This document shows, piece after piece, positions 1 to 64,000 of a stretch of 64,000 bases of DNA. A program made the translations under genes and the position numbers. The notes beneath the pieces were generated by a model. That model did no database searches. It worked only from the letters and a program-made list of their open reading frames with translations, and was not told the origin of the DNA. How positions within the stretch are numbered: position 1 is the stretch's first letter; each line of letters begins with the position of its first letter. The DNA is from Styela clava. Its lineage: Eukaryota. The stretch spans positions 20,584,001-20,648,000 of the forward strand of contig NC_135252.1 in the NCBI RefSeq assembly GCF_964204865.1. The letters run 5' to 3'.

Positions 1-137
1 GGTTAATGTTTCTGTGGCCCAACAATGGACCATGGCCCACTGGTTGAGAATCAGTAGATTAATTATACCTGTACATATCCCCGTTTATGGCAAAAAATGT
101 CATTTCTTTATAAAATAATAAATAAACCCGATCTCAC

Positions 138-1733
138 TGTGCAATGTATTCTTCAGATTCACTGGTGCTTGATGTCTCGCTGCTCCACCAAACAATCGTT
201 CTTCGTCCGTAAATGCAATGTATGCAGGGGTTTGCCTCGCTTCGTGCTCGTTCGGGATTATCTGTACCTGTAATGCGACTAGAAATTGACATATATAGTT
301 ACGGACAGTACAGAGGAAAAATGAGGCGAAATATCAGTTTTAAAAATATTGCCTAGCAGTGTTTTCCAACCTATGAAAAATTTCTTGAGTCGCTTGTTTT
401 TGAACAACAAAAAACAAAAGTTACTGCTTTTATTTTCTAGTAAATTTTACTGTTTATTTTATATTTCATATATGTTAAAGTTTTGCTCAATAGTAATTGT
501 ATATGTGGTAAGTATCAAAAAAAACGTTTTAGCATTTATTTTGTTATGCTTAAGTAGCCCAGAGATAGAAAGTTAAACCACGCCACGATTTCGGAAACTT
601 CGCTGAGAGCTAACTAGCGCAGCTTCCTCGTTTTGTTTATATTAGTCATCCAATTTTGTAGCCATAAAAGTACAACGTACCATTTAGTATTTGAGCACAT
701 CCTTGGGCCGCGAGATCATACTAAATTTATTTTTTAGAAAATTTGGATCGCTTGAACAAAGTTAGGGAGCCACTGACCTAAAGCAAAATCTACAACAGGG
801 TTTCTCGTATGTGACCACCACGACTCCGAGGGGCTACGATGCGGTCCTCTGGCGACCATGAGCAAAGACCGCGTCATTAGATACCGTCCGCGATGACTGA
901 ATTAATTTCAAATAATTTACCTATGATTTGCATACTTCTTTGATCGTAATGCATTCTTTTTCGTATTACTAATATTAGTATAAAGTCACTTGAACGTCCC
1001 AAAAACGTCCCTTATCATGAGTAGCCATTGAATCATAATAGGCGTTACCCAACATAATAAAAAAATCGTGTGCAAAATACTTGCATTTACGCAAACTATT
1101 AAGCTATTAAGTCATAATACGCGTTATCCAATATGATAGAAATTTCGTGTACAAATCTACAAAATTTTGCAGCGACACAAATAAATATTTACCAAGACGC
1201 TGTCAGATATTGGTCGACGAGTGTTTACGAGCGATCCCTGTCAATATAGTCAGGGAAACGTCTTACTTATAGAAATACCTTAAAAAATAAATACTATTGG
1301 GAGGAATCCCGTGTTGAAGGAAGCAGAAACAAAAAGAGAAAAAAAAAACGGGGATATCGGTCGGAGACCGAAGACTTATCGATGGAAACTGCGGTTTCGA
1401 TTCATGACTCTATAGTGACACCGCGTGTCCCATCACTAATTAATTAATAATTCGCTAATTATACGACATAATTCATCCAAAATAAATAGGCTTCTTTTCC
1501 GAGATATGATGAATGCACATGCAAAATTTGGAGCAGATTCAACCTCGCCTTCGTGAGATATCGCGCGCATCTAACAGACAGACAGACAAATACCTATTAA
1601 CATACTTACCGATCTAAAGATCGATAAGTAATGAAAGAATATGAATGTTTACCTTCCCGTTCACACAAACACCAACGCATAAGAATGTCGTTCCGATGTC
1701 GAATCCAATCGCCGCCATTTCACCTTGTCTCAT
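138..1733 (-). CDS. HSP70-family protein, divergent; first two coding exons (1733-1653, 267-138), gene continues beyond the left edge
   Basis: Spliced translation MRQGEMAAIGFDIGTTFLCVGVCVNGK|VQIIPNEHEARQTPAYIAFTDEERLFGGAARHQAPVNLKNTLH aligns by eye with the HSP70 N-terminus (AIGIDLGTTYSCVGV..GK VEIIAND.GNRTTPSYVAFTD.ERLIGDAAKNQ...NP.NTVF). GT-AG sites, phase 0 then phase 1. Confidence 0.9.
1347..1631. mobile_element. Helentron/HINE-like non-autonomous element, copy 1 (in HSP70-like intron)
   Basis: Subterminal inverted repeat ACTTATCGAT/ATCGATAAGT, terminal hairpin ACTTACCGATCT-AA-AGATCGATAAGT, small hairpin TCGGTC-GGA-GACCGA and (CAGA)n microsatellite. Homologous copies start at ~17980 and ~40107. 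Confidence 0.6.
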
Positions 1734-4700
1734 GAATGACACCTAGAAGTGAATTGAAGGTGAAAGTAAACCTTTTGTTAGCAAACGATATAGTAATTAT
1801 ATGTAGTCGTCAGATTCTTATTGTTACCAAAAGTCTAAGCCGCATAGAAATACTTTCGCTCCACAGAAACGTGTTTTGCAAATATTTACTGTTACAGCGG
1901 TCTTTTTATACAAACAATGTCTGCACATATGGACAGCTAGGTGAGAGAAATACAAGTTATATTTTGATGAAGTTTACAGACCTTTGCTATATACCATCAA
2001 GCCTCTTTCCTTACAATTACAAATCAATGTGGTAAATATAAAGCACAACCAAATTGAATTTTGATGGGCACCAGCTTAGACGTTTATTTGTGTTAAAAGC
2101 TGAGCTCTTGTGACATTTAAATGTAATTATGAGTCGCCAACTTAAGCATATACCTAAAAATTCTGGGAGCAAAAGTTATAATACTCAATCTGCTTGAACT
2201 ATAAATTTGGTCAGGATATTACAAAATCAAAACCAGCCCAGGTAAAAACGGTATATTTTGGGCGATTTATGAAGCGTTCTTCTTGAAAACAACGTTTCGT
2301 TTGACTAATTCTGCTTGACGTTACAGCCTTAGGCATTACCCAGCAAATTGGAAAATCAGCGTGGTTATTTTGTTCAAATGGTATTTCATGTTTTAGGTAT
2401 TTCAAGTATTTAAACTTGTAACAGCCTATACGCGTCGCAATACTACTAAAGAATATAGTTCGAATGGCCCATTTAGCTATATAACAGCAGTCTGCAACAG
2501 AAATTAAGTCTCGATTCTTTCAAATATATTTATTATACCACCAAGTCTTACCACCTGCGCTGGAAAATTGCAATATTGCACCTGCTTGTCTGATGCCTTA
2601 TTGTTCCCTGTTACAGTACGTAATATAAATATAAATAACTTACCAAATACCTTCTTGAAATCCACGAATTCACATACCTACGTTGTACCTAGCGAAAGAA
2701 TTACTTACAATATTATAGTCTAGCCTAGCTACATAGTAAAAAGAGGAACAATAAAATATTACTCTGGTAGCGTCGCATCGTTTTGTGTGTACCGTATTAG
2801 TTTACCGGTTGTCGGCTTCATTCTTGTGCAATGAGGCGTATCGAAGTACCGAGATAGAAATTAACACCTCATTCCTTTTGTCCGATGATTGAATGTATTG
2901 AATTCAGCTCTTTATGGATATGGATTCGGACGAATTGTTATCATTGGTATTGTTGTTATAAAAAATCGTTTTCCTCCACAATTATTGGACTAGTCAATTC
3001 CAAATTTTCAGTACATCAAGATGAAAGAAGTCACAAGACGACTTTTGCTTTTATTATTAATTTTTCGAATTTCCCCAATAAAATTTGGTGTTTCTTTTAC
3101 AATTCTACAATTGTACAACAATTCTTTACGTTTCTAATTTTACAATTTTTGCGTATATTGCACCGCCGCATGTCACGTCGCCTTTCGGCAATAGTCAGCT
3201 AATCCATTACACGTACCAAAGTGGGAACACATTCACCACTGCACAAAATAAAAATAAAATTAGAAATTGTCCAGTTAAGGTGAGCGCTATGGATGCAGAT
3301 TGCGTTGGAAATTCGAATTCTAAATCATTACGAACCCCCATCTTAACTGAATAATCGCTAATTTATTATTATAAAACGTGACAGAATGTTTTTCTCAAAT
3401 TTGCACATTTTTGCATTAGTGGCGGAGGCTTTGTACAAAAGTTACCCAAAGTAAACTGCCACAGCGGTGTATCGCACTGTAATTTGTAATTTCTATTTTG
3501 AAGGTTTTTTGAATGAGACAGATAACAGATTACTGTGTGGATCGCATATTGTACTGCGGTTAGCCCACTGACATTCGCGTCCATATGTTGGAACATTGCT
3601 GCCTCGCAATGGCTACAATGATATCATATTCAAATCGCGTATTTACTTTTGATTACATTTAATGTATATAGCTATGTTACATTGCCTTTCCTTTAGAACA
3701 GGGATCTATACAAGCAGACGCCCATATGCAAAGTGTCACTGTAGCGAGTACTCTCGTGGTATGTGTACCAGGTTAGGGTTAGGCCATAATTTTATTTCGA
3801 TTTCCCTTATTTTAGTTCTATTACTAATTTGGGGACTGTTCGTGTTGACCAAGTGGATATATCCCCTGCCCATAGTTTTTGGTCCCTTTACACAACTTGA
3901 TGTAAAACAGGCGAACAAAATTAGTTACCTCGATATTGGTATACATACTTCTGGAGCGCCCTGTAGCTAGTGCATAAGGATAGTGATTGTATCTTTTGAC
4001 AATTTTCATCACATATTGTTAACAGTGCGTGTTATTTGCCTAAAACAAGGTCGTTGCCCGAATTCATCTCATATATTATTATTTTTCTGCAACGTTTTAT
4101 GCGAAAACGGTAATGACGTATTTTCCCACTCTTGCCCAAGTGTAGCATGTCTTTCTTTTATCGTTCTCAGATAGAAATTTGGTTTCATTGCATACTCTTG
4201 CGTGAAGATTTTAAGTGTATTTCTTCACCTGTTATTAAATTTAATTCGATTGTGCAACTTTGCATTAAACGAATATTTGGCATTATACATTGTATTGTGT
4301 TCCTGTTTGACCTCTGGGGGAGTCAGTGGTAAAGACACGCAGATAGGGACATACTTTCCCTACACCCCCATATTTAAAAGAACCGGTACCGATATGACCT
4401 AAACTGCTTCTAATTTCTAGGTAATCGCGATTTGATTCACCCCCAATAAATGTGCATAGTTTGAGTAGCTATTGTCATTCCAGTTACCGCTTCAACATGC
4501 CTTGCATCTTTTGTACAAAGCAACCACCATCAATGCAAAAATGTGAGATGCAGAAAAAACACCTTCACCACGTTTTAAAATAACAAGTTAGAAATTATCC
4601 AAGGATGGTTAAGGATGGTTTGAATTCCCAACGCAATCTGCATTCCTAACCCTAACTAGATAATTACTAATTTCCTTATTTTGATCGTTGACAGGGTGTT

Positions 4701-4850
4701 TTTCCGCGAGGGCTTCGTACTATCCGACCTGAACATGAAACATGACGGGAATACATCGTCCACTATGTCTGTATTGTTATATGTCTATAATCAAATACCT
4801 ATTAGGTTTGCCCCTATTTCAAACTTGCTGCTACTGTTATTAACTTGTTA

Positions 4851-5099
4851 GGTTGCATTACATTTGAACCCACGACAACTGCACCTGCATACTATTGTAC
4901 CTATGGAATTTTTGTTTTACGGATATTTGAACCCATGACAATTTCACCTGCATACTATTGTACCTATGGAATTTTTGTTTTACGGATGTTTGAACCCATA
5001 CTAACCCTAACCCATGGGGTCTATAGCACCCGCATATAGATTGAACCCGCGGATATACACATGGGTTCATATGTACGTGGGTTCAAATGGACGGCCACC
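4851..5099. mobile_element. MITE with CATTTGAACCCAC termini and an internal 63-bp tandem duplication; inverted copy at ~21843-22046
   Basis: Terminal inverted repeat (catttgaacccac ... gtgggttcaaatg), repeat units starting 4863/4926/4989, CTAACCCTAACCC core. Confidence 0.7.
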
Positions 5100-5696
5100 A
5101 ACTTGCTACCCTTTTGCTTTACCGTATTAGGTTTGTTCATATATAATCAGCCATACAAATATTGCACAGAGTTCCTCGAGCACCTGGAAGGTTTCTTCGG
5201 AAGTCTGCTCAGGATAAAATTCATTAATATATAGGCTTGCGGATTTTGAATAGAAACGTAACCCTGTACGACTGTCATTACAGAACCCTTGGGTACCTTG
5301 AAAATCCCGTTGAAACCACTGCGCCACACGTTAAATAAGATTGCCGACACACATCTCTGTCTTAGAATAGACATAAAAAATCTATTCTGTATCTTTACTG
5401 ATTCGGGCAATCACGCGACAGCATTTAACTAGTTTAATAATAACGCGTTGTACCGTTAGTTGGGTTCTTATGTCTATTTACATTGCGAGTTAGTAAACGT
5501 AACGATAGTGATGGGATAGCTACTCAGTGTTTGATTTTGATTTATTAAACGGCGAAGCATTTTGTTTGTCAAATAATCAGGGATGTGTATTCGGAATCGC
5601 TATTATCGGAATTTTATTGGTATCTAAAATCGTATTTTCAAATGATCAGAGTCAAAAACTGCGTTCGTATTTAAAAAATATCTAAAATTTTGGGTA

Positions 5697-5907
5697 CTCC
5701 TGAAGTATGCGTACCAAGATGGATACCAGGTTAGAATTAGTACATAATTTCAGGTACAAATACTACGGGAGTCACTTGGCTAATCCCCGAACTCGTAATA
5801 GAACTTAAAACAGGGAAAAATGGAATAAAATTATGGCCTAAACCTAAGCCTGTACTCATACTACGTTCCGGTGCCCGCCATATTATAACGCATACTTCAG
5901 GAGTACC
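5697..5907. mobile_element. Palindromic MITE family (CTCCTGAAGTATGCG termini, GGTTAGGGTT core); related pieces at ~3750-3910, 10740-10895, 13168-13235, 37997-38095, 47655-47800
   Basis: gggtactcctgaagtatgcgt ... acgcatacttcaggagtaccc inverted termini; shared internal sequence among copies. Confidence 0.7.
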
Positions 5908-7842
5908 CATTTTTGTTCATGAAACGATTTTCCTGCGGTCTTCATTGTTTATCTAATTTATCTCTTTAAGAACAAAATAGAAAATAAATATAGTTTTCTA
6001 TACTTTTTAAAAAATCCCTATTATTTTCCGCATTACTATTCTTTATTAAGAACGCATTTCGAGGGCGCAAATCTTTTAGTTTTACCTCATAATATTTTAT
6101 TTCCATATTATTGTAACTCGTTCAAAACGTTGTCGAAGATGGTGCTATTTTTAATTACTCAAACCTTTGACTATAGTTTAGAGTTTAGATTTAGGCAGTT
6201 TGTTGCGTCAAAAAAGAAAATTCGAGGTACACTCGTATGAAATAGAGAGTAATTTGCCAGCCCGTCGTAACAATCTCATATTTGTTATTTTTGCATATGA
6301 TTTTCTCTGTGAGTTGTTCGTGTCTGCGGTTAGCGCTTCTTTTATTTATCTTAAAATGTACCATCCTCCAGACAACGTACCACTTGCCAAATACATATAT
6401 ATTCATTTTCTATATTTCTTTGAGAGGCTGGCTCGGTTAGATAAGCCTTGCTTTTTCTATATATTGACGTGTTAAACTTTTACATGTACCCTTGATATTT
6501 CAAATTACTAATACCATTGATATTACATTTTCTACGAAATCGCGCTCTTAGGCAGTTTTATCGTTGAGAGAAATTTATCACATAAATGGCAGAAGCAGAA
6601 ATTAATCGGTATGTTATTCAACAATATTTCCTTTTCTTGTGTTCGGATTATAAATGTTTTAGTTTATCCGATACTTGGAATAATTCGATTGTACTGTCTA
6701 TACCAATGATTTTCATTCTTTTTATCATTGTGGAGCCCCCCCCCCTACAGGTTATCCATTAAGTCTCTTTACAATTTCAATTTTATTATGAAGTCAGTTC
6801 TCAATATATCTTAATCATGTTTGTTGTTTTTTAATCAGTAATTGTTTAAGTATTATTACTTCATTTAATACACCAAAACAATATATCGCATTTATGAATT
6901 TCCTTTGCAATTTAAAAAGAAAATAGGACTTTATGGGCAGGGTCACTATATTTTTGTGACCTCAAATCGGGACGCCTCCGAAGACCATAGCTGTAAATTT
7001 TTTCAACTCTAAATTTACCGATTTTACATTAGAGTCCTACATTTAAAACCATCCCGGCTGTTTTCATTGGTCATATTGTCATCGAGAGTTCATGCTCTGT
7101 CTGTCCAAATATTGATTTCAGTTGGAAAAATAGAAAAAAGTTTACGTTAAGCACCTTTTTGGCGCACGGGGCTTACACGTAACAGATTGTAGCAATTAAC
7201 AGCTAACAAAGTTAGCGAAAATTACTGAAACAAAAAAAACCACGAGTCAACCTTTTCAGTAAGCAATCTAGCGGTACGCTACACTCAACAGTATCGAGAC
7301 ATGCTAACTGAAAATGTCCGTGTATTATGCTGACTGGCTGAACGCCAAAGCGGGGCTTTTGACTGACCGGTCGGGACGCAGGGTCAAGACGTTGAAAAGT
7401 GGGACTGTCCCGCCTAAAACGAGACGTATGGTAAACGTATTATGGGCCACCGATACTATTGCGCTTGTCACGGAACCCCCATCAACAATTATAATAAAAA
7501 AAAACATGAATTTATGGAAATCAATATTTCGGTTTTGGGCACAGAAACTTATTACAAAAGGTGAAATGCAAAAAATCCAATGATATATCCACACTAGGCA
7601 AGCGAATACTGTTTTAATTTTCAATAGCTGTTAATAGCAGGAAATATTATATAACACAAATAGATATTGAGGAATTGGCACACAATTCACACAGTCCACT
7701 CAAATACTCTCTCACCGAGCTCGAATAAGCGTTTCATGGAACCATGGAGTTACAATAAACCGCGGCTAAAAAGCACAAATATATACAGACATTTGGCACC
7801 ATACTGCTCAGTGTTATACGTGGACCTCTGATGAGACTAGAT

Positions 7843-8151
7843 TAGGGGTGGGCATGGTTTTTGGACCAGGGGCCAACAATTTTGTCCCCTTAGACTGGCG
7901 GACCATCTAAGTGTGAGGTAAAGAGTTACATTTTATGAACAATATTACCAGTGTTACAAAAGCAAAAGTGGAAAACAATAAGCATCGTGCCGAAACTAAA
8001 TTTAATCGCAATCTCAACAAATTCCTTGAGCCTTTTTTACCTAAAACACCAAAATTCGGTTTTAGTTTGATTGTGGCAGCATTAGAAGGGCCGGATTAAA
8101 TTACCCATCGGGCCGGGTTTGACCCATCGGGCCGTAGTTTGCCCGCGTTAG
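7843..8151. mobile_element. hAT-type MITE; same family in reverse orientation at 29937-30209
   Basis: (C/T)AGGGGTGGGCA terminus. The 29937-30209 copy has an exact 8-bp TSD CTATATAC. Confidence 0.75.
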
Positions 8152-8305
8152 GGCTAGATTAAGAGAAATTTTATAAGTGAGCCAAATGGAACAGCAGAAA
8201 CATGCAGGATACGAGAATATATCACTTATAAGCAAAGTTCGAACGAAATTGAGAAACATGTTTAACAATGTTTATCATTTTTATCAATTTTTATCATGAT
8301 AATCC

Positions 8306-11300
8306 CTAAGAGAATGCTTTTTCACAGGCATAGGCGCAATGTGAATAGCACTCAGTGTCGTTTACTCCGTCATCCGTTGTTCGCCAAAGATATTCACCAC
8401 AATCCTCGTTTCCGTCGTTATTTGGTTCACCGTTTCTCCATGGAATACTTCTTATATTCGTCAGGATTTCCCCATCTGACCAAACCCAAATCCCCTCTCG
8501 TTCAATGTCATTAAGCCCGATCCATATGCGGATGTTCCGGATACAAATTTTTGGAATAATTTCTCTGGAAATATAAAAAAATAAAAACCTTTTCAGACAT
8601 GTCTTCGAAATAAACGATGATTGAAAATCACTTTTGCATAGATCAAAATGATGAGCAATAACAGATCGTATTAACAATATAAACGGCCCCAATTACCGAT
8701 ATCTGAATGGCCCATTTGGTATTTGGCAACATTATATTACAATAGAGTCAACTAGCCGATGATTTAACAATAACATTGAGGGAACCTAAAATAACAAAGT
8801 GACTTATGTCAAAAATTTCAATCTGCCCATGCATAAAAACTTTTAAAAACTTAGGAATTCTTTTCCATAACCTATATTTGTTTCCATCTGAGTGGCTAAA
8901 TTGTTTTCACATCTTTTACAATATACATACTCCGAGTATTTGACTTAACACTGAGAAAACTTAACTTAGAAAATAGCAACAAACTTCATTAAGTATACGT
9001 TACCTTCTGACAGCAGGATCTCTAAAGCCAGTGGAAATTAACCGAGCACCCAGTTGTTGGCAGCGGTTTCTCGCAGTCTGGTATTCGACTTTCTCGGAAA
9101 ACCCTTTATAAAAAAGATTATTGCTGGCTTTGAACCATCCAGATAACTCGAAAATCTTTTCATTTTGAGATTCGATCACTTTGATCTAATGCAGAGAAAG
9201 TTTTATTATTAGACATCTAAAAAAATTGGGTTGGTTTTTTTTCTCTATCTCCACACTAGACTTCTTGAAAATGTCTTGAATACTGAATCCGACCGCGTGA
9301 AATGAGATTGTGCTTTTAAGCTATGGACTCCTAAAAAGGAAGCTTAACCTAATGCAAGTTTTGTTGAAGTGAAGTCTTAGTTCATGAGGGTAAAGTGAAA
9401 AAGATAAATCCAGGTCGAATCGTAGCCAGGTAGATACTAGGAATCGCTTTGTTTAAAGCCATTGATTAGGCAATTCTAAAAGTTCGCCTCTCCCAAACTT
9501 CTAAATTCTAAAAATATAAAGCGAATATTTCGGCGTTTCTTAGAATCAAAGAAAAACTTACAAGATTATCTTTGTCGGACTGAACATTGTTTTTCATACT
9601 TTCCAGATCATTTTCAGATTTTGTTTTTAACAACAAATATTCAGCACGAAAATCTAAATAAATGAAGGTTTTGTAAATTGTGTTAGAATATATGTAAATG
9701 TGACCCGTAAGGTTTGACACTTATACTTTATCACTTTAATATTATGAGTTTAATAGCAAACTACGGCCCGCGGGCCCAATCCGGCCCGTTGGGTAATTCA
9801 ATCTGGCTAGCCCAGTGGTTCTTAAACTTTTTGAGCCGCGCCCCCCCTTTGAAAAATTTTACAAACTTCGCGCCCCTTTGTTTAAAGCCAAATAGTAGAT
9901 GGTCATCATACATTCTCGGTTTGCTGCTCAGTTTGCAATACCTGGTGAAGTCAAACTAATTATTAAGTAAAATTAAACAAGCAATAAACCTATGCTTTAA
10001 TGTATTTTCTGCTTGAACGTTTACATAAGACACGTGAAATTTCAATCAATTGTTTACTTCATCACTATTGAGCAATGCAAAAATTATTTACTGTGTGTTA
10101 AAAATAAGCAACAATTACAGACTTCTTGGCAACCACGAAAAAGCCGGTCTTTTTAACGAACGCGGAGACCGTTTCAGGAGCCGTTACATGTAAATTTACG
10201 TGACCTCTCGCACCCCCCTGTGAGCATCTCCCGCCCCCTAGGCGATTATATTTGGCGATCTGAGTTGCATGACCGTCAACTCGCAATGTCAAAATCGTCA
10301 AATCAAATCAGTCATTATGTGTACGTTCAGTATATTTCTGTCTTGATATTCAATTACTCATTGTATTTCTATTAGAAATTTTCATATTTATACCTTTCTT
10401 CAATTCGTCAAATCTTTTGTCGGAATCCATTTTATAGATTTCAAAATCGTTTGCGATTTTCATACCTTGGTACATCGCCATTGCAGTCACTATAGTCAGA
10501 ACAACGACAGCAATTTTCAAACCCCAATATTTTTCACCACGTACATCTGTGTGAATAGCAAACAGTATGTGACAAATTGTTTAGTTCTTGCTGTCTAATA
10601 AATTGATTATCGTTATTTTTAAATTGTCAATACGAACAAGCGAGCCATGCTCAAATAGATGTACACGAAGGGCAAAACAATATATTTTATCATTGATTCC
10701 CCGAAAATCATATGCGGTACGGTAATTTACCAGTTCACCTATTTTACATCAAGTTGTGTAAAGGGGCTGAAACCTAAGGGAAAAATTCTCTTGGTTAACA
10801 CAGACAGTCCCCGAACTCGTAATAGAACTAAAATATAGAAAATCGGAAGAACATTATGGCCTAACCCTAACCTGGTACACATACGACGGAAGTACCCAAA
10901 ATCTGTGGCCACCCCACCTAGTCCTACAAAATACGGTAACAATTTTTAATATTTTAATGAAAGAATCTCCTACCTCTGTATTTTTTATCCAAAGTTTTCG
11001 TAATATTTTCGAAGTTTTCAAACTCTTCTGGTAAGTTATTAAGAGTGGAACCTGCAAAATAATAAATCAATATAATGCAAGTTGCTCTACGTTAAAACTA
11101 CAAATTTACAGTCATTTTATATGGATTAACTGGAATAATATGTAAGATTGTGATCATATTTAAACATTTATGTCCTTTGAATAGGTGGGAACCCCACACG
11201 ATGCAAAAACGTTTTTCTTGAGAGTGCCAGGGCCTCTCTCTCGGCAGATCGGAATGGGGTTGGTAACGTGATAAACAAATACATTCAACATAGGCATATA

Positions 11301-12663
11301 CGGCCAACTCATATGCATATAAAGCCAACTCATATGCATATACAGCCAACTCATATGCATAAACAGCAAATTCATATGCATATACAGCAAATTGAATGTA
11401 ATATTCAGCCAGTCAATTGACGTACATACACAGCATATATAGCCAAATCAATATACATACCGTCACGCTAATAACCGAATTGCCTAACTCATTTTTAGCA
11501 GTTTTGAAAAAACGTTAAAAACTTACTAATGATATTGTTATGCCATTTAGAGTCAAATTGCTTATCTGCTTCAATAACATTATTACTTCCTATGTTCAAA
11601 ATAAATATTTCATCAATATAACGCTCTCTGCTCACCCACCGAGAATACGACTTTGCACATAGTATATTAAATATAAAGAATAAAATAACAATGTACCCTT
11701 GAATAAAAACCAACCAATGTGAATTGAACCCAGATAGGGAATATCACAAATGCACACTTTTCTATGCTGTAGTGTAAATTCAAATTTATAAGTGCTAAGT
11801 TAGAATCTGAGATGCAAAAACTCGCAGAAATACTACGCCGATGTTAATTTTGCATTTGCGACGTCACAATAGTCCTCCGTTAACCAACGACTATTCATTA
11901 TGACGGAACAATTGCAAAAATGTGCATATCATACAAAATCGCCATCTTTATGGGTTTCGGAATTCCTGAGATAAAATCTGATTAAACAGGCAGGGGTGCA
12001 GCATTACATAAATAACTATTTTATAAAAAAAAAAAAACTCAAAACCGCCAAAAATGATTTTAGGCAATTCGGTTATTAGCCTGACGATATATAGCATCAT
12101 AAATATGCATATACAACCAACTCATATAAATATAAATCCAACCAATTTTATATGTACAGTCAACTCAAATAGATATAGATATGGATATGGCATTGGCTAT
12201 ATGGGCGGTATATGCATATAGCTTTGACGGTATATGCATATCACATTGGCTGTATATGCATATGGCATTATCGCTATATGCATATTCGTTGGCTGTGAAG
12301 GCATATTTTTGGCTGTATTTGTATATCACGTTTCCAATCCTATTGCCATATCATGACTCAATTAATATTCGTAGCAATAGCAAACAATTTTTATGAATCA
12401 TTGAGAATTATTTCGACAAAATTGAAACAGAATACTTTTCACTCAGCTTCGCCTGTTTTAAAATAGTAAAAATTCAAAATCAATTGTTCGATTAGTTTCG
12501 GAAGAAAAGCAATTTCTTTCAACAAGAATAATTAAGCATAACAATACATATGTACAATAAAATAAAATCAACGAAGAACCGCTAACATATAGTAGTCCTT
12601 ACCTTTGTATATTGATAACTTTTTATCGACATTTCTCTTATATGCTGGCACCGTGGATTCCAT
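8306..12663 (-). CDS. Type II transmembrane C-type lectin A, 274 aa; exons 12663-12603, 11051-10974, 10546-10394, 9653-9562, 9185-9004, 8564-8306
   Basis: All introns GT-AG and in frame (825 nt). Cytoplasmic N-terminus MESTVPAYKRNVDKKLSIYK, TM KIAVVVLTIVTAMAMY, neck, then a CTLD with ARNRC, WIGL, WVWSDG, EPNN, EDC, VND..C and YACEK. Confidence 0.9.
11285..12330. repeat. Foldback-like minisatellite element (~21-bp unit GCCAACTCATATGCATATACA), interrupted by a MITE; related array at 30770-31005
   Basis: Units in one orientation at 11285-11460 and 12090-12180, and in the inverse orientation at 12180-12330. Confidence 0.6.
11460..12087. mobile_element. TA-flanked MITE (Tc1/mariner-type), copy 1
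   Basis: ~38-bp TIR CGTCACGCTAATAACCGAATTGC..., flanked by TA on both sides. Confidence 0.8.
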
Positions 12664-13321
12664 GCACTTCGGTATTAATCACGTTTCTCTGCGAATAATT
12701 TAACTAAAATCTGATTGAGGAAACAAAAGTTCCCGCGACAAAATATGAAAACGTTGAGACAAAGCAACACAGTATGCAGTTGAAAGGGCTAACGCTTAAT
12801 CTAAGACATAATATTTGCCGATCAGCCACCGTGAATGGGCGGCCCCATTGTTTTGCTTGAACGGTTGAACGCCTCAAAATGGAGTCTGTCTGGCTGTTTT
12901 GGCTCGCTGTAGAATCGGGTCATAAGTTGTGTTATCAAATTCGAAATCTCGATTCACCGTTTCCCCAACCAGAATAAAATTTATGCATGAGGAATTTCGT
13001 TATTTGGGGGAAGAAATATTACTTTGTGTGTAGTTAGTTGGTGTAGTGTTCACCGACATTCTTTAATTCGTTAATATGCTTGTAGTACATTTCATGACAT
13101 ATTTCGTCACAAAGTATTCAAACTCGAGAACTGCGCCAAACACCAGAGTGCTATATACGCTTACATTAACCCTAACCTGGTACATAACCTAAGTTCAGGT
13201 TGTGCGCCATCTTGGTGCGCATACTTCAGGAGGTCCAGATGAACTTATTGAATGAGGTTGGTGGTCACTGTTTTAAATAAGCAGGAAAGAGAGAAACGAC
13301 ACCATGTTCTCAATTAAAATA

Positions 13322-14145
13322 TCGTCACGCTAATAACCGAATTGCGTAAGTCATTTTTAGCAGTTTTGAGAAAAACGTAAAAAACTTCCTAATGAAATTG
13401 CTATGCCATTGAGAGTCAATAATTTGCCATGGTTGAATTTTTTGATCGTAGCCGGATTTAAGTTAATTTGTATGACGCAGTCATGTGACGTCATAATGAC
13501 GCACTGTGACTTAGGCAGAAATGTGTCTACGACTAGGGGACATACGCAATTTTGCAACTTGACTATATGTACCAGTCCTGAAAACCAAACAATCCAAAAA
13601 CGAATGTAATTCTTAGTATATACGAAGTCTAATCCCCAAAATAGCTAATCTGTTTCAATTACATTATTTTTTATGTTTAAAATATATATTTCATCAATAC
13701 AACACGCTCTGCACATCCACCGAAATAAGACTAAAGTTAAATATGAAGAATAAAACAGCGATGTACCCTTATATTAAAGCCAACCAAGGTGAATTGGACT
13801 CAGACAGTGAATATCACAAGTGCACGCCTTCCTATACTGTAGTATAAATTGAAATTTATAAGCGCTAAGCTAGAATCTGAGATGCAAAAACTCGAAAATC
13901 CTTCGCCGAGGTTATTTTGCCTTTGTGACGTCACAATAGTCATGCGTTAATAGTGATAATTCATTATGACGAAACAATTGAACAAATTTGCATATTATAC
14001 AAAATCTCTATTTTTATGGGTTTCGGAATTCTTAAAATAAAATCTGAGTTAACAGACAGGTGCGCAGCATTACATAAATACCTGTTTTATAAAAAACTCA
14101 AAACCGCCAAAAATGACTTACGCAATTCGGTTATTAGCGTGACGA
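13322..14145. mobile_element. TA-flanked MITE (Tc1/mariner-type), copy 2
   Basis: Perfect TIR TCGTCACGCTAATAACCGAATTGCGTAAGTCATTTTT / AAAAATGACTTACGCAATTCGGTTATTAGCGTGACGA, TA TSD. Confidence 0.85.
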
Positions 14146-15208
14146 TATGTTGTTTCGAAGTTAAAACCCGGAGTCAAAATTTGGGTCAATCCAGAATTGT
14201 TTGTCAAAGCCGAATTTGTTTTTTCCAATGGTTTGGACTTGTTGAAACCAAAAGTCCTGTTTTGAAATCACGCACCTTACCGTGATCTTCTGAATATAGA
14301 TCGATAAGCCTATTTTGACGGATTATAACTTTCCCGGTTTGGCATTGCCCGCACAATTTTTTACCATGGATATGGAAGATTTTAAATTGCGAGGCCAACA
14401 TAGTTAACGGTTCAACATGTGACCACCGACTCCCGACTAATAGTGAAAACTCTATTCTACCAAATGATTACAGTTGATGGTTGCTAAATTTATCATTTAC
14501 ACACAGAATTAACGCGGGACATATGGAAGTGAAGCAGTTTACGAGTTTGTAATAAGATTTTTTTTCTTAACTCTGACAAGGCGCGTGGAATCAAAAAGCG
14601 AACGATAAAATGAGACAAACTCCGCACTTTTTTTCATATAGATCATATGGATTATACATTTTCTCTCCCATTCTCTCATATTATATCTGGCATATCCGAT
14701 CGCAGGGCGTGTCACTGCCATATGTTCAGATGTTACAAGATCAAGGATTTTTTGTTTTTGTTCCAAGGTCTAACTTTCTATCTACTTCTTATATAGACGC
14801 TATTAGTATACATAAGAGTGACTAGATAGAGTTCAGTTTTACTGCTTAGCAATTTATTTTAGGCGCTAGAAAATTATGGAAATAGCTAATCTTAGATGAG
14901 AACAGTCTGTGATTGGAAAAAATTTAAAACTAATATCAGTGTATATTCTTATTCACAAAGGGGCAGCTCTAATTTAATAGGAAGCCTTGGCAATTTTCAT
15001 TTAGCTGAGTATACTTTTACATTCATTCACATCATCGTGGAGAAATCCATACATATCTATTTTATATTGAATAAAAAAAAGGTTGCACAATGACAAAATA
15101 TTTTCTTATTACAGTATTATTAATCCAGCTGTTATACATTACATTGAAAAGCTTTGACAACTGCTACGTGCCGTGGACTTCCAGAAGATTTAAAAGATAA
15201 AAAAAAGT

Positions 15209-16465
15209 ATGAGTGCAAGTGAACTGAAAGACCAACCAATCAATAATGTGACGACGTCGCTAAACGATATCCAGGTGACATTTTCACCGGGAGTTACATT
15301 TGCGAGTGCTTGTACCAATGTGGCCACAGCGAACACTTTGACCATCGGTTCTGCTTCCACTCTTAAACCGAGATTCGGCACTTTGCCAATTTCATCATTG
15401 CATGGCGCTGTTTGTTCCAACACTACATATTCTAACTGGCATTACCGAAGTTTGCCGTATTCCTCGTGCTATCCAAATTATGGCATGTATCACCCTGCAT
15501 CTCAGAATTTGTGTTGCAATTTACAACATAGAACAGCTGATCGGGCTTTTGCAACAGAAAGTGCAACTTCATCTGAAAACCTACTGCTGGAGGAACGTAA
15601 GAATAATGTAAATTTCGCTTATGAAACTGTAATTAGGTCTGTCAAGATTTTCAAGAAGGGCGACGATGTTTATAATTATATATATCAAATTGATGAGATT
15701 CTTAAGAAAACAAGAGCTCAGCGTGATCCATCTAAGGCAATTTGTTTGTGGCGACTTCTAGATGACGATATTTGCATTGAATTAAGAAAAGCCATTCCAG
15801 TTGAGTTGCAAATGAGTTCAGATGCAATTTTTTACTACTTGGTTCAATTTTGCAACGATGAACTCGAAAGACCTCTCGATGGTATGTTCAGAAGTCGCAT
15901 GCAAAAGGAAGGGGAGAGTTATCATATTTATGCCAAGGCTCTTTCCATCATAGCATATTATGGTTACGGACGAACAATAGCAACACAACTATTGTTGTGT
16001 GAGCAGTTCGTTCGTGGATTGAGAAATCAAAGAGCAAAAACTTTTCTGGAATGTTATGGTCCGTATGATGAGCCTTTCCAAATTTTTGTGAATTTTCTAA
16101 TAGAACATGCTGCTTCCAAACGTCAACTACAGGTAGATTGGGTGTCTACTGACATAGAGGCAAAGCAGAAAAAGAAACCAACGAAATCGTCCGAAAAACA
16201 GCATTACGGCGCAAAACCGAAACGGCAAAATTATCAAGGAAAACAAAATGGACGCCGAGATAAAAATCGCAACTATCGTGGACGATGGAATTACAACCAA
16301 ACCCGTTCTGGCTACAGGAATCCTGAAAGCTGTGAATATTGTGGAAAAATGAATCATACAGTTGATAGATGTTTTGCTTTGAACAATCTTTTCCGTCGGT
16401 TCGGTGATTTCAAAGTGTTTGATGCAAAATCTTCAAAGTCGGAAGTTGATAATGTTTTGATATAA
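15209..16465 (+). CDS. Retrotransposon (Ty3/gypsy-like) Gag-derived protein, 418 aa, single coding exon, with CCHC zinc knuckle; no pol
   Basis: Capsid-like motifs IFKKGDDVYNYI, RMQKEGESYHIYAKALSIIA and LLCEQFVRGLRN; basic R/N/Q-rich linker; CEYCGKMNHTVDRC (CX2CX4HX4C). In-frame stop at 15191 upstream of the ATG; splice acceptor TTTTCTTATTACAG ending at 15114. Confidence 0.85.
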   Translation: MSASELKDQPINNVTTSLNDIQVTFSPGVTFASACTNVATANTLTIGSASTLKPRFGTLPISSLHGAVCSNTTYSNWHYRSLPYSSCYPNYGMYHPASQNLCCNLQHRTADRAFATESATSSENLLLEERKNNVNFAYETVIRSVKIFKKGDDVYNYIYQIDEILKKTRAQRDPSKAICLWRLLDDDICIELRKAIPVELQMSSDAIFYYLVQFCNDELERPLDGMFRSRMQKEGESYHIYAKALSIIAYYGYGRTIATQLLLCEQFVRGLRNQRAKTFLECYGPYDEPFQIFVNFLIEHAASKRQLQVDWVSTDIEAKQKKKPTKSSEKQHYGAKPKRQNYQGKQNGRRDKNRNYRGRWNYNQTRSGYRNPESCEYCGKMNHTVDRCFALNNLFRRFGDFKVFDAKSSKSEVDNVLI

Positions 16466-17979
16466 AATCGTTCGTCAGCCACTAATATCTAACGATATTT
16501 AAAAAGATACTATTTTTGAAGGACCAAAATCTTTTTGCTTTGACATTGCCTACATATTACATTGCACCCTAGATGAGATGGGAGCATGGTAGTTATATGT
16601 AACGATATAAAAAATGCACTATTTTTCAAAAGACCTGAATTTTCCGGTTTGGTAATGCCTAATAATTTTATTGCATCCTGGATGTGATTGTTTTCTTTTA
16701 GTAATTTAACTGCGACCATAGAGAAGCATGGGCCACTTATTGATCGCAAGATTCCATCAAACTTTTCTTTTTTTAATTGAAAAAAAGGTACTAAAAGAAA
16801 CCACACTGAGTTTCAAAATTCAAAATTCAATTAGCGATTCATTGAGTTACGTGAACAAATGAGATTTCTCTTGATATCAATATCAATTGCTGGCAATAAT
16901 CACATTCTTTTTTTATAATTGGCAAGCAACACTCCCTAATACTTCGTTTTATCGCTCTTTATCAAAATATTTCACAAAAGTCTAGGGAGTAAAATATTTG
17001 AATATGTTAAATGCGGTGATATCTGGCCAAGCGTCCATAATTGAATACGGAATGATTTATTTACGAACGAACTTGTGTATTTATTCTATTTTTACGGGTA
17101 TAATTTTACCGTTTATCAGGATACCAAATTTAAACTCGGTTTTGTCTGCTAATAATCAGGCGATGCATATAATGGGGATAGAGCAGAATATGAATATGCT
17201 CACAAATGCTATTTTCGTGAACTAGTGATATACTCTCGAACAAAATATTCTCCGCTTATGAATGCTTTAAGTCGTGGGTGAGCAACCTGCGGCCCATAAA
17301 GAGAAATTGTGCGGTGCCAATTTTGAATGATTTGCCGCCCGAGACACGATTTTAGTTTAATCTGGTACGTGTGAGTTATTCCAATCCGTTTGGGTTACAA
17401 ACCGTACATCTGGGTCCAATTTATCATCTCATAACGTTAAAATGATTTTTGTGCCTAAAACTACTAGAAAGTCTAAGTCAAATAAAGATGCAGGGGATCG
17501 CGGTTTCACCCAGTCATTAGTATCTGCCCCTCCTGCATTAAATGTTGGACACACCTGCTTTAAGATGATGATAAGAGAAGATATGGGGGGGGGGGGCTGA
17601 TTATGACAAACTATTGTTGCCGGGTGTCGTTAGTTATCATGATCTTCAGCTTTGGTCTGAATATTAGTAAGCCATCCAATAAACTGGCATTTCGTTTTAT
17701 ATAATTTTGCTGCTTTAAAATGTATTAATTAAAACAGAATATGAATACTGTACTCTCACGAATACTCTTACCCGCGTGTCATAATACCAGTTTTTAACGC
17801 TGCTGACTTTGTTGATAATGAAACCATGCCACTTGCATTTTGTGGAATAATACTGATTCGTGGAATCTTATAGATGAATACTCCCTTTAGATTTACTCTC
17901 AAGCATTAAGCGAATTAGTAATTCCCACGGTCGTGAATTTTGTGCGCGCAATGACATATTCGTTGAAGCGTTATCTTTA

Positions 17980-18222
17980 TTACTTATCGATCTTTAGATT
18001 GGTAAGTATGTTGATAGGTATTTGTCTGTTTGTCTGTTAGATGCACGCGATATCTCACGAACGCGTGGTTGATTCTGCTCCAAATTTTGCATGTGCATTC
18101 ATCATATCTCGGACCAGCCTATTGATTTTGGATAAATTATGTCGTATAATTAGCGAGTTATTAATTAACACGCGGTGTTACTATAGAGTCATGAATCGAA
18201 ACCGCAATACCGATATTCTCGT
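17980..18222. mobile_element. Helentron/HINE-like element, copy 2
   Basis: Reverse complement of the 1347-1631 element, with terminal hairpin TTACTTATCGATCTTTAGATTGGTAAGTA and GTCT repeats. Confidence 0.65.
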
Positions 18223-21200
18223 TAACTGTTTTATTCAGTAACTCGAGTCCTGAAACCTAGCGTATTCGGTGCATTGGTATACCATCGCCATCTTTTCGCA
18301 TTCAAATAAAATAAGTTGGCAGATCAAATCGTACTGAATCTCGAAATAACACTTTTTTTGACAAAGAAATAAAATTAGGCCGTGAAACGAACATGAACAT
18401 GTGGGCTTCCTGCTTCATCAAAGATCAATATCCGAAACTGTCAAAAAATAATAATAACATATACCGTTTAGGTTTTGCAAAGTTACAAAAAACATTTCTT
18501 TTCGTACTATTTATGCTATGTAAGTGTTTTCAAATGTTCAATGTTTAAATGCTCCACCTACATGATTTTTGTAGCACGATGTCATCACATTTCGTATGTA
18601 TGTATGTTCCATACTTTTCACAAGTAGAGTGAATTTTTTTATTAATAAACCAATATATGTATTAGTTTTGTGTGTAACGACCATGGTTTAAGCAAAAATG
18701 CAATGGTACAAGAAATAAATGTTTTTCTAATCATACTCATACATCATTTTAAACGCCCGTTATCAAATTGTTCTACTTCTAGAATTTTACCACGCTACAT
18801 TGCACCATCTTTCTTTGCATGTTCAATGATCTTTTATAACGCTTGCTCTTGTAACGACTTATGGTTGAATCTAATACCGTTTTTCTCATCAATTTAATGT
18901 GGTAATAAAAAACTTTGTGTTTCCCAGCGTGAGATGTTTATGATTTTTGTTGTACTATAGTATATAAACACAACTATTGCGGAAACAAATTGAAATTATT
19001 TCCAATTGAACTTTTTTATTTCTGAGAGTGAAAATCTGATTTTAAAGGCCCGCCTTTTCATTGCGATAAAATCGTATAAATGTGACGTCCTTTCATTGTG
19101 CCATCAATTGTATAAATTTTGTCATTTCTTATTACTCGCTCTTATTGCTTTCAATACACATTTGCATTCGGAAAGAATGTCATCATATTGCATTTATATG
19201 CTAAGGGTACGGGATTACCAGAGTGGTTTTATAGGGCGCGTATTCGCGTTATTTTTTCCACACAAGACGCTGTAAAAACTGGCATTGGTATCTAACAATA
19301 TTTAAACTATTAGCTTTAGAAGACGCGAACACCGTGCAAGCAAACTTTAGTATTTAGCGATGTTATCGCCAATTCTGCGATTGGAAATGAGAAATTGGAG
19401 GACATGGTGTAAGGCTTTAGTTGGGTACCAAGTTTGAAGAGAAGGCAGGTTGACAAATGTGACGGAATAAAATGTTTCTATACGTCATAAAAAAGTGTTC
19501 CCACGAAAAAAAAATAAAACGCCTGAAGAAAATTTTGGATGAAAACAATGTAAATCTAATAGCCTTATAGCGATCTTCTATTAAAGAATTGGGGATTTAA
19601 AATAGATACGTCTATAGTAATTGCAAAGAAATGCGATATTTTTGCAAAAACATCAAATTAACGAAGGCTACTATATGAATCAACCTCGTGTCCAATAATA
19701 AAAAATCATATTAGCCGATAAGACTTTTTAGATACGGCGCTTTCCCCTCGTTAATGCATTAGGTAAAAGCATCAACGGATAATTATAGCCCAAATTCCCT
19801 CTTTGAGACAAACGATCTAATAAACTTAGCTCGGCGTTGGCAATACGCTTGTTGTCGCACTCTCATTATCTTGCATTATTTATCTTGCATATCTCTCATT
19901 ATTTTCAGACTCATTACCGCCATATGGTGGTTAATGTAACTGCTGGTCGGTTACGGCTTCTTCCCCCATCAAGTCCATGCTTCCGAAAACAAATAATTAA
20001 CCAATTCCATACCCGACCATGGATTGGTAACCAGATAAGAGGCCGCAGTACGTCATATAATAAAACCATGTTATATAGACTTGCTGGTCTTGGATCGTGG
20101 TATTATTAGATAATGATTCTATTTTTTCCTTTCACTTCTCACCTAAATTCTGACAAAAAATAATAAAAATTTCTTCAGCCTTTGTCCTCCGACAAGCTTA
20201 AAAAGAATGCTTTTAATAACATCTCGCAGAGTGTAAATTTCGTCACGTGCAATGTTAATCCCTGCAATTGTCGTAAAATAATTTTTAAGGAAATCGAAGC
20301 CACCGTAATCTTCCTTACTATAACACACCTGCAAATTGACTTTTGCCCTCAGGCGAAATTGCTTAATTTACAATTTAAACAGCTAGGAGAACTTTCGGCT
20401 TCAATTTTATGAGTTTTATTACTTAGTAATTCAACTTGTAACCTTTTGGCCTATGTATAAAATAGAATGCACTGCCAACAGGATCCGAAAATTTATTAAA
20501 AATTCAAGTTCAAATTGTATCGGGATTGGGTTTTAGTCAAAACATATCGCCAATGTAACTCAATACACTCGCGAGGATACTTGAATAAAAAAAGATAAGA
20601 AAGTATGTTTTACACTGGACAATGTTATTGATTGTTTGTTGAATGAATTTTTTATTCAAGATAATTATGGAGGCATTACAAAAATACTATAATAAGGTAA
20701 CCCTAATTACAAATACATTAACACAAATCATTGGAAGTATGTAAATGTGGAGCCTAAAATTCAACGCAGGCTCGAAGTCAGAGAAACTATCTCAGACACT
20801 CCTATATCGTGGAAAGCTTTGAATCGTGTTCCCAACGTTTCATGATAAATAAAGCGCAACCAGTGATAGCAAAACGATATAATTTGCCGATTTTCATATC
20901 ATGCCCTGATAAAGAAGTTCTGTGAATTGCCGGCAAATTACATCGTTTCTCTATACACCGGTTGTGCTTTATTTATCTTGAACATGGATATACCTAATGG
21001 CAATCATGCGTCATTCCATTTGTCAACTCTAACCAACTCGTAAATTGACTTTGAACTTTATTACCTTTTGTGTGTCTGTTTCCAAGAAATTATCAGAATT
21101 CATTTGTAGTTTTATAAGTGGATTCCGTGAACACTTTTAGCGCTTGTCACACTCTATAAAATTGATGGTTATTTGGATATAAAAAAGCCCATTTTAGCTG

Positions 21201-23954
21201 GAATTTCTTCACCTATTTGTGTATATATATATTTCGGGCGTCATGCAATTTTCGTATAGTTTAGCTCTTGTGCTTTTGAGATAGAAAGTTACACATAGTA
21301 AGTTTCTGTTGTTTTTAAAGCTGTATTCACGAGATCTTTTGCAATATTTTTTTTCGAAACGCATGTTTGAATACCATTTGAATTTGAGCTTCATATTAGA
21401 TAGTAGATGGGTCTAAAATCTAAATAGTGAATACATTGGGTTTCTATGTATTTTTGAAGACCGTTTTGCAATGTATATATTTCTTGCAAATAGTCTTTTG
21501 AAAACGCAATTTTGAATCTCATTTGAGGTGAGGAGATACAAAATTTTTATCTGACCATTACAGGTAAAGAAGAGTACAGCCATTATCAAAGTCTGGAGAA
21601 ATAATAGAAAACGATCTCTGTGTCTTATGGCCAAGGTCAGGATAATATCTTGGGGGAGAATTAAATTTTGGACTCTATCATGCTAATGTTCCAGTACTGA
21701 AGACAACTTTATTGATTTTAATCTAGTACGGTATACTTGTACATACTACCACACATGAGCGTAGCCAGGGAGCAAGGGGGTTGGGTTGAGGGTTCTGAAA
21801 TCATCGTTTCAAGTTACGGAAATTTACTATATATGATACAGATGGTGACCGTACATTTGAACCCACGTACATTTGAACCCATGCGTATATCCACGGGTTC
21901 AATCTATGTGCGGGTGCTAAAACCCATGGGTTAGGGTTAGTATGGGTTTAACTATCCGTGAAACAAAAAAAATTCCATAGGTGCAATAGCATACAGGTGC
22001 AATTGTCATGGGTTCAAATGTACGTGGGTTCAACTGTAATGGGACCGATACAGAAAAATGCGTTTTTTTTACATTTCAAAAGAGAAGGGGGTGGGGGGCT
22101 CCGACCCTCAAACCCCCTGGGTACACCCCCGATATTATATATCAATTTACTGATGTTATCGATATTCTTCGTTTATTGAATTAAAAGCTATATCGCTCGT
22201 GTGTTGTTCTCGAAAAGCGTTCCTAATGCTGTTGATCTAGAATTCTTAATTGTACTTACTCAATTGCGATTTTACGCTTCGTAATTACGCCTGGCGAAAT
22301 TTGCGAGTTAGAATTTCGTCGTCTGAAAGAATTGCTATAATTTTTTTTTATAAATAATCGTGATTGGAGCTCATTAATTATCTCTATTTACTTTAATTAT
22401 AATGAGAAGTAATAAATTATTTTTGCTCGATTGATCTCTCTTCCAAAATTTTTCTACTATTCTGATCTGAAGTCCTCAATTTTTGCTCAAGTGCAAATGT
22501 ACTATGTAACGTACGCATAATAAAATGTAATATTTCCAATTGCACCGTTCGTAAAAAGCACTATGAAATTCTATTATAATTAACCGTGATTTTCGTTTTG
22601 GAATTAGCAATATAATAAAAGTTGTAATCGAATTATATGCATTCACTATGATTATATTCTTAGAAGTTCAACTCGTGGTTTGAAAACATTGAAACAAATA
22701 TAATATTATGTTACTATAAACAATCATAGGGTGCTTTGGAAACTACACGCTATAAATGAAACGCGGTTAATTCGCTATTATTCAACAGTAATTGTATAAT
22801 CGTATTAATCCGTTCAGACAAGGAAAGTTTAGAAAAGGCGAAGTTCGTGCGCGATCAACTAATGCCTCTGCTTGTAACATTATCATTGGTGAATTCGCAT
22901 TACTTATATCTTGACGTTTACCAAAAAATTGTAGTGAATTTTCTGATTTGTTTTAATTTTATTACGGGCTTTTATAAATCGTTCATATAGATGTGCTAAT
23001 CCATTAACAGATATATCTAATGCATGTGAACATTTACTAAGACCCGATATGCGTTGGTTTTAGAGTGCCATAGGTGTGGTATATGATGGGCAGTCAGTTT
23101 TGTCAGTCCTGTTTAGTTTGTGAATACTTTGGCTGTAATTTAAAAGTGTCCTAAAATCAATTAATGAGATGATATGGCGATGAAGAATGACAAACAAAAC
23201 AGCGAGAATATAGTCTGATTCTGTGCATATAGTACTTTGTCTCGATCACGGGTTAGATTGACATTTTTTGGAAATTGCTCAAAGCAAAGTCCACGTAACT
23301 CACTCACTCAAAGACGAAAGAGACTGATATTTGAGTGAAGTTGTCCAGTAAAACGCTCAGAGCCCATGAAACTGCAATGAAATATAGTATAGAATTGCAC
23401 GTTATCATGTGAATACAAGAAAAAATAAGTTTTATTTATTTATCCATGACGAAACAGATCCTAGGCTAACTTAGAGAATATTATTTCAAACCATATATAC
23501 AAAGAATTAGTGTGTACTGACATTGGATTAGGTGTGATTCATAGAAGACCTCGGCATAGTATAATTGAGAGAATTGCATACTCAAGTATCGTTTAATTAA
23601 TAATTATAGAGTCCGCCGGGTTTGATAAATATATTGGCGGACAAGCAATACGCAGTCGATCGAGCAAGTTTAATAAAAACTTGTTTCGATTAAAATCAAA
23701 CCCCATTTTCAATGAAATATCGGGTCTCATTAGAATCAGGAGAGATTTAGAAAACAAAAAGAAAGTTACGTCTTCAAGTACTGAAAATTTGAGATTGGTT
23801 TCGGGTAAAGGCGATATTTCCACCACAACAGAAATCGCCCAACAATGCGAATAGTCTAGCATTCATCAGTTTATAGCATTTCAATATTCTTATATTTTTT
23901 TTTTCAGAACATTTAGCTAATATTCAATTAATTTACACCTAACTCGCTAAATTC

Positions 23955-26900
23955 ATGATGACTTTTGCAATAATGATTACCGTGTTTGTGATTTTGTTCG
24001 GTGAGTTTATATTTCATTTTACCTCTATATTGAAAGGCCAAAAAAACTAACTCGCACTGTGTATTCTGGAACATTTACAATTGATAACTAACTAATTAGG
24101 GTATGCACGCCGCCGTCATTAGACGATATGAAAGCATGGAATTCCGGAGGAAATCAAAACTATGAATCCCACTGGGGGACGTTTTTGAGCCCCAACCGTA
24201 GTAAAAAAATGTCAAACACTCAAACTTTACAACCCTATTCTGTACTACCACTAGATACGGATTAGTTACCAACTGAGCTTAAATATGGCAATAAGATACA
24301 TATTGCTATATAACACTGGCTCATCTAAGGAATCTAATGTATATATGCCGTGTGTGTAAGCGAAATCACTAAAAAATATTAAAGAGGTATTCACTACATG
24401 GATTCGGCTTGATTTTTTTATGAATCTACAAATTCGAGGTTTTCAAGACAAGAGAGATGATATGGGAATTTCGAAAAAAATTTATTTGTAAATGTTTGTA
24501 AGAAATTGATGCATTTTAAACTGGTATTTAAGAAAAGTAAACGTTTACGCTTGGATTTCGCAAGACTAACCCTCACAAATTCACTCACTTAGTGTAGTTT
24601 ATATAGACGATAGGCATATACCTTACTTGATTTATTGCAATGAAAACCGTTAATTGAAAGTAAAATATATTGCTCTTATATAGTGAACGTAGATCATTAT
24701 AATTTCATCAAAACCGAGTAATTTTCTTTGTTTTCAGCGTTCAATATCACAAGCGGCAGAAGGTTGGACACTTGGGACAAGATGCCTGAGAAGACCGTGC
24801 AATGTTTTCTTGATTGTGAGAGACCTGATAGTTGTTATCAACTAGAAGAATTGTTCAATTATGCGTATGAACGAACTGAGAATTGCACAGAATGCTTGCA
24901 TGAAAATAAATGCTGTAAGTCTGATTAAATTTCTATTTCAAGGTGAAAAAAAAACAGCATCCAGGCCTGTCTTTATCTATCTACAAGTATGCATTTGATA
25001 ATCGTATCTCAGAACCCAGATAATTTGAAACATATTCTAGAGAAAATAATGAATAACGTTCTTCCATTTTTGAAGAGATTATTAAGAAGTGTATACGGGT
25101 TTTGCCTTTATTTAGGGGTGGGGTGGAGAGGAGACTGTCACCCCAGGCAACGCAGAAACTGAGACCAAATGAACATGTTTAGATAACATGATATACGAAG
25201 TATTACTGATTATCATAATGTACAATTTTGTTTGCGCCTTCTTGCGCTAGCTTCCTCGTTACATACATGCGCGAACCGGCACGTAAACAAAAAGAAAGAA
25301 TTGACTCAAATGCCATTGTATTGATCGCTGTCGATAACCATTGTTGGTGAAGATCGAGTCATTGATCCGACTCGAGTTGGACTTGAATTATCATTTATCA
25401 AAAACTCATGAACATGTCTTGACATTAACTAATCACCAGTAAAACTTAGCCCAGTGAATGACTCGACTCCAGAGTTAACTTTTGACTCGCCACTCTGAGG
25501 TCAAGGACTTCTACCCCCCAGTAGTTTCATAATTAAATTACCCGATCCTTTCGACTAGACATATAACCTTGGGTGTCGCTGCTCGATAATCATATTTGGT
25601 TCCCCGCAGCTTTCTTTCGACAGTAAAATTGTATGATTACCACTTTTATGAATAGTGTATGTGATGTTTTTTACTGGTTGTATAAAATAAACTTGATTTA
25701 CTCAATCTTCAATATCGTGAATACCAAATACTTTACTTATCAAAATACCATTCATAGTAATAGTCTAATAACTATTTCAGCTGATGTTCATTCGCCATTC
25801 TTTCATGATTGCGTTCTTCATTCTCATTCAAAATGTTTGGATACTTGTGACCTCACAATAGAAGCAGCTCTACGGTTACAAACATGCCATAACTGCCGAA
25901 GAAACTGCATGGAACCAGGCAAGTGCACAAAGTTTTATTCCTTCTATTTTGGGTTTTGACCGCTACAAGGATTTACTGCATATATCAAAAAGCGTCAGGC
26001 ACGACGATTTGAATTGCACTATGTGGCAGAAACGCGCGTGCTGAATTCCTTACGTCAGTGGTCCCCAAGCCCAAGCTCTTGTGATCTGTGGCCTCTTATA
26101 ATAACATTACCACTTGAGGCGCTCCCGATCATTTTAAAAAGTATCTAGTTTTGCTTCTTGGCGGTTTGAGCAGTTACTTTATGCGCCGAGTTAAATAAAA
26201 ATCCAACAAGCGAGAGCAAAAGAATATACACTTCACGATCAGAGAATTAAACTACTCGCGATCAATTTGTTTAATTAATGTTACCCGCCTACCTGTACCC
26301 TATTGCAATCTGTAACCTATGAACTCAATCCGTCTTTCCACAGACCTAGAGATATTGTTGGAAGTGACATCGAATTGTCTGGAAGGATGCAAAAGCAAAT
26401 ATTCATGCGCTCCTGAACCTGATGCAATCTGCAACCACAAGATTCTTGAGAGATGCCGTAAGTTTATTGTCATAAACTTTTTATACGACCCATTTTATAT
26501 GTCTTTTACTTTGAAAAACGCCGCCGTCATAGTTAGGAGCTATATTAAAGTTTGAGAGGAACAAAGGACCTCCTGAAGTATGCGCACCAAGATGGCGCAC
26601 AACCTGAACTTAGGTTGTGTACCAGGTTAGGGTTCAGGTTATGCGACATCTTGGTGCGCATACTTCCGGAGTACCGGAACACAATCATTCCGGTTCGGCA
26701 TTGCCTAACCATTTTATTATACCTTGTTCGAGGTAATTGATGTAACTTTAATTCAGTGGTCCCAGCGTCTTTAATATATTCCTCCATTTACATGCTTAAA
26801 AAAACTCTTCATTTCCCCCTCCCTGTATGTGTGAACACTCTGTTTTAGTTTGTTTTCCAATCATTAATGTATCGTCAGCTTCTGATACACACGCTTCGCA

Positions 26901-28776
26901 CTCTGGTTTTTACGCAGTTTGAATAGTTTAATGTATGTACAGTGTGTTACAGTAATACTAATATAAGTAACAAATAGCAAATTCAAAGAAAATTTCCTTC
27001 CCTATAAAAAATTAAATTTCTCTCTTGGGCGGAATTTCTCCCAAATCGGGAACCCGACCTAAATCATAATGCAAACATCTTACTAAACATATTTGTCTAT
27101 TTATTCCAAATCTAAGAACTTTCAATAGCCGATCATGTTGTTCTGTGGCACATTCCGGGTTAATACATTTTTTTAATTACTTGCACAGACGGTCGAGGAC
27201 CAGCTTGTTATATACATGCTCGTTGTAAGATTCCAGAGTGCCCTCCAGTGGATGATTGGAGAAGTATGATGAAATGTAAAAGATGTTACAGAGAATGTGG
27301 AACAGGTAATATTCTTTTCGGAACTAAAACTGACATAGTTTCCTAGGGGCAATGTTGGAACATATAGACGAGTCAATGTACATCTTGCTTTCTTTTTACA
27401 TTTTTAGCCCTATTCATTTAGGCAATCTTAGTTGTTTGTCCGTTCCGGAGTCGAAAATGAGGCATAAACATTTATATATGTATTAAAGTATGTTGATTCA
27501 GTTAACTGTTGGTATAGCGAGTTGTCCTCGCAGCTGGCGGAACCGGCATTGCACCATTTGTATCCTATGCACTCCCCACTCTAATTCTAGGAGTAACTTA
27601 TCAAACTTTATCAGCATACTAACAATGCAGTGGCGTAGCATCCACCCCCGCAACCCCCGCGGTCGCGGGAGGGCCCACAGCACAAAGGGGCCCAAGCGGT
27701 TAGAATTTAAAAATTTAAGCCGCAAAACCGAATGCTGCATTGCAAAACCAGTAATGCACATCTTATAACGTTGATGTTAGTTCTGCTCAACAAATCGTTT
27801 TGTTACGTAACAATGCCAAGGAGTCGTCGATTTTCGGCGTCTTGTGGTTCGATCGCACCGGCAAAATTACGAAGGGTGTCAGAATGATGTCGAAAGCAAA
27901 ACCTCTCAGTGGCGCACAGAAACGCAGAAAAAGGGCATAAGAGGAAGCACGTATGAAAAAAATTGATGTAACCAAGATAAGCGGCAAATTTTAGGTTACC
28001 ATTGCCTTTTAATAGCGAGATGTTATGCTTTTTGACGAATTAAAAAAAGCGTTGTTTTAGCTTATGTCCGAGAGTTTTTAGGGTCATTTCCACAAAATAT
28101 TTTTGCGGGGGGGCCCACGAGAGTCTTGCTACGCCACTGTAACAATGTATAGAAGTAGTAAGTGCTGCAAGATTCGTTGAATAAAGTTACCTTCATCGTG
28201 GTTTTGCACTTCGTTAACAAGTAATAAAATGTGAAGACAAGTTCATTTCCTATAACAAAAATTCCATTTTCGATTATTATTTCTATCTCTACTCATACTG
28301 GGCTCTGGAAAATCTGTTACGTCTGCGGTTCCCAAACTTTTCATTCGTGTGGCTTCAAATTATCATGGAAAATCTCACGGCGCGCTTACAAAAAATGCAG
28401 CTTTGGAATAAAAATCAATTTTGTGATCGTTAAAGTGTATGTTAAACATTTTAAAGTTTGTAAACATGTAGTCTATTGGGAACCAGTGCGTTACGCATAG
28501 AACGACGAAATAGTTAAGGCCAAATCTGACAACTTGATTTTCAATCCGACATAGACAGGTAAATGGTCCAGATTCGAAAGGTCGCACTGGTTGTTCTAGG
28601 CTTCTAAGTGACTGCTGGTACAGAATCTTGTTCCGTGCGATGGTGCAAAAATAATTCATTGAAATATCTCTCATTCACACACAGGCATTACTGGAGGACC
28701 AGGAACGTATTTTGTTAGCGAAGGATTGAAATTTATCAATGAAACAACGGCGATGTATATCGATGAAGAATATTGA
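23955..28776 (+). CDS. Uncharacterised secreted cysteine-rich protein, 227 aa, 23 Cys; exons 23955-24000, 24738-24914, 25781-25918, 26344-26457, 27189-27305, 28685-28776
   Basis: Signal-peptide-like MMTFAIMITVFVILFAFNITSG; all five introns are phase 1 and join in frame (684 nt); CX3CX5C and CX2CX3C motifs; intron 3 donor is CAG|GCAAGT. Confidence 0.8.
26569..26671. mobile_element. Short palindromic MITE (~40-bp arms); similar copy at ~53348-53448
   Basis: ctcctgaagtatgcgcaccaagatggcgcacaacctgaac ... gttcaggttatgcgacatcttggtgcgcatacttccggag. Confidence 0.75.
27628..28139 (+). mobile_element. hAT deletion derivative (MITE) retaining the transposase N-terminus
   Basis: TIR CAGTGGCGTAGCA / TGCTACGCCACTG, exact 8-bp TSD TAACAATG; internal MSKAKPLSGAQKRRKRA*EEAR fragment. 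Confidence 0.85.
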
Positions 28777-30531
28777 AGAAAATAATGAAAACCAGTATAC
28801 AAGGGCAAACCCGATTTTTTATCATTGCTTTAAAAATATGCTTGAAATAGTCAAACCCAATCGATGCCATGCAATATTGTAACTTTAAAGACTTTTCGAA
28901 ATTGACCTGAATAATTTCAAACTACTATAAGAATCTGAATACTAATGCAGGGACGTGCAACCTGTAATACAGGAGGGCCACAATTCATTAACTGAAAGAA
29001 ACCGCCGGGCGCATCTTTCCTATACTCAGGTGTAAACTTTGCAGAGATTGTGATTACTTGCATTTACCAGAATAAACTAAATTAGAATTTAGTTCCGCTG
29101 GTTGCACCCAATTCCAAAATGGCATGCCGCGGCAGCCACACAAATTCCCTTGTGGGTCGCATTTGGCGCACGGACCGAAGGCTGCACACTAATGGACTAA
29201 TGCAATCATACTCGCTGGTTTTTCAGTTAGAAGTAGAAGAAGAGCTAGAAAAATTTCGAAAGATTTGAAAATGTTATTAAAATTATTTTCTGTGGCTGTT
29301 ATTGCACCTAAAACGACACCCTCTCGTTTTTATTTAATATTTTGAATTATCTAATTTTTTCATACTTTTTTATTAAACTTTATTGAATTTACTACATTTA
29401 TATTTTTCGATTCCAATCGCAAACATTTCTTTTCAGAGCATTTTTGCGACTGATTCCATTTTCTCGTTGTTTTTACTTTTTAAAATCTAAATAAACGTTA
29501 CAAACACTGACTTGAGTCCAATCCTTTTTCTTGTAACTGAAACTACATTTGTTGAAAGTTCATATCTTGGTCATCAGTTCAGAACGCATCTCGGAGTCTT
29601 GTGTGATACAGTGGCTTCCGAGTGAAGTATATTGGCAAACACACACATGGAGTCAGTCAGACCTTAAGAGGTCCCTCGCGACTCCTGTCACACATCTTGA
29701 AAGAGAGAGATACAGCAGAAAGGCTTTCACCAATCAGAATGTGAGACAGCCCCTCGATAACTTCCTCATTCGCATTTAATAACCCAAAGCATTTTGAAAT
29801 AGCAAATTTTTTGGTGCGACGTGTCAGCATATTCGAGCCCATCTGCATTTAAGATATTTTGACTCCAATTCCCGACTAACAACTCCTAACCAAGATTTTC
29901 AGACTCCAACCACAACGGCCGGTTTTTACTATATACCAGACATTGACAAAATACGGCCCACGGGCTAAATCCGGCCCACTGGGTAATTCAATCTGGCCCG
30001 TCTGATGCTACCACAACCAACCCGAAATCAAATTTTGATGTTTCAGCTAAAATAGCTCAAAGAATTTGTTGAGATTGCGGTTAAATTTAGTTTTGGCACG
30101 AGGCTTATTGTTTTCCACCTTTGCTTTGTAACACTGTAAATACTTTTATAGTCCGCCAGTCTAAGTGGACAAAACTTGTCCCCTGGTTCAAAAACCTTGC
30201 CCACCCCTGCTATATACCCAAACATTGGTGTCATTTTGGTGAAATTGATATCCGTATGAACAAAGAAGCCATATGAAAGGCAGCGAGCTTACATTCAAGC
30301 AAAACAAAGAGACTCTTTCACGATAGCTGAATCATGAATATTATTGTCTACCACGTCGATTCACCCTCACGCTGTGTCGATTCGTCACTTGTCATCTTTG
30401 TGACGTTATGAGTTTCTGTTTCTTTTACCAGAGATCAGTTATAGAATAAATAAATTGCGAAAAAACACTTGAAAAAAATCGCAATAAATATACAGAAGCG
30501 ATACTCAATATGAAATCCAAATTGAGAGGAA

Positions 30532-33500
30532 ATGAAAGAAATACCAACAGAAATTCATTTAAGTGCTAACATGTCAGCCGGTTAAGTGTTTCCTTGGCGA
30601 TATATTATTGAATAATGATTGCAAAAATTTTATATATATGATCTTTATGCCTGAATTTTATTGTTGGAAAAAATTGCTATTCTCCAAAAATTATCGACCA
30701 ATCGATTTCAAATTTTCACTATGTAAAGACAGTGCTGCAGTTGATGCCGCTTGCATGGTATCACTTTTACATTATATATTGGCTGAATATCGCATTGGCT
30801 GTTCATGCATATGATATCGGCTGTATATGCATATGCCATTGGCTGTATATTCATATTTGGTTGGCTCTATATGTATATGGCATTGGTTGTATATGCATAT
30901 GCTATTAGCAGTATATGCATATGGAACATTTACTGCATGTGCATATGTCATTGGTTGTATATGCATATTTGGTTGGCTCAATATGTATATGGCATTGAAT
31001 TATATGCTTAAGGCATTTACCACTGTTGCGTACATTTATCGTCACTTTATATCTCCACCAAAGTCATAAGATTTTACCCGGAATGTTTAGCCGAGATATC
31101 AGAGAGACGTTTTGAGTAAGAAAATCATGAAAATTAGCTCACGAGCCTACTACAAAAGCAATTCGATCAAGTGCAGCCCTTCGGCAAAACGAGTGTGTTG
31201 CGATAATTAAGAATATGCTTATATCGGCGGGAATCTACTGATATGAACAATGAGACACCCCAACCTAGCCTATATTAATTGAAAGAGTCCTCTGATGCAA
31301 AGACGCCACAACTAATTTGTTATGACGCCATAATATAGATTTCGAGGTCATGTATTGACATTTTTCAAGTCATTGTTACGGTTAATACTGTTCGGTTAAT
31401 TTATGCTCAGCATACTTTGTTTTTTAAGGTTGAAGTAAGTCTTTTAAGGTTAAAGTGAGTTTTTCAAGGTTAAACATTTAAACTCATTTATTCGACCGCA
31501 TTTCAATTTTCGCAACGCGGTTTCATCGCAGCAGGGTCGTTCACGTAATGGCTTATCGGTTGCGCCTTACTGCGCCAACCACTGAACTACGAGTACAACT
31601 TGAGAAGGTGTGCATGAGCCTCTATCGATATTTGTGGCGTTTTAAAAGATTTATTGCAAATAAGAAGCGCTTGGCAAGTTTTTACATCCATTTTTCTTCA
31701 ACCTATTTGATACAATAAAATCAAATAGTCCAGTCATTTTGAACAAAACAGGCAGAAAAAACTTGAATTAAAACAATTCTCTTTGAACAAATCCCTATGT
31801 ATATCACTTTACCAAATCCACTCTGCTGTTCCAACGGCGCCGGCGCTCACAGCGCAGATGACGATTATGATCTTCTGCTTTTGAAGCTTCTGAAATATCA
31901 GATAACGGTGTATGATCTAGTTCCTTCGAGAAAATTTGTATTCATTTTTGAAAGTTTTTCACTGTAATGGATTTCCACTTAATGGATTTCTACGGGTGAT
32001 TGTCAACGTACTTTAGCGTTAAAATATGTTCACAAGGTAACATATTAATCTAGTTTATCAAAATAAAATGACTGGAGATTTGTAGTTTTAACATAGAGCA
32101 ACTGCCATGATATTGATTTATTATTTTGTAGGTTCAAATCTTAATCACTCACCAAATGAATTGGAGAACGCTGAAAATATCACAAAAAATTTTGAGCGAT
32201 TCTTGAAAAAACATTTGGAAAAGAAAAACAGAGGTGAGAGATTGTTCCATTAAAAATGTATAAAGGGTAAAATACAATTTGTAAAAAAGTTTCTCTCTTC
32301 GAACGAGACTGTGCCACTAATGTGTGAAAAAAACATCCTTTATGCAATTTTTTTTTTCGAAAATTTCATAACTTGGATATTATTTGAACATTATGCAACC
32401 AAAGTGTGGAACTACAGCTATAACAGCTGTAAATAATACTATTCTACGTACAGTGATACCATGAGTATGGAACTTTTTGTTTGAAGCCTTGTTCAGCGCG
32501 AATCCGTTGCACTTTTTGTTATTTTCCTAGAAGTACTTGATGCACAATTTCCGGTTTTGAAAATTGCTGTCGTTGTTCTGTCTATCGTGGCTGCAATGGT
32601 GACGTACCATAGTATGAAAATCGCAAAAGATTTTGACCGAAAATTCGAAGAACTGCAGAATGGTATAAATATAAACATTCCAATAGAAATTAAATATTAG
32701 GACCGAAATATTAAGTGTATTGCCCATTCAGTTTAGCGTTTGGATTGACTATTTTTTACATCGTAAGTTGAAGATCTTGAGTTTAAACCTCATGCCTTCC
32801 GTGAACCGGGGCAGTCGGACAAGTAAGCGTTCGGCCCTTCCACAAATGGTATTTTGCCACGTATCAGTGGATGCTTATCCAGAGAGAAGTTTTGGAATGT
32901 TTCAAAAATATATCCATACTTTTACAGCACACATTCATATCCCTTGCATATTTTAATCATTTAATTTTTTGAGCAGAACATACAGTCATGAGGACAAAAA
33001 TTGAGGTAGATCGGGAAAATATGAAAAACTCTGTTCAGTCAGGGGATGATAAGCTTGTGAGTTTTTGATTAACGATAATTGAATCTGAAATCCGCCGCGG
33101 TATCAATTAATTTTTCAGAGTTGATCAATTTGAAGTGCAAAAACTTGACTGTCTAATAGCAAAACTCTCTCTTCCTCAGATGAAAGTTATCGAGTCGCAA
33201 AATGAAAAAATTCTCAAGTTGTCTGGATGGTTTAAAGCCAGTAATAATCTATTTTATAAACGGTTTTCCGAGAAAGTCGATTACCTTACTGCTAGAAAGC
33301 GCTGCAAACAACTGGGTGCTCAGTTAATTTCCACCGGCTTCCGAGATCCTGATGTTAGAAGGTAATTAAAGTTCTTCTATAATTATTAATGTTTTTTGAG
33401 TTGAATGTTCTTAGTTTTGGGTGAAAATGGTATATTGTAAAAATTTAAAAAAAACAACTCAGTGACGAAAAATAATATATTTTTATTCTCTCATATTATG

Positions 33501-34383
33501 GATGTATAAATTATGCCTCGGCGGTGTGGCGCGTCGGGCTAGGAATACGCTGACCACCGCACCTCTGATTATCCCGCGTGAGTCCGCAGGTCCGAATCCC
33601 GTGAATGTAATAATGTACGAGAAGATTGCTGATCGCTCTAGGTAGCTACAGGCTGGGTACTGCTTTCCCCACCATCGCGCTCATACATCTGCATAGAAAT
33701 GCATGCAAATAACAGACTAACTAATTACATACCGAGCTCGGCTCTTTTATGGTGATCAGTAATGTACCAGATCACAGTGTAGTACCGATGTAGTAATATA
33801 TATTATTTTACATATGTCCTCTAAACTCTATCATAATCCTGCTGTGATAAGTTTTGAATCATGGACCTAAATCATCACCTTTTTATATTATATTGTTGCA
33901 TCAATTTTGATAATTTGATTACACAATGTATAAATTGGGTATTCTACCTCTATAGATATTGCGTTTTAACGTCTTCAATTGTTTGTGTGGAAATAAAATC
34001 TTTCCTACCCGACACGAACTAGTAACCGGGCGAGGGGCCGTGGTTTATCATATGATTAAGCCGTCTTATCGGCTTTCTTTTCCCCGGGATAAATATCCTA
34101 AATCTTATCCAGAGAAATTCTTCCGGAAATCTGTATTGCGAAGACTCGCATATGGATCGGGCTTGATGACATTCAACGAGAAGAAATTTTTATTTGGTCA
34201 GATGGTACTGTCCTGGCGGATATAAAAAGTATACCATGGAGAAAGGGTGAACCAAATAACTATAAAGGAATGGAGGATTGTGGTGAATATCTTTGCGGAA
34301 CATCAAATAGCGGAGCAAACGACGGCCCTTGTTCTCCACATCTCGCCTACGCTTGTGAAAAAGCATTCTCTCGTGAATTGTAA
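30532..34383 (+). CDS. Type II transmembrane C-type lectin B, ~271 aa; exons 30532-30580 (tentative), 32132-32233, 32531-32662, 32977-33056, 33180-33361, 34113-34383
   Basis: Exons 2-6 are paralogous to lectin A with identical phases. TM KIAVVVLSIVAAMVTY; CTLD WIGLDD...EPNN...EDC...GAND..C...YACEK. Exon 1 rests only on phase and a weak GTTAAG donor. Confidence 0.8.
33517..34112 (+). mobile_element. tRNA-type SINE pieces in lectin B intron 5 (head ~33517-33750, tail ~34005-34112)
   Basis: Box A/B-like GGTGTGGCG...GGTCCGAATCCC; the tail aagccgtcttatcggctttc...cccgggataaatat matches the copy at 45280-45566. Confidence 0.65.
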
Positions 34384-35248
34384 TGATAAATATTGTAAAA
34401 AAAATGTTGTCCAAGAACTTTGCTTATAAGTTTTTAATTCAATTCCATTCTTTTTTTGAGTAATCGAAAATGTGAGAATACGATAAGGAAAAATTATATT
34501 CAAAATGAGGAGGAAAGCAATAAGATCTTTCAATTATATGGCCCTCAATTATCGTTTAATTAGAGTGAGCCAGAGTATATTTCTGCAGGTCGATATTTCA
34601 AGTGGATCTATAATGCATCCTTTCCAACTATCTTCTTTTGATTCTAAAATCTTCTATTTGGTTTTACTTGTCTCTCTAGTTTGTTTAATTAGACTTTAGA
34701 TTTTTATTTAATTTTTACTGAAATAAATTTTGAATCAAAATAAAATACTCTTCTACTTTAACTGCGCAAAATACAGACATTAAGCAACATTTTTACGAAT
34801 TTAAAGTGAACGGAAAAAGATTTTGACAAGTCTAAATCTAAAAATTATCAATAAACCAATTGTATTTGGTCACTCTGACATAAAACAAAACAACAAACAG
34901 ACAAACAAAAAGACCTGGAGGATGAGCATAAAGGACAAAGTTTTAAAACGTACAAGTACGTGCCTGACCACCAAAAACAGTGAGGTGAAAAAATTATCTT
35001 AAGATAAACTGGAATAAAAATAACAAGAAAAATTCAGATGTAATGTAGAGATCCTCCATTTTTACCTATTTCCTTAGGTTCAATATATTTTGAACTCTGT
35101 ATCAGAACAAGATAATGAAAAATCTGAAAGTCACAAGCACATGGTGGTGTTGGGAAACTTTAAGAAGAATTACATTTACTCAAAAGTCATCGCATGTATT
35201 ATTACATTGAATTTTATAAGGCTGGTAACTTTTAATTACAACCAACAA

Positions 35249-35294
35249 TGAGAAAGAGAGAGAGAGAGAGAGAAAGATAGAGAGAGAGAGAGAG
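35249..35294. repeat. (AG)n microsatellite
   Basis: Directly visible AG dinucleotide run with interruptions. Confidence 0.9.
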
Positions 35295-37050
35295 ATTGAT
35301 TTGTCAATCAAAGCAAATAAAAATATAAAAGCATGACGGTAAAATTACTGTAACGGTGGTGCAAAAAAGTTCAAGAACCACTGCGTTAGACGACCACAGC
35401 AAATAGGTTAAGTGTTTCCGTAGCTGACGAGTTATATTTGGCATCTCGGAACTTATGTATTAAATTTATGTAGAGGGTGTCATGTTAACGCATTTCACGA
35501 AATCACATACATTACATACATTTCTGAATTGAGGGAACCTGTTAATAGTGAGTTCGATACAAAATTAGATTCTTTTGGGGAAAGACCCCGCCACCAATGC
35601 AACAATGTCAGATTTGAGAAAAACACCGTCCGCCACGTTTCAAAATAAAAAAAAATAGTAATTATCACATTAAGGTGGAATGAGAGGATTATAAATTAGC
35701 GGTATAAAAAAAATATCTCATTCACCCCTGATACCTACATATCACTCATATAAACTGTAGTTAAGTCATAAACAAACGATCAATATATATTCAATAGATC
35801 GCGGTTAGATGTTTGATTGGCGTCTTGATTTTAACTAAATCTAACTCCGAACCATTCGAAAAATCAAATCCGGCTTTGACTGGCAATTCCGGATTGATCG
35901 AATTTAGACTCCGAGTTTTTACTTTGGAATAAAATTTTGTGAATGCAAACACGGTGATAGATCCTTTTCTGTTCAGTGGATGTTTCAAGATATTCAAGCA
36001 TGGTTGTAAACATTGCCTCGTTTTCGCGGTTTTGCTTGTTCTTTGTAAGTTTTCGGTTGTGTTTCCAAAACTTAGTTGTAAACGAAGTATTTTAATTGTC
36101 ATTATGTCACCCGATAAGCTTTAGTTTAGTTGCAATGACCAAAGGTTAGTACCGGGAAAGCTGCGATAGACCAAGTTAAAATTAGCTATTAGTGCGTGTC
36201 AGTGTCACGTGGTTTTTTATTCTAATTATCTAATAGAAAATAATGGTTTGGCGCATATAAATCAGTTTGTGAGTGTCGACTCTCCAAAACATTCGCAAAA
36301 TAAGCATCCAAAATTTTGCTATATAGTGAAGCATAGGAAGAATTCCTTGGGGCAAGGGTCGGGGAAAGGTCCATTGAATAAAACAGCTGTTGCCAACCTT
36401 ATTTGAAAATTGTTTTCTCTTGTTTGTTTTGGATCTCCTTATACCCCCCCCCCCCCCCCACTATGCATTGAAAATATGTTTCCGTTATTTTGTCAAGCTT
36501 TAATGAATTCCCTTCCTAGTGTTACGCGCAAGTCTCATTCTGGTTTTTGCGTAGTTCTGAAGTTCGAATAGTTAAAAATGAGTCTATAAATATATTCTAC
36601 AATAGTAAAATCAAACTAAAAATGTTAGTAAAACTACACAAACTACAAAGTAATATCACCTCCCCAAAACCACAAATTTCTTTCGCACATGGGGAGAAAT
36701 TGCTTTCTGGTTATGGAACGCTGAATTAGAATTTTCGACCCGTCTCCCAACCCTGTGATAATTTGAAATAAATATATGGCCCGATTCCACAACGAGCGAG
36801 AACAGCCAGACGAAGCCCCGAGGCAATCAAGCGTTCGGGCGTTCATGCAAAACGAAAGTGCGCATTCACGGTGTCTTAATCTGAAATATGTTATCTTATA
36901 ACAGCGTTCGATGTCGCTTCAATGCCGCTGTGCAGCTTTATTTAAAGGTTTTTATATGTTGTCGTCGTAAATTTATATTTCTTCAGACAGAGATTAGTTA
37001 GATTGAATTAATCGTAGACGAACTTGAAATATATCTAGGTGTAACTCGAC

Positions 37051-40000
37051 ATGGGATCCAGAGTGCAAGAACATGAAAGAAGTGTCGATGAAAAGTTATC
37101 AATGTACAAAGGTAAGGCCGGTACCGGCCTTATAGGTTAGGGGTTTAAGGTCTTCGTTGGCAAAATATAGGGTGTCCCAAAATAAATGAAACCCATTAAT
37201 TCGATTACCATTTATTACTAAAACAAGAGACGTTAAAAATGTTAACTTTTTGTGTGGGCTCATATAATAACAATTGAGTACTGAGAGTTTGGGGCCTTTA
37301 ACTTTAGATTTCAAGGTTTATTTAAATACATGATCCAAATGACCATCATTCCGTCTCAGACATACTTGAAGCCGTCGAGCAAAATTATCAATCACTCTGG
37401 CACATTCTTCTCTTTTTATTGCACTAATGTTGTGCGTGATGGCCAATTTCAATTCAACAATAGTTTTGGGATTATTCTGATAAACTGTGTCTTTTAGCAA
37501 CTCACACAGGTAGAAATTTGGTCTCAAGTCAGGCGAATGTGGCGACCATTCTGTATCACACCGCCTGCTAATCAAACGATCAGAGAATCGTTGGTCAATC
37601 CACTCTAATATGATATTTTCATACCATTGGGGTTTTAGAATAATAATTGTTATCTATAACTGTCATATAATCTGAAAAATAGAAACTATAGTTCAAGTAT
37701 GTTCACATTCCTGAATATTATTTCAGTTTATTATAATAAATTACTGAAAATTTGTAGTTTTAAAATTGGGATGGTTCAATATTTTACAGGTTCCAATCGA
37801 GATAACTCACAGGAAAATATCGAAAACGTCGAAAATATTGCAAAAATTGTCGAACGGGTCGTCAAAAAACGCTCAGAAAATAAATACAAAGGTAAGAGAG
37901 ATCGTTTCATTAAAATTTATAAAGGTTAAAGTTATAAATTGCAAACAAGTAACTGATAAAAGAATTTACGCGATGTTTTCCGGGCTTTTATTTGCGCTCC
38001 AAAAGTATTCGTACCAAGATGACGCACAACCTGAACCATAACCGGGTACACATGATATGTTCAGGTTGTGCGCCATCTTTGTACGATACGAGCACCCTTC
38101 TATTTCAGGCCAGCCACCGGTATGTAAAAAGATATGGCTTATAAAAAAATCCGCAATATCTACGGATTTGGCATCGGTTAGGCAACTTACCACATATACC
38201 AGTGGTTCCCAACCACCGTGCCACGGCACATTAGTGTGCCACGTAATGATTATTGGTGTGCCGCGGAGAGATTTCATTTTTGAATTTATTTCAAGTGATT
38301 CCAATTTCAAATAGACAGTTGAAAGTTAGCATATCGACTTACAGGCGTGTATTTTAATTTGAAATTTGGAAAGAAGATGGGAGTAAACTTAGATTCTCAA
38401 GTATTTAGTCATACTGTAAGCCAAGAACTGAAAACTTTTTCACCCCGGGTGACGCCGTGAAGCTTCTCTGTTGATTTACATTATATGAATTAAATTAACT
38501 CTGTCGCTAAAATTTAGTTCCCAGCTATTCATCATTATTATTCTATACCTGTTATTAAATAAATGAATAAAATTCGCCTTATCTGATCTTTTTTGTTTTT
38601 TATTTATTGTTATTAATTTATAGCAAAATGGCTTTGTGAGTAGAAAATATTCATGTTTTGTGGTGGGTTTACAGCAAATATTTAAAGAGCTCAATAGTTT
38701 GCTGCTATATAAAAAAAAACACTGGGAACCACTGACATATACCCTTGATGCGGTGAGGAATTATGGGGTTTGAAATTTTTCGTTTGCTTCGCGTGTGCTA
38801 GCTGTTAGGGAACTGTAACGTCATAGGCATGGATAATATTGGAATCGGGTATAGGCTTTGCAACGTAAAGGGGTTGTAATTACTTAGGTACGCACGTACA
38901 AGATAAAATTGAATCAAAAACTCGATTCCCGGATTGCACACCATTCAAAATTGGCACTTCTCCGCGGGCCACATAATTTGTCCTTATGGGCCTCATTTGG
39001 CCCGCGCGAAGCAGGTTGCACACACCCTGCTTTATTAACAAGTTGGCCATAATTATTCAAAACGAAATCGTGGGCGTTCAACTTTGCAGACAAAATTAAG
39101 CGTGTGTTACCTAATGCTACTTTCGAACTCTTTGCTGTTCCTTGGCTGATTCAATTTCTTGAATTCAAACAAATGCAGTTCACATATGGTCAACTACGTC
39201 ATGCCCTGGTCAGTTTGAATATTCTACACTTGTATCCATTGTTTCCACTTCTGTATTAGTAGCCTAATACAAACGGACAAGAATTAATATATTAGAAAGC
39301 AACAACTAAACAAACCGTCTCATACTATTTGTTATTTACACAGATGTACGTGGTGGAAAATATTGGGGTTTGAAAATTGCTGTCGTTGTTCTGACTATCG
39401 TGACTGCAATGACGATGTACCAAGGTATGAAAATTGCAAACGATTTTGAAATCTATAAAACGGATTGTGACAAAAGACTGGAAAAACTCCAAAAAGGTAT
39501 AAATGTAAATACATGAGCACTTAAATATTAAAACTAAAACATGAAGCGTACACATTATAGTTCAATCGTTTTAGAGTTCAATTTGACCATGTTTACTATA
39601 TGTTAATTTGACACGCCTTCTCTATTGGTGATTGCTAGAAAAAACAGAAAATTTGTGAAGCAGCTAATTATTTTCACAAACAGCAACTTTTACAAATCGT
39701 CACGCTAATAACGGAATTGCGTAAGTAATTTTTGGCGATTTTGATTTTTTATAAAATAGGTATTTATGTAATGCTGCGCACCTGTCTGTTAACTCAGATT
39801 TAATTTTAGGAATTCCGAAACCCATAAAAATGGAGATTTAGTACGACATGTACATTTGTGCAATTGTTTCGTCATAATGAATCATCATTGTTACCGCAGG
39901 ATTATTGTGACATCACAAAGGCAAAATAACCTCGGCGAGGTATTTTCGAGTTTTTCCATCTCGGATTCTAGCTTAGCGCGTATTACTTCGAATTTATACT

Positions 40001-43000
40001 ACAGTATAGGAAGACGTGCACTTGTGATATTCACTGTCCAAATCCAATTCACCTTGGTTGGCTTTTATATTGGGTGCATTGCTGTTTTATTACTTATAGA
40101 TCTTTATTACTTATCGATCTTTAGATCGGTAAGTATGTTGATAGGTATTTGTCTGTTTGTCTGTTAGATGCACGCGATATCTCACGATGGCGTGGTTGAA
40201 TCTGCTCCAAATTTTGCATGTGCATTCATTATATCTCATACCAGTAGCCTATTGCTTTTGGATGAATTATGTCTTATAATTAGCGAGTTATTAATTAATT
40301 AGTGATGAAGAGATCTGGATTTTTACAAAGCGAGAGATTTTCGAGACGCGCTGAATGTGTGTGTGCGTGTCCGATGCGCAAGTTTTCACGCTAGTGAGTC
40401 AGAGCGAAGGATACACACCGCTAGATCGTATCTCGTGATTAATCTTTAAGCATTGTCCATATCTCTCTTGTAGTGGCGGCGCGTCAATAGGGCCGAAAAA
40501 AATTCGAAAAATATTCGAAAAATACCTCAATATCGGTTGCACAGACTGTCTACACTAGCCATATTCTCCCGACATGGTTCATTTTTCGCTCGCAAAGCCT
40601 TCGCCGAACGTCGACAGGGCGACGCCGATTTTGCCCCGGTTGCTCATTGTGTATCGTATTCTCTCTTTTATCTTCCACTCGCCGCGTTTGTCTCGTTTGT
40701 TTTCTGTTTCTTTTACTAAATCATCGGGGCCGATCGGGGCTAGCCCCGAAATTATGACGACACAATGCCGACGTTTCTTACAACAACGTGTTGACATATT
40801 CACGCATTCCTTCTCGTTCGTTGGTTGCTTGAAGAGTTGATAGTTTCCTCGCCTTCGTTTTTGTCGCTTGTTTCGCTATTTGAATCAGTTAGAGACCTTT
40901 AGTCCATTTGCTTTCGATTTTCCACATTCCTTTTGAGCTCCTCACTTCTTTCCGGCTTCGCATTTCTTAGCCTTAGACCTCATAATGAATAAGGTTGATG
41001 CACTACTTCGCACTCCGTTTTCGCAGCTGCCGCTGGAACAAAAATTAGAGGTACAACGTCTTGGGCCTTATCAACCAAAAAATTGTTCACTGGAACAATC
41101 CCATGACGAAGGAAAGCGTCGGCGTACATTCTGCGCAGAAACTTGGTATAAAAAACACGAATGGTTGTGTTACAGCGAGGACAAAAATGCACTTTTTTGT
41201 TTTATTGCCTACTTTTTGCTACCGCCCTTGACTCACGTTGGTGTAAATTTGGTTTTAGAGATCTTAAACATCTTTCCGAGCGTGCCAGGGATCATCAATC
41301 TTCTATGGAGCATCTGGACAATGCAGTAAAATACCGAACATTCGGAAATGTTAATATTGCAGCACAGTTGGATGAAGGACGCGCGGTTTCTATTCGTCGG
41401 CACAACCAAAACGTCGAGAAAAACCGCCATGTTCTCGGTGATTGATAGATGTTTTGAAGTTCATTGGTTGTCACGAGCTGTCCCTCCGTGGGCACGATGA
41501 ACGGGCTGGCTCTTCTAATAGAGGGGTATTTTTGGATATGGTGGAATACACCGCATCCCTAGATACAGTATTGAGAGATCATCTCGATGCCGCAACTGTT
41601 TCGAAAGGGACATCTAAGGATATCCAAAATGATTTGCTCGACTCAATGTATAAAATTTATTTACAACATTTGGCTCTGGAAATTGAGAATTGCCAGTTCC
41701 TTTCGATTCAGTCTGACGAGACAACTGACATCACGTGCGTTTCCCAACTGGCTGTGATTTTTCGGTTTGTGAAAGATGGTAAACCTACCGAGAGATTTCA
41801 CAGCTTTGTACCAATCGTTGATCGCACGGTTTGCGGGATATCGGCTGTACTGAAAGAAGTGTTACAGCCTTACAACGCGAAGTCAAAATTGATAGCTCAA
41901 ACTTATGACGGCGCGGCAGTCATGAGTGGGTCGAAACATGGTGTTCAAGTTTATATAAAAGAAGATTTTCCTCATGCGCATTTTTTACATTGTTATGCAC
42001 ACCAATTTAACCTCGTTATTAAAAATATGTGTCTTGATACCCCTCTCGTCCGTATATTTTTTGCAAATGTTTCGGGGTTTTCTTCATTTTTTTCCGTTTC
42101 GCCGAAGCGCTCTGACCTCCTTCGCCAGATATGTAGCCGCCGTCTCTCAGCTTGTGCACCAACACGTTGGAACTTCCAATCACGCGTGGTGCAGGGCGTG
42201 TCCGAAATTAGGTCTGAGCTCATTGAGTGTTTCAATGGCATTCAGAGCTCTCCGGTTTGGGACGAACGCTCTGTGAGGGAGGCGGCATGTCTAAAGCGTC
42301 TGCTAGAAGATGGTGAGTTTTCATTTTTTCTCGCTTTTTTCTCCACAATATTCTATCACGTGGATGTATTATACGGCGCATTGCAGTCAAGGCTAATGGA
42401 TGGAGCGTCTGTGCAGTCGTGTATTTCAGACTTCGGCGATGCTGTATCTCGTATCCGGGAAACAATAAAATACGACGACACATGGAGTGCTTCTTTACGC
42501 CGCGGGCAAACAACGCAGCGTTTGATTTTGTCTGCAAAGGAATGCTGTGACATTCTGGTGAATCCAATAGGCGATCGTCTGCGCATTGAACACCTTGACG
42601 CGTTCTCTTTGATGAACCCCAAAAATTTTTCAAAATTTGCACGTCAATTTCCCATCCATTTGTTGGCTACTGTCTCCAAATTTTACCCCATGATAAACGT
42701 GGGCAAATTGGAAAATGAATTGCGATGTATATACACCAATCAAACTTTTTTGAACATCATCATCCTTGGCTGTTTTATCCATTCACAGAGACGTTATTTC
42801 TGGGATGCATGACTTTAATCAGCGCGTTATTGAGCATTTTGCTTCCAAGAAACCGCGGCGTGTTGCATATATGTTCAAGCAGTAGAAGTCTAGCAGCATA
42901 TATATCTATGAGTGAGCGACGCATGTCCTTATCTTTGCATTACCTTTCCTTTCTTCATAGTAACGTTTCAAACCTTATTTTAGGTTTTGTCTGCTTTCCC

Positions 43001-44930
43001 GATGTTTCTGTTAATATTTCATTGTATTTATCTGGGTAAATATTGCCTTTCCTTTTGAAAGAGGTTTCAAAATAAACTATGTCTATATTTATTGATCCCT
43101 TGACTTGGACCGGTTTTAAAGACACTTTCTTATCGTTAAAAATTGTCGCTTTTGCCGATTGGTTATTACCGATGGAATGGTTTTTCAAACTCATAAAATG
43201 ATGGGAGAACTTACAGCGCTCATCCTGTCCCCGTGGATGGGGGTGACTTGGTCCCGCAGTAGCTTGTCCCGGTTGTCAAAATGACCACGCGCCGCCACTG
43301 CTCTCTTGTAACTTTGACGTCGTCGCGATGCGCAAGTTTCGAGAAATTTCCCACGCTATTGAGTCAGAGCGAAGGATACACGCCGCGAGATCGTATCTCG
43401 TTACTTATAATTACTCTTTAAAGTTTAAGCAATGTCCATATCCCTCTATCAGGTTCGGGGTTGCAGAATTCCTCACCAAAATATCGCTAGGCTGTGTTTG
43501 AATAGCCGTCGCAACCCGGGTTAGCGCCGTTGTATTTGACACAAAATATAGGTGTCAGAGTGCGCCATTATGACGTCACTTAACTGCGTCATACAATTTA
43601 ACTTAAATCCGGCTACGATCAAAAAAATTGAACCATGGCAAATCTAGCGATCACCCTGTATTATCTGTATCAATCTTCACGGTACACGTACTCTCAAAAC
43701 ATTTATTTCATTTATTTTTTCCAACAGAATTTATGTCGACGAAGAAAAAATCTGAATCTGATCTGGTAGGAATAAAAAACAGTGTTCAATCTGACTTGAA
43801 AAGTGTGAAAAGCAATGTTCAATCTGACTTGGAAAATATGAAAAACAATGTTCAATCTGACTTGAAAAGTGTGAAATTCAATGTTCAGTCTGACTTGGAA
43901 AATATGAAAAGCATTGTCCAGTCAGGCGATGATAAACTTGTGAGTATTTCTCAACAATAATTAAATCTGACATACGTCAGATTCAGTTATCACTCTATAT
44001 TTCAGAGTTTGAAATTTTAAAAAGAGTCGATGTTCCAGAATTGCCTGCTGAATGGTTTCAAACAACACAATTCTAATTAAAAAACCTGATTCATAGTCTC
44101 TCCTGGCTTCGACAAGGTTTTATCCTCTTTCGCTGTAGCCGTATGAACTAATTTCTCACTTCAACAAAACTTGCATTAGATTAATTTCCTCCCAAGAGTC
44201 CCACGCGATCAAATTCTGTCTTCAAGTCAATTTTCAAGAAAGCCAGTGCACAGACGATAGCAAAGGAAAAGACACTTCTTAAGTGACTAATAGTTAAAAC
44301 TTTTTTTCCATTAGATGAGGGTTATGGAGTCGCAAATTGAAAAAATCTTATTGTTATCTGAATGGTTCAAAGCCAGCAATAATTATTTCTATAAACGGTT
44401 TTCCGAGAAAGTCGATTACCAGACTGCGAGAAACCGCTGCCAACAACTGGGTGCTCAGTTAATTTCCACTGGCTTTAGAGATCCGGCTGTCAGAAGGTAA
44501 CTGTTACTATATAATGTTTGTTGCTATTTTTCAAGATAACTTTTCTTAGTTTTAATGCGATATAATGTCTTTGGCAATACTCGAAAGAAATTTATTTTCA
44601 ATATTCATTTTGGAGACTTGTTTAAGAATGTTTTTATTATTTTATATTTTTAGTGAAATTCATTCAAAGATTTGTATTCACAACACCATGATGTGGATAG
44701 GGCTTGATCAAATTGAACGCAAAGATGTTTGGGTTTGGTCAGATGGGACGATCGTCAACGATTTAAGAAGTGTACCCTGGAGAAAAGGTGAACCGAATAA
44801 CGCAGGAGGAGGCGAGAACTGTGGAGAATATCTTTGTGGAGCATCGTATAACGGAGTGAACGATAAACGTTGCAATACAAATTACGCCTATGCTTGTGAA
44901 AAAGAATTCTTTCATAAATTGCAATTATAA
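37051..44930 (+). CDS. Type II transmembrane C-type lectin C, 328 aa, with 5x 11-aa neck repeat; exons 37051-37111, 37790-37891, 39344-39496, 43728-43939, 44315-44496, 44654-44930
   Basis: GT-AG introns, in frame (987 nt). Starts MGSRVQEHERSVDEKLSMYK; TM KIAVVVLTIVTAMTMY; (SDLxxxKxxVQ)5; CTLD WIGL, WVWSDG, EPNN, ENC, VND, YACEK. Confidence 0.9.
37166..37620 (-). mobile_element. Tc1/mariner transposon 3' remnant in lectin C intron 1
   Basis: ORF 37318-37575: WSPHSPDL..FYLCELLKDTVY.NNPKTIVELK..I...I..I......VIDNFARRLQVC....GHLDHV is the typical C-terminus of a mariner-class DDD transposase; TA(T)AGGGTGTCCCAAAA terminus. Confidence 0.8.
38200..38734. mobile_element. hAT MITE
   Basis: TIR CAGTGGTTCCCA / TGGGAACCACTG with exact 8-bp TSD ACATATAC. 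Confidence 0.85.
40471..43300 (+). mobile_element. hAT DNA transposon, 2.83 kb
   Basis: TIR (T/C)AGTGGCGGCGCGT; exact 8-bp TSD CTCTCTTG at 40463-40470 and 43301-43308; contains a transposase pseudogene. Confidence 0.95.
40985..42885 (+). pseudogene. hAT (ZMYM1/DUF4371-like) transposase pseudogene with 2 frameshifts and an internal deletion
   Basis: TTF-like WLCYS...FCFYCLLF...W...GF; SIQSDETTD; AQTYDGAAVMSG; HCYAHQFNL; PTRW; C-terminal SLAVLSIHRD...VIEHFASKKPRR in another frame. Frame changes at ~41200, ~41440 and ~42760. Confidence 0.9.
43758..43925 (+). repeat. 33-bp coding tandem repeat (5 units, 66-bp higher order) in the lectin C neck exon
   Basis: TCTGA(T/C)(C/T)TG...GT(T/C)CA(A/G) units encoding SDLVGIKNSVQ, SDLKSVKSNVQ, SDLENMKNNVQ, SDLKSVKFNVQ, SDLENMKSIVQ. 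Confidence 0.9.
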
Positions 44931-45279
44931 AAATTAATAAAAACGAGGAAAATTACTGAAAATGCGTGTTTCCTCCATTTGCATTATTCGGCATGGCAAT
45001 AACACTAAGTATTGTGTTACCAAATGTCTACAAATAGCAGTGTTTTTTATTCGAAGTTCCGCGGAACCTAGGGTTTCCGAAACACTTATTCGATCTCGGT
45101 GAGAGTTCCTATTTCAATGAACGTGAATCCTAATGTAGAAAATCAATTTAATTCTGAACATTTTTATTTGGGGCCTTGCAATTAATAACATTTGGATTTT
45201 GTCACTAAAAAATGAAAAATGTCACTAAGGAAGATAGAACATTTATATTTTATATATATATATATATCCTGGGGATAGG

Positions 45280-45566
45280 AAAGTGGGTTCGCAGGTTCGA
45301 ATCCCATGCAGGGAGGGTTATGTGCGAGAGGATTGCTGGACTCCTCGCCGTCGTTGGGTGGTTCACGTAACCGCTGGTCGGTTACGGCTTCCTCCACCAC
45401 CAAGTCCATGCTTCCGAAAACAAACAATACAGTAAAAAACTAAATCCCATACCCGACTTGGAATGGTAACCGGACGAGAGGCCATGGTTCGCCATATGGA
45501 TAAGCCGTCTTATCGGCTTTCCTCTCCCCCGGGATAAATATGTAAATCCTATCCTATCCTATCCTA
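45280..45566 (+). mobile_element. tRNA-type SINE, 5'-truncated, with (ATCCT)n tail; other pieces at ~19915-20080, 50990-51090 (minus), 56290-56351 plus 62215-62308
   Basis: Box B-like GGTTCGAATCCC, shared body, short tandem-repeat tail. Confidence 0.7.
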
Positions 45567-46977
45567 AATCATCTAGCAAACGATGATCCCTATTCCTTTC
45601 GAGTTCTTCATTTGGTAATGGATATTCCACCCTATGCAGCTCGATTCGGGTATTTTGTTTAATAGTGAGCCAGAATATATATATCCGCACGTCCGATACT
45701 CAAAGTTATATGTTATCTATAACTAGGCTTATCATACGTCCCGCTTTAGGCTCGAACTCGAATTATTTGTACCGGTATCGTTAACGTCAATTCCTTCCTA
45801 TTTTTCGAACTGAACCCGATATTTGGACAGAGAATATGCGCATGAAATTTAACATAGGCTTTCTAGTAGAAGCAGGCACAAAACGTTTGGCTATTTATCT
45901 TACGTTGTTCGCTTCGCACAAGCTAGATGTTAGGGCATTTAACGCCATGGGTAAAGACAATAAATTAAATTTGTGTATAGGCTTTGTAGCGCACTCGCAA
46001 GTACCAGATTATACTGAATTAAAAACTTGTTTCGCAGGCTCACATCATTCGAAATTGCAACCTTTCCGCTGGCCTCACATTTTTTTCATTGTGGGACGCA
46101 TTTGGCCCGCGGGCTGTAGAGTGTACACTCCTGATCTAAACATGCTGCAATAAAAATAATATTAGAAATTAACATGTATTGTAAAAATCATCTATTTGTA
46201 CCTATTTCTTTGAATTTAATATATTTTGATCATCGTATCAGAACAAGATATTTAATCAAAAACCCGAAAGTCATAAGTCCATGATTGAATAGTGCAAAAA
46301 GTAGAAAACATTAGGTTGATTCCGTAATGCAATATACTAGTACAGGAGTAGGCTACACAGAATTTTGTGAGTCTGGGACTTTAAAATACATCAAGGATAC
46401 ATTTCAACACAATGTCATGCGACGTCTTTGACCAAGCCTACAGGTATTCGCTGTTTGACACAGGAGGTTATTGATATCTAATACAAAAATAATTTACTTG
46501 ATAAATCTAACTGTTTCTTATGTTATACCGTGTTTCTCCGAAAATAGGGCTGGGTCTTGTGTTTTTTCCCAAAAATAACACTAGGGTTTATTTTAGAGGG
46601 ATGTCTTATATTTTCATTTATTAAAAACAAAATTACAAATTGAAGAAATACGAGATTTTCAAATATACAAAATGTATATGAAAACCGATATCCATTTACT
46701 TATAAATAACACGTCTTTATTCAAAATAACTGAAAAATATAGATTTGCATCAATCATTTAGATTTGACTACTTTATGTATCTATTTTGTGGTCTGCCACA
46801 CGTGGCATTTGAGCGCCACCCGTTGTGGCAGCAACTAATATGATTGTACTATCAAGATATCACCGTACCTGTCAATCAGCATTCGGAATAAACGTTTGGT
46901 CTGTTGTCTGTGGCGTAGTTTTTGTTTCATCAAAAATAGCCGCTGCAGAACATTTTAATTCGAGGATATAATCGAAA

Positions 46978-48990
46978 ATGGTAAGTTTCATTTTCATATT
47001 TAATTCTTGGTCTTTTGTGGCGTACGGTAACTTATGTTAGTTAGGTACCGGTATTGATCCAGTATCATGTGGCAAACTTGTATTTTATTTCATTGTCCGA
47101 ATGTATGCTCCTTATGAATTTATTCGCTTATGGCTGTATGGTAGATTATCATGTGTTTTTCAACTTGTCTGAGTGTGCTCAAGCGCTTGTTACGATACCG
47201 GTACAGCACTTGGTACCGGTATAACATTAAACCTGTAAACCCTTTTCTAGTTTTTTTCCTGAATTTGGCTTCTTGGAGGTCCTACAGTGGTGGTGACTTC
47301 TCTACGGCCCATGAGCCGGGGCCACGGCCCATCTAATTGGGCCACATGGCCCATCAAGCTATGGGCCGCGGCCCCATCAGGAAAAATTCAATTATCTTAC
47401 CAAAATTTTCAATTTTTTACAAAATTGTCAATATTTGTACCAAAAAAAAAATCGTGGGATGCCACAAAAATTTTTTCTTAGTATAATAATTATAAGTTTA
47501 TTTTGACTCCATAATCAGCATAACAATAAAATGATTGGTAAAAAAATAAATAAAAACTGATTATGAAATCAAGAGAGCAAACAAAACCTTCTTACAATAT
47601 GGTAAGCCTTTATATAAAAATAAAGCAAAATACCAAGCTACAGAAAAAGAAAACTCCTGTGGTATGTGTACCAGGATAGGGTTAGGACAAAATTTCGTTC
47701 AAATTTTCCACATTGTAGTTCTATTACAATAATATGAGTTCGGGGACCTGGGGACTGTCTGTGTTGGCCAAGTGAATAGTCCCTTTACACAACTTGATGG
47801 GCCGAAGCCCAATTCGATGGGCCGTTGCCCCGGCCTATGGGACGTAGAAGAGTCACCACTTCCACTAGGGAGGTCTTCTGATCTAGGCTGAGTTATCTAC
47901 ATCCTGGTATAGACTGGAAGTTTAATGGCGAACCATACCTTGGTACTTTTGTCATTTGTACGGATGCCGTGCGGCCATATTACAGTATTAATCCTAAATT
48001 CTGAAATTAACCAAGGACTCGAGTGTACCATTCCATACCATCAGCTAAATTTATCGTGAAATTGGTTTGCAGGGGAAAAACAAACGCTGCAGAAAATTTG
48101 CTGAGATGAAGCGAATGCTCAATTTGAAAGACAGTCGAATATCAAAAGATAAACGACAAAAAACAAACACAGAGGAAAAGAAGAGGAGAGAATTATTAAA
48201 GAAAGGTGGAATAATTGAGAGACATGTTCCACAACATTCATCTGCAATGTTTTTTAAGTATAACGAACATCTGGGACCTCCTTATCATGTCTTGGTAAGT
48301 ATATGTATTGTGTTCTAATTTAGTTTTTGTCTTCGTTATAAATGAATTGTCAACAGAGTATTTATGCTATAATATCCTACTTCCTAAATGATAAAAACAA
48401 ATTTCTCAACCAAATTCTGAGCGTAATTTGGATAATGGTAATTTGCACTATTTTTATCCTAATGTCTCCAAAAGTTTTGGCATTTGGAATTGTATCACGC
48501 AATATTTCTTTGCATAGTTAGCCAAAAATGTATTTATTCTTATTGAATGTATAACAGGTTAATAACAGTATATACTAAATACAACTCATTTTTTCAGGTG
48601 GATACAAATTTCATCAACTTTTCCATCAAAAATAAGTTGGATATAATGCGGTCAATGATGGACTGTTTGTATGCAAAATGCACACCATATATCACAGACT
48701 GTGTGACAGCAGAACTTGAAAAACTCGGCCCAAAATACAGAGTAGCTCTAAGAATAGCAAAAGACCCAAGATTTGAACGCTTGCCTTGTCTACATAAAGG
48801 GACTTATGCTGATGATTGTTTGGTGCAAAGAGTCACACAGCATAAGTGTTATATTGTCGCTACTTGTGATAGAGATCTTAAAAGGCGAATCAGAAAAATT
48901 CCCGGAGTTCCTATAATGTATATCAGCCAACATAAATATACTATAGAGAGAATGCCTGATGTGTTTGGAGCACCAAAAACTGATCAATAA
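46978..48990 (+). CDS. FCF1: rRNA-processing protein FCF1 (Utp24) PIN-domain nuclease, 205 aa; exons 46978-46980, 48073-48294, 48598-48990
   Basis: M|[16 protein letters not shown]...[15 protein letters not shown]|[15 protein letters not shown]...[41 protein letters not shown] is the highly conserved FCF1 sequence. Confidence 0.95.
47282..47868. mobile_element. TIR element in FCF1 intron 1
   Basis: Imperfect ~50-bp TIR (GTGGTGAC...GGCCCATC / GATGGGCC...GTCACCAC) flanked by the direct repeat GGAGGTC. Confidence 0.65.
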
Positions 48991-50141
48991 AACTGATTTA
49001 TAATAGTTTTTCTTTGTGTTGTTTGGATAATGGACTTATCGATTGCTAAGGCAACTAGTTCAAGGAAATCACAGGCTGTAAGGAATTATTTTGCTCCCAT
49101 GAACCAGCAGACACACTAACATTGAATAGATGATGCCCTGGCATTATACTAATAAAGAAGACAATATTTCCAGATGATAGAATAATATCACTTGGAGATA
49201 TCAAACAAGTCGAATATATTTGAAATTAATTTCACTTTATGTTTGATATGGAAATGAATATTAGTATTTGAAAAGCTGCCATGTGCGGTTGGCATCTTAG
49301 TCATACAAACAATAGTCTTTGTTCAACTTCTGAAATTGTACATGTCAATTGAATATATATTTGATATTGAATTGGTTATGGCCATCCTCAATCTCGCTCA
49401 GCTGGGCATTTTTTTGAGCTAATAAAAATTGTTTCAATCATGAGATCCAGACATTTGTATGTTGTAGTAAATGATATCAATTAAAATTAGAGAGGTGGTA
49501 TAGCAGTGAGATTTGCTATTGAGGGATCGAATGTGATCATTATGCAGACTAGTCATCAAATCTTATTAAGGTAATCTGTTCTGGTTTCACATCAATTTAC
49601 ATTCATTGGTGCTTAGAGTGTACTATTGGCACAATGATATGCTACTGTGTAAATTGGGACTCTGCTTATTTGCCCTACATATGTTAAAAGAGTCTTTGTC
49701 CTGGGAAATTAGAATGTTAATAGCTCATCGTACCACTACTTATCTTGAACTGAACTGGTGTGATGGAGTGCCAAGGATGCTATTAATGTAACACAAACTA
49801 AAGCAATGACCATTACTTTTGTCTAGTAGCCAGTCCATGTTAGTTCCAAGTCTTAAAACTTAGTTTTATCCTACAGTTATGGATCATTTTTTGGGGGGGA
49901 AGGGGATAAGTGACCAACCAAAGCATTTTGCATGCATATGATTCTAATTTGAACCAGAATAAGTCATGGAAGGAGGCGGCAGTCGTATCTGAATCAGTTT
50001 GAAATATGACATGACAAAAATGAACGCATATACGTTTTAAAATTATTTCAGAACACAGTATCCAAGGGTTCTGTCCGCATACTCCAGTGGTTTCGCAGGA
50101 TTCCATTAAAATCCAAGAGTCCATATTAATATATGTATAAC

Positions 50142-50278
50142 CAGTAGTGGGATTCAGCCAGTTGGCACCGGTTCTATAGAACCGTCTCAGGGAATTTTAC
50201 GAGATCAGCGAAACGGTTAGCATTACATGACATTTGTATGATGGAACCGGCTGACAAAAAATTTGAATCCCACCACTG
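50142..50278. mobile_element. hAT MITE; same family at 55536-55715
   Basis: TIR CAGT(A/G)GTGGGATTCA; TSDs TGTATAAC and GGTATATG respectively. Confidence 0.85.
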
Positions 50279-52713
50279 TGTATAACCAATTACATTTTAG
50301 CTTTGCCACTATTATTAAAATTACTGCACTAAAGATCATTTCTGTCTCTGGGATTTCGCTCCGAAAAAAAGGTTGAATACTGAGGACTTCTAGGCTAACT
50401 TGAGCAACCGCTTGCAAAACTATCGGACAAGAACTGGAATAAATGTATTTATTAACAGAGATCTCCACCAAAAAGCTTTAAAACAACTAGAACTAAAATG
50501 TGAGATATATATAATTTGAATATACAAGACAGGAATTAAAATACAGGTAAAAATTATCAAGAATTAAATAAAATCCATGCCTTGAAAAGAAAGAGACTCG
50601 AAACCTACGCTAAAATATACAATCACAAAATGTTATCACATCAATCGTAATTTTGACCCAAAGTAGACCTATCCAAATCATCAGATAACAGATGAGTTCT
50701 GAATGGTTTACTGTTACGGAATATAGTTACGGTTGACCGTGACAGCATACCGTTCCAGTTGACCGAATTTAATTTACAGTATCGTGCTGCTAAATTTGAA
50801 ATATTGACATATAATGCCAATCTATTGGTAGAAAGGCAATTAAGGCAGCATATAAAGTCTAAAACATCAGCAAAAATTAGAGAGCAAGTTGATCGTTAAG
50901 ATATTACATTGGTTGAAATTAGAAGCATGAGACAATGACAGACTGCAAACATAAGATGCGGCAAGCTACAAAAAGCAGACAGGAAATGAGTCACATATTT
51001 ATCCCGAGGGAGAAAAAGTCGATAAGACAGCTTAATCATGTAGCCAACCACAGCATCTCATCCGGTTACCAGTTGGGTATGGGATCAGTTAGCCAGTTAC
51101 TATTTTGTTTTCAGATGTATGGACTTGAATACTGAATACCTAAAACTGGTCAGAGTATTCAAGTAAAACAATTTACAAAGCTCATCCAGAGGAATTTTCA
51201 ATAGTTATCCCTAGATAGGCCTGAAAGCAAAGAAGATCTGAAAGTTTATCGTGCAAGAGTATTTTAAGACAATTAATTTCTTAATAAGCATTCAGATAAC
51301 CCTGTGGCCCCCATATGATTTGGAGTGGGTCATAAAATATGTATCGATTTATAGAAAATCACTTCTCTTTGGTTGAGATTTTTGAAACTGACATGAAATG
51401 ATCAAATCTAATGAGAGAAGTATGACAGGCTATATCAGACATTCAGTTCATGTTCTCTAAAATGATCAAACAAATGCACATATAATATAAATGACAATCA
51501 AGTTAACCCAATTCGCTGTGAGTTTGGAAACCGAAGACAAATTTCACCAAAGCAATACTCTGGTCACATGAGAAATGTGGCAATGACTCAGTTACACAAA
51601 AAGATACACAAAATAATAAAATAGAGAACTGGGTTATAACCGGGCCCTCGTGAATTTGGGAACCTCTGCCTGGCAATTCAGTGATACAACAGATAAATTT
51701 TGCCAAGCAAGACGCTAGTGAAATATGAAACGTGGCAATGACTCAGTTACACAGAAAGAATCACAAAATAATAAAATAAAGAGCCAGGTGAAACATGACC
51801 CACCAAGTCATTGAGTGTGGCCTTTGTCAACGAGCAGATTTTTTATTATCAAGCATAGAATCATAATCCTACAGTTGATGTTTAATTAAAAAGGCACTCA
51901 TATGGGTAAAAATACATAACGATTTCTGCTTGTCGCTGTGCTAAATTTTTCGCCGTTTTGCCCAGTGCCTTTAGTACTGTAAGGATAAGTGATAGCCACA
52001 TTTTTGTGTGGCACAGCTAGTTATCTAAGTTGGCTATATGGCCCACCAACAAAAAATGTTGCATACCCCTGGCATACACCATTCAGAGAAATTTTTTTTA
52101 CTCGCTACAACCAAATTTTAACGGTAACTAATAATAGATCCCTATACATCAGCGACTGTCTGTTCAGACGAAATGGAACGGATTTTCAAATCCCAATGGG
52201 AAATAATTACGATTCCAAACTATTTGTTATTGAACGGACTTTCACAAACGTACAAACTTTGCGAGCACTCATTCCAGTGGCATAGCCAAGAATTTCAGGG
52301 CGGGGGGGAGGGGTTCTGAAATTTCTTATTGCCAAGTAACACCGTGACAGCTGGCTGGACAATGTGGCTTTTTATGAGTTTTAAAGGTTTAAACTGCGTT
52401 TCAAGCTATTTCAAAAGGAGGGTTGCGACTCTTAATGGCTACGTTCCTGATCTGTATGTAAAACTTCTCTCTTAGCCAGTAAAATTTCCATAAAATGGCC
52501 AGTAATGTAGCAATTTTCTATAAAATCAGGTTTTTCATGATTTCATCGAAATAGAAAATTCAAAAATATATGATAAAACTAATCAACATCAAACGGGCAA
52601 GCCGATTTCGAGACATTTTTTATCTCTGGTCAAAGCACGACCATGAACCAGCATCGTTATGCATTGATTTGTGCAATCTTAGTTGGAAGTGAATTCTCAG
52701 TGATAATCTGTGT

Positions 52714-55700
52714 TCATGCACTCCCAGAGTTCATCTGCAATTCAGAAAATTTATTTTAAGATAATTTTAAAAATTTTTTAACAGACTAGATCAGGGGTGG
52801 TTAATTGTTCATGAGTTAGCTTAGGGCAGAAATTTTTCTAACGAGCCCATAATGCCCATTTGAATTCACTTTATAATCGGGGTCATCTTGACATTATTTC
52901 CAAATGAAATTTATATTCATAAAAACTAGAACTTCAAATTTTCCTTGAACACTGTTTTTGCACGTTTTGGCAAGCTTTTTAGTGGTTTTTGAAAGTTTTT
53001 CACTTTTTCTTTGCATGTTTTTCATTAAACACTAAATTTATTATGCTACGGAGGTTCAAACTTCAAAGCTTGGTAATTTCTTCGTTCTTACCATAGAATA
53101 ATGATTATTTTGATTCCTCGAATGTTTCCTTTCCCCTCCAGTTATTATTCCAAATAATAGTATTGTTATGATAATAACAAATAAGAAATAACTGCTGTGC
53201 ATGAGATGCATATTCGCAACTGAACGCTTCTCCTGAAAAAAAGAATTGAAAAAGATTCATTGATTCACTGTTAAGTCTAGGCCATGGCCCACTGCTTGGC
53301 CATAGAGAGATTTCCAAGTGGGCCACAAGCCTATTGAAAATACAGCGCTCCCGAAGTATGTGCACCAAGATGGCGCACAAGCTGAACCCTAACCTGGTAC
53401 ACAAACTATGTTCAGGTTGTGCGCCATCTTGGTGCACATACTTCTGGAGGATCGAAATTACTATAGTTTTATATATACTATTACTATATATTGAAAAGTT
53501 AAGTTACATTTATGTCGCTGGAGTCAAATTTTTATTGTAGTAGCAATAAATGATGCTGCCGCTTTTTATTCAAATCTTTAAAGTGAAAGTATTTATTTTG
53601 CAAAAAGAGTTTTGGTTTTCTTGTAGTTTTCCCCTTGCATGAGAACGTTAGTGAGCCACAGAATTTTTATGCAACATGAGTGGGTCACAAAAGAAAAAAG
53701 GTTGAGAATTACTGGTCTAACGATTCCTCTACTTGGTCAGTGGTTCCCAAAATTTAAAGCTTGCGATCCCTTCAAATAAATTAAAATTTTCTGTGCCACC
53801 GGTTCACGCTTCAAATGCTAAAAAGTTCCTAGAGATGTATTTGCCCAAAATCGTCAGATTCACATTTTGCGCTAGTTTTAATAATTGTATTATTAGATAT
53901 AGTACTTTGCGTAAAATCAGTGTAGCCTACTTACTCTTCGTGACCCTAAAATTCATTCCCTCCACTGCATGGTCACGATCTAGGGTTTAGGAAGCCTTGT
54001 ACCAAGTCACCATGCGCAAAAAGTGCTTCATAGCTCAAAAACTTACCAACGTCAGCATAATAGTCAGTTGCTCTCTGACTTTTGTAGCTTTTAATAAAAT
54101 GTTTGATTTGCACTGAGAGAGAGAATGATCTTTTTCATTCTTAGAAGGTGTAGTGACGTCCAGCCATGCTATGAATGCACTTGTTGAATTGTCTCTCTCG
54201 AAAGAACATTTATTTGTTTGTTGCCTAAGAAAAGAGTAAAATGAATTGTCAATACATTTTGCAAAGTCAGCATAGAAGGAATAATATAGTATCCTAACTC
54301 TGAACATATCAGTGAATGTTTGTCCAAGGCCTAGCTTAAAGCAATTGCATGAAAATTCTCTATATTCCTGAATATATGTCAGTTACTTTAAACCACAGAT
54401 GTGCAACAGGCGGTCCACGGGTCACGGCCCACCGAGCCATTTAGTTTGACCATTTCCAACTCTCAGATTTTCCATATTTCTCAATATTCTTGAATTTACA
54501 TTTACTTTAGACCAGTAGTTCCCAAACTGGGGTCCGCGGACCTTTTGGGGTCCGTGAAGCACATTCAGAGGGTCCGCAAAACAAACGAGCTTGATAATAT
54601 AAAAGTGCCCAAATTTGCAAATACACATTTGTCGCATTTTGTTGCTTCATAATCACTGCTGGAGACACAGATTCTTCACTTTTTGTTTCGATCACAATGC
54701 CCCATTGTGATGTCAAAGAGCTGTGGGCCTGTGATGTCACAGAGGGAGTTCAATTCATGCCAGCACGAGTTAACTAACTGCAGAACAGTAACTGACGCTG
54801 CATTTTCGCGCGTTTACCAAATATCGAATGAGACTGGATGTCACACATGTCATTAGAGTTGCGCTTTATATTCTTTTGTTCGTTTCATTATACGGCTCAT
54901 TGATTTTTTGTTGTGATCTTTTAATGTTTTGTCTTAGTGCACAAGGCCGGGAATGGTTAAAAAAAATGCAAGCGGTCCGTCATGGAAATATTTTCCAAAA
55001 GTTTGGGAACCACTGCTTTAGACAGTAGTTCTGAAACCGTACAGTACAACCTAACTAGTACAAAATTTAATTTATTTTATAGAAATATGCTCCCTGCCTG
55101 CCCGCATTTTGAATTGACATGAGATAATCCAACACTGTTCAAAAGTAACATTAGGAGGGAGAAATGAAACTAGTGGATCAACTATTGATCCACGTTATCA
55201 TGGTTTATATACAAAATGCAGCACACATATCCCATTAATTGAACAATAAAACTTCATACAAATTTTATTTTCAGTAACTTTTTTTTTCCATTACTTTGTG
55301 ATTTGTACTATAGAATAACAAGGTAAATAAAACTCCAATGAAATAAACCGCTGAAATCAAGTCAAGTCAACTTTATTTTTTCCAACCAGTAAAAAGACAA
55401 AATCATGCAAAAAATGATATTTACACTACTGAAAGGAAGGAAAGTCGCTGGGAACCAAAACTGGTTGTGAGCAGCGACACACAAGGTTCTGACATCTGAT
55501 TCAACAGATTGGAGAAGAGAGTAGGTAGGTATATGCAGTGGTGGGATTCAAATTTTTTGTCAGCCGGTTCCTTCACAAAACTCAAATTTTGCAGCCGGTT
55601 CTGTTACAAACAGAATATTGACAGTAACCAGAAATGCTATCCGGTTCGCTGATCTCATAAAATTCTGTGAGACGGTACTACAGAACAGGTGCGAACCGGC

Positions 55701-58700
55701 TGAATCCCACCACTGGGTATATGTAAAGTGATGGCCTGCGAAAATAACAAGTGACTTCAGTTCTGAAGTCACAAATAGTATTACTAATAGTATCGAAAAC
55801 ATACCTTGCACATGGAACAATGTCTTCAGGTGCCATTATGGTTGCACACATTTCATATTCCACGAGACATACTTTCTTATTATCCGCACATTTCAAGTTT
55901 GTGGGTGTTCTAGGTACAAATTCCATGGCAACTGTTTTGTTTTCATCTTTTCCTGCAAAAAATGTTATTTTTTATATCTTAAAAGTTTGCAGGTGATGGA
56001 TATTGAAAAAGAAAAGTTTTGGATTGCATTTTCATATAAAAATTTGTTACATTAGAATAACAGCTGATGAGTGTTTGCCTCATCGTAGAGGGAATTTAAA
56101 TATGCTTGCCATAATACTGTTTAATATAATGAGCTGGCATAGATTCGAAACACATGGAGAAAGATCCAAGATGCAAATGCTTGTGCCATAACTCAATTCA
56201 ATGCATCTGAACAGAGCCCAACATGTCATATTATGTTCTTCTATTCCTAATCCTATATATAAGAAATTCTATTTCTATTACTTTGATACAAGACATGCCT
56301 TCGAAAACAAATAACTGGTTAACTAATCCCAACCCGACATGGACTGGTAACCAGTGTTAACTCTAAGCGAATTATGAGTGCGAAAGTGCTTCGCAGTCGA
56401 AAAAAAAAGTGCGAAAGTGCTTTTGCCGATTTTAACAAGTTAGGTGCTCTAGCCTTTCATATAACCCATTTAACACGGCATAGATACTCGAAAAAGCGCT
56501 CCTCCGGTTAATATTATGAATTAAAGAGAAGCCTTTCCGTTAACGGAGTTCCCTTTAAGCGAATTCATGTTTAATTAAAACAAGCGAATTCATCGGCAAC
56601 GAAAAGACATCTGCTAACACTTGCCGCGAACAAAACTTTCATGCAATGTATCACGATGTCAGTTGCTTACTCGTGTGAACAGCAAAGGCTTTCACATTTG
56701 TTACTCCTTCCATCTAACAGACAACGATTGATACACGTAAGCTGGAAACCATATTAGTTACAGGGTGGATTAGGGCTGTCCAAGCGAACCAAATATTCGA
56801 AATCGAATCGAATCGCAAATTATTCGAATCGTTTTTCGGCTAATTTCCGAATCACTAAAATTAGGTACAAAAAGCGGAAACCACCTTTGCAGGACGTTTT
56901 TCATCGGACAAGTGTGCGGCGCTTCGAGCTTAGACCACTCTCGCTCCCGGCTTAATTGGTTTCCCGATATTTCTCTCGCCTTCATTTTGTGATAAACATG
57001 TTATTCCTAATGCCCACCCGGTGGCACATGATCAGCCATTTCATGCATGGTCATCATAACTTAAAAGTTAGAATCGGTAATGACGTTTTTAAGAGAGTAC
57101 ACCATTTCATGCATGGTCATAATAACTTAAGAAATATAATCTGTAATGACGTTTTTGAGAGAGTACACAAGGAGGAAAAAGGGCAAATTAGAAAACGATA
57201 GTTCTATAAATAGAATCGATTTGAAGCTGTTGAGTTAGTTATCATAAGAACATGGTACAGGCAACTCAAAGCTGAAACAGGTGTTTTGGGATCCTTATGA
57301 TGGCAATACCTTCTTTCAATGGAATATGTAATTTTTTATGATGGCAACACTGTATTATCCATCTATATACCAAGACAAATAATTGCACTCTTGAATTTTG
57401 ATTGCATATTATAGTCATCAAACTAGCTTCGAATTTGTTAAATGCAATTTTGAATTTGAGCAACAGTTTTATCTATATTAATGGTTGTTATTATTTTGCT
57501 GAAAATTACACAAAAATACATGAGACTAGTGAATAGGATTAGAATAGCATTTACAGGCTTTACATGTCCTATTAAAACTGAATCCATTAGAATTGAGATT
57601 GCAATTTTTGAATTGTGCAATTTTTACTCTTAACACTCAACAGTTTGAGACCCAAATTTTGGAGTCCTCCACTTTTTTTTGACCAGTTCATGCAAGCGTT
57701 TGATCACCTTTCATCTGAAATCATTGTATTGCAAAATACCAGCAGTAAGTAAGATGTAACTGCACATATGTTACCATAACATTGAAGGGTAGGCGGTTAT
57801 TGTATAATAGAGACAGATTCAGGATTGCGCAACAATATTCGATTATTCGGTTCGATTCGGCAAAAATATTCGATTCGATTCGAATCAAAAAATTATTCGA
57901 TTTTGGACAGCCCTAGGGTGGATCATTTGTACAAATCCCGTGCAAAACAATCACCCCCCCCCCAAAAAAAATATAAATAGCAATCAACTAATTAGGGTTA
58001 GGTGCGCTGGAAATTCAACTTTTCGATTTATCCCTAAACCTAATCTGATAATTATTAATTTGTGATTTTGAACCACTTTGAAAGTCGCCACCCACTGTTT
58101 TAAAAGATAGGTTAACCTACGTTCCCTCCGAAATATTACACAGGATACTCCCATGTTTTAGGAGATAGGTTGACCTACTTCCTTTTAAACTTTTTTCTCC
58201 GAAATATTACACAAGATCACTTTGAAAATCCTCCCCTTTCGTGAGCTAGCGTGACCTAATTTCTCATTTACATTTATATTATACTATTTCAGAGCTGTCG
58301 ACATGCCTTGTTTTGCGTGCGGGTTAGTTTAAATCAGGCAGAAAACATCATATATTGGCAAAATGTTCAGTAATGTCATGTACTTTCAGCATTCATAAAT
58401 AGCACTCTTTGTAATGCTGCTGACCCAGTATCAAATATTCGCATCACAACGCCACTTGCGAGGTTTCCATATATTTCAATTACACTAATAGGAACGATGA
58501 CACCAAAGAGTTTTCTTTTGCGAAGGTACACGAAATATAACCAGGGTGATTCTTGAAAAAAAAACATGAATATAAAAAATAAACGAATGATATGATAATG
58601 GATCCCAAATAATTTTGAGAGTGTCTCGAAATACCAATCCATTTGATAAATAATTTTTATTCGACCACATGAACGCTGATATACGCATTCTCAGATATCG

Positions 58701-61700
58701 GACATCCAGTCGCGATGTTCAATCGTTCATATGCACAAATCTCACATTAATAGTAATTGCTACCCACGTTTGTAAAGTTTAGAAACCAACAAACAGAAAA
58801 TAACTTATCCTAAAACATAATTAAAACTCAGTCGGCAATAAATTCGTCGCCAAGACGATGCCATACAAAACAAAAGCGATTTGGTCGCGATAGTTACGTT
58901 AGATGACTGCAAAACGACGTTGTTTTTTAAGCAGAATGTAAAACAATCAAATTAAAAAACGGGAGTTACGACGCCCTTAACACATCGTGTGTATTAAACT
59001 TCCCTGGTAAGTACTATTATTATTGTACTTATACACCTGTTGGAGTATTTCGGACAATTTCGAATTTAAAATTAATGAAAACCCGACATATAATAAAGAC
59101 GCAAAAGTAAAATGAACATTTATTGAAAAAGTTATTATTTAAGAAAGACAACATGATCGTACAATTCCGCCCAAATCTCGATGTTCGCAAGTGAGATGAT
59201 AAATAAATACTTCCCTGTATTCGAGCAATTAACTTTAGCGTATCGTTGTTCTGCCAACAAACAGCCGGGTGCAAAATATTTCCGTCCTGTGATATGCTCA
59301 CAAATATTCTCGATATTAATATCATACCCTCGCGTATGTACTTTCTATTAGCTCTTTAGTGATCCCTTCCATCCTTGGCCAAGTCATGTTTCGAATATGT
59401 GAACATTTTATTCGACCATACATGGCCGGCGGGATGTTAAAATTGTAAAAACAAGAGAGAGTCGCAACAATCGCGAATTTCGTTTTGTTGCGCCTGTTAT
59501 CGTCGAAATTGATTACATTTGTTGTATTTTGAGGCATTTAAGCAGTAATAATTAGGGCATGACATCATCAAAATCGTCAAGTGAGATTTTGAAATTGCAA
59601 ATTCCGTAAATAAAATTGTGAATTACTCGGTAACGAATTCAGCTTCAATGACCGTCAGGGTATTGTTTTGTTGAAAATTATAATTAATGTGAGAGCGCCA
59701 AAAACATACAGTCCATACCGATGCGACTGCAATTTATATGGCCGCACTTGGTGTGGCGCGTTTATTAATAGTGTAAAATAAATTAAACGAATATCAATTA
59801 TAACCAAGCCTGTCAGCGTGTTTATTTTCTATGGGCAAGAATCGTAAAATACCATCTTGAGACAAATTCACTTCTATTATAAAATCTAATTTTTCAGTTA
59901 TTATCGTTATACAAATAACGTGTGGCAACTTTTTAATTTATCGTCGACCAAAAAACCGCCCCACACTCGTCCAAACGTGTGTCAAGCTTGACCGACAGGA
60001 ACAGATTCATCGACGACTTTAATTAGGGAAAATATGTATTTTGTTGGGAATGCAAAATAAATATAACAAAACGCATTTTTTTGTGATAAAACTTTGTATT
60101 TTCGGAAACGGATTGCCGTGAAGGGTAAAATTTGATCTAAATTAATCGCAAAAATGTTTTATTTTAAATGTAACAAAACACATTTTGCGATATAACCTTG
60201 TATTTTCGAAAACGGGTGTCCTGAAAAATAAAATACGATCTAAATTAATCGCAAAAATGTTTTATTTTAAATGTAACAAAACACATTTTTCGCAATACAA
60301 CTGTATTTTCGAATACCGGGTGTCATGAAGAGTAAAATATGATCTGAATTAACCGTAAATAATGTTTCATTCCAAATGTATCAAAACGCATTTTTTTGCG
60401 ATATAATTTTGTATTTTCGAAAACGGGGCGTCATGAAATATATTAATCTAATGTTTTATCTATCGTCTAACTAACGTCTGGTACACATCATTTTCGGGGA
60501 GAACTTTAGCCCGCGAAACGTTATTTAATTTAAAATAGAGAATGTCCCACGCATTCCAAAACGGAAAATCACCAGTAAGTCGACAGGAATTCAACCCTCC
60601 GGATTCAGTATTCTATATCCCCCGTGTCAGAAATTTCTGAAGATTGGAACAAAGAACCCGCCAAACCGCCGGGGAAGAAGGGGAGTATTTTTTGCACTAA
60701 TAATTAGGGCGTGACATTATCAATATCGTCAAGAAACTGGTGAATTTTCAAATTCCATAAATAAAATTGTGAATTGCTCGATAACATTTTAGCTATAATT
60801 ATCGCCGGGGTATTGTTTTGTTGAAAACATGTTGAAACTTGAGGGAGTTAGTTACAATTAGCGCCTGACCTCTATTAGACATTCGAGCACTCGAAAAAAA
60901 AAAGCACTCGAGTCCAATCTTTTCAGCATTAAGTCGCATACGTAGAATATCCTGTAAAAGAAGTGCTGTTCATTAACGTTATCTCGTCCTATGACCACGC
61001 AGAAATGCCTTTATTGCCGAATTATTCAATCACTATTTTAAATCAACATTCAGGATTGGCACAATTTCAGATTTGCCAAGTTTATCACCATAGAAAAACA
61101 TGAGAAAGTTAATTATCGTCTTAATAAATATCAGCATCACGGTATCGACAATAATATTACCATTCGCATAAAATTGGGGCCGTAAATTTACAAATCTTGA
61201 TAGGTAATATTAAAGCCAACGCAAATGTTAATTTGAGTCCTCAATGTCTTCAACAGCTGTTGCCGATGTGAACAAACGGGTAAACCCGAAATATAAAACT
61301 TCGATGTCCGCCGACCCGCAAGAATTCATATTTGTAAAAAAGACAGGGCGGGAATATAGATTAACAAAACCTGGATATCGCCGCCAAAACGATCGGTGAC
61401 AAGAACAATTAGCGATTACAACGGAATTAACCAGTAAAAAGGCTTTGTTGCAGATTTTTTAATGTTTCAACCGACGTTCCAAAAATATTTGTTATTTGGT
61501 ACTCGTTAAAAATATTCAATTCAATAAAATATTGAATTTCGCCCACCCGTACTCGCATATCAATGAGAAATAGTTGTGTAAATATCGCAAAATGCCACGT
61601 GCTTTCAACATTGTGATTACAATAAAATGGCACTTAATGGTATTTTGTGAATTTGGTGATTTTGCAAATCTGTGACATGCTGCTAAAAGTTTCGTCTGAT

Positions 61701-63552
61701 TTGAAAATCGTGCACTTTGGTCACAATACATTCAAAGTGACTATAACACTTTACTAACACTTTTATAGTCATTTTGAATTCAACGATATCATTGATAGTC
61801 ACATGACCACTTTCGTTCAAAGAAAGGCACTGGTAGTATTCCAACATCTGGTTTCAAAGAGCGTTTTTGCGGGAGAAGCGGAATCGGTGTGCTTGTATAA
61901 TAATCATATTATAAACAAGAATTTTGCCGTTAATGCAAAAGCTTTATCTCCTATGTCTGCATCTCATAGGTTAGAATTCCGGTAAATATCGTTATGATAT
62001 GCAGAATTGAGTTACAAAAGTACTAGTATGTTACTTATTTGTCAACTTAATACTTGAAAATATTTGTTAACTTTGAATTTTTTTTCCATTCAAAATCGGA
62101 AAAAAGTGCTATTTCTCTTCAAAATCGGAAAAAAGTGCTATTTCGCAGTCCCTAAAAAAAGTTGCGAAAGTGCTTCGCAATTTTCGCAAAAAAGTGCGCT
62201 AATAGTGAACACTGCTGGTAACCAAACGAGAGGCCGTGGTTCATCATACTGTCTTATGGGCTCCCTTTTTCCACGAGATAAATATGTAAATCAAATCAAA
62301 TCAAATCTTAAGACAGTATTAGAATTACCAGTACTCAACTAAGTCAAACACAAAATTTGAAAACCAAATTCTTTACATCCAATTGATTGATATTCCTGAC
62401 TTGAGAGCAAAGCATGGAGCAAAGAGTATTAATTTGTTCTATAAAGTTTACTTGAGCCAGCTACTATCTTACAAAATACTTTACATCCTCAAATATGAAA
62501 GTTCAATTTAAAGTCAGCTAGGTTCGATCTTAAGTCGACTAACAAAAACATCTTTTATACCTGATATTCCAAGCACAGAAACCGGAAAGCTCGAAACAAA
62601 GTCTGTAATGGGCCGAGGAAATGAATCGCTTTTTGGTAGAAAACTGACACTGACAGTGACCAAGAAAGAGACAGTTTTATATTTTCTGAGATCAGTCTCT
62701 TCCATGTTGTTGTCATTCAATAAAATTTGACTTAAGTTGACATCTCGAGGATTTTCTGAGTTATGAGTTGTCCAACTTTTGTTGCTTAATTTTGTGCAAA
62801 GATTGAGATTTGTTGCATTTTCCACAAATGCGTTCAATCTCTGAAATGGAAATTTGGAGCTTTTTAAAAACAACTTGCTTAAAGCAAAGTCACACGCATC
62901 CACTCGCAGGTATATAAAAATGATCTCTCTGGGCAAAGTTACAAATGACATGACAAGAACTACTGAGTGCTGACGTGTAGAATAATGAGCAGTGTAAATG
63001 AGTGGCAACGCTAAAAACATTTTTTTAAATCCAGGAAACCTAAATCAAAATGATCTCTCAATGCAGCAATGTCATGTTGAAAACAGAAATAAAAACTTTC
63101 AGACTGTTTGATTTTGGTTTGGACTGAAATTACTCTGGGTTTGGTTTTTAAATAATTGAAATAAAGTAAAATTATGTACGCTGATATCAAGGATTGCATG
63201 ATATTCTGATTTGTACTGTACCGTATTATTTCTGGTTTATTTTTTTACATACAGACATAAACGTACATATCAAAAAAATCACATATCAATGATAGGCGAA
63301 TTATTGCAGTATTGCGAAAGTTTAACGTTAAATAGCCTTAATCCATCCATAAATATCCATCAAAATGAAAATAAAAACAAAAAATTTGTATCATACCTCA
63401 TTTGCATCTGGATTATACACATCATTATATTTTATGTAATATGCGTAAGAAATGAATGCAATAGCTGTCATTCCAATACACACGACAAATAGAACCAAAG
63501 GAGGACGAGCTGACAAGAAATTGCGGAAATTTTCCAACGGACTGAACGCCAT
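52714..63552 (-). CDS. TMEM248: Transmembrane protein 248 homologue, 307 aa; exons 63552-63397, 62840-62561, 55952-55805, 54224-54047, 53232-53092, 52734-52714
   Basis: MAFSPLENFRNFLSARPPLVLFVVCIGMTAIAFISYAYY and KRSVANMHLMHSSYFLFVIIITILLFGII resemble TMEM248 TM1 (PLENL...SRPPLVVF...MAIAF) and TM2 (LHLMHTSYFLFVMVIT). Splice phases are consistent (924 nt). Confidence 0.88.
54513..55015. mobile_element. hAT (Charlie-like) MITE
   Basis: TIR CAGT(A/G)GTTCCCAAAC; exact TSD CTTTAGAC. Confidence 0.85.
56771..57915. mobile_element. hAT element nested in the 5.86-kb element
   Basis: TIR TAGGGCTGTCCAA / TTGGACAGCCCTA; TSD GGGTGGAT; CGAAT subterminal repeats; ~68-bp tandem duplication at ~57036-57170. 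Confidence 0.85.
60060..60440. repeat. ~107-bp tandem repeat, about 3.5 copies
   Basis: Recurring aacaaaac(g/a)cattttt...tgtattttcg(g/a)aaacgg...gatctaaattaatcgcaaaaatgttttatt. Confidence 0.8.
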
Positions 63553-64000
63553 CTTCGCACAACTGCACAACTGCACAACAAAACGCCTAAATCCGTCAAA
63601 CTGTTATGCTAAGATGAAGGGAACGATTCGCCAATCTACCAATACTATATAATGCAGTTGGCTATACGTGGCGTTGCATTGTGGCAGGTGTACGGTACAG
63701 GTATATTACGTAAATGTGTGGCGTTTTACTGCCATGTCACGCCACTACTTTGCAGAGACCGGAAAATGCTGCCTTGCTCTTTCACAGCTAGGCAGGTGGC
63801 AAATAAGAAATGAATATGGCCTCAGGGTTGTGGAAGACCACGAATTTGTTTTGTATGCAGAACTTTTTGACCCGTTAAGAAAATTGCTGTAGGTTCAGAG
63901 GTTGGGTACGGAACTATAGACATACTAGCATATCGTACGATATCGATCAGGCAGCCGACGGACAACACTGCAACAGGGCAATGGCGACAAAAAAATGTTC

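Follow-up and report, generated by a model that had tools for sequence, protein, structure and literature searches.

A six-exon gene was established in a 64,000-nt stretch of Styela clava DNA (hereafter the window), and its product, a protein with 23 Cys, probably forms two disulfide-stapled helical hairpins with His-rich tips and may serve as a Zn/Cu-type binder. Our preferred reading, held tentatively, is that of a secreted two-module protein in which each exon pair makes up one long helical hairpin whose His-rich tip chelates Zn or Cu in defense or metal buffering; within this reading the metal binding and the defense role are speculative. The gene alone is unsurprising, because invertebrate genomes commonly encode secreted orphan proteins rich in Cys.

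Gene Structure and Splicing

The six exons give an open frame of 227 amino acids with Cys distributed as 6 + 6 + 5 + 6 (Table 1), reproducing the odd count of a preliminary description made from the sequence alone. All five introns are in phase 1 and the lengths of exons 2–5 are divisible by three; these computed phases and the hydrophobic start agree with the signal peptide and four symmetric phase 1-1 exons of that description, and the motifs that it quoted (CFLDCERPDSC, CLEGCKSKYSC, CHNCRRNC, CKRCYREC, YIDEEY, and a His-rich exon 3) were all found. Hydrophobicity at the start of exon 1 (KD13) reached 2.99 and was at most 0.98 past residue 25. Exon 1 was accepted on the basis of its donor consensus, this hydrophobicity and two RefSeq models that open with it. 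From the hydrophobic N-terminal run and the 23 Cys we infer, as had been proposed, a secreted Cys-rich protein. The mature chain has a pI of 5.4, with 24 Lys + Arg against 34 Asp + Glu, and the two modules have pI values of 5.2 and 7.6.

Table 1. Exons, splice joints and related features of the 23-Cys gene (positions in the window; X1, X2, and X5 are sequencing runs).
Feature	Position	Strand	Description
Exon 1	23955..24000	+	Signal-peptide exon, aa 1-15; hydrophobic run; phase-1 GT donor
Exon 2 (A1)	24738..24914	+	aa 16-74; Cys 38, 42, 48, 65, 68, 74; ends on Cys codon plus one base
Exon 3 (B1)	25781..25918	+	aa 75-120; Cys 85, 93, 97, 110, 113, 117; His 78, 83, 88, 90, 111
Intron 3	25919..26343	+	Non-canonical GC-AG
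Exon 4 (A2)	26344..26457	+	aa 121-158; Cys 132, 136, 142, 150, 158; ends on Cys codon plus one base
Exon 5 (B2)	27189..27305	+	aa 159-197; Cys 165, 171, 176, 188, 191, 195
Exon 6, coding part	28685..28776	+	aa 198-227, stop included; acidic tail without Cys, pI 4.05
Probable 3' UTR	28777..29510	+	RNA-like contigs X1 (28753-29410) and X2 (to 29510); AATAAA at 29071 and 29490
Exon 2/3 joint	24914 to 25781	+	Run X2
Exon 3/4 joint	25915 to 26341	+	Runs X2 and X5; 3 letters fit either side
Exon 5/6 joint	Exon 5 to exon 6	+	Runs X1 and X2

Contigs from 4 of 12 sequencing runs were compared with the window; three of these runs were guessed to be RNA (from two studies), and one, of unknown kind, gave genome-like cover. 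Three of the five exon junctions were fully joined in RNA-like contigs and a fourth, exon 4/5, partly, by a 13-nt loose end in X1 beyond 26457 that matches the start of exon 5. The preliminary description had looked to RNA for confirmation of its model, and the spliced RNA-like contigs bear it out to this extent, there being no exon 1/2 joint among the joints listed, beyond which lie 93 more. None of the rows listed for X1, X2, and X5 covers exon 1, which carries no evidential weight, and run X6 holds none of the exon 2/3, 3/4, 4/5, and 5/6 joints. The donor of intron 3, read from the sequence, is GC (CAG/GCAAGT), and this GC-AG intron is spliced in RNA-like contigs of two studies. The start of exon 4 at 26344 was set by the RNA-contig joint and by RefSeq protein XP_039267264.1.

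That protein, labeled at NCBI as the uncharacterized Styela clava LOC120342489, is the whole product and differs from the window model at 2 of 227 residues and by three extra C-terminal residues. Two later-numbered records, XP_077967119.1 and XP_077967120.1 (the latter as LOC144420996), split the gene at the GC-AG intron 3; XP_039267264.1 and one of the split records begin with exon 1. The gene is already known as an uncharacterized RefSeq protein and so is not unannotated; the supposition that it would be invisible to annotation was half right, as two records divide it but a third has it in full. A small practical gain follows, in that the RefSeq split is contradicted by the spliced contigs and can be corrected. 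No publication on the LOC120342489 protein was found among the titles listed, and S. clava expression or proteome tables might carry the gene under another identifier.

Cysteine Frame and Predicted Fold

The Cys frame repeats between exons 2 and 4 and between exons 3 and 5 (p = 0.0002 for the exact pattern; p = 0.0075 when any pairing and either end are allowed). A Cys codon stands at the end of exon 2 and again at that of exon 4, the chance of which is 0.016 for that pair and 0.08 for any two of the four exons. Outside the Cys, local alignment of the modules gave p = 0.13, or p = 0.35 with the Cys fixed, using a 225-aa model in which exon 4 began 6 nt too late, and a further comparison reached E 1.5 at best. 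The duplicated AB-AB module of the preliminary description thus stands as a repeated Cys frame (p = 0.0075 on the loose test), but the other residues are not alike beyond chance.

On the preferred reading, an ascidian gene that is single-copy and lineage-restricted (the paralog search covering the 64-kb window) would give a secreted non-enzymatic protein of ~24 kDa with two diverged AB modules, in each of which exons A and B supply one arm apiece of a long antiparallel helical hairpin. Module 1 would be closed by a nested disulfide ladder (38–117, 42–113, 48–110, 65–97, 68–93, 74–85), and module 2 by five bonds with one spare Cys, likeliest 171 or 165. The turn of each hairpin would fall at the A/B intron, the place where the histidines cluster, and at the ends of these rigid rods the exposed His-rich tips would be able to chelate Zn or Cu, whether in plasma, tunic or mucus; the likeliest role of such chelation would be innate defense or metal buffering.

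We infer the topology and pairing from several observations. The nested position sums of module 1 are near constant at 155–162 (p = 0.045), and both modules together give p = 0.039; module 2 alone gives p = 0.38, which counts against long hairpins. A single-sequence AlphaFold2 model placed helices at 33–42, 48–71, 82–87, 91–117, 122–140, and 182–194, and its residues 31–120 align with two-helix hairpins, which places the turn close to the exon 2/3 junction. The helical fold of the preliminary description is predicted in large part, but the two structure models are of low confidence (mean pLDDT 41.1 and 38.8) and module 2 does not form a clean hairpin in them. Spacers 49–64 and 98–109 are without Gly or Pro and have a low helix cost, while spacer 159–164, at the exon 4/5 junction, has three Gly/Pro and spacer 75–84 has one Pro. 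Helix 93–117 lacks a hydrophobic moment, and on an ideal helix its Cys would not all fall on one face, which also counts against the long ladder. Fold searches with these low-confidence models returned only generic hairpins, the best at Z 7.7 (rmsd 3.6, 79 aligned) and 4.2; no vanabin or other named Cys-rich hairpin was among the 50 VIA-align matches listed, which does not exclude them. Homodimer prediction for residues 22–200 scored 0.00, with the fold uncertain, and speaks neither for nor against a dimer; the interchain disulfide first proposed from the odd Cys count is putative.

A fold with a separate hairpin for every exon matches the Cys symmetry at least as well as the long hairpins do. 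The protein would then be a string of beads, each phase 1-1 exon encoding a three-disulfide helix-loop-helix (C1–C6, C2–C5, C3–C4), with exon 4 having lost one Cys and left 136 spare, and would act as a four-module binder or defense-peptide precursor; we consider this somewhat unlikely. The within-exon nested sums are near constant in exons 2, 3, and 5 (112/110/113, 202/206/207, and 360/362/364; joint p = 0.012), though insignificant for each exon singly (p = 0.13–0.20). In exons 2 and 3 the stretches that would have to serve as loops contain neither Gly nor Pro and were modeled as continuous helix, and the only dibasic sites of the core, Lys-Arg 189–190 and Arg-Arg 114–115, are inside Cys motifs and give no sign of peptide release.

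The RECK CC domain is a four-helix bundle opening with an adjacent Cys pair. It provides a precedent for the bead arrangement, being all-alpha with three disulfides, encoded by one phase 1-1 exon per module and present in tandem copies (PMC7502776). Exons 2, 3, and 5, with six Cys each, share the feature of one phase 1-1 exon per three-disulfide module, and exon 4 has five Cys. Unlike RECK, the 23-Cys protein has no adjacent Cys (smallest spacing 2), no Kazal region and no Pfam match. The turgencins A and B of the ascidian Synoicum turgens are described as amidated, cationic peptides of 35–36 aa (pI 9.24 and 8.33) with CXMAC and KKXGG motifs and six non-adjacent Cys spaced x3,x4,x7-8,x2,x3 (PMC7024374). 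Their nested C1–C6, C2–C5, C3–C4 helix-loop-helix connectivity is the one that would, by analogy, apply to each bead, and their spacing resembles those of exon 2 (x3,x5,x16,x2,x5), exon 3 (x7,x3,x12,x2,x3), and exon 5 (x5,x4,x11,x2,x3). These three exons all have C4-x2-C5, and none matches the full turgencin spacing; the turgencin frame C-x3-C-x4-C ... C-x2-C-x3-C differs by one residue from the outer frame of either module of the 23-Cys protein. The two share ascidian origin and the lack of adjacent Cys, but at 227 aa the 23-Cys protein is acidic, its modules are acidic to neutral and the turgencin motifs CXMAC and KKXGG are absent, and turgencin loops are Gly-rich. Rusticalin, described as two Cx6Cx6-7Cx8Cx7CC repeats with a C-terminal MD peptidase domain (PMC6339383), was rejected as a relative, as the 23-Cys protein has no CC and no peptidase match.

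Histidines and Putative Metal Binding

Eight of the nine His lie no more than 12 residues from a predicted tip (p = 3e-4 within the Cys core; p = 0.015 after scan correction, in a test devised after the sequence was seen), and 4 of 9 are within 8 residues (p = 0.09 within the core). With a mature pI of 5.4, the protein looks more like a binder than like a cationic peptide acting on membranes. Acrorhagin I is a disulfide-linked helical hairpin for which His-mediated metal chelation has been suggested as the mode of action in the account cited (PMC11722136). Like acrorhagin I and neurotoxin B-IV, the 23-Cys protein is predicted to have two helices held by several disulfide cross-links; those hairpins, in contrast, are single short venom peptides that have four disulfides. 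Neither sequence nor fold searches gave a link to them, and the 23-Cys protein shows no toxin sign. No relative was available in which conservation of any His or Cys could show.

Searches for Relatives

A phmmer search of 1.84 billion cluster representatives returned two matches, the protein itself and one that was rejected. The latter, an 883-aa protein (E 1.8e-4), is a leucine-rich-repeat protein matching over 37 residues with one of four Cys aligned. Pfam, NCBIfam and PDB sequences gave 0 matches, and PDB sequences at E up to 10 gave none with the whole protein, exon 3 or the C-terminal half, HMMER filters discarding weak matches in the Pfam and PDB comparisons. In word-seeded protein searches, 1 of 198 candidates was confirmed for the full protein (itself), 1 of 3 for exon 2 against longer proteins (the gene itself) and 0 of 2 among shorter proteins. 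The ESM Atlas, whose search covers large clusters only, gave no feature match, and a structure TM of at most 0.49 for the whole protein and residues 30–121; Foldseek gave 0 matches at E 0.001, and two metagenome scans yielded 125 and 256 pattern matches with none confirmed. No paralogous Cys-rich exons were found within the 64-kb window; a weak match to the tail at 5264–5214 (E 1.0) was set aside, as the surrounding DNA looks non-genic. A thyroglobulin-like protein of S. clava is among the Tg1-domain proteins reported in PMC12992692, and kinship to it was rejected, as the 23-Cys protein has no such Pfam match.

These results uphold the earlier statement that no family could be recognized. The proposal of a new family was weakened, as what turned up was confined to alleles and split models of a single gene and no family can be demonstrated. 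Neither a refuting family match nor a named family emerged from the sequence and profile searches.

Lectin Neighborhood

The gene is flanked by three paralogous type II C-type-lectin genes and lies within a C-type-lectin gene cluster. Gene neighborhood in animals seldom implies shared function. We count the location for the preferred reading and also for a secreted recognition or signaling ligand (for example a partner of the neighboring C-type lectin receptors, a gamete or self/non-self protein, or a pheromone-like one) in which the His cluster is incidental, an explanation that we judge unlikely. The lack of relatives in the searched sets is as expected of a fast-evolving recognition protein, and the acidic Tyr-bearing tail presumably fits a candidate sulfation-site motif. 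The two amino-acid differences and shifted stop between the window and XP_039267264.1 also speak for it, but two substitutions in 227 residues are ordinary polymorphism, and among the 40 RNA differences listed, with 215 more beyond the listing, a single variant is coding and it is synonymous.

Very unlikely in our view is a structural role outside the cell, in tunic, mucus net or egg coat, with polymerization via a spare Cys and the Tyr-rich tail. The odd Cys count and the predicted rod-like module would suit it, and spliced contigs, with depths of 266–395 in two of the runs and 6.7 in another, hint at strong restricted expression, contig depth being a poor measure; the 23-Cys protein has none of the repeats or low-complexity stretches usual in matrix proteins.

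Comparison with Vanabins

Judged on Cys count and sequence, the 23-Cys protein is not a vanabin. Pfam includes a vanabin model, and 0 Pfam families were matched. A highly diverged member of the vanabin superfamily, acting as a vanadium/iron carrier or disulfide-exchange reductase, would be consistent with the ascidian host, the helical prediction, the 13 of 22 Cys spacings of 5 or less and the acidic tail, as in VanabinX, but is highly improbable: the 23 Cys fall in blocks of 12 and 11, 9 of the 22 spacings exceed 5, and no PDB sequence matched at E up to 10. Vanabin cores are reported to have 18 conserved Cys in nine disulfides, or 16 Cys in VanabinX, whose core binds Cu, Zn, and Co (PMC9486056). 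Vanabins of Ascidia and Ciona (PDB 1VFI) are likewise Cys-rich ascidian proteins with disulfide-stapled helices, solved in their case and predicted here, and some carry acidic tails. Their single core is bow-shaped and has Lys/Arg V(IV) sites, whereas the 23-Cys protein has two blocks with long, predicted helical spacers and is His-rich and net acidic. S. clava also belongs to the Stolidobranchia, described as an ascidian group with lower vanadium (bioRxiv 2023.06.02.543482), and vanabins are reported only from V-rich ascidians. What remains of the vanabin likeness first noted is a Cys-rich, predicted helical protein, not the Cys count (23 against 16–18), spacings, charge or host.

Little is known about metal-binding proteins in non-vanadium ascidians. 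Extracellular proteins seldom contain all-alpha class 1-1 modules (PMC7502776), and a long disulfide ladder with His tips, if true, would matter on both accounts. We think it quite unlikely, as a bolder form of the preferred reading, that the two hairpins represent an undescribed extracellular fold class, with five- to six-rung ladders built from separate symmetric exons and His-rich metal-chelating tips; such a protein would have arisen in stolidobranchs independently of the vanabins, as their counterpart, and would sequester Zn, Cu or Fe in nutritional immunity, and its weak GC donor could release a one-hairpin isoform. A rigid stapled hairpin, if true, would also be a useful scaffold.

Gene structure, annotation and transcript support

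The gene encoding the Cys-rich, probably secreted protein is real and is already deposited as uncharacterised, without detectable relatives. Its six exons (see table) lie on the plus strand and, when joined, give an open frame of 227 residues with 23 cysteines, distributed 6+6+5+6 over exons 2–5. With all introns in phase 1, this bears out the gene model of the preliminary description. Four introns have GT-AG borders, while intron 3 is GC-AG with a donor that otherwise fits the consensus; this is uncommon but ordinary, since PMC2760879 counts 556 GC-AG introns among 113,879 in Ciona.

Exons of the Cys-rich gene and neighbouring lectin genes (window positions)
Feature	Position	Strand	Basis
Exon 1	23955-24000	+	
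Exon 2	24738-24914	+	
Exon 3	25781-25918	+	
Exon 4	26344-26457	+	
Exon 5	27189-27305	+	
Exon 6	28685-28776	+	
Type II transmembrane C-type lectin gene	8306-11050	-	Lectin_C matches, paralogy
Type II transmembrane C-type lectin gene	32050-34390	+	Lectin_C matches, paralogy
Type II transmembrane C-type lectin gene	37700-44930	+	Lectin_C matches, paralogy

RNA support was sought by comparing the window with contigs of four of the 12 listed sequencing runs, three of them guessed to be RNA (X1, X2 and X5) and one with genome-like cover. The exon 2/3 joint was present in X2 contigs, the exon 3/4 joint, spanning the GC-AG intron, in X2 and X5 (two studies) and the exon 5/6 joint in X1 and X2. The six-exon model was thus confirmed at three joints; exons 4 and 5 are linked by a 13-nt loose end in X1 only, the exon 1/2 joint was not among the contig joints listed, and the genome-like run had none of the gene's exon joints. 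Introns 3, 4 and 5 also carry low-depth contig cover, as expected of unspliced RNA or DNA. One low-depth X1 contig (8.9) spans the exon 3/intron 3 border, with similar low cover in other introns; read-through of intron 3 (25919-26343) would yield a 133-aa one-module isoform.

A search with exon 2 returned a Styela clava protein labelled uncharacterized LOC120342489, whose protein cluster has three members. The 230-aa record (XP_039267264.1) equals the six-exon model save for two substitutions and three additional terminal residues. The other two, numbered later and 133 and 115 aa long, are the halves on the two sides of the GC-AG intron; the 133-aa record runs past the GC donor into intron 3. 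Because this cluster holds the whole protein and both halves, the gene is already annotated, without name or family, and the supposed invisibility to annotation is only half borne out. The split version conflicts with the spliced contigs. At the stop codon (28774-28785) the window ends after Tyr227, and XP_039267264.1 runs on for three residues until the next stop in frame.

Several features of the flanking and intronic sequence were also recorded. A strong pyrimidine tract with AG (23890-23907), 47 nt upstream of the ATG, suggests an untranslated upstream exon or a trans-splice acceptor. In the 3' UTR, run X2 has a 41-nt skip (28793-28833, depth 315) whose ends are not splice-like, probably a deletion allele. 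Intron 4 holds a short palindromic, very high-copy MITE-like repeat (26566-26675; another at 21840-22025), both with depth >10,000 in all four runs and with more copies in the window.

Search for relatives

Three word-seeded protein searches found no relatives outside the three Styela clava records, and the sole other match of phmmer against 1.84 billion representatives was a leucine-rich-repeat protein, not counted as a relative. Neither Pfam, NCBIfam, PDB sequences, the ESM Atlas nor two metagenome scans held a relative, so that the protein is an orphan within the protein sets searched. The new family proposed earlier is not shown, as there is only one gene. No description of the protein and no mention of its LOC identifier was found in open main texts. 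Secreted Cys-rich orphan proteins are common among invertebrates; we infer both the fold and the function of this one, and its interest would rise if a long disulfide ladder and metal binding were shown.

The proposed AB-AB repeat

Exons 2 and 4 open with C-x3-C-x5-C; at the ends of exons 3 and 5 stands C-x2-C-x3-C. Permutation of the 19 within-exon spacings gave p 0.0002 for this exact frame and p 0.0075 when any exon pairing and either end were allowed. A Cys codon plus one base closes exons 2 and 4, with a chance of 0.016 for this pair and 0.08 for any two exons. The modules themselves aligned locally no better than shuffled sequences (p 0.13; 0.35 with Cys fixed), in a test run on a model lacking two residues, and BLASTP between the halves gave E 1.5. 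An old duplication is plausible; the Cys frame and the intron positions speak for it, alignment does not. A His cluster that both modules carry at the corresponding position gives independent, though post hoc, support.

Predicted fold and disulfide topology

Single-sequence AlphaFold2 models were weak, with mean pLDDT of 41.1 (whole protein) and 38.8 (C-terminal half), as was the Atlas model (0.54). The whole-protein model places helices at 33-42, 48-71, 82-87, 91-117, 122-140, 152-158 and 182-194. Over residues 31-120 this model could be aligned with long hairpins of two helices (best Z 7.7, rmsd 3.6, 79 aligned), a result generic for helical models.

The Cys positions fit two disulfide topologies, between which symmetry does not decide. 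In the first, to which we give slightly better than even chances, exons A and B would form the two arms of one long hairpin. Nested sums for module 1 are then 155, 155, 158, 162, 161 and 159 (p 0.045). Those for module 2 by themselves do not reach significance (p 0.38), and the two modules together give p 0.039. This arrangement is favoured because the long spacers within exons 2 and 3, among the most helix-prone, lack Gly/Pro, because Gly/Pro occur at the junction spacers (three in exon 4/5, one Pro in exon 2/3), and because the low-confidence AlphaFold2 model turns at the junction spacer. Points against it are that helix 93-117 shows no hydrophobic moment, with Cys that lie off one ideal face, and that the Pro-rich spacers inside exons 4 and 5 could be loops. 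That each exon is instead closed on itself by its own disulfides is the less likely arrangement; its nested sums give a joint p of 0.012, with p 0.13-0.20 for single exons. The spare Cys, which might bridge two chains, is predicted at 171 (by exon homology) or 165 (best numerical symmetry) in the long hairpin, and at 136 with self-closed exons.

Proposed function

The protein has a single hydrophobic stretch, which is N-terminal, three N-glycosylation sequons, no match to a catalytic family and a mature pI of 5.4. It is thus most probably a soluble binder outside the cell rather than a lytic peptide of the cationic type. Residues 22-24 (24755-24763), directly after the predicted signal peptide, are Gly-Arg-Arg, presumably either the place where the signal is cleaved or a site for a convertase and amidation, and the acidic Tyr tail resembles a sulfation site.

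The His residues gather at the predicted tips of the two hairpins: of nine, eight are no more than 12 residues away (p 3e-4, tested inside the Cys core), seven no more than 10 and four no more than 8 (p 0.09); correction for the best two windows gives p 0.015. Only 0-2 are close to the loop centres that self-closed exons would have. This clustering suggests that the tip His of both hairpins would chelate Zn or Cu. A His-based chelating role is suggested in PMC11722136 for acrorhagin I, a disulfide-linked helical hairpin.

Comparison with known proteins

The protein is best called one of the disulfide-stapled helical-hairpin kind, with two His-tipped hairpins as the proposed model. The CC domains of RECK open with adjacent Cys, which are absent here. 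They are nevertheless the precedent for all-alpha modules with three disulfides that are encoded by phase 1-1 exons (PMC7502776). Turgencins, as described in PMC7024374, have a near-identical outer Cys frame and the same nested logic but, unlike this protein, are short, cationic and amidated. Rusticalin repeats, which according to PMC6339383 terminate in CC, do not match.

Vanabins, to which the protein had been likened, are described in PMC9486056 as having 18 conserved Cys (16 in VanabinX), a bow-shaped core and Lys/Arg V(IV) sites, and as reported only from vanadium-rich ascidians. Membership was rejected on Cys count (23), sequence and host group, and fold searches with the weak models gave generic helical hairpins among the matches listed. 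What survives of the likeness is loose: the protein may work as a stapled helical metal binder.

Neighbouring genes

The gene sits between three paralogous type II C-type lectin genes, a weak hint of immunity. These comprise a short cytoplasmic part, a TM exon, a neck and two CRD exons. The third has a neck exon (43730-43940) with an expanded 11-residue repeat and, between its TM and neck exons, transposase-like ORFs (40937-42812, plus strand) with a DUF4371 match, which we take to be hAT-like. Two exon-like pieces at 140-1730 (minus strand) resemble the start of an Hsp70-family protein; one, scanned against Pfam, gave no match. An intronless 423-aa ORF (15194-16465, plus strand), presumably gag-like, carries a CX2CX4HX4C zinc knuckle towards its end and had no Pfam match above cut-off. 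An Fcf1 rRNA-processing gene lies at 48547-48990 on the plus strand (Pfam E 1.5e-36).
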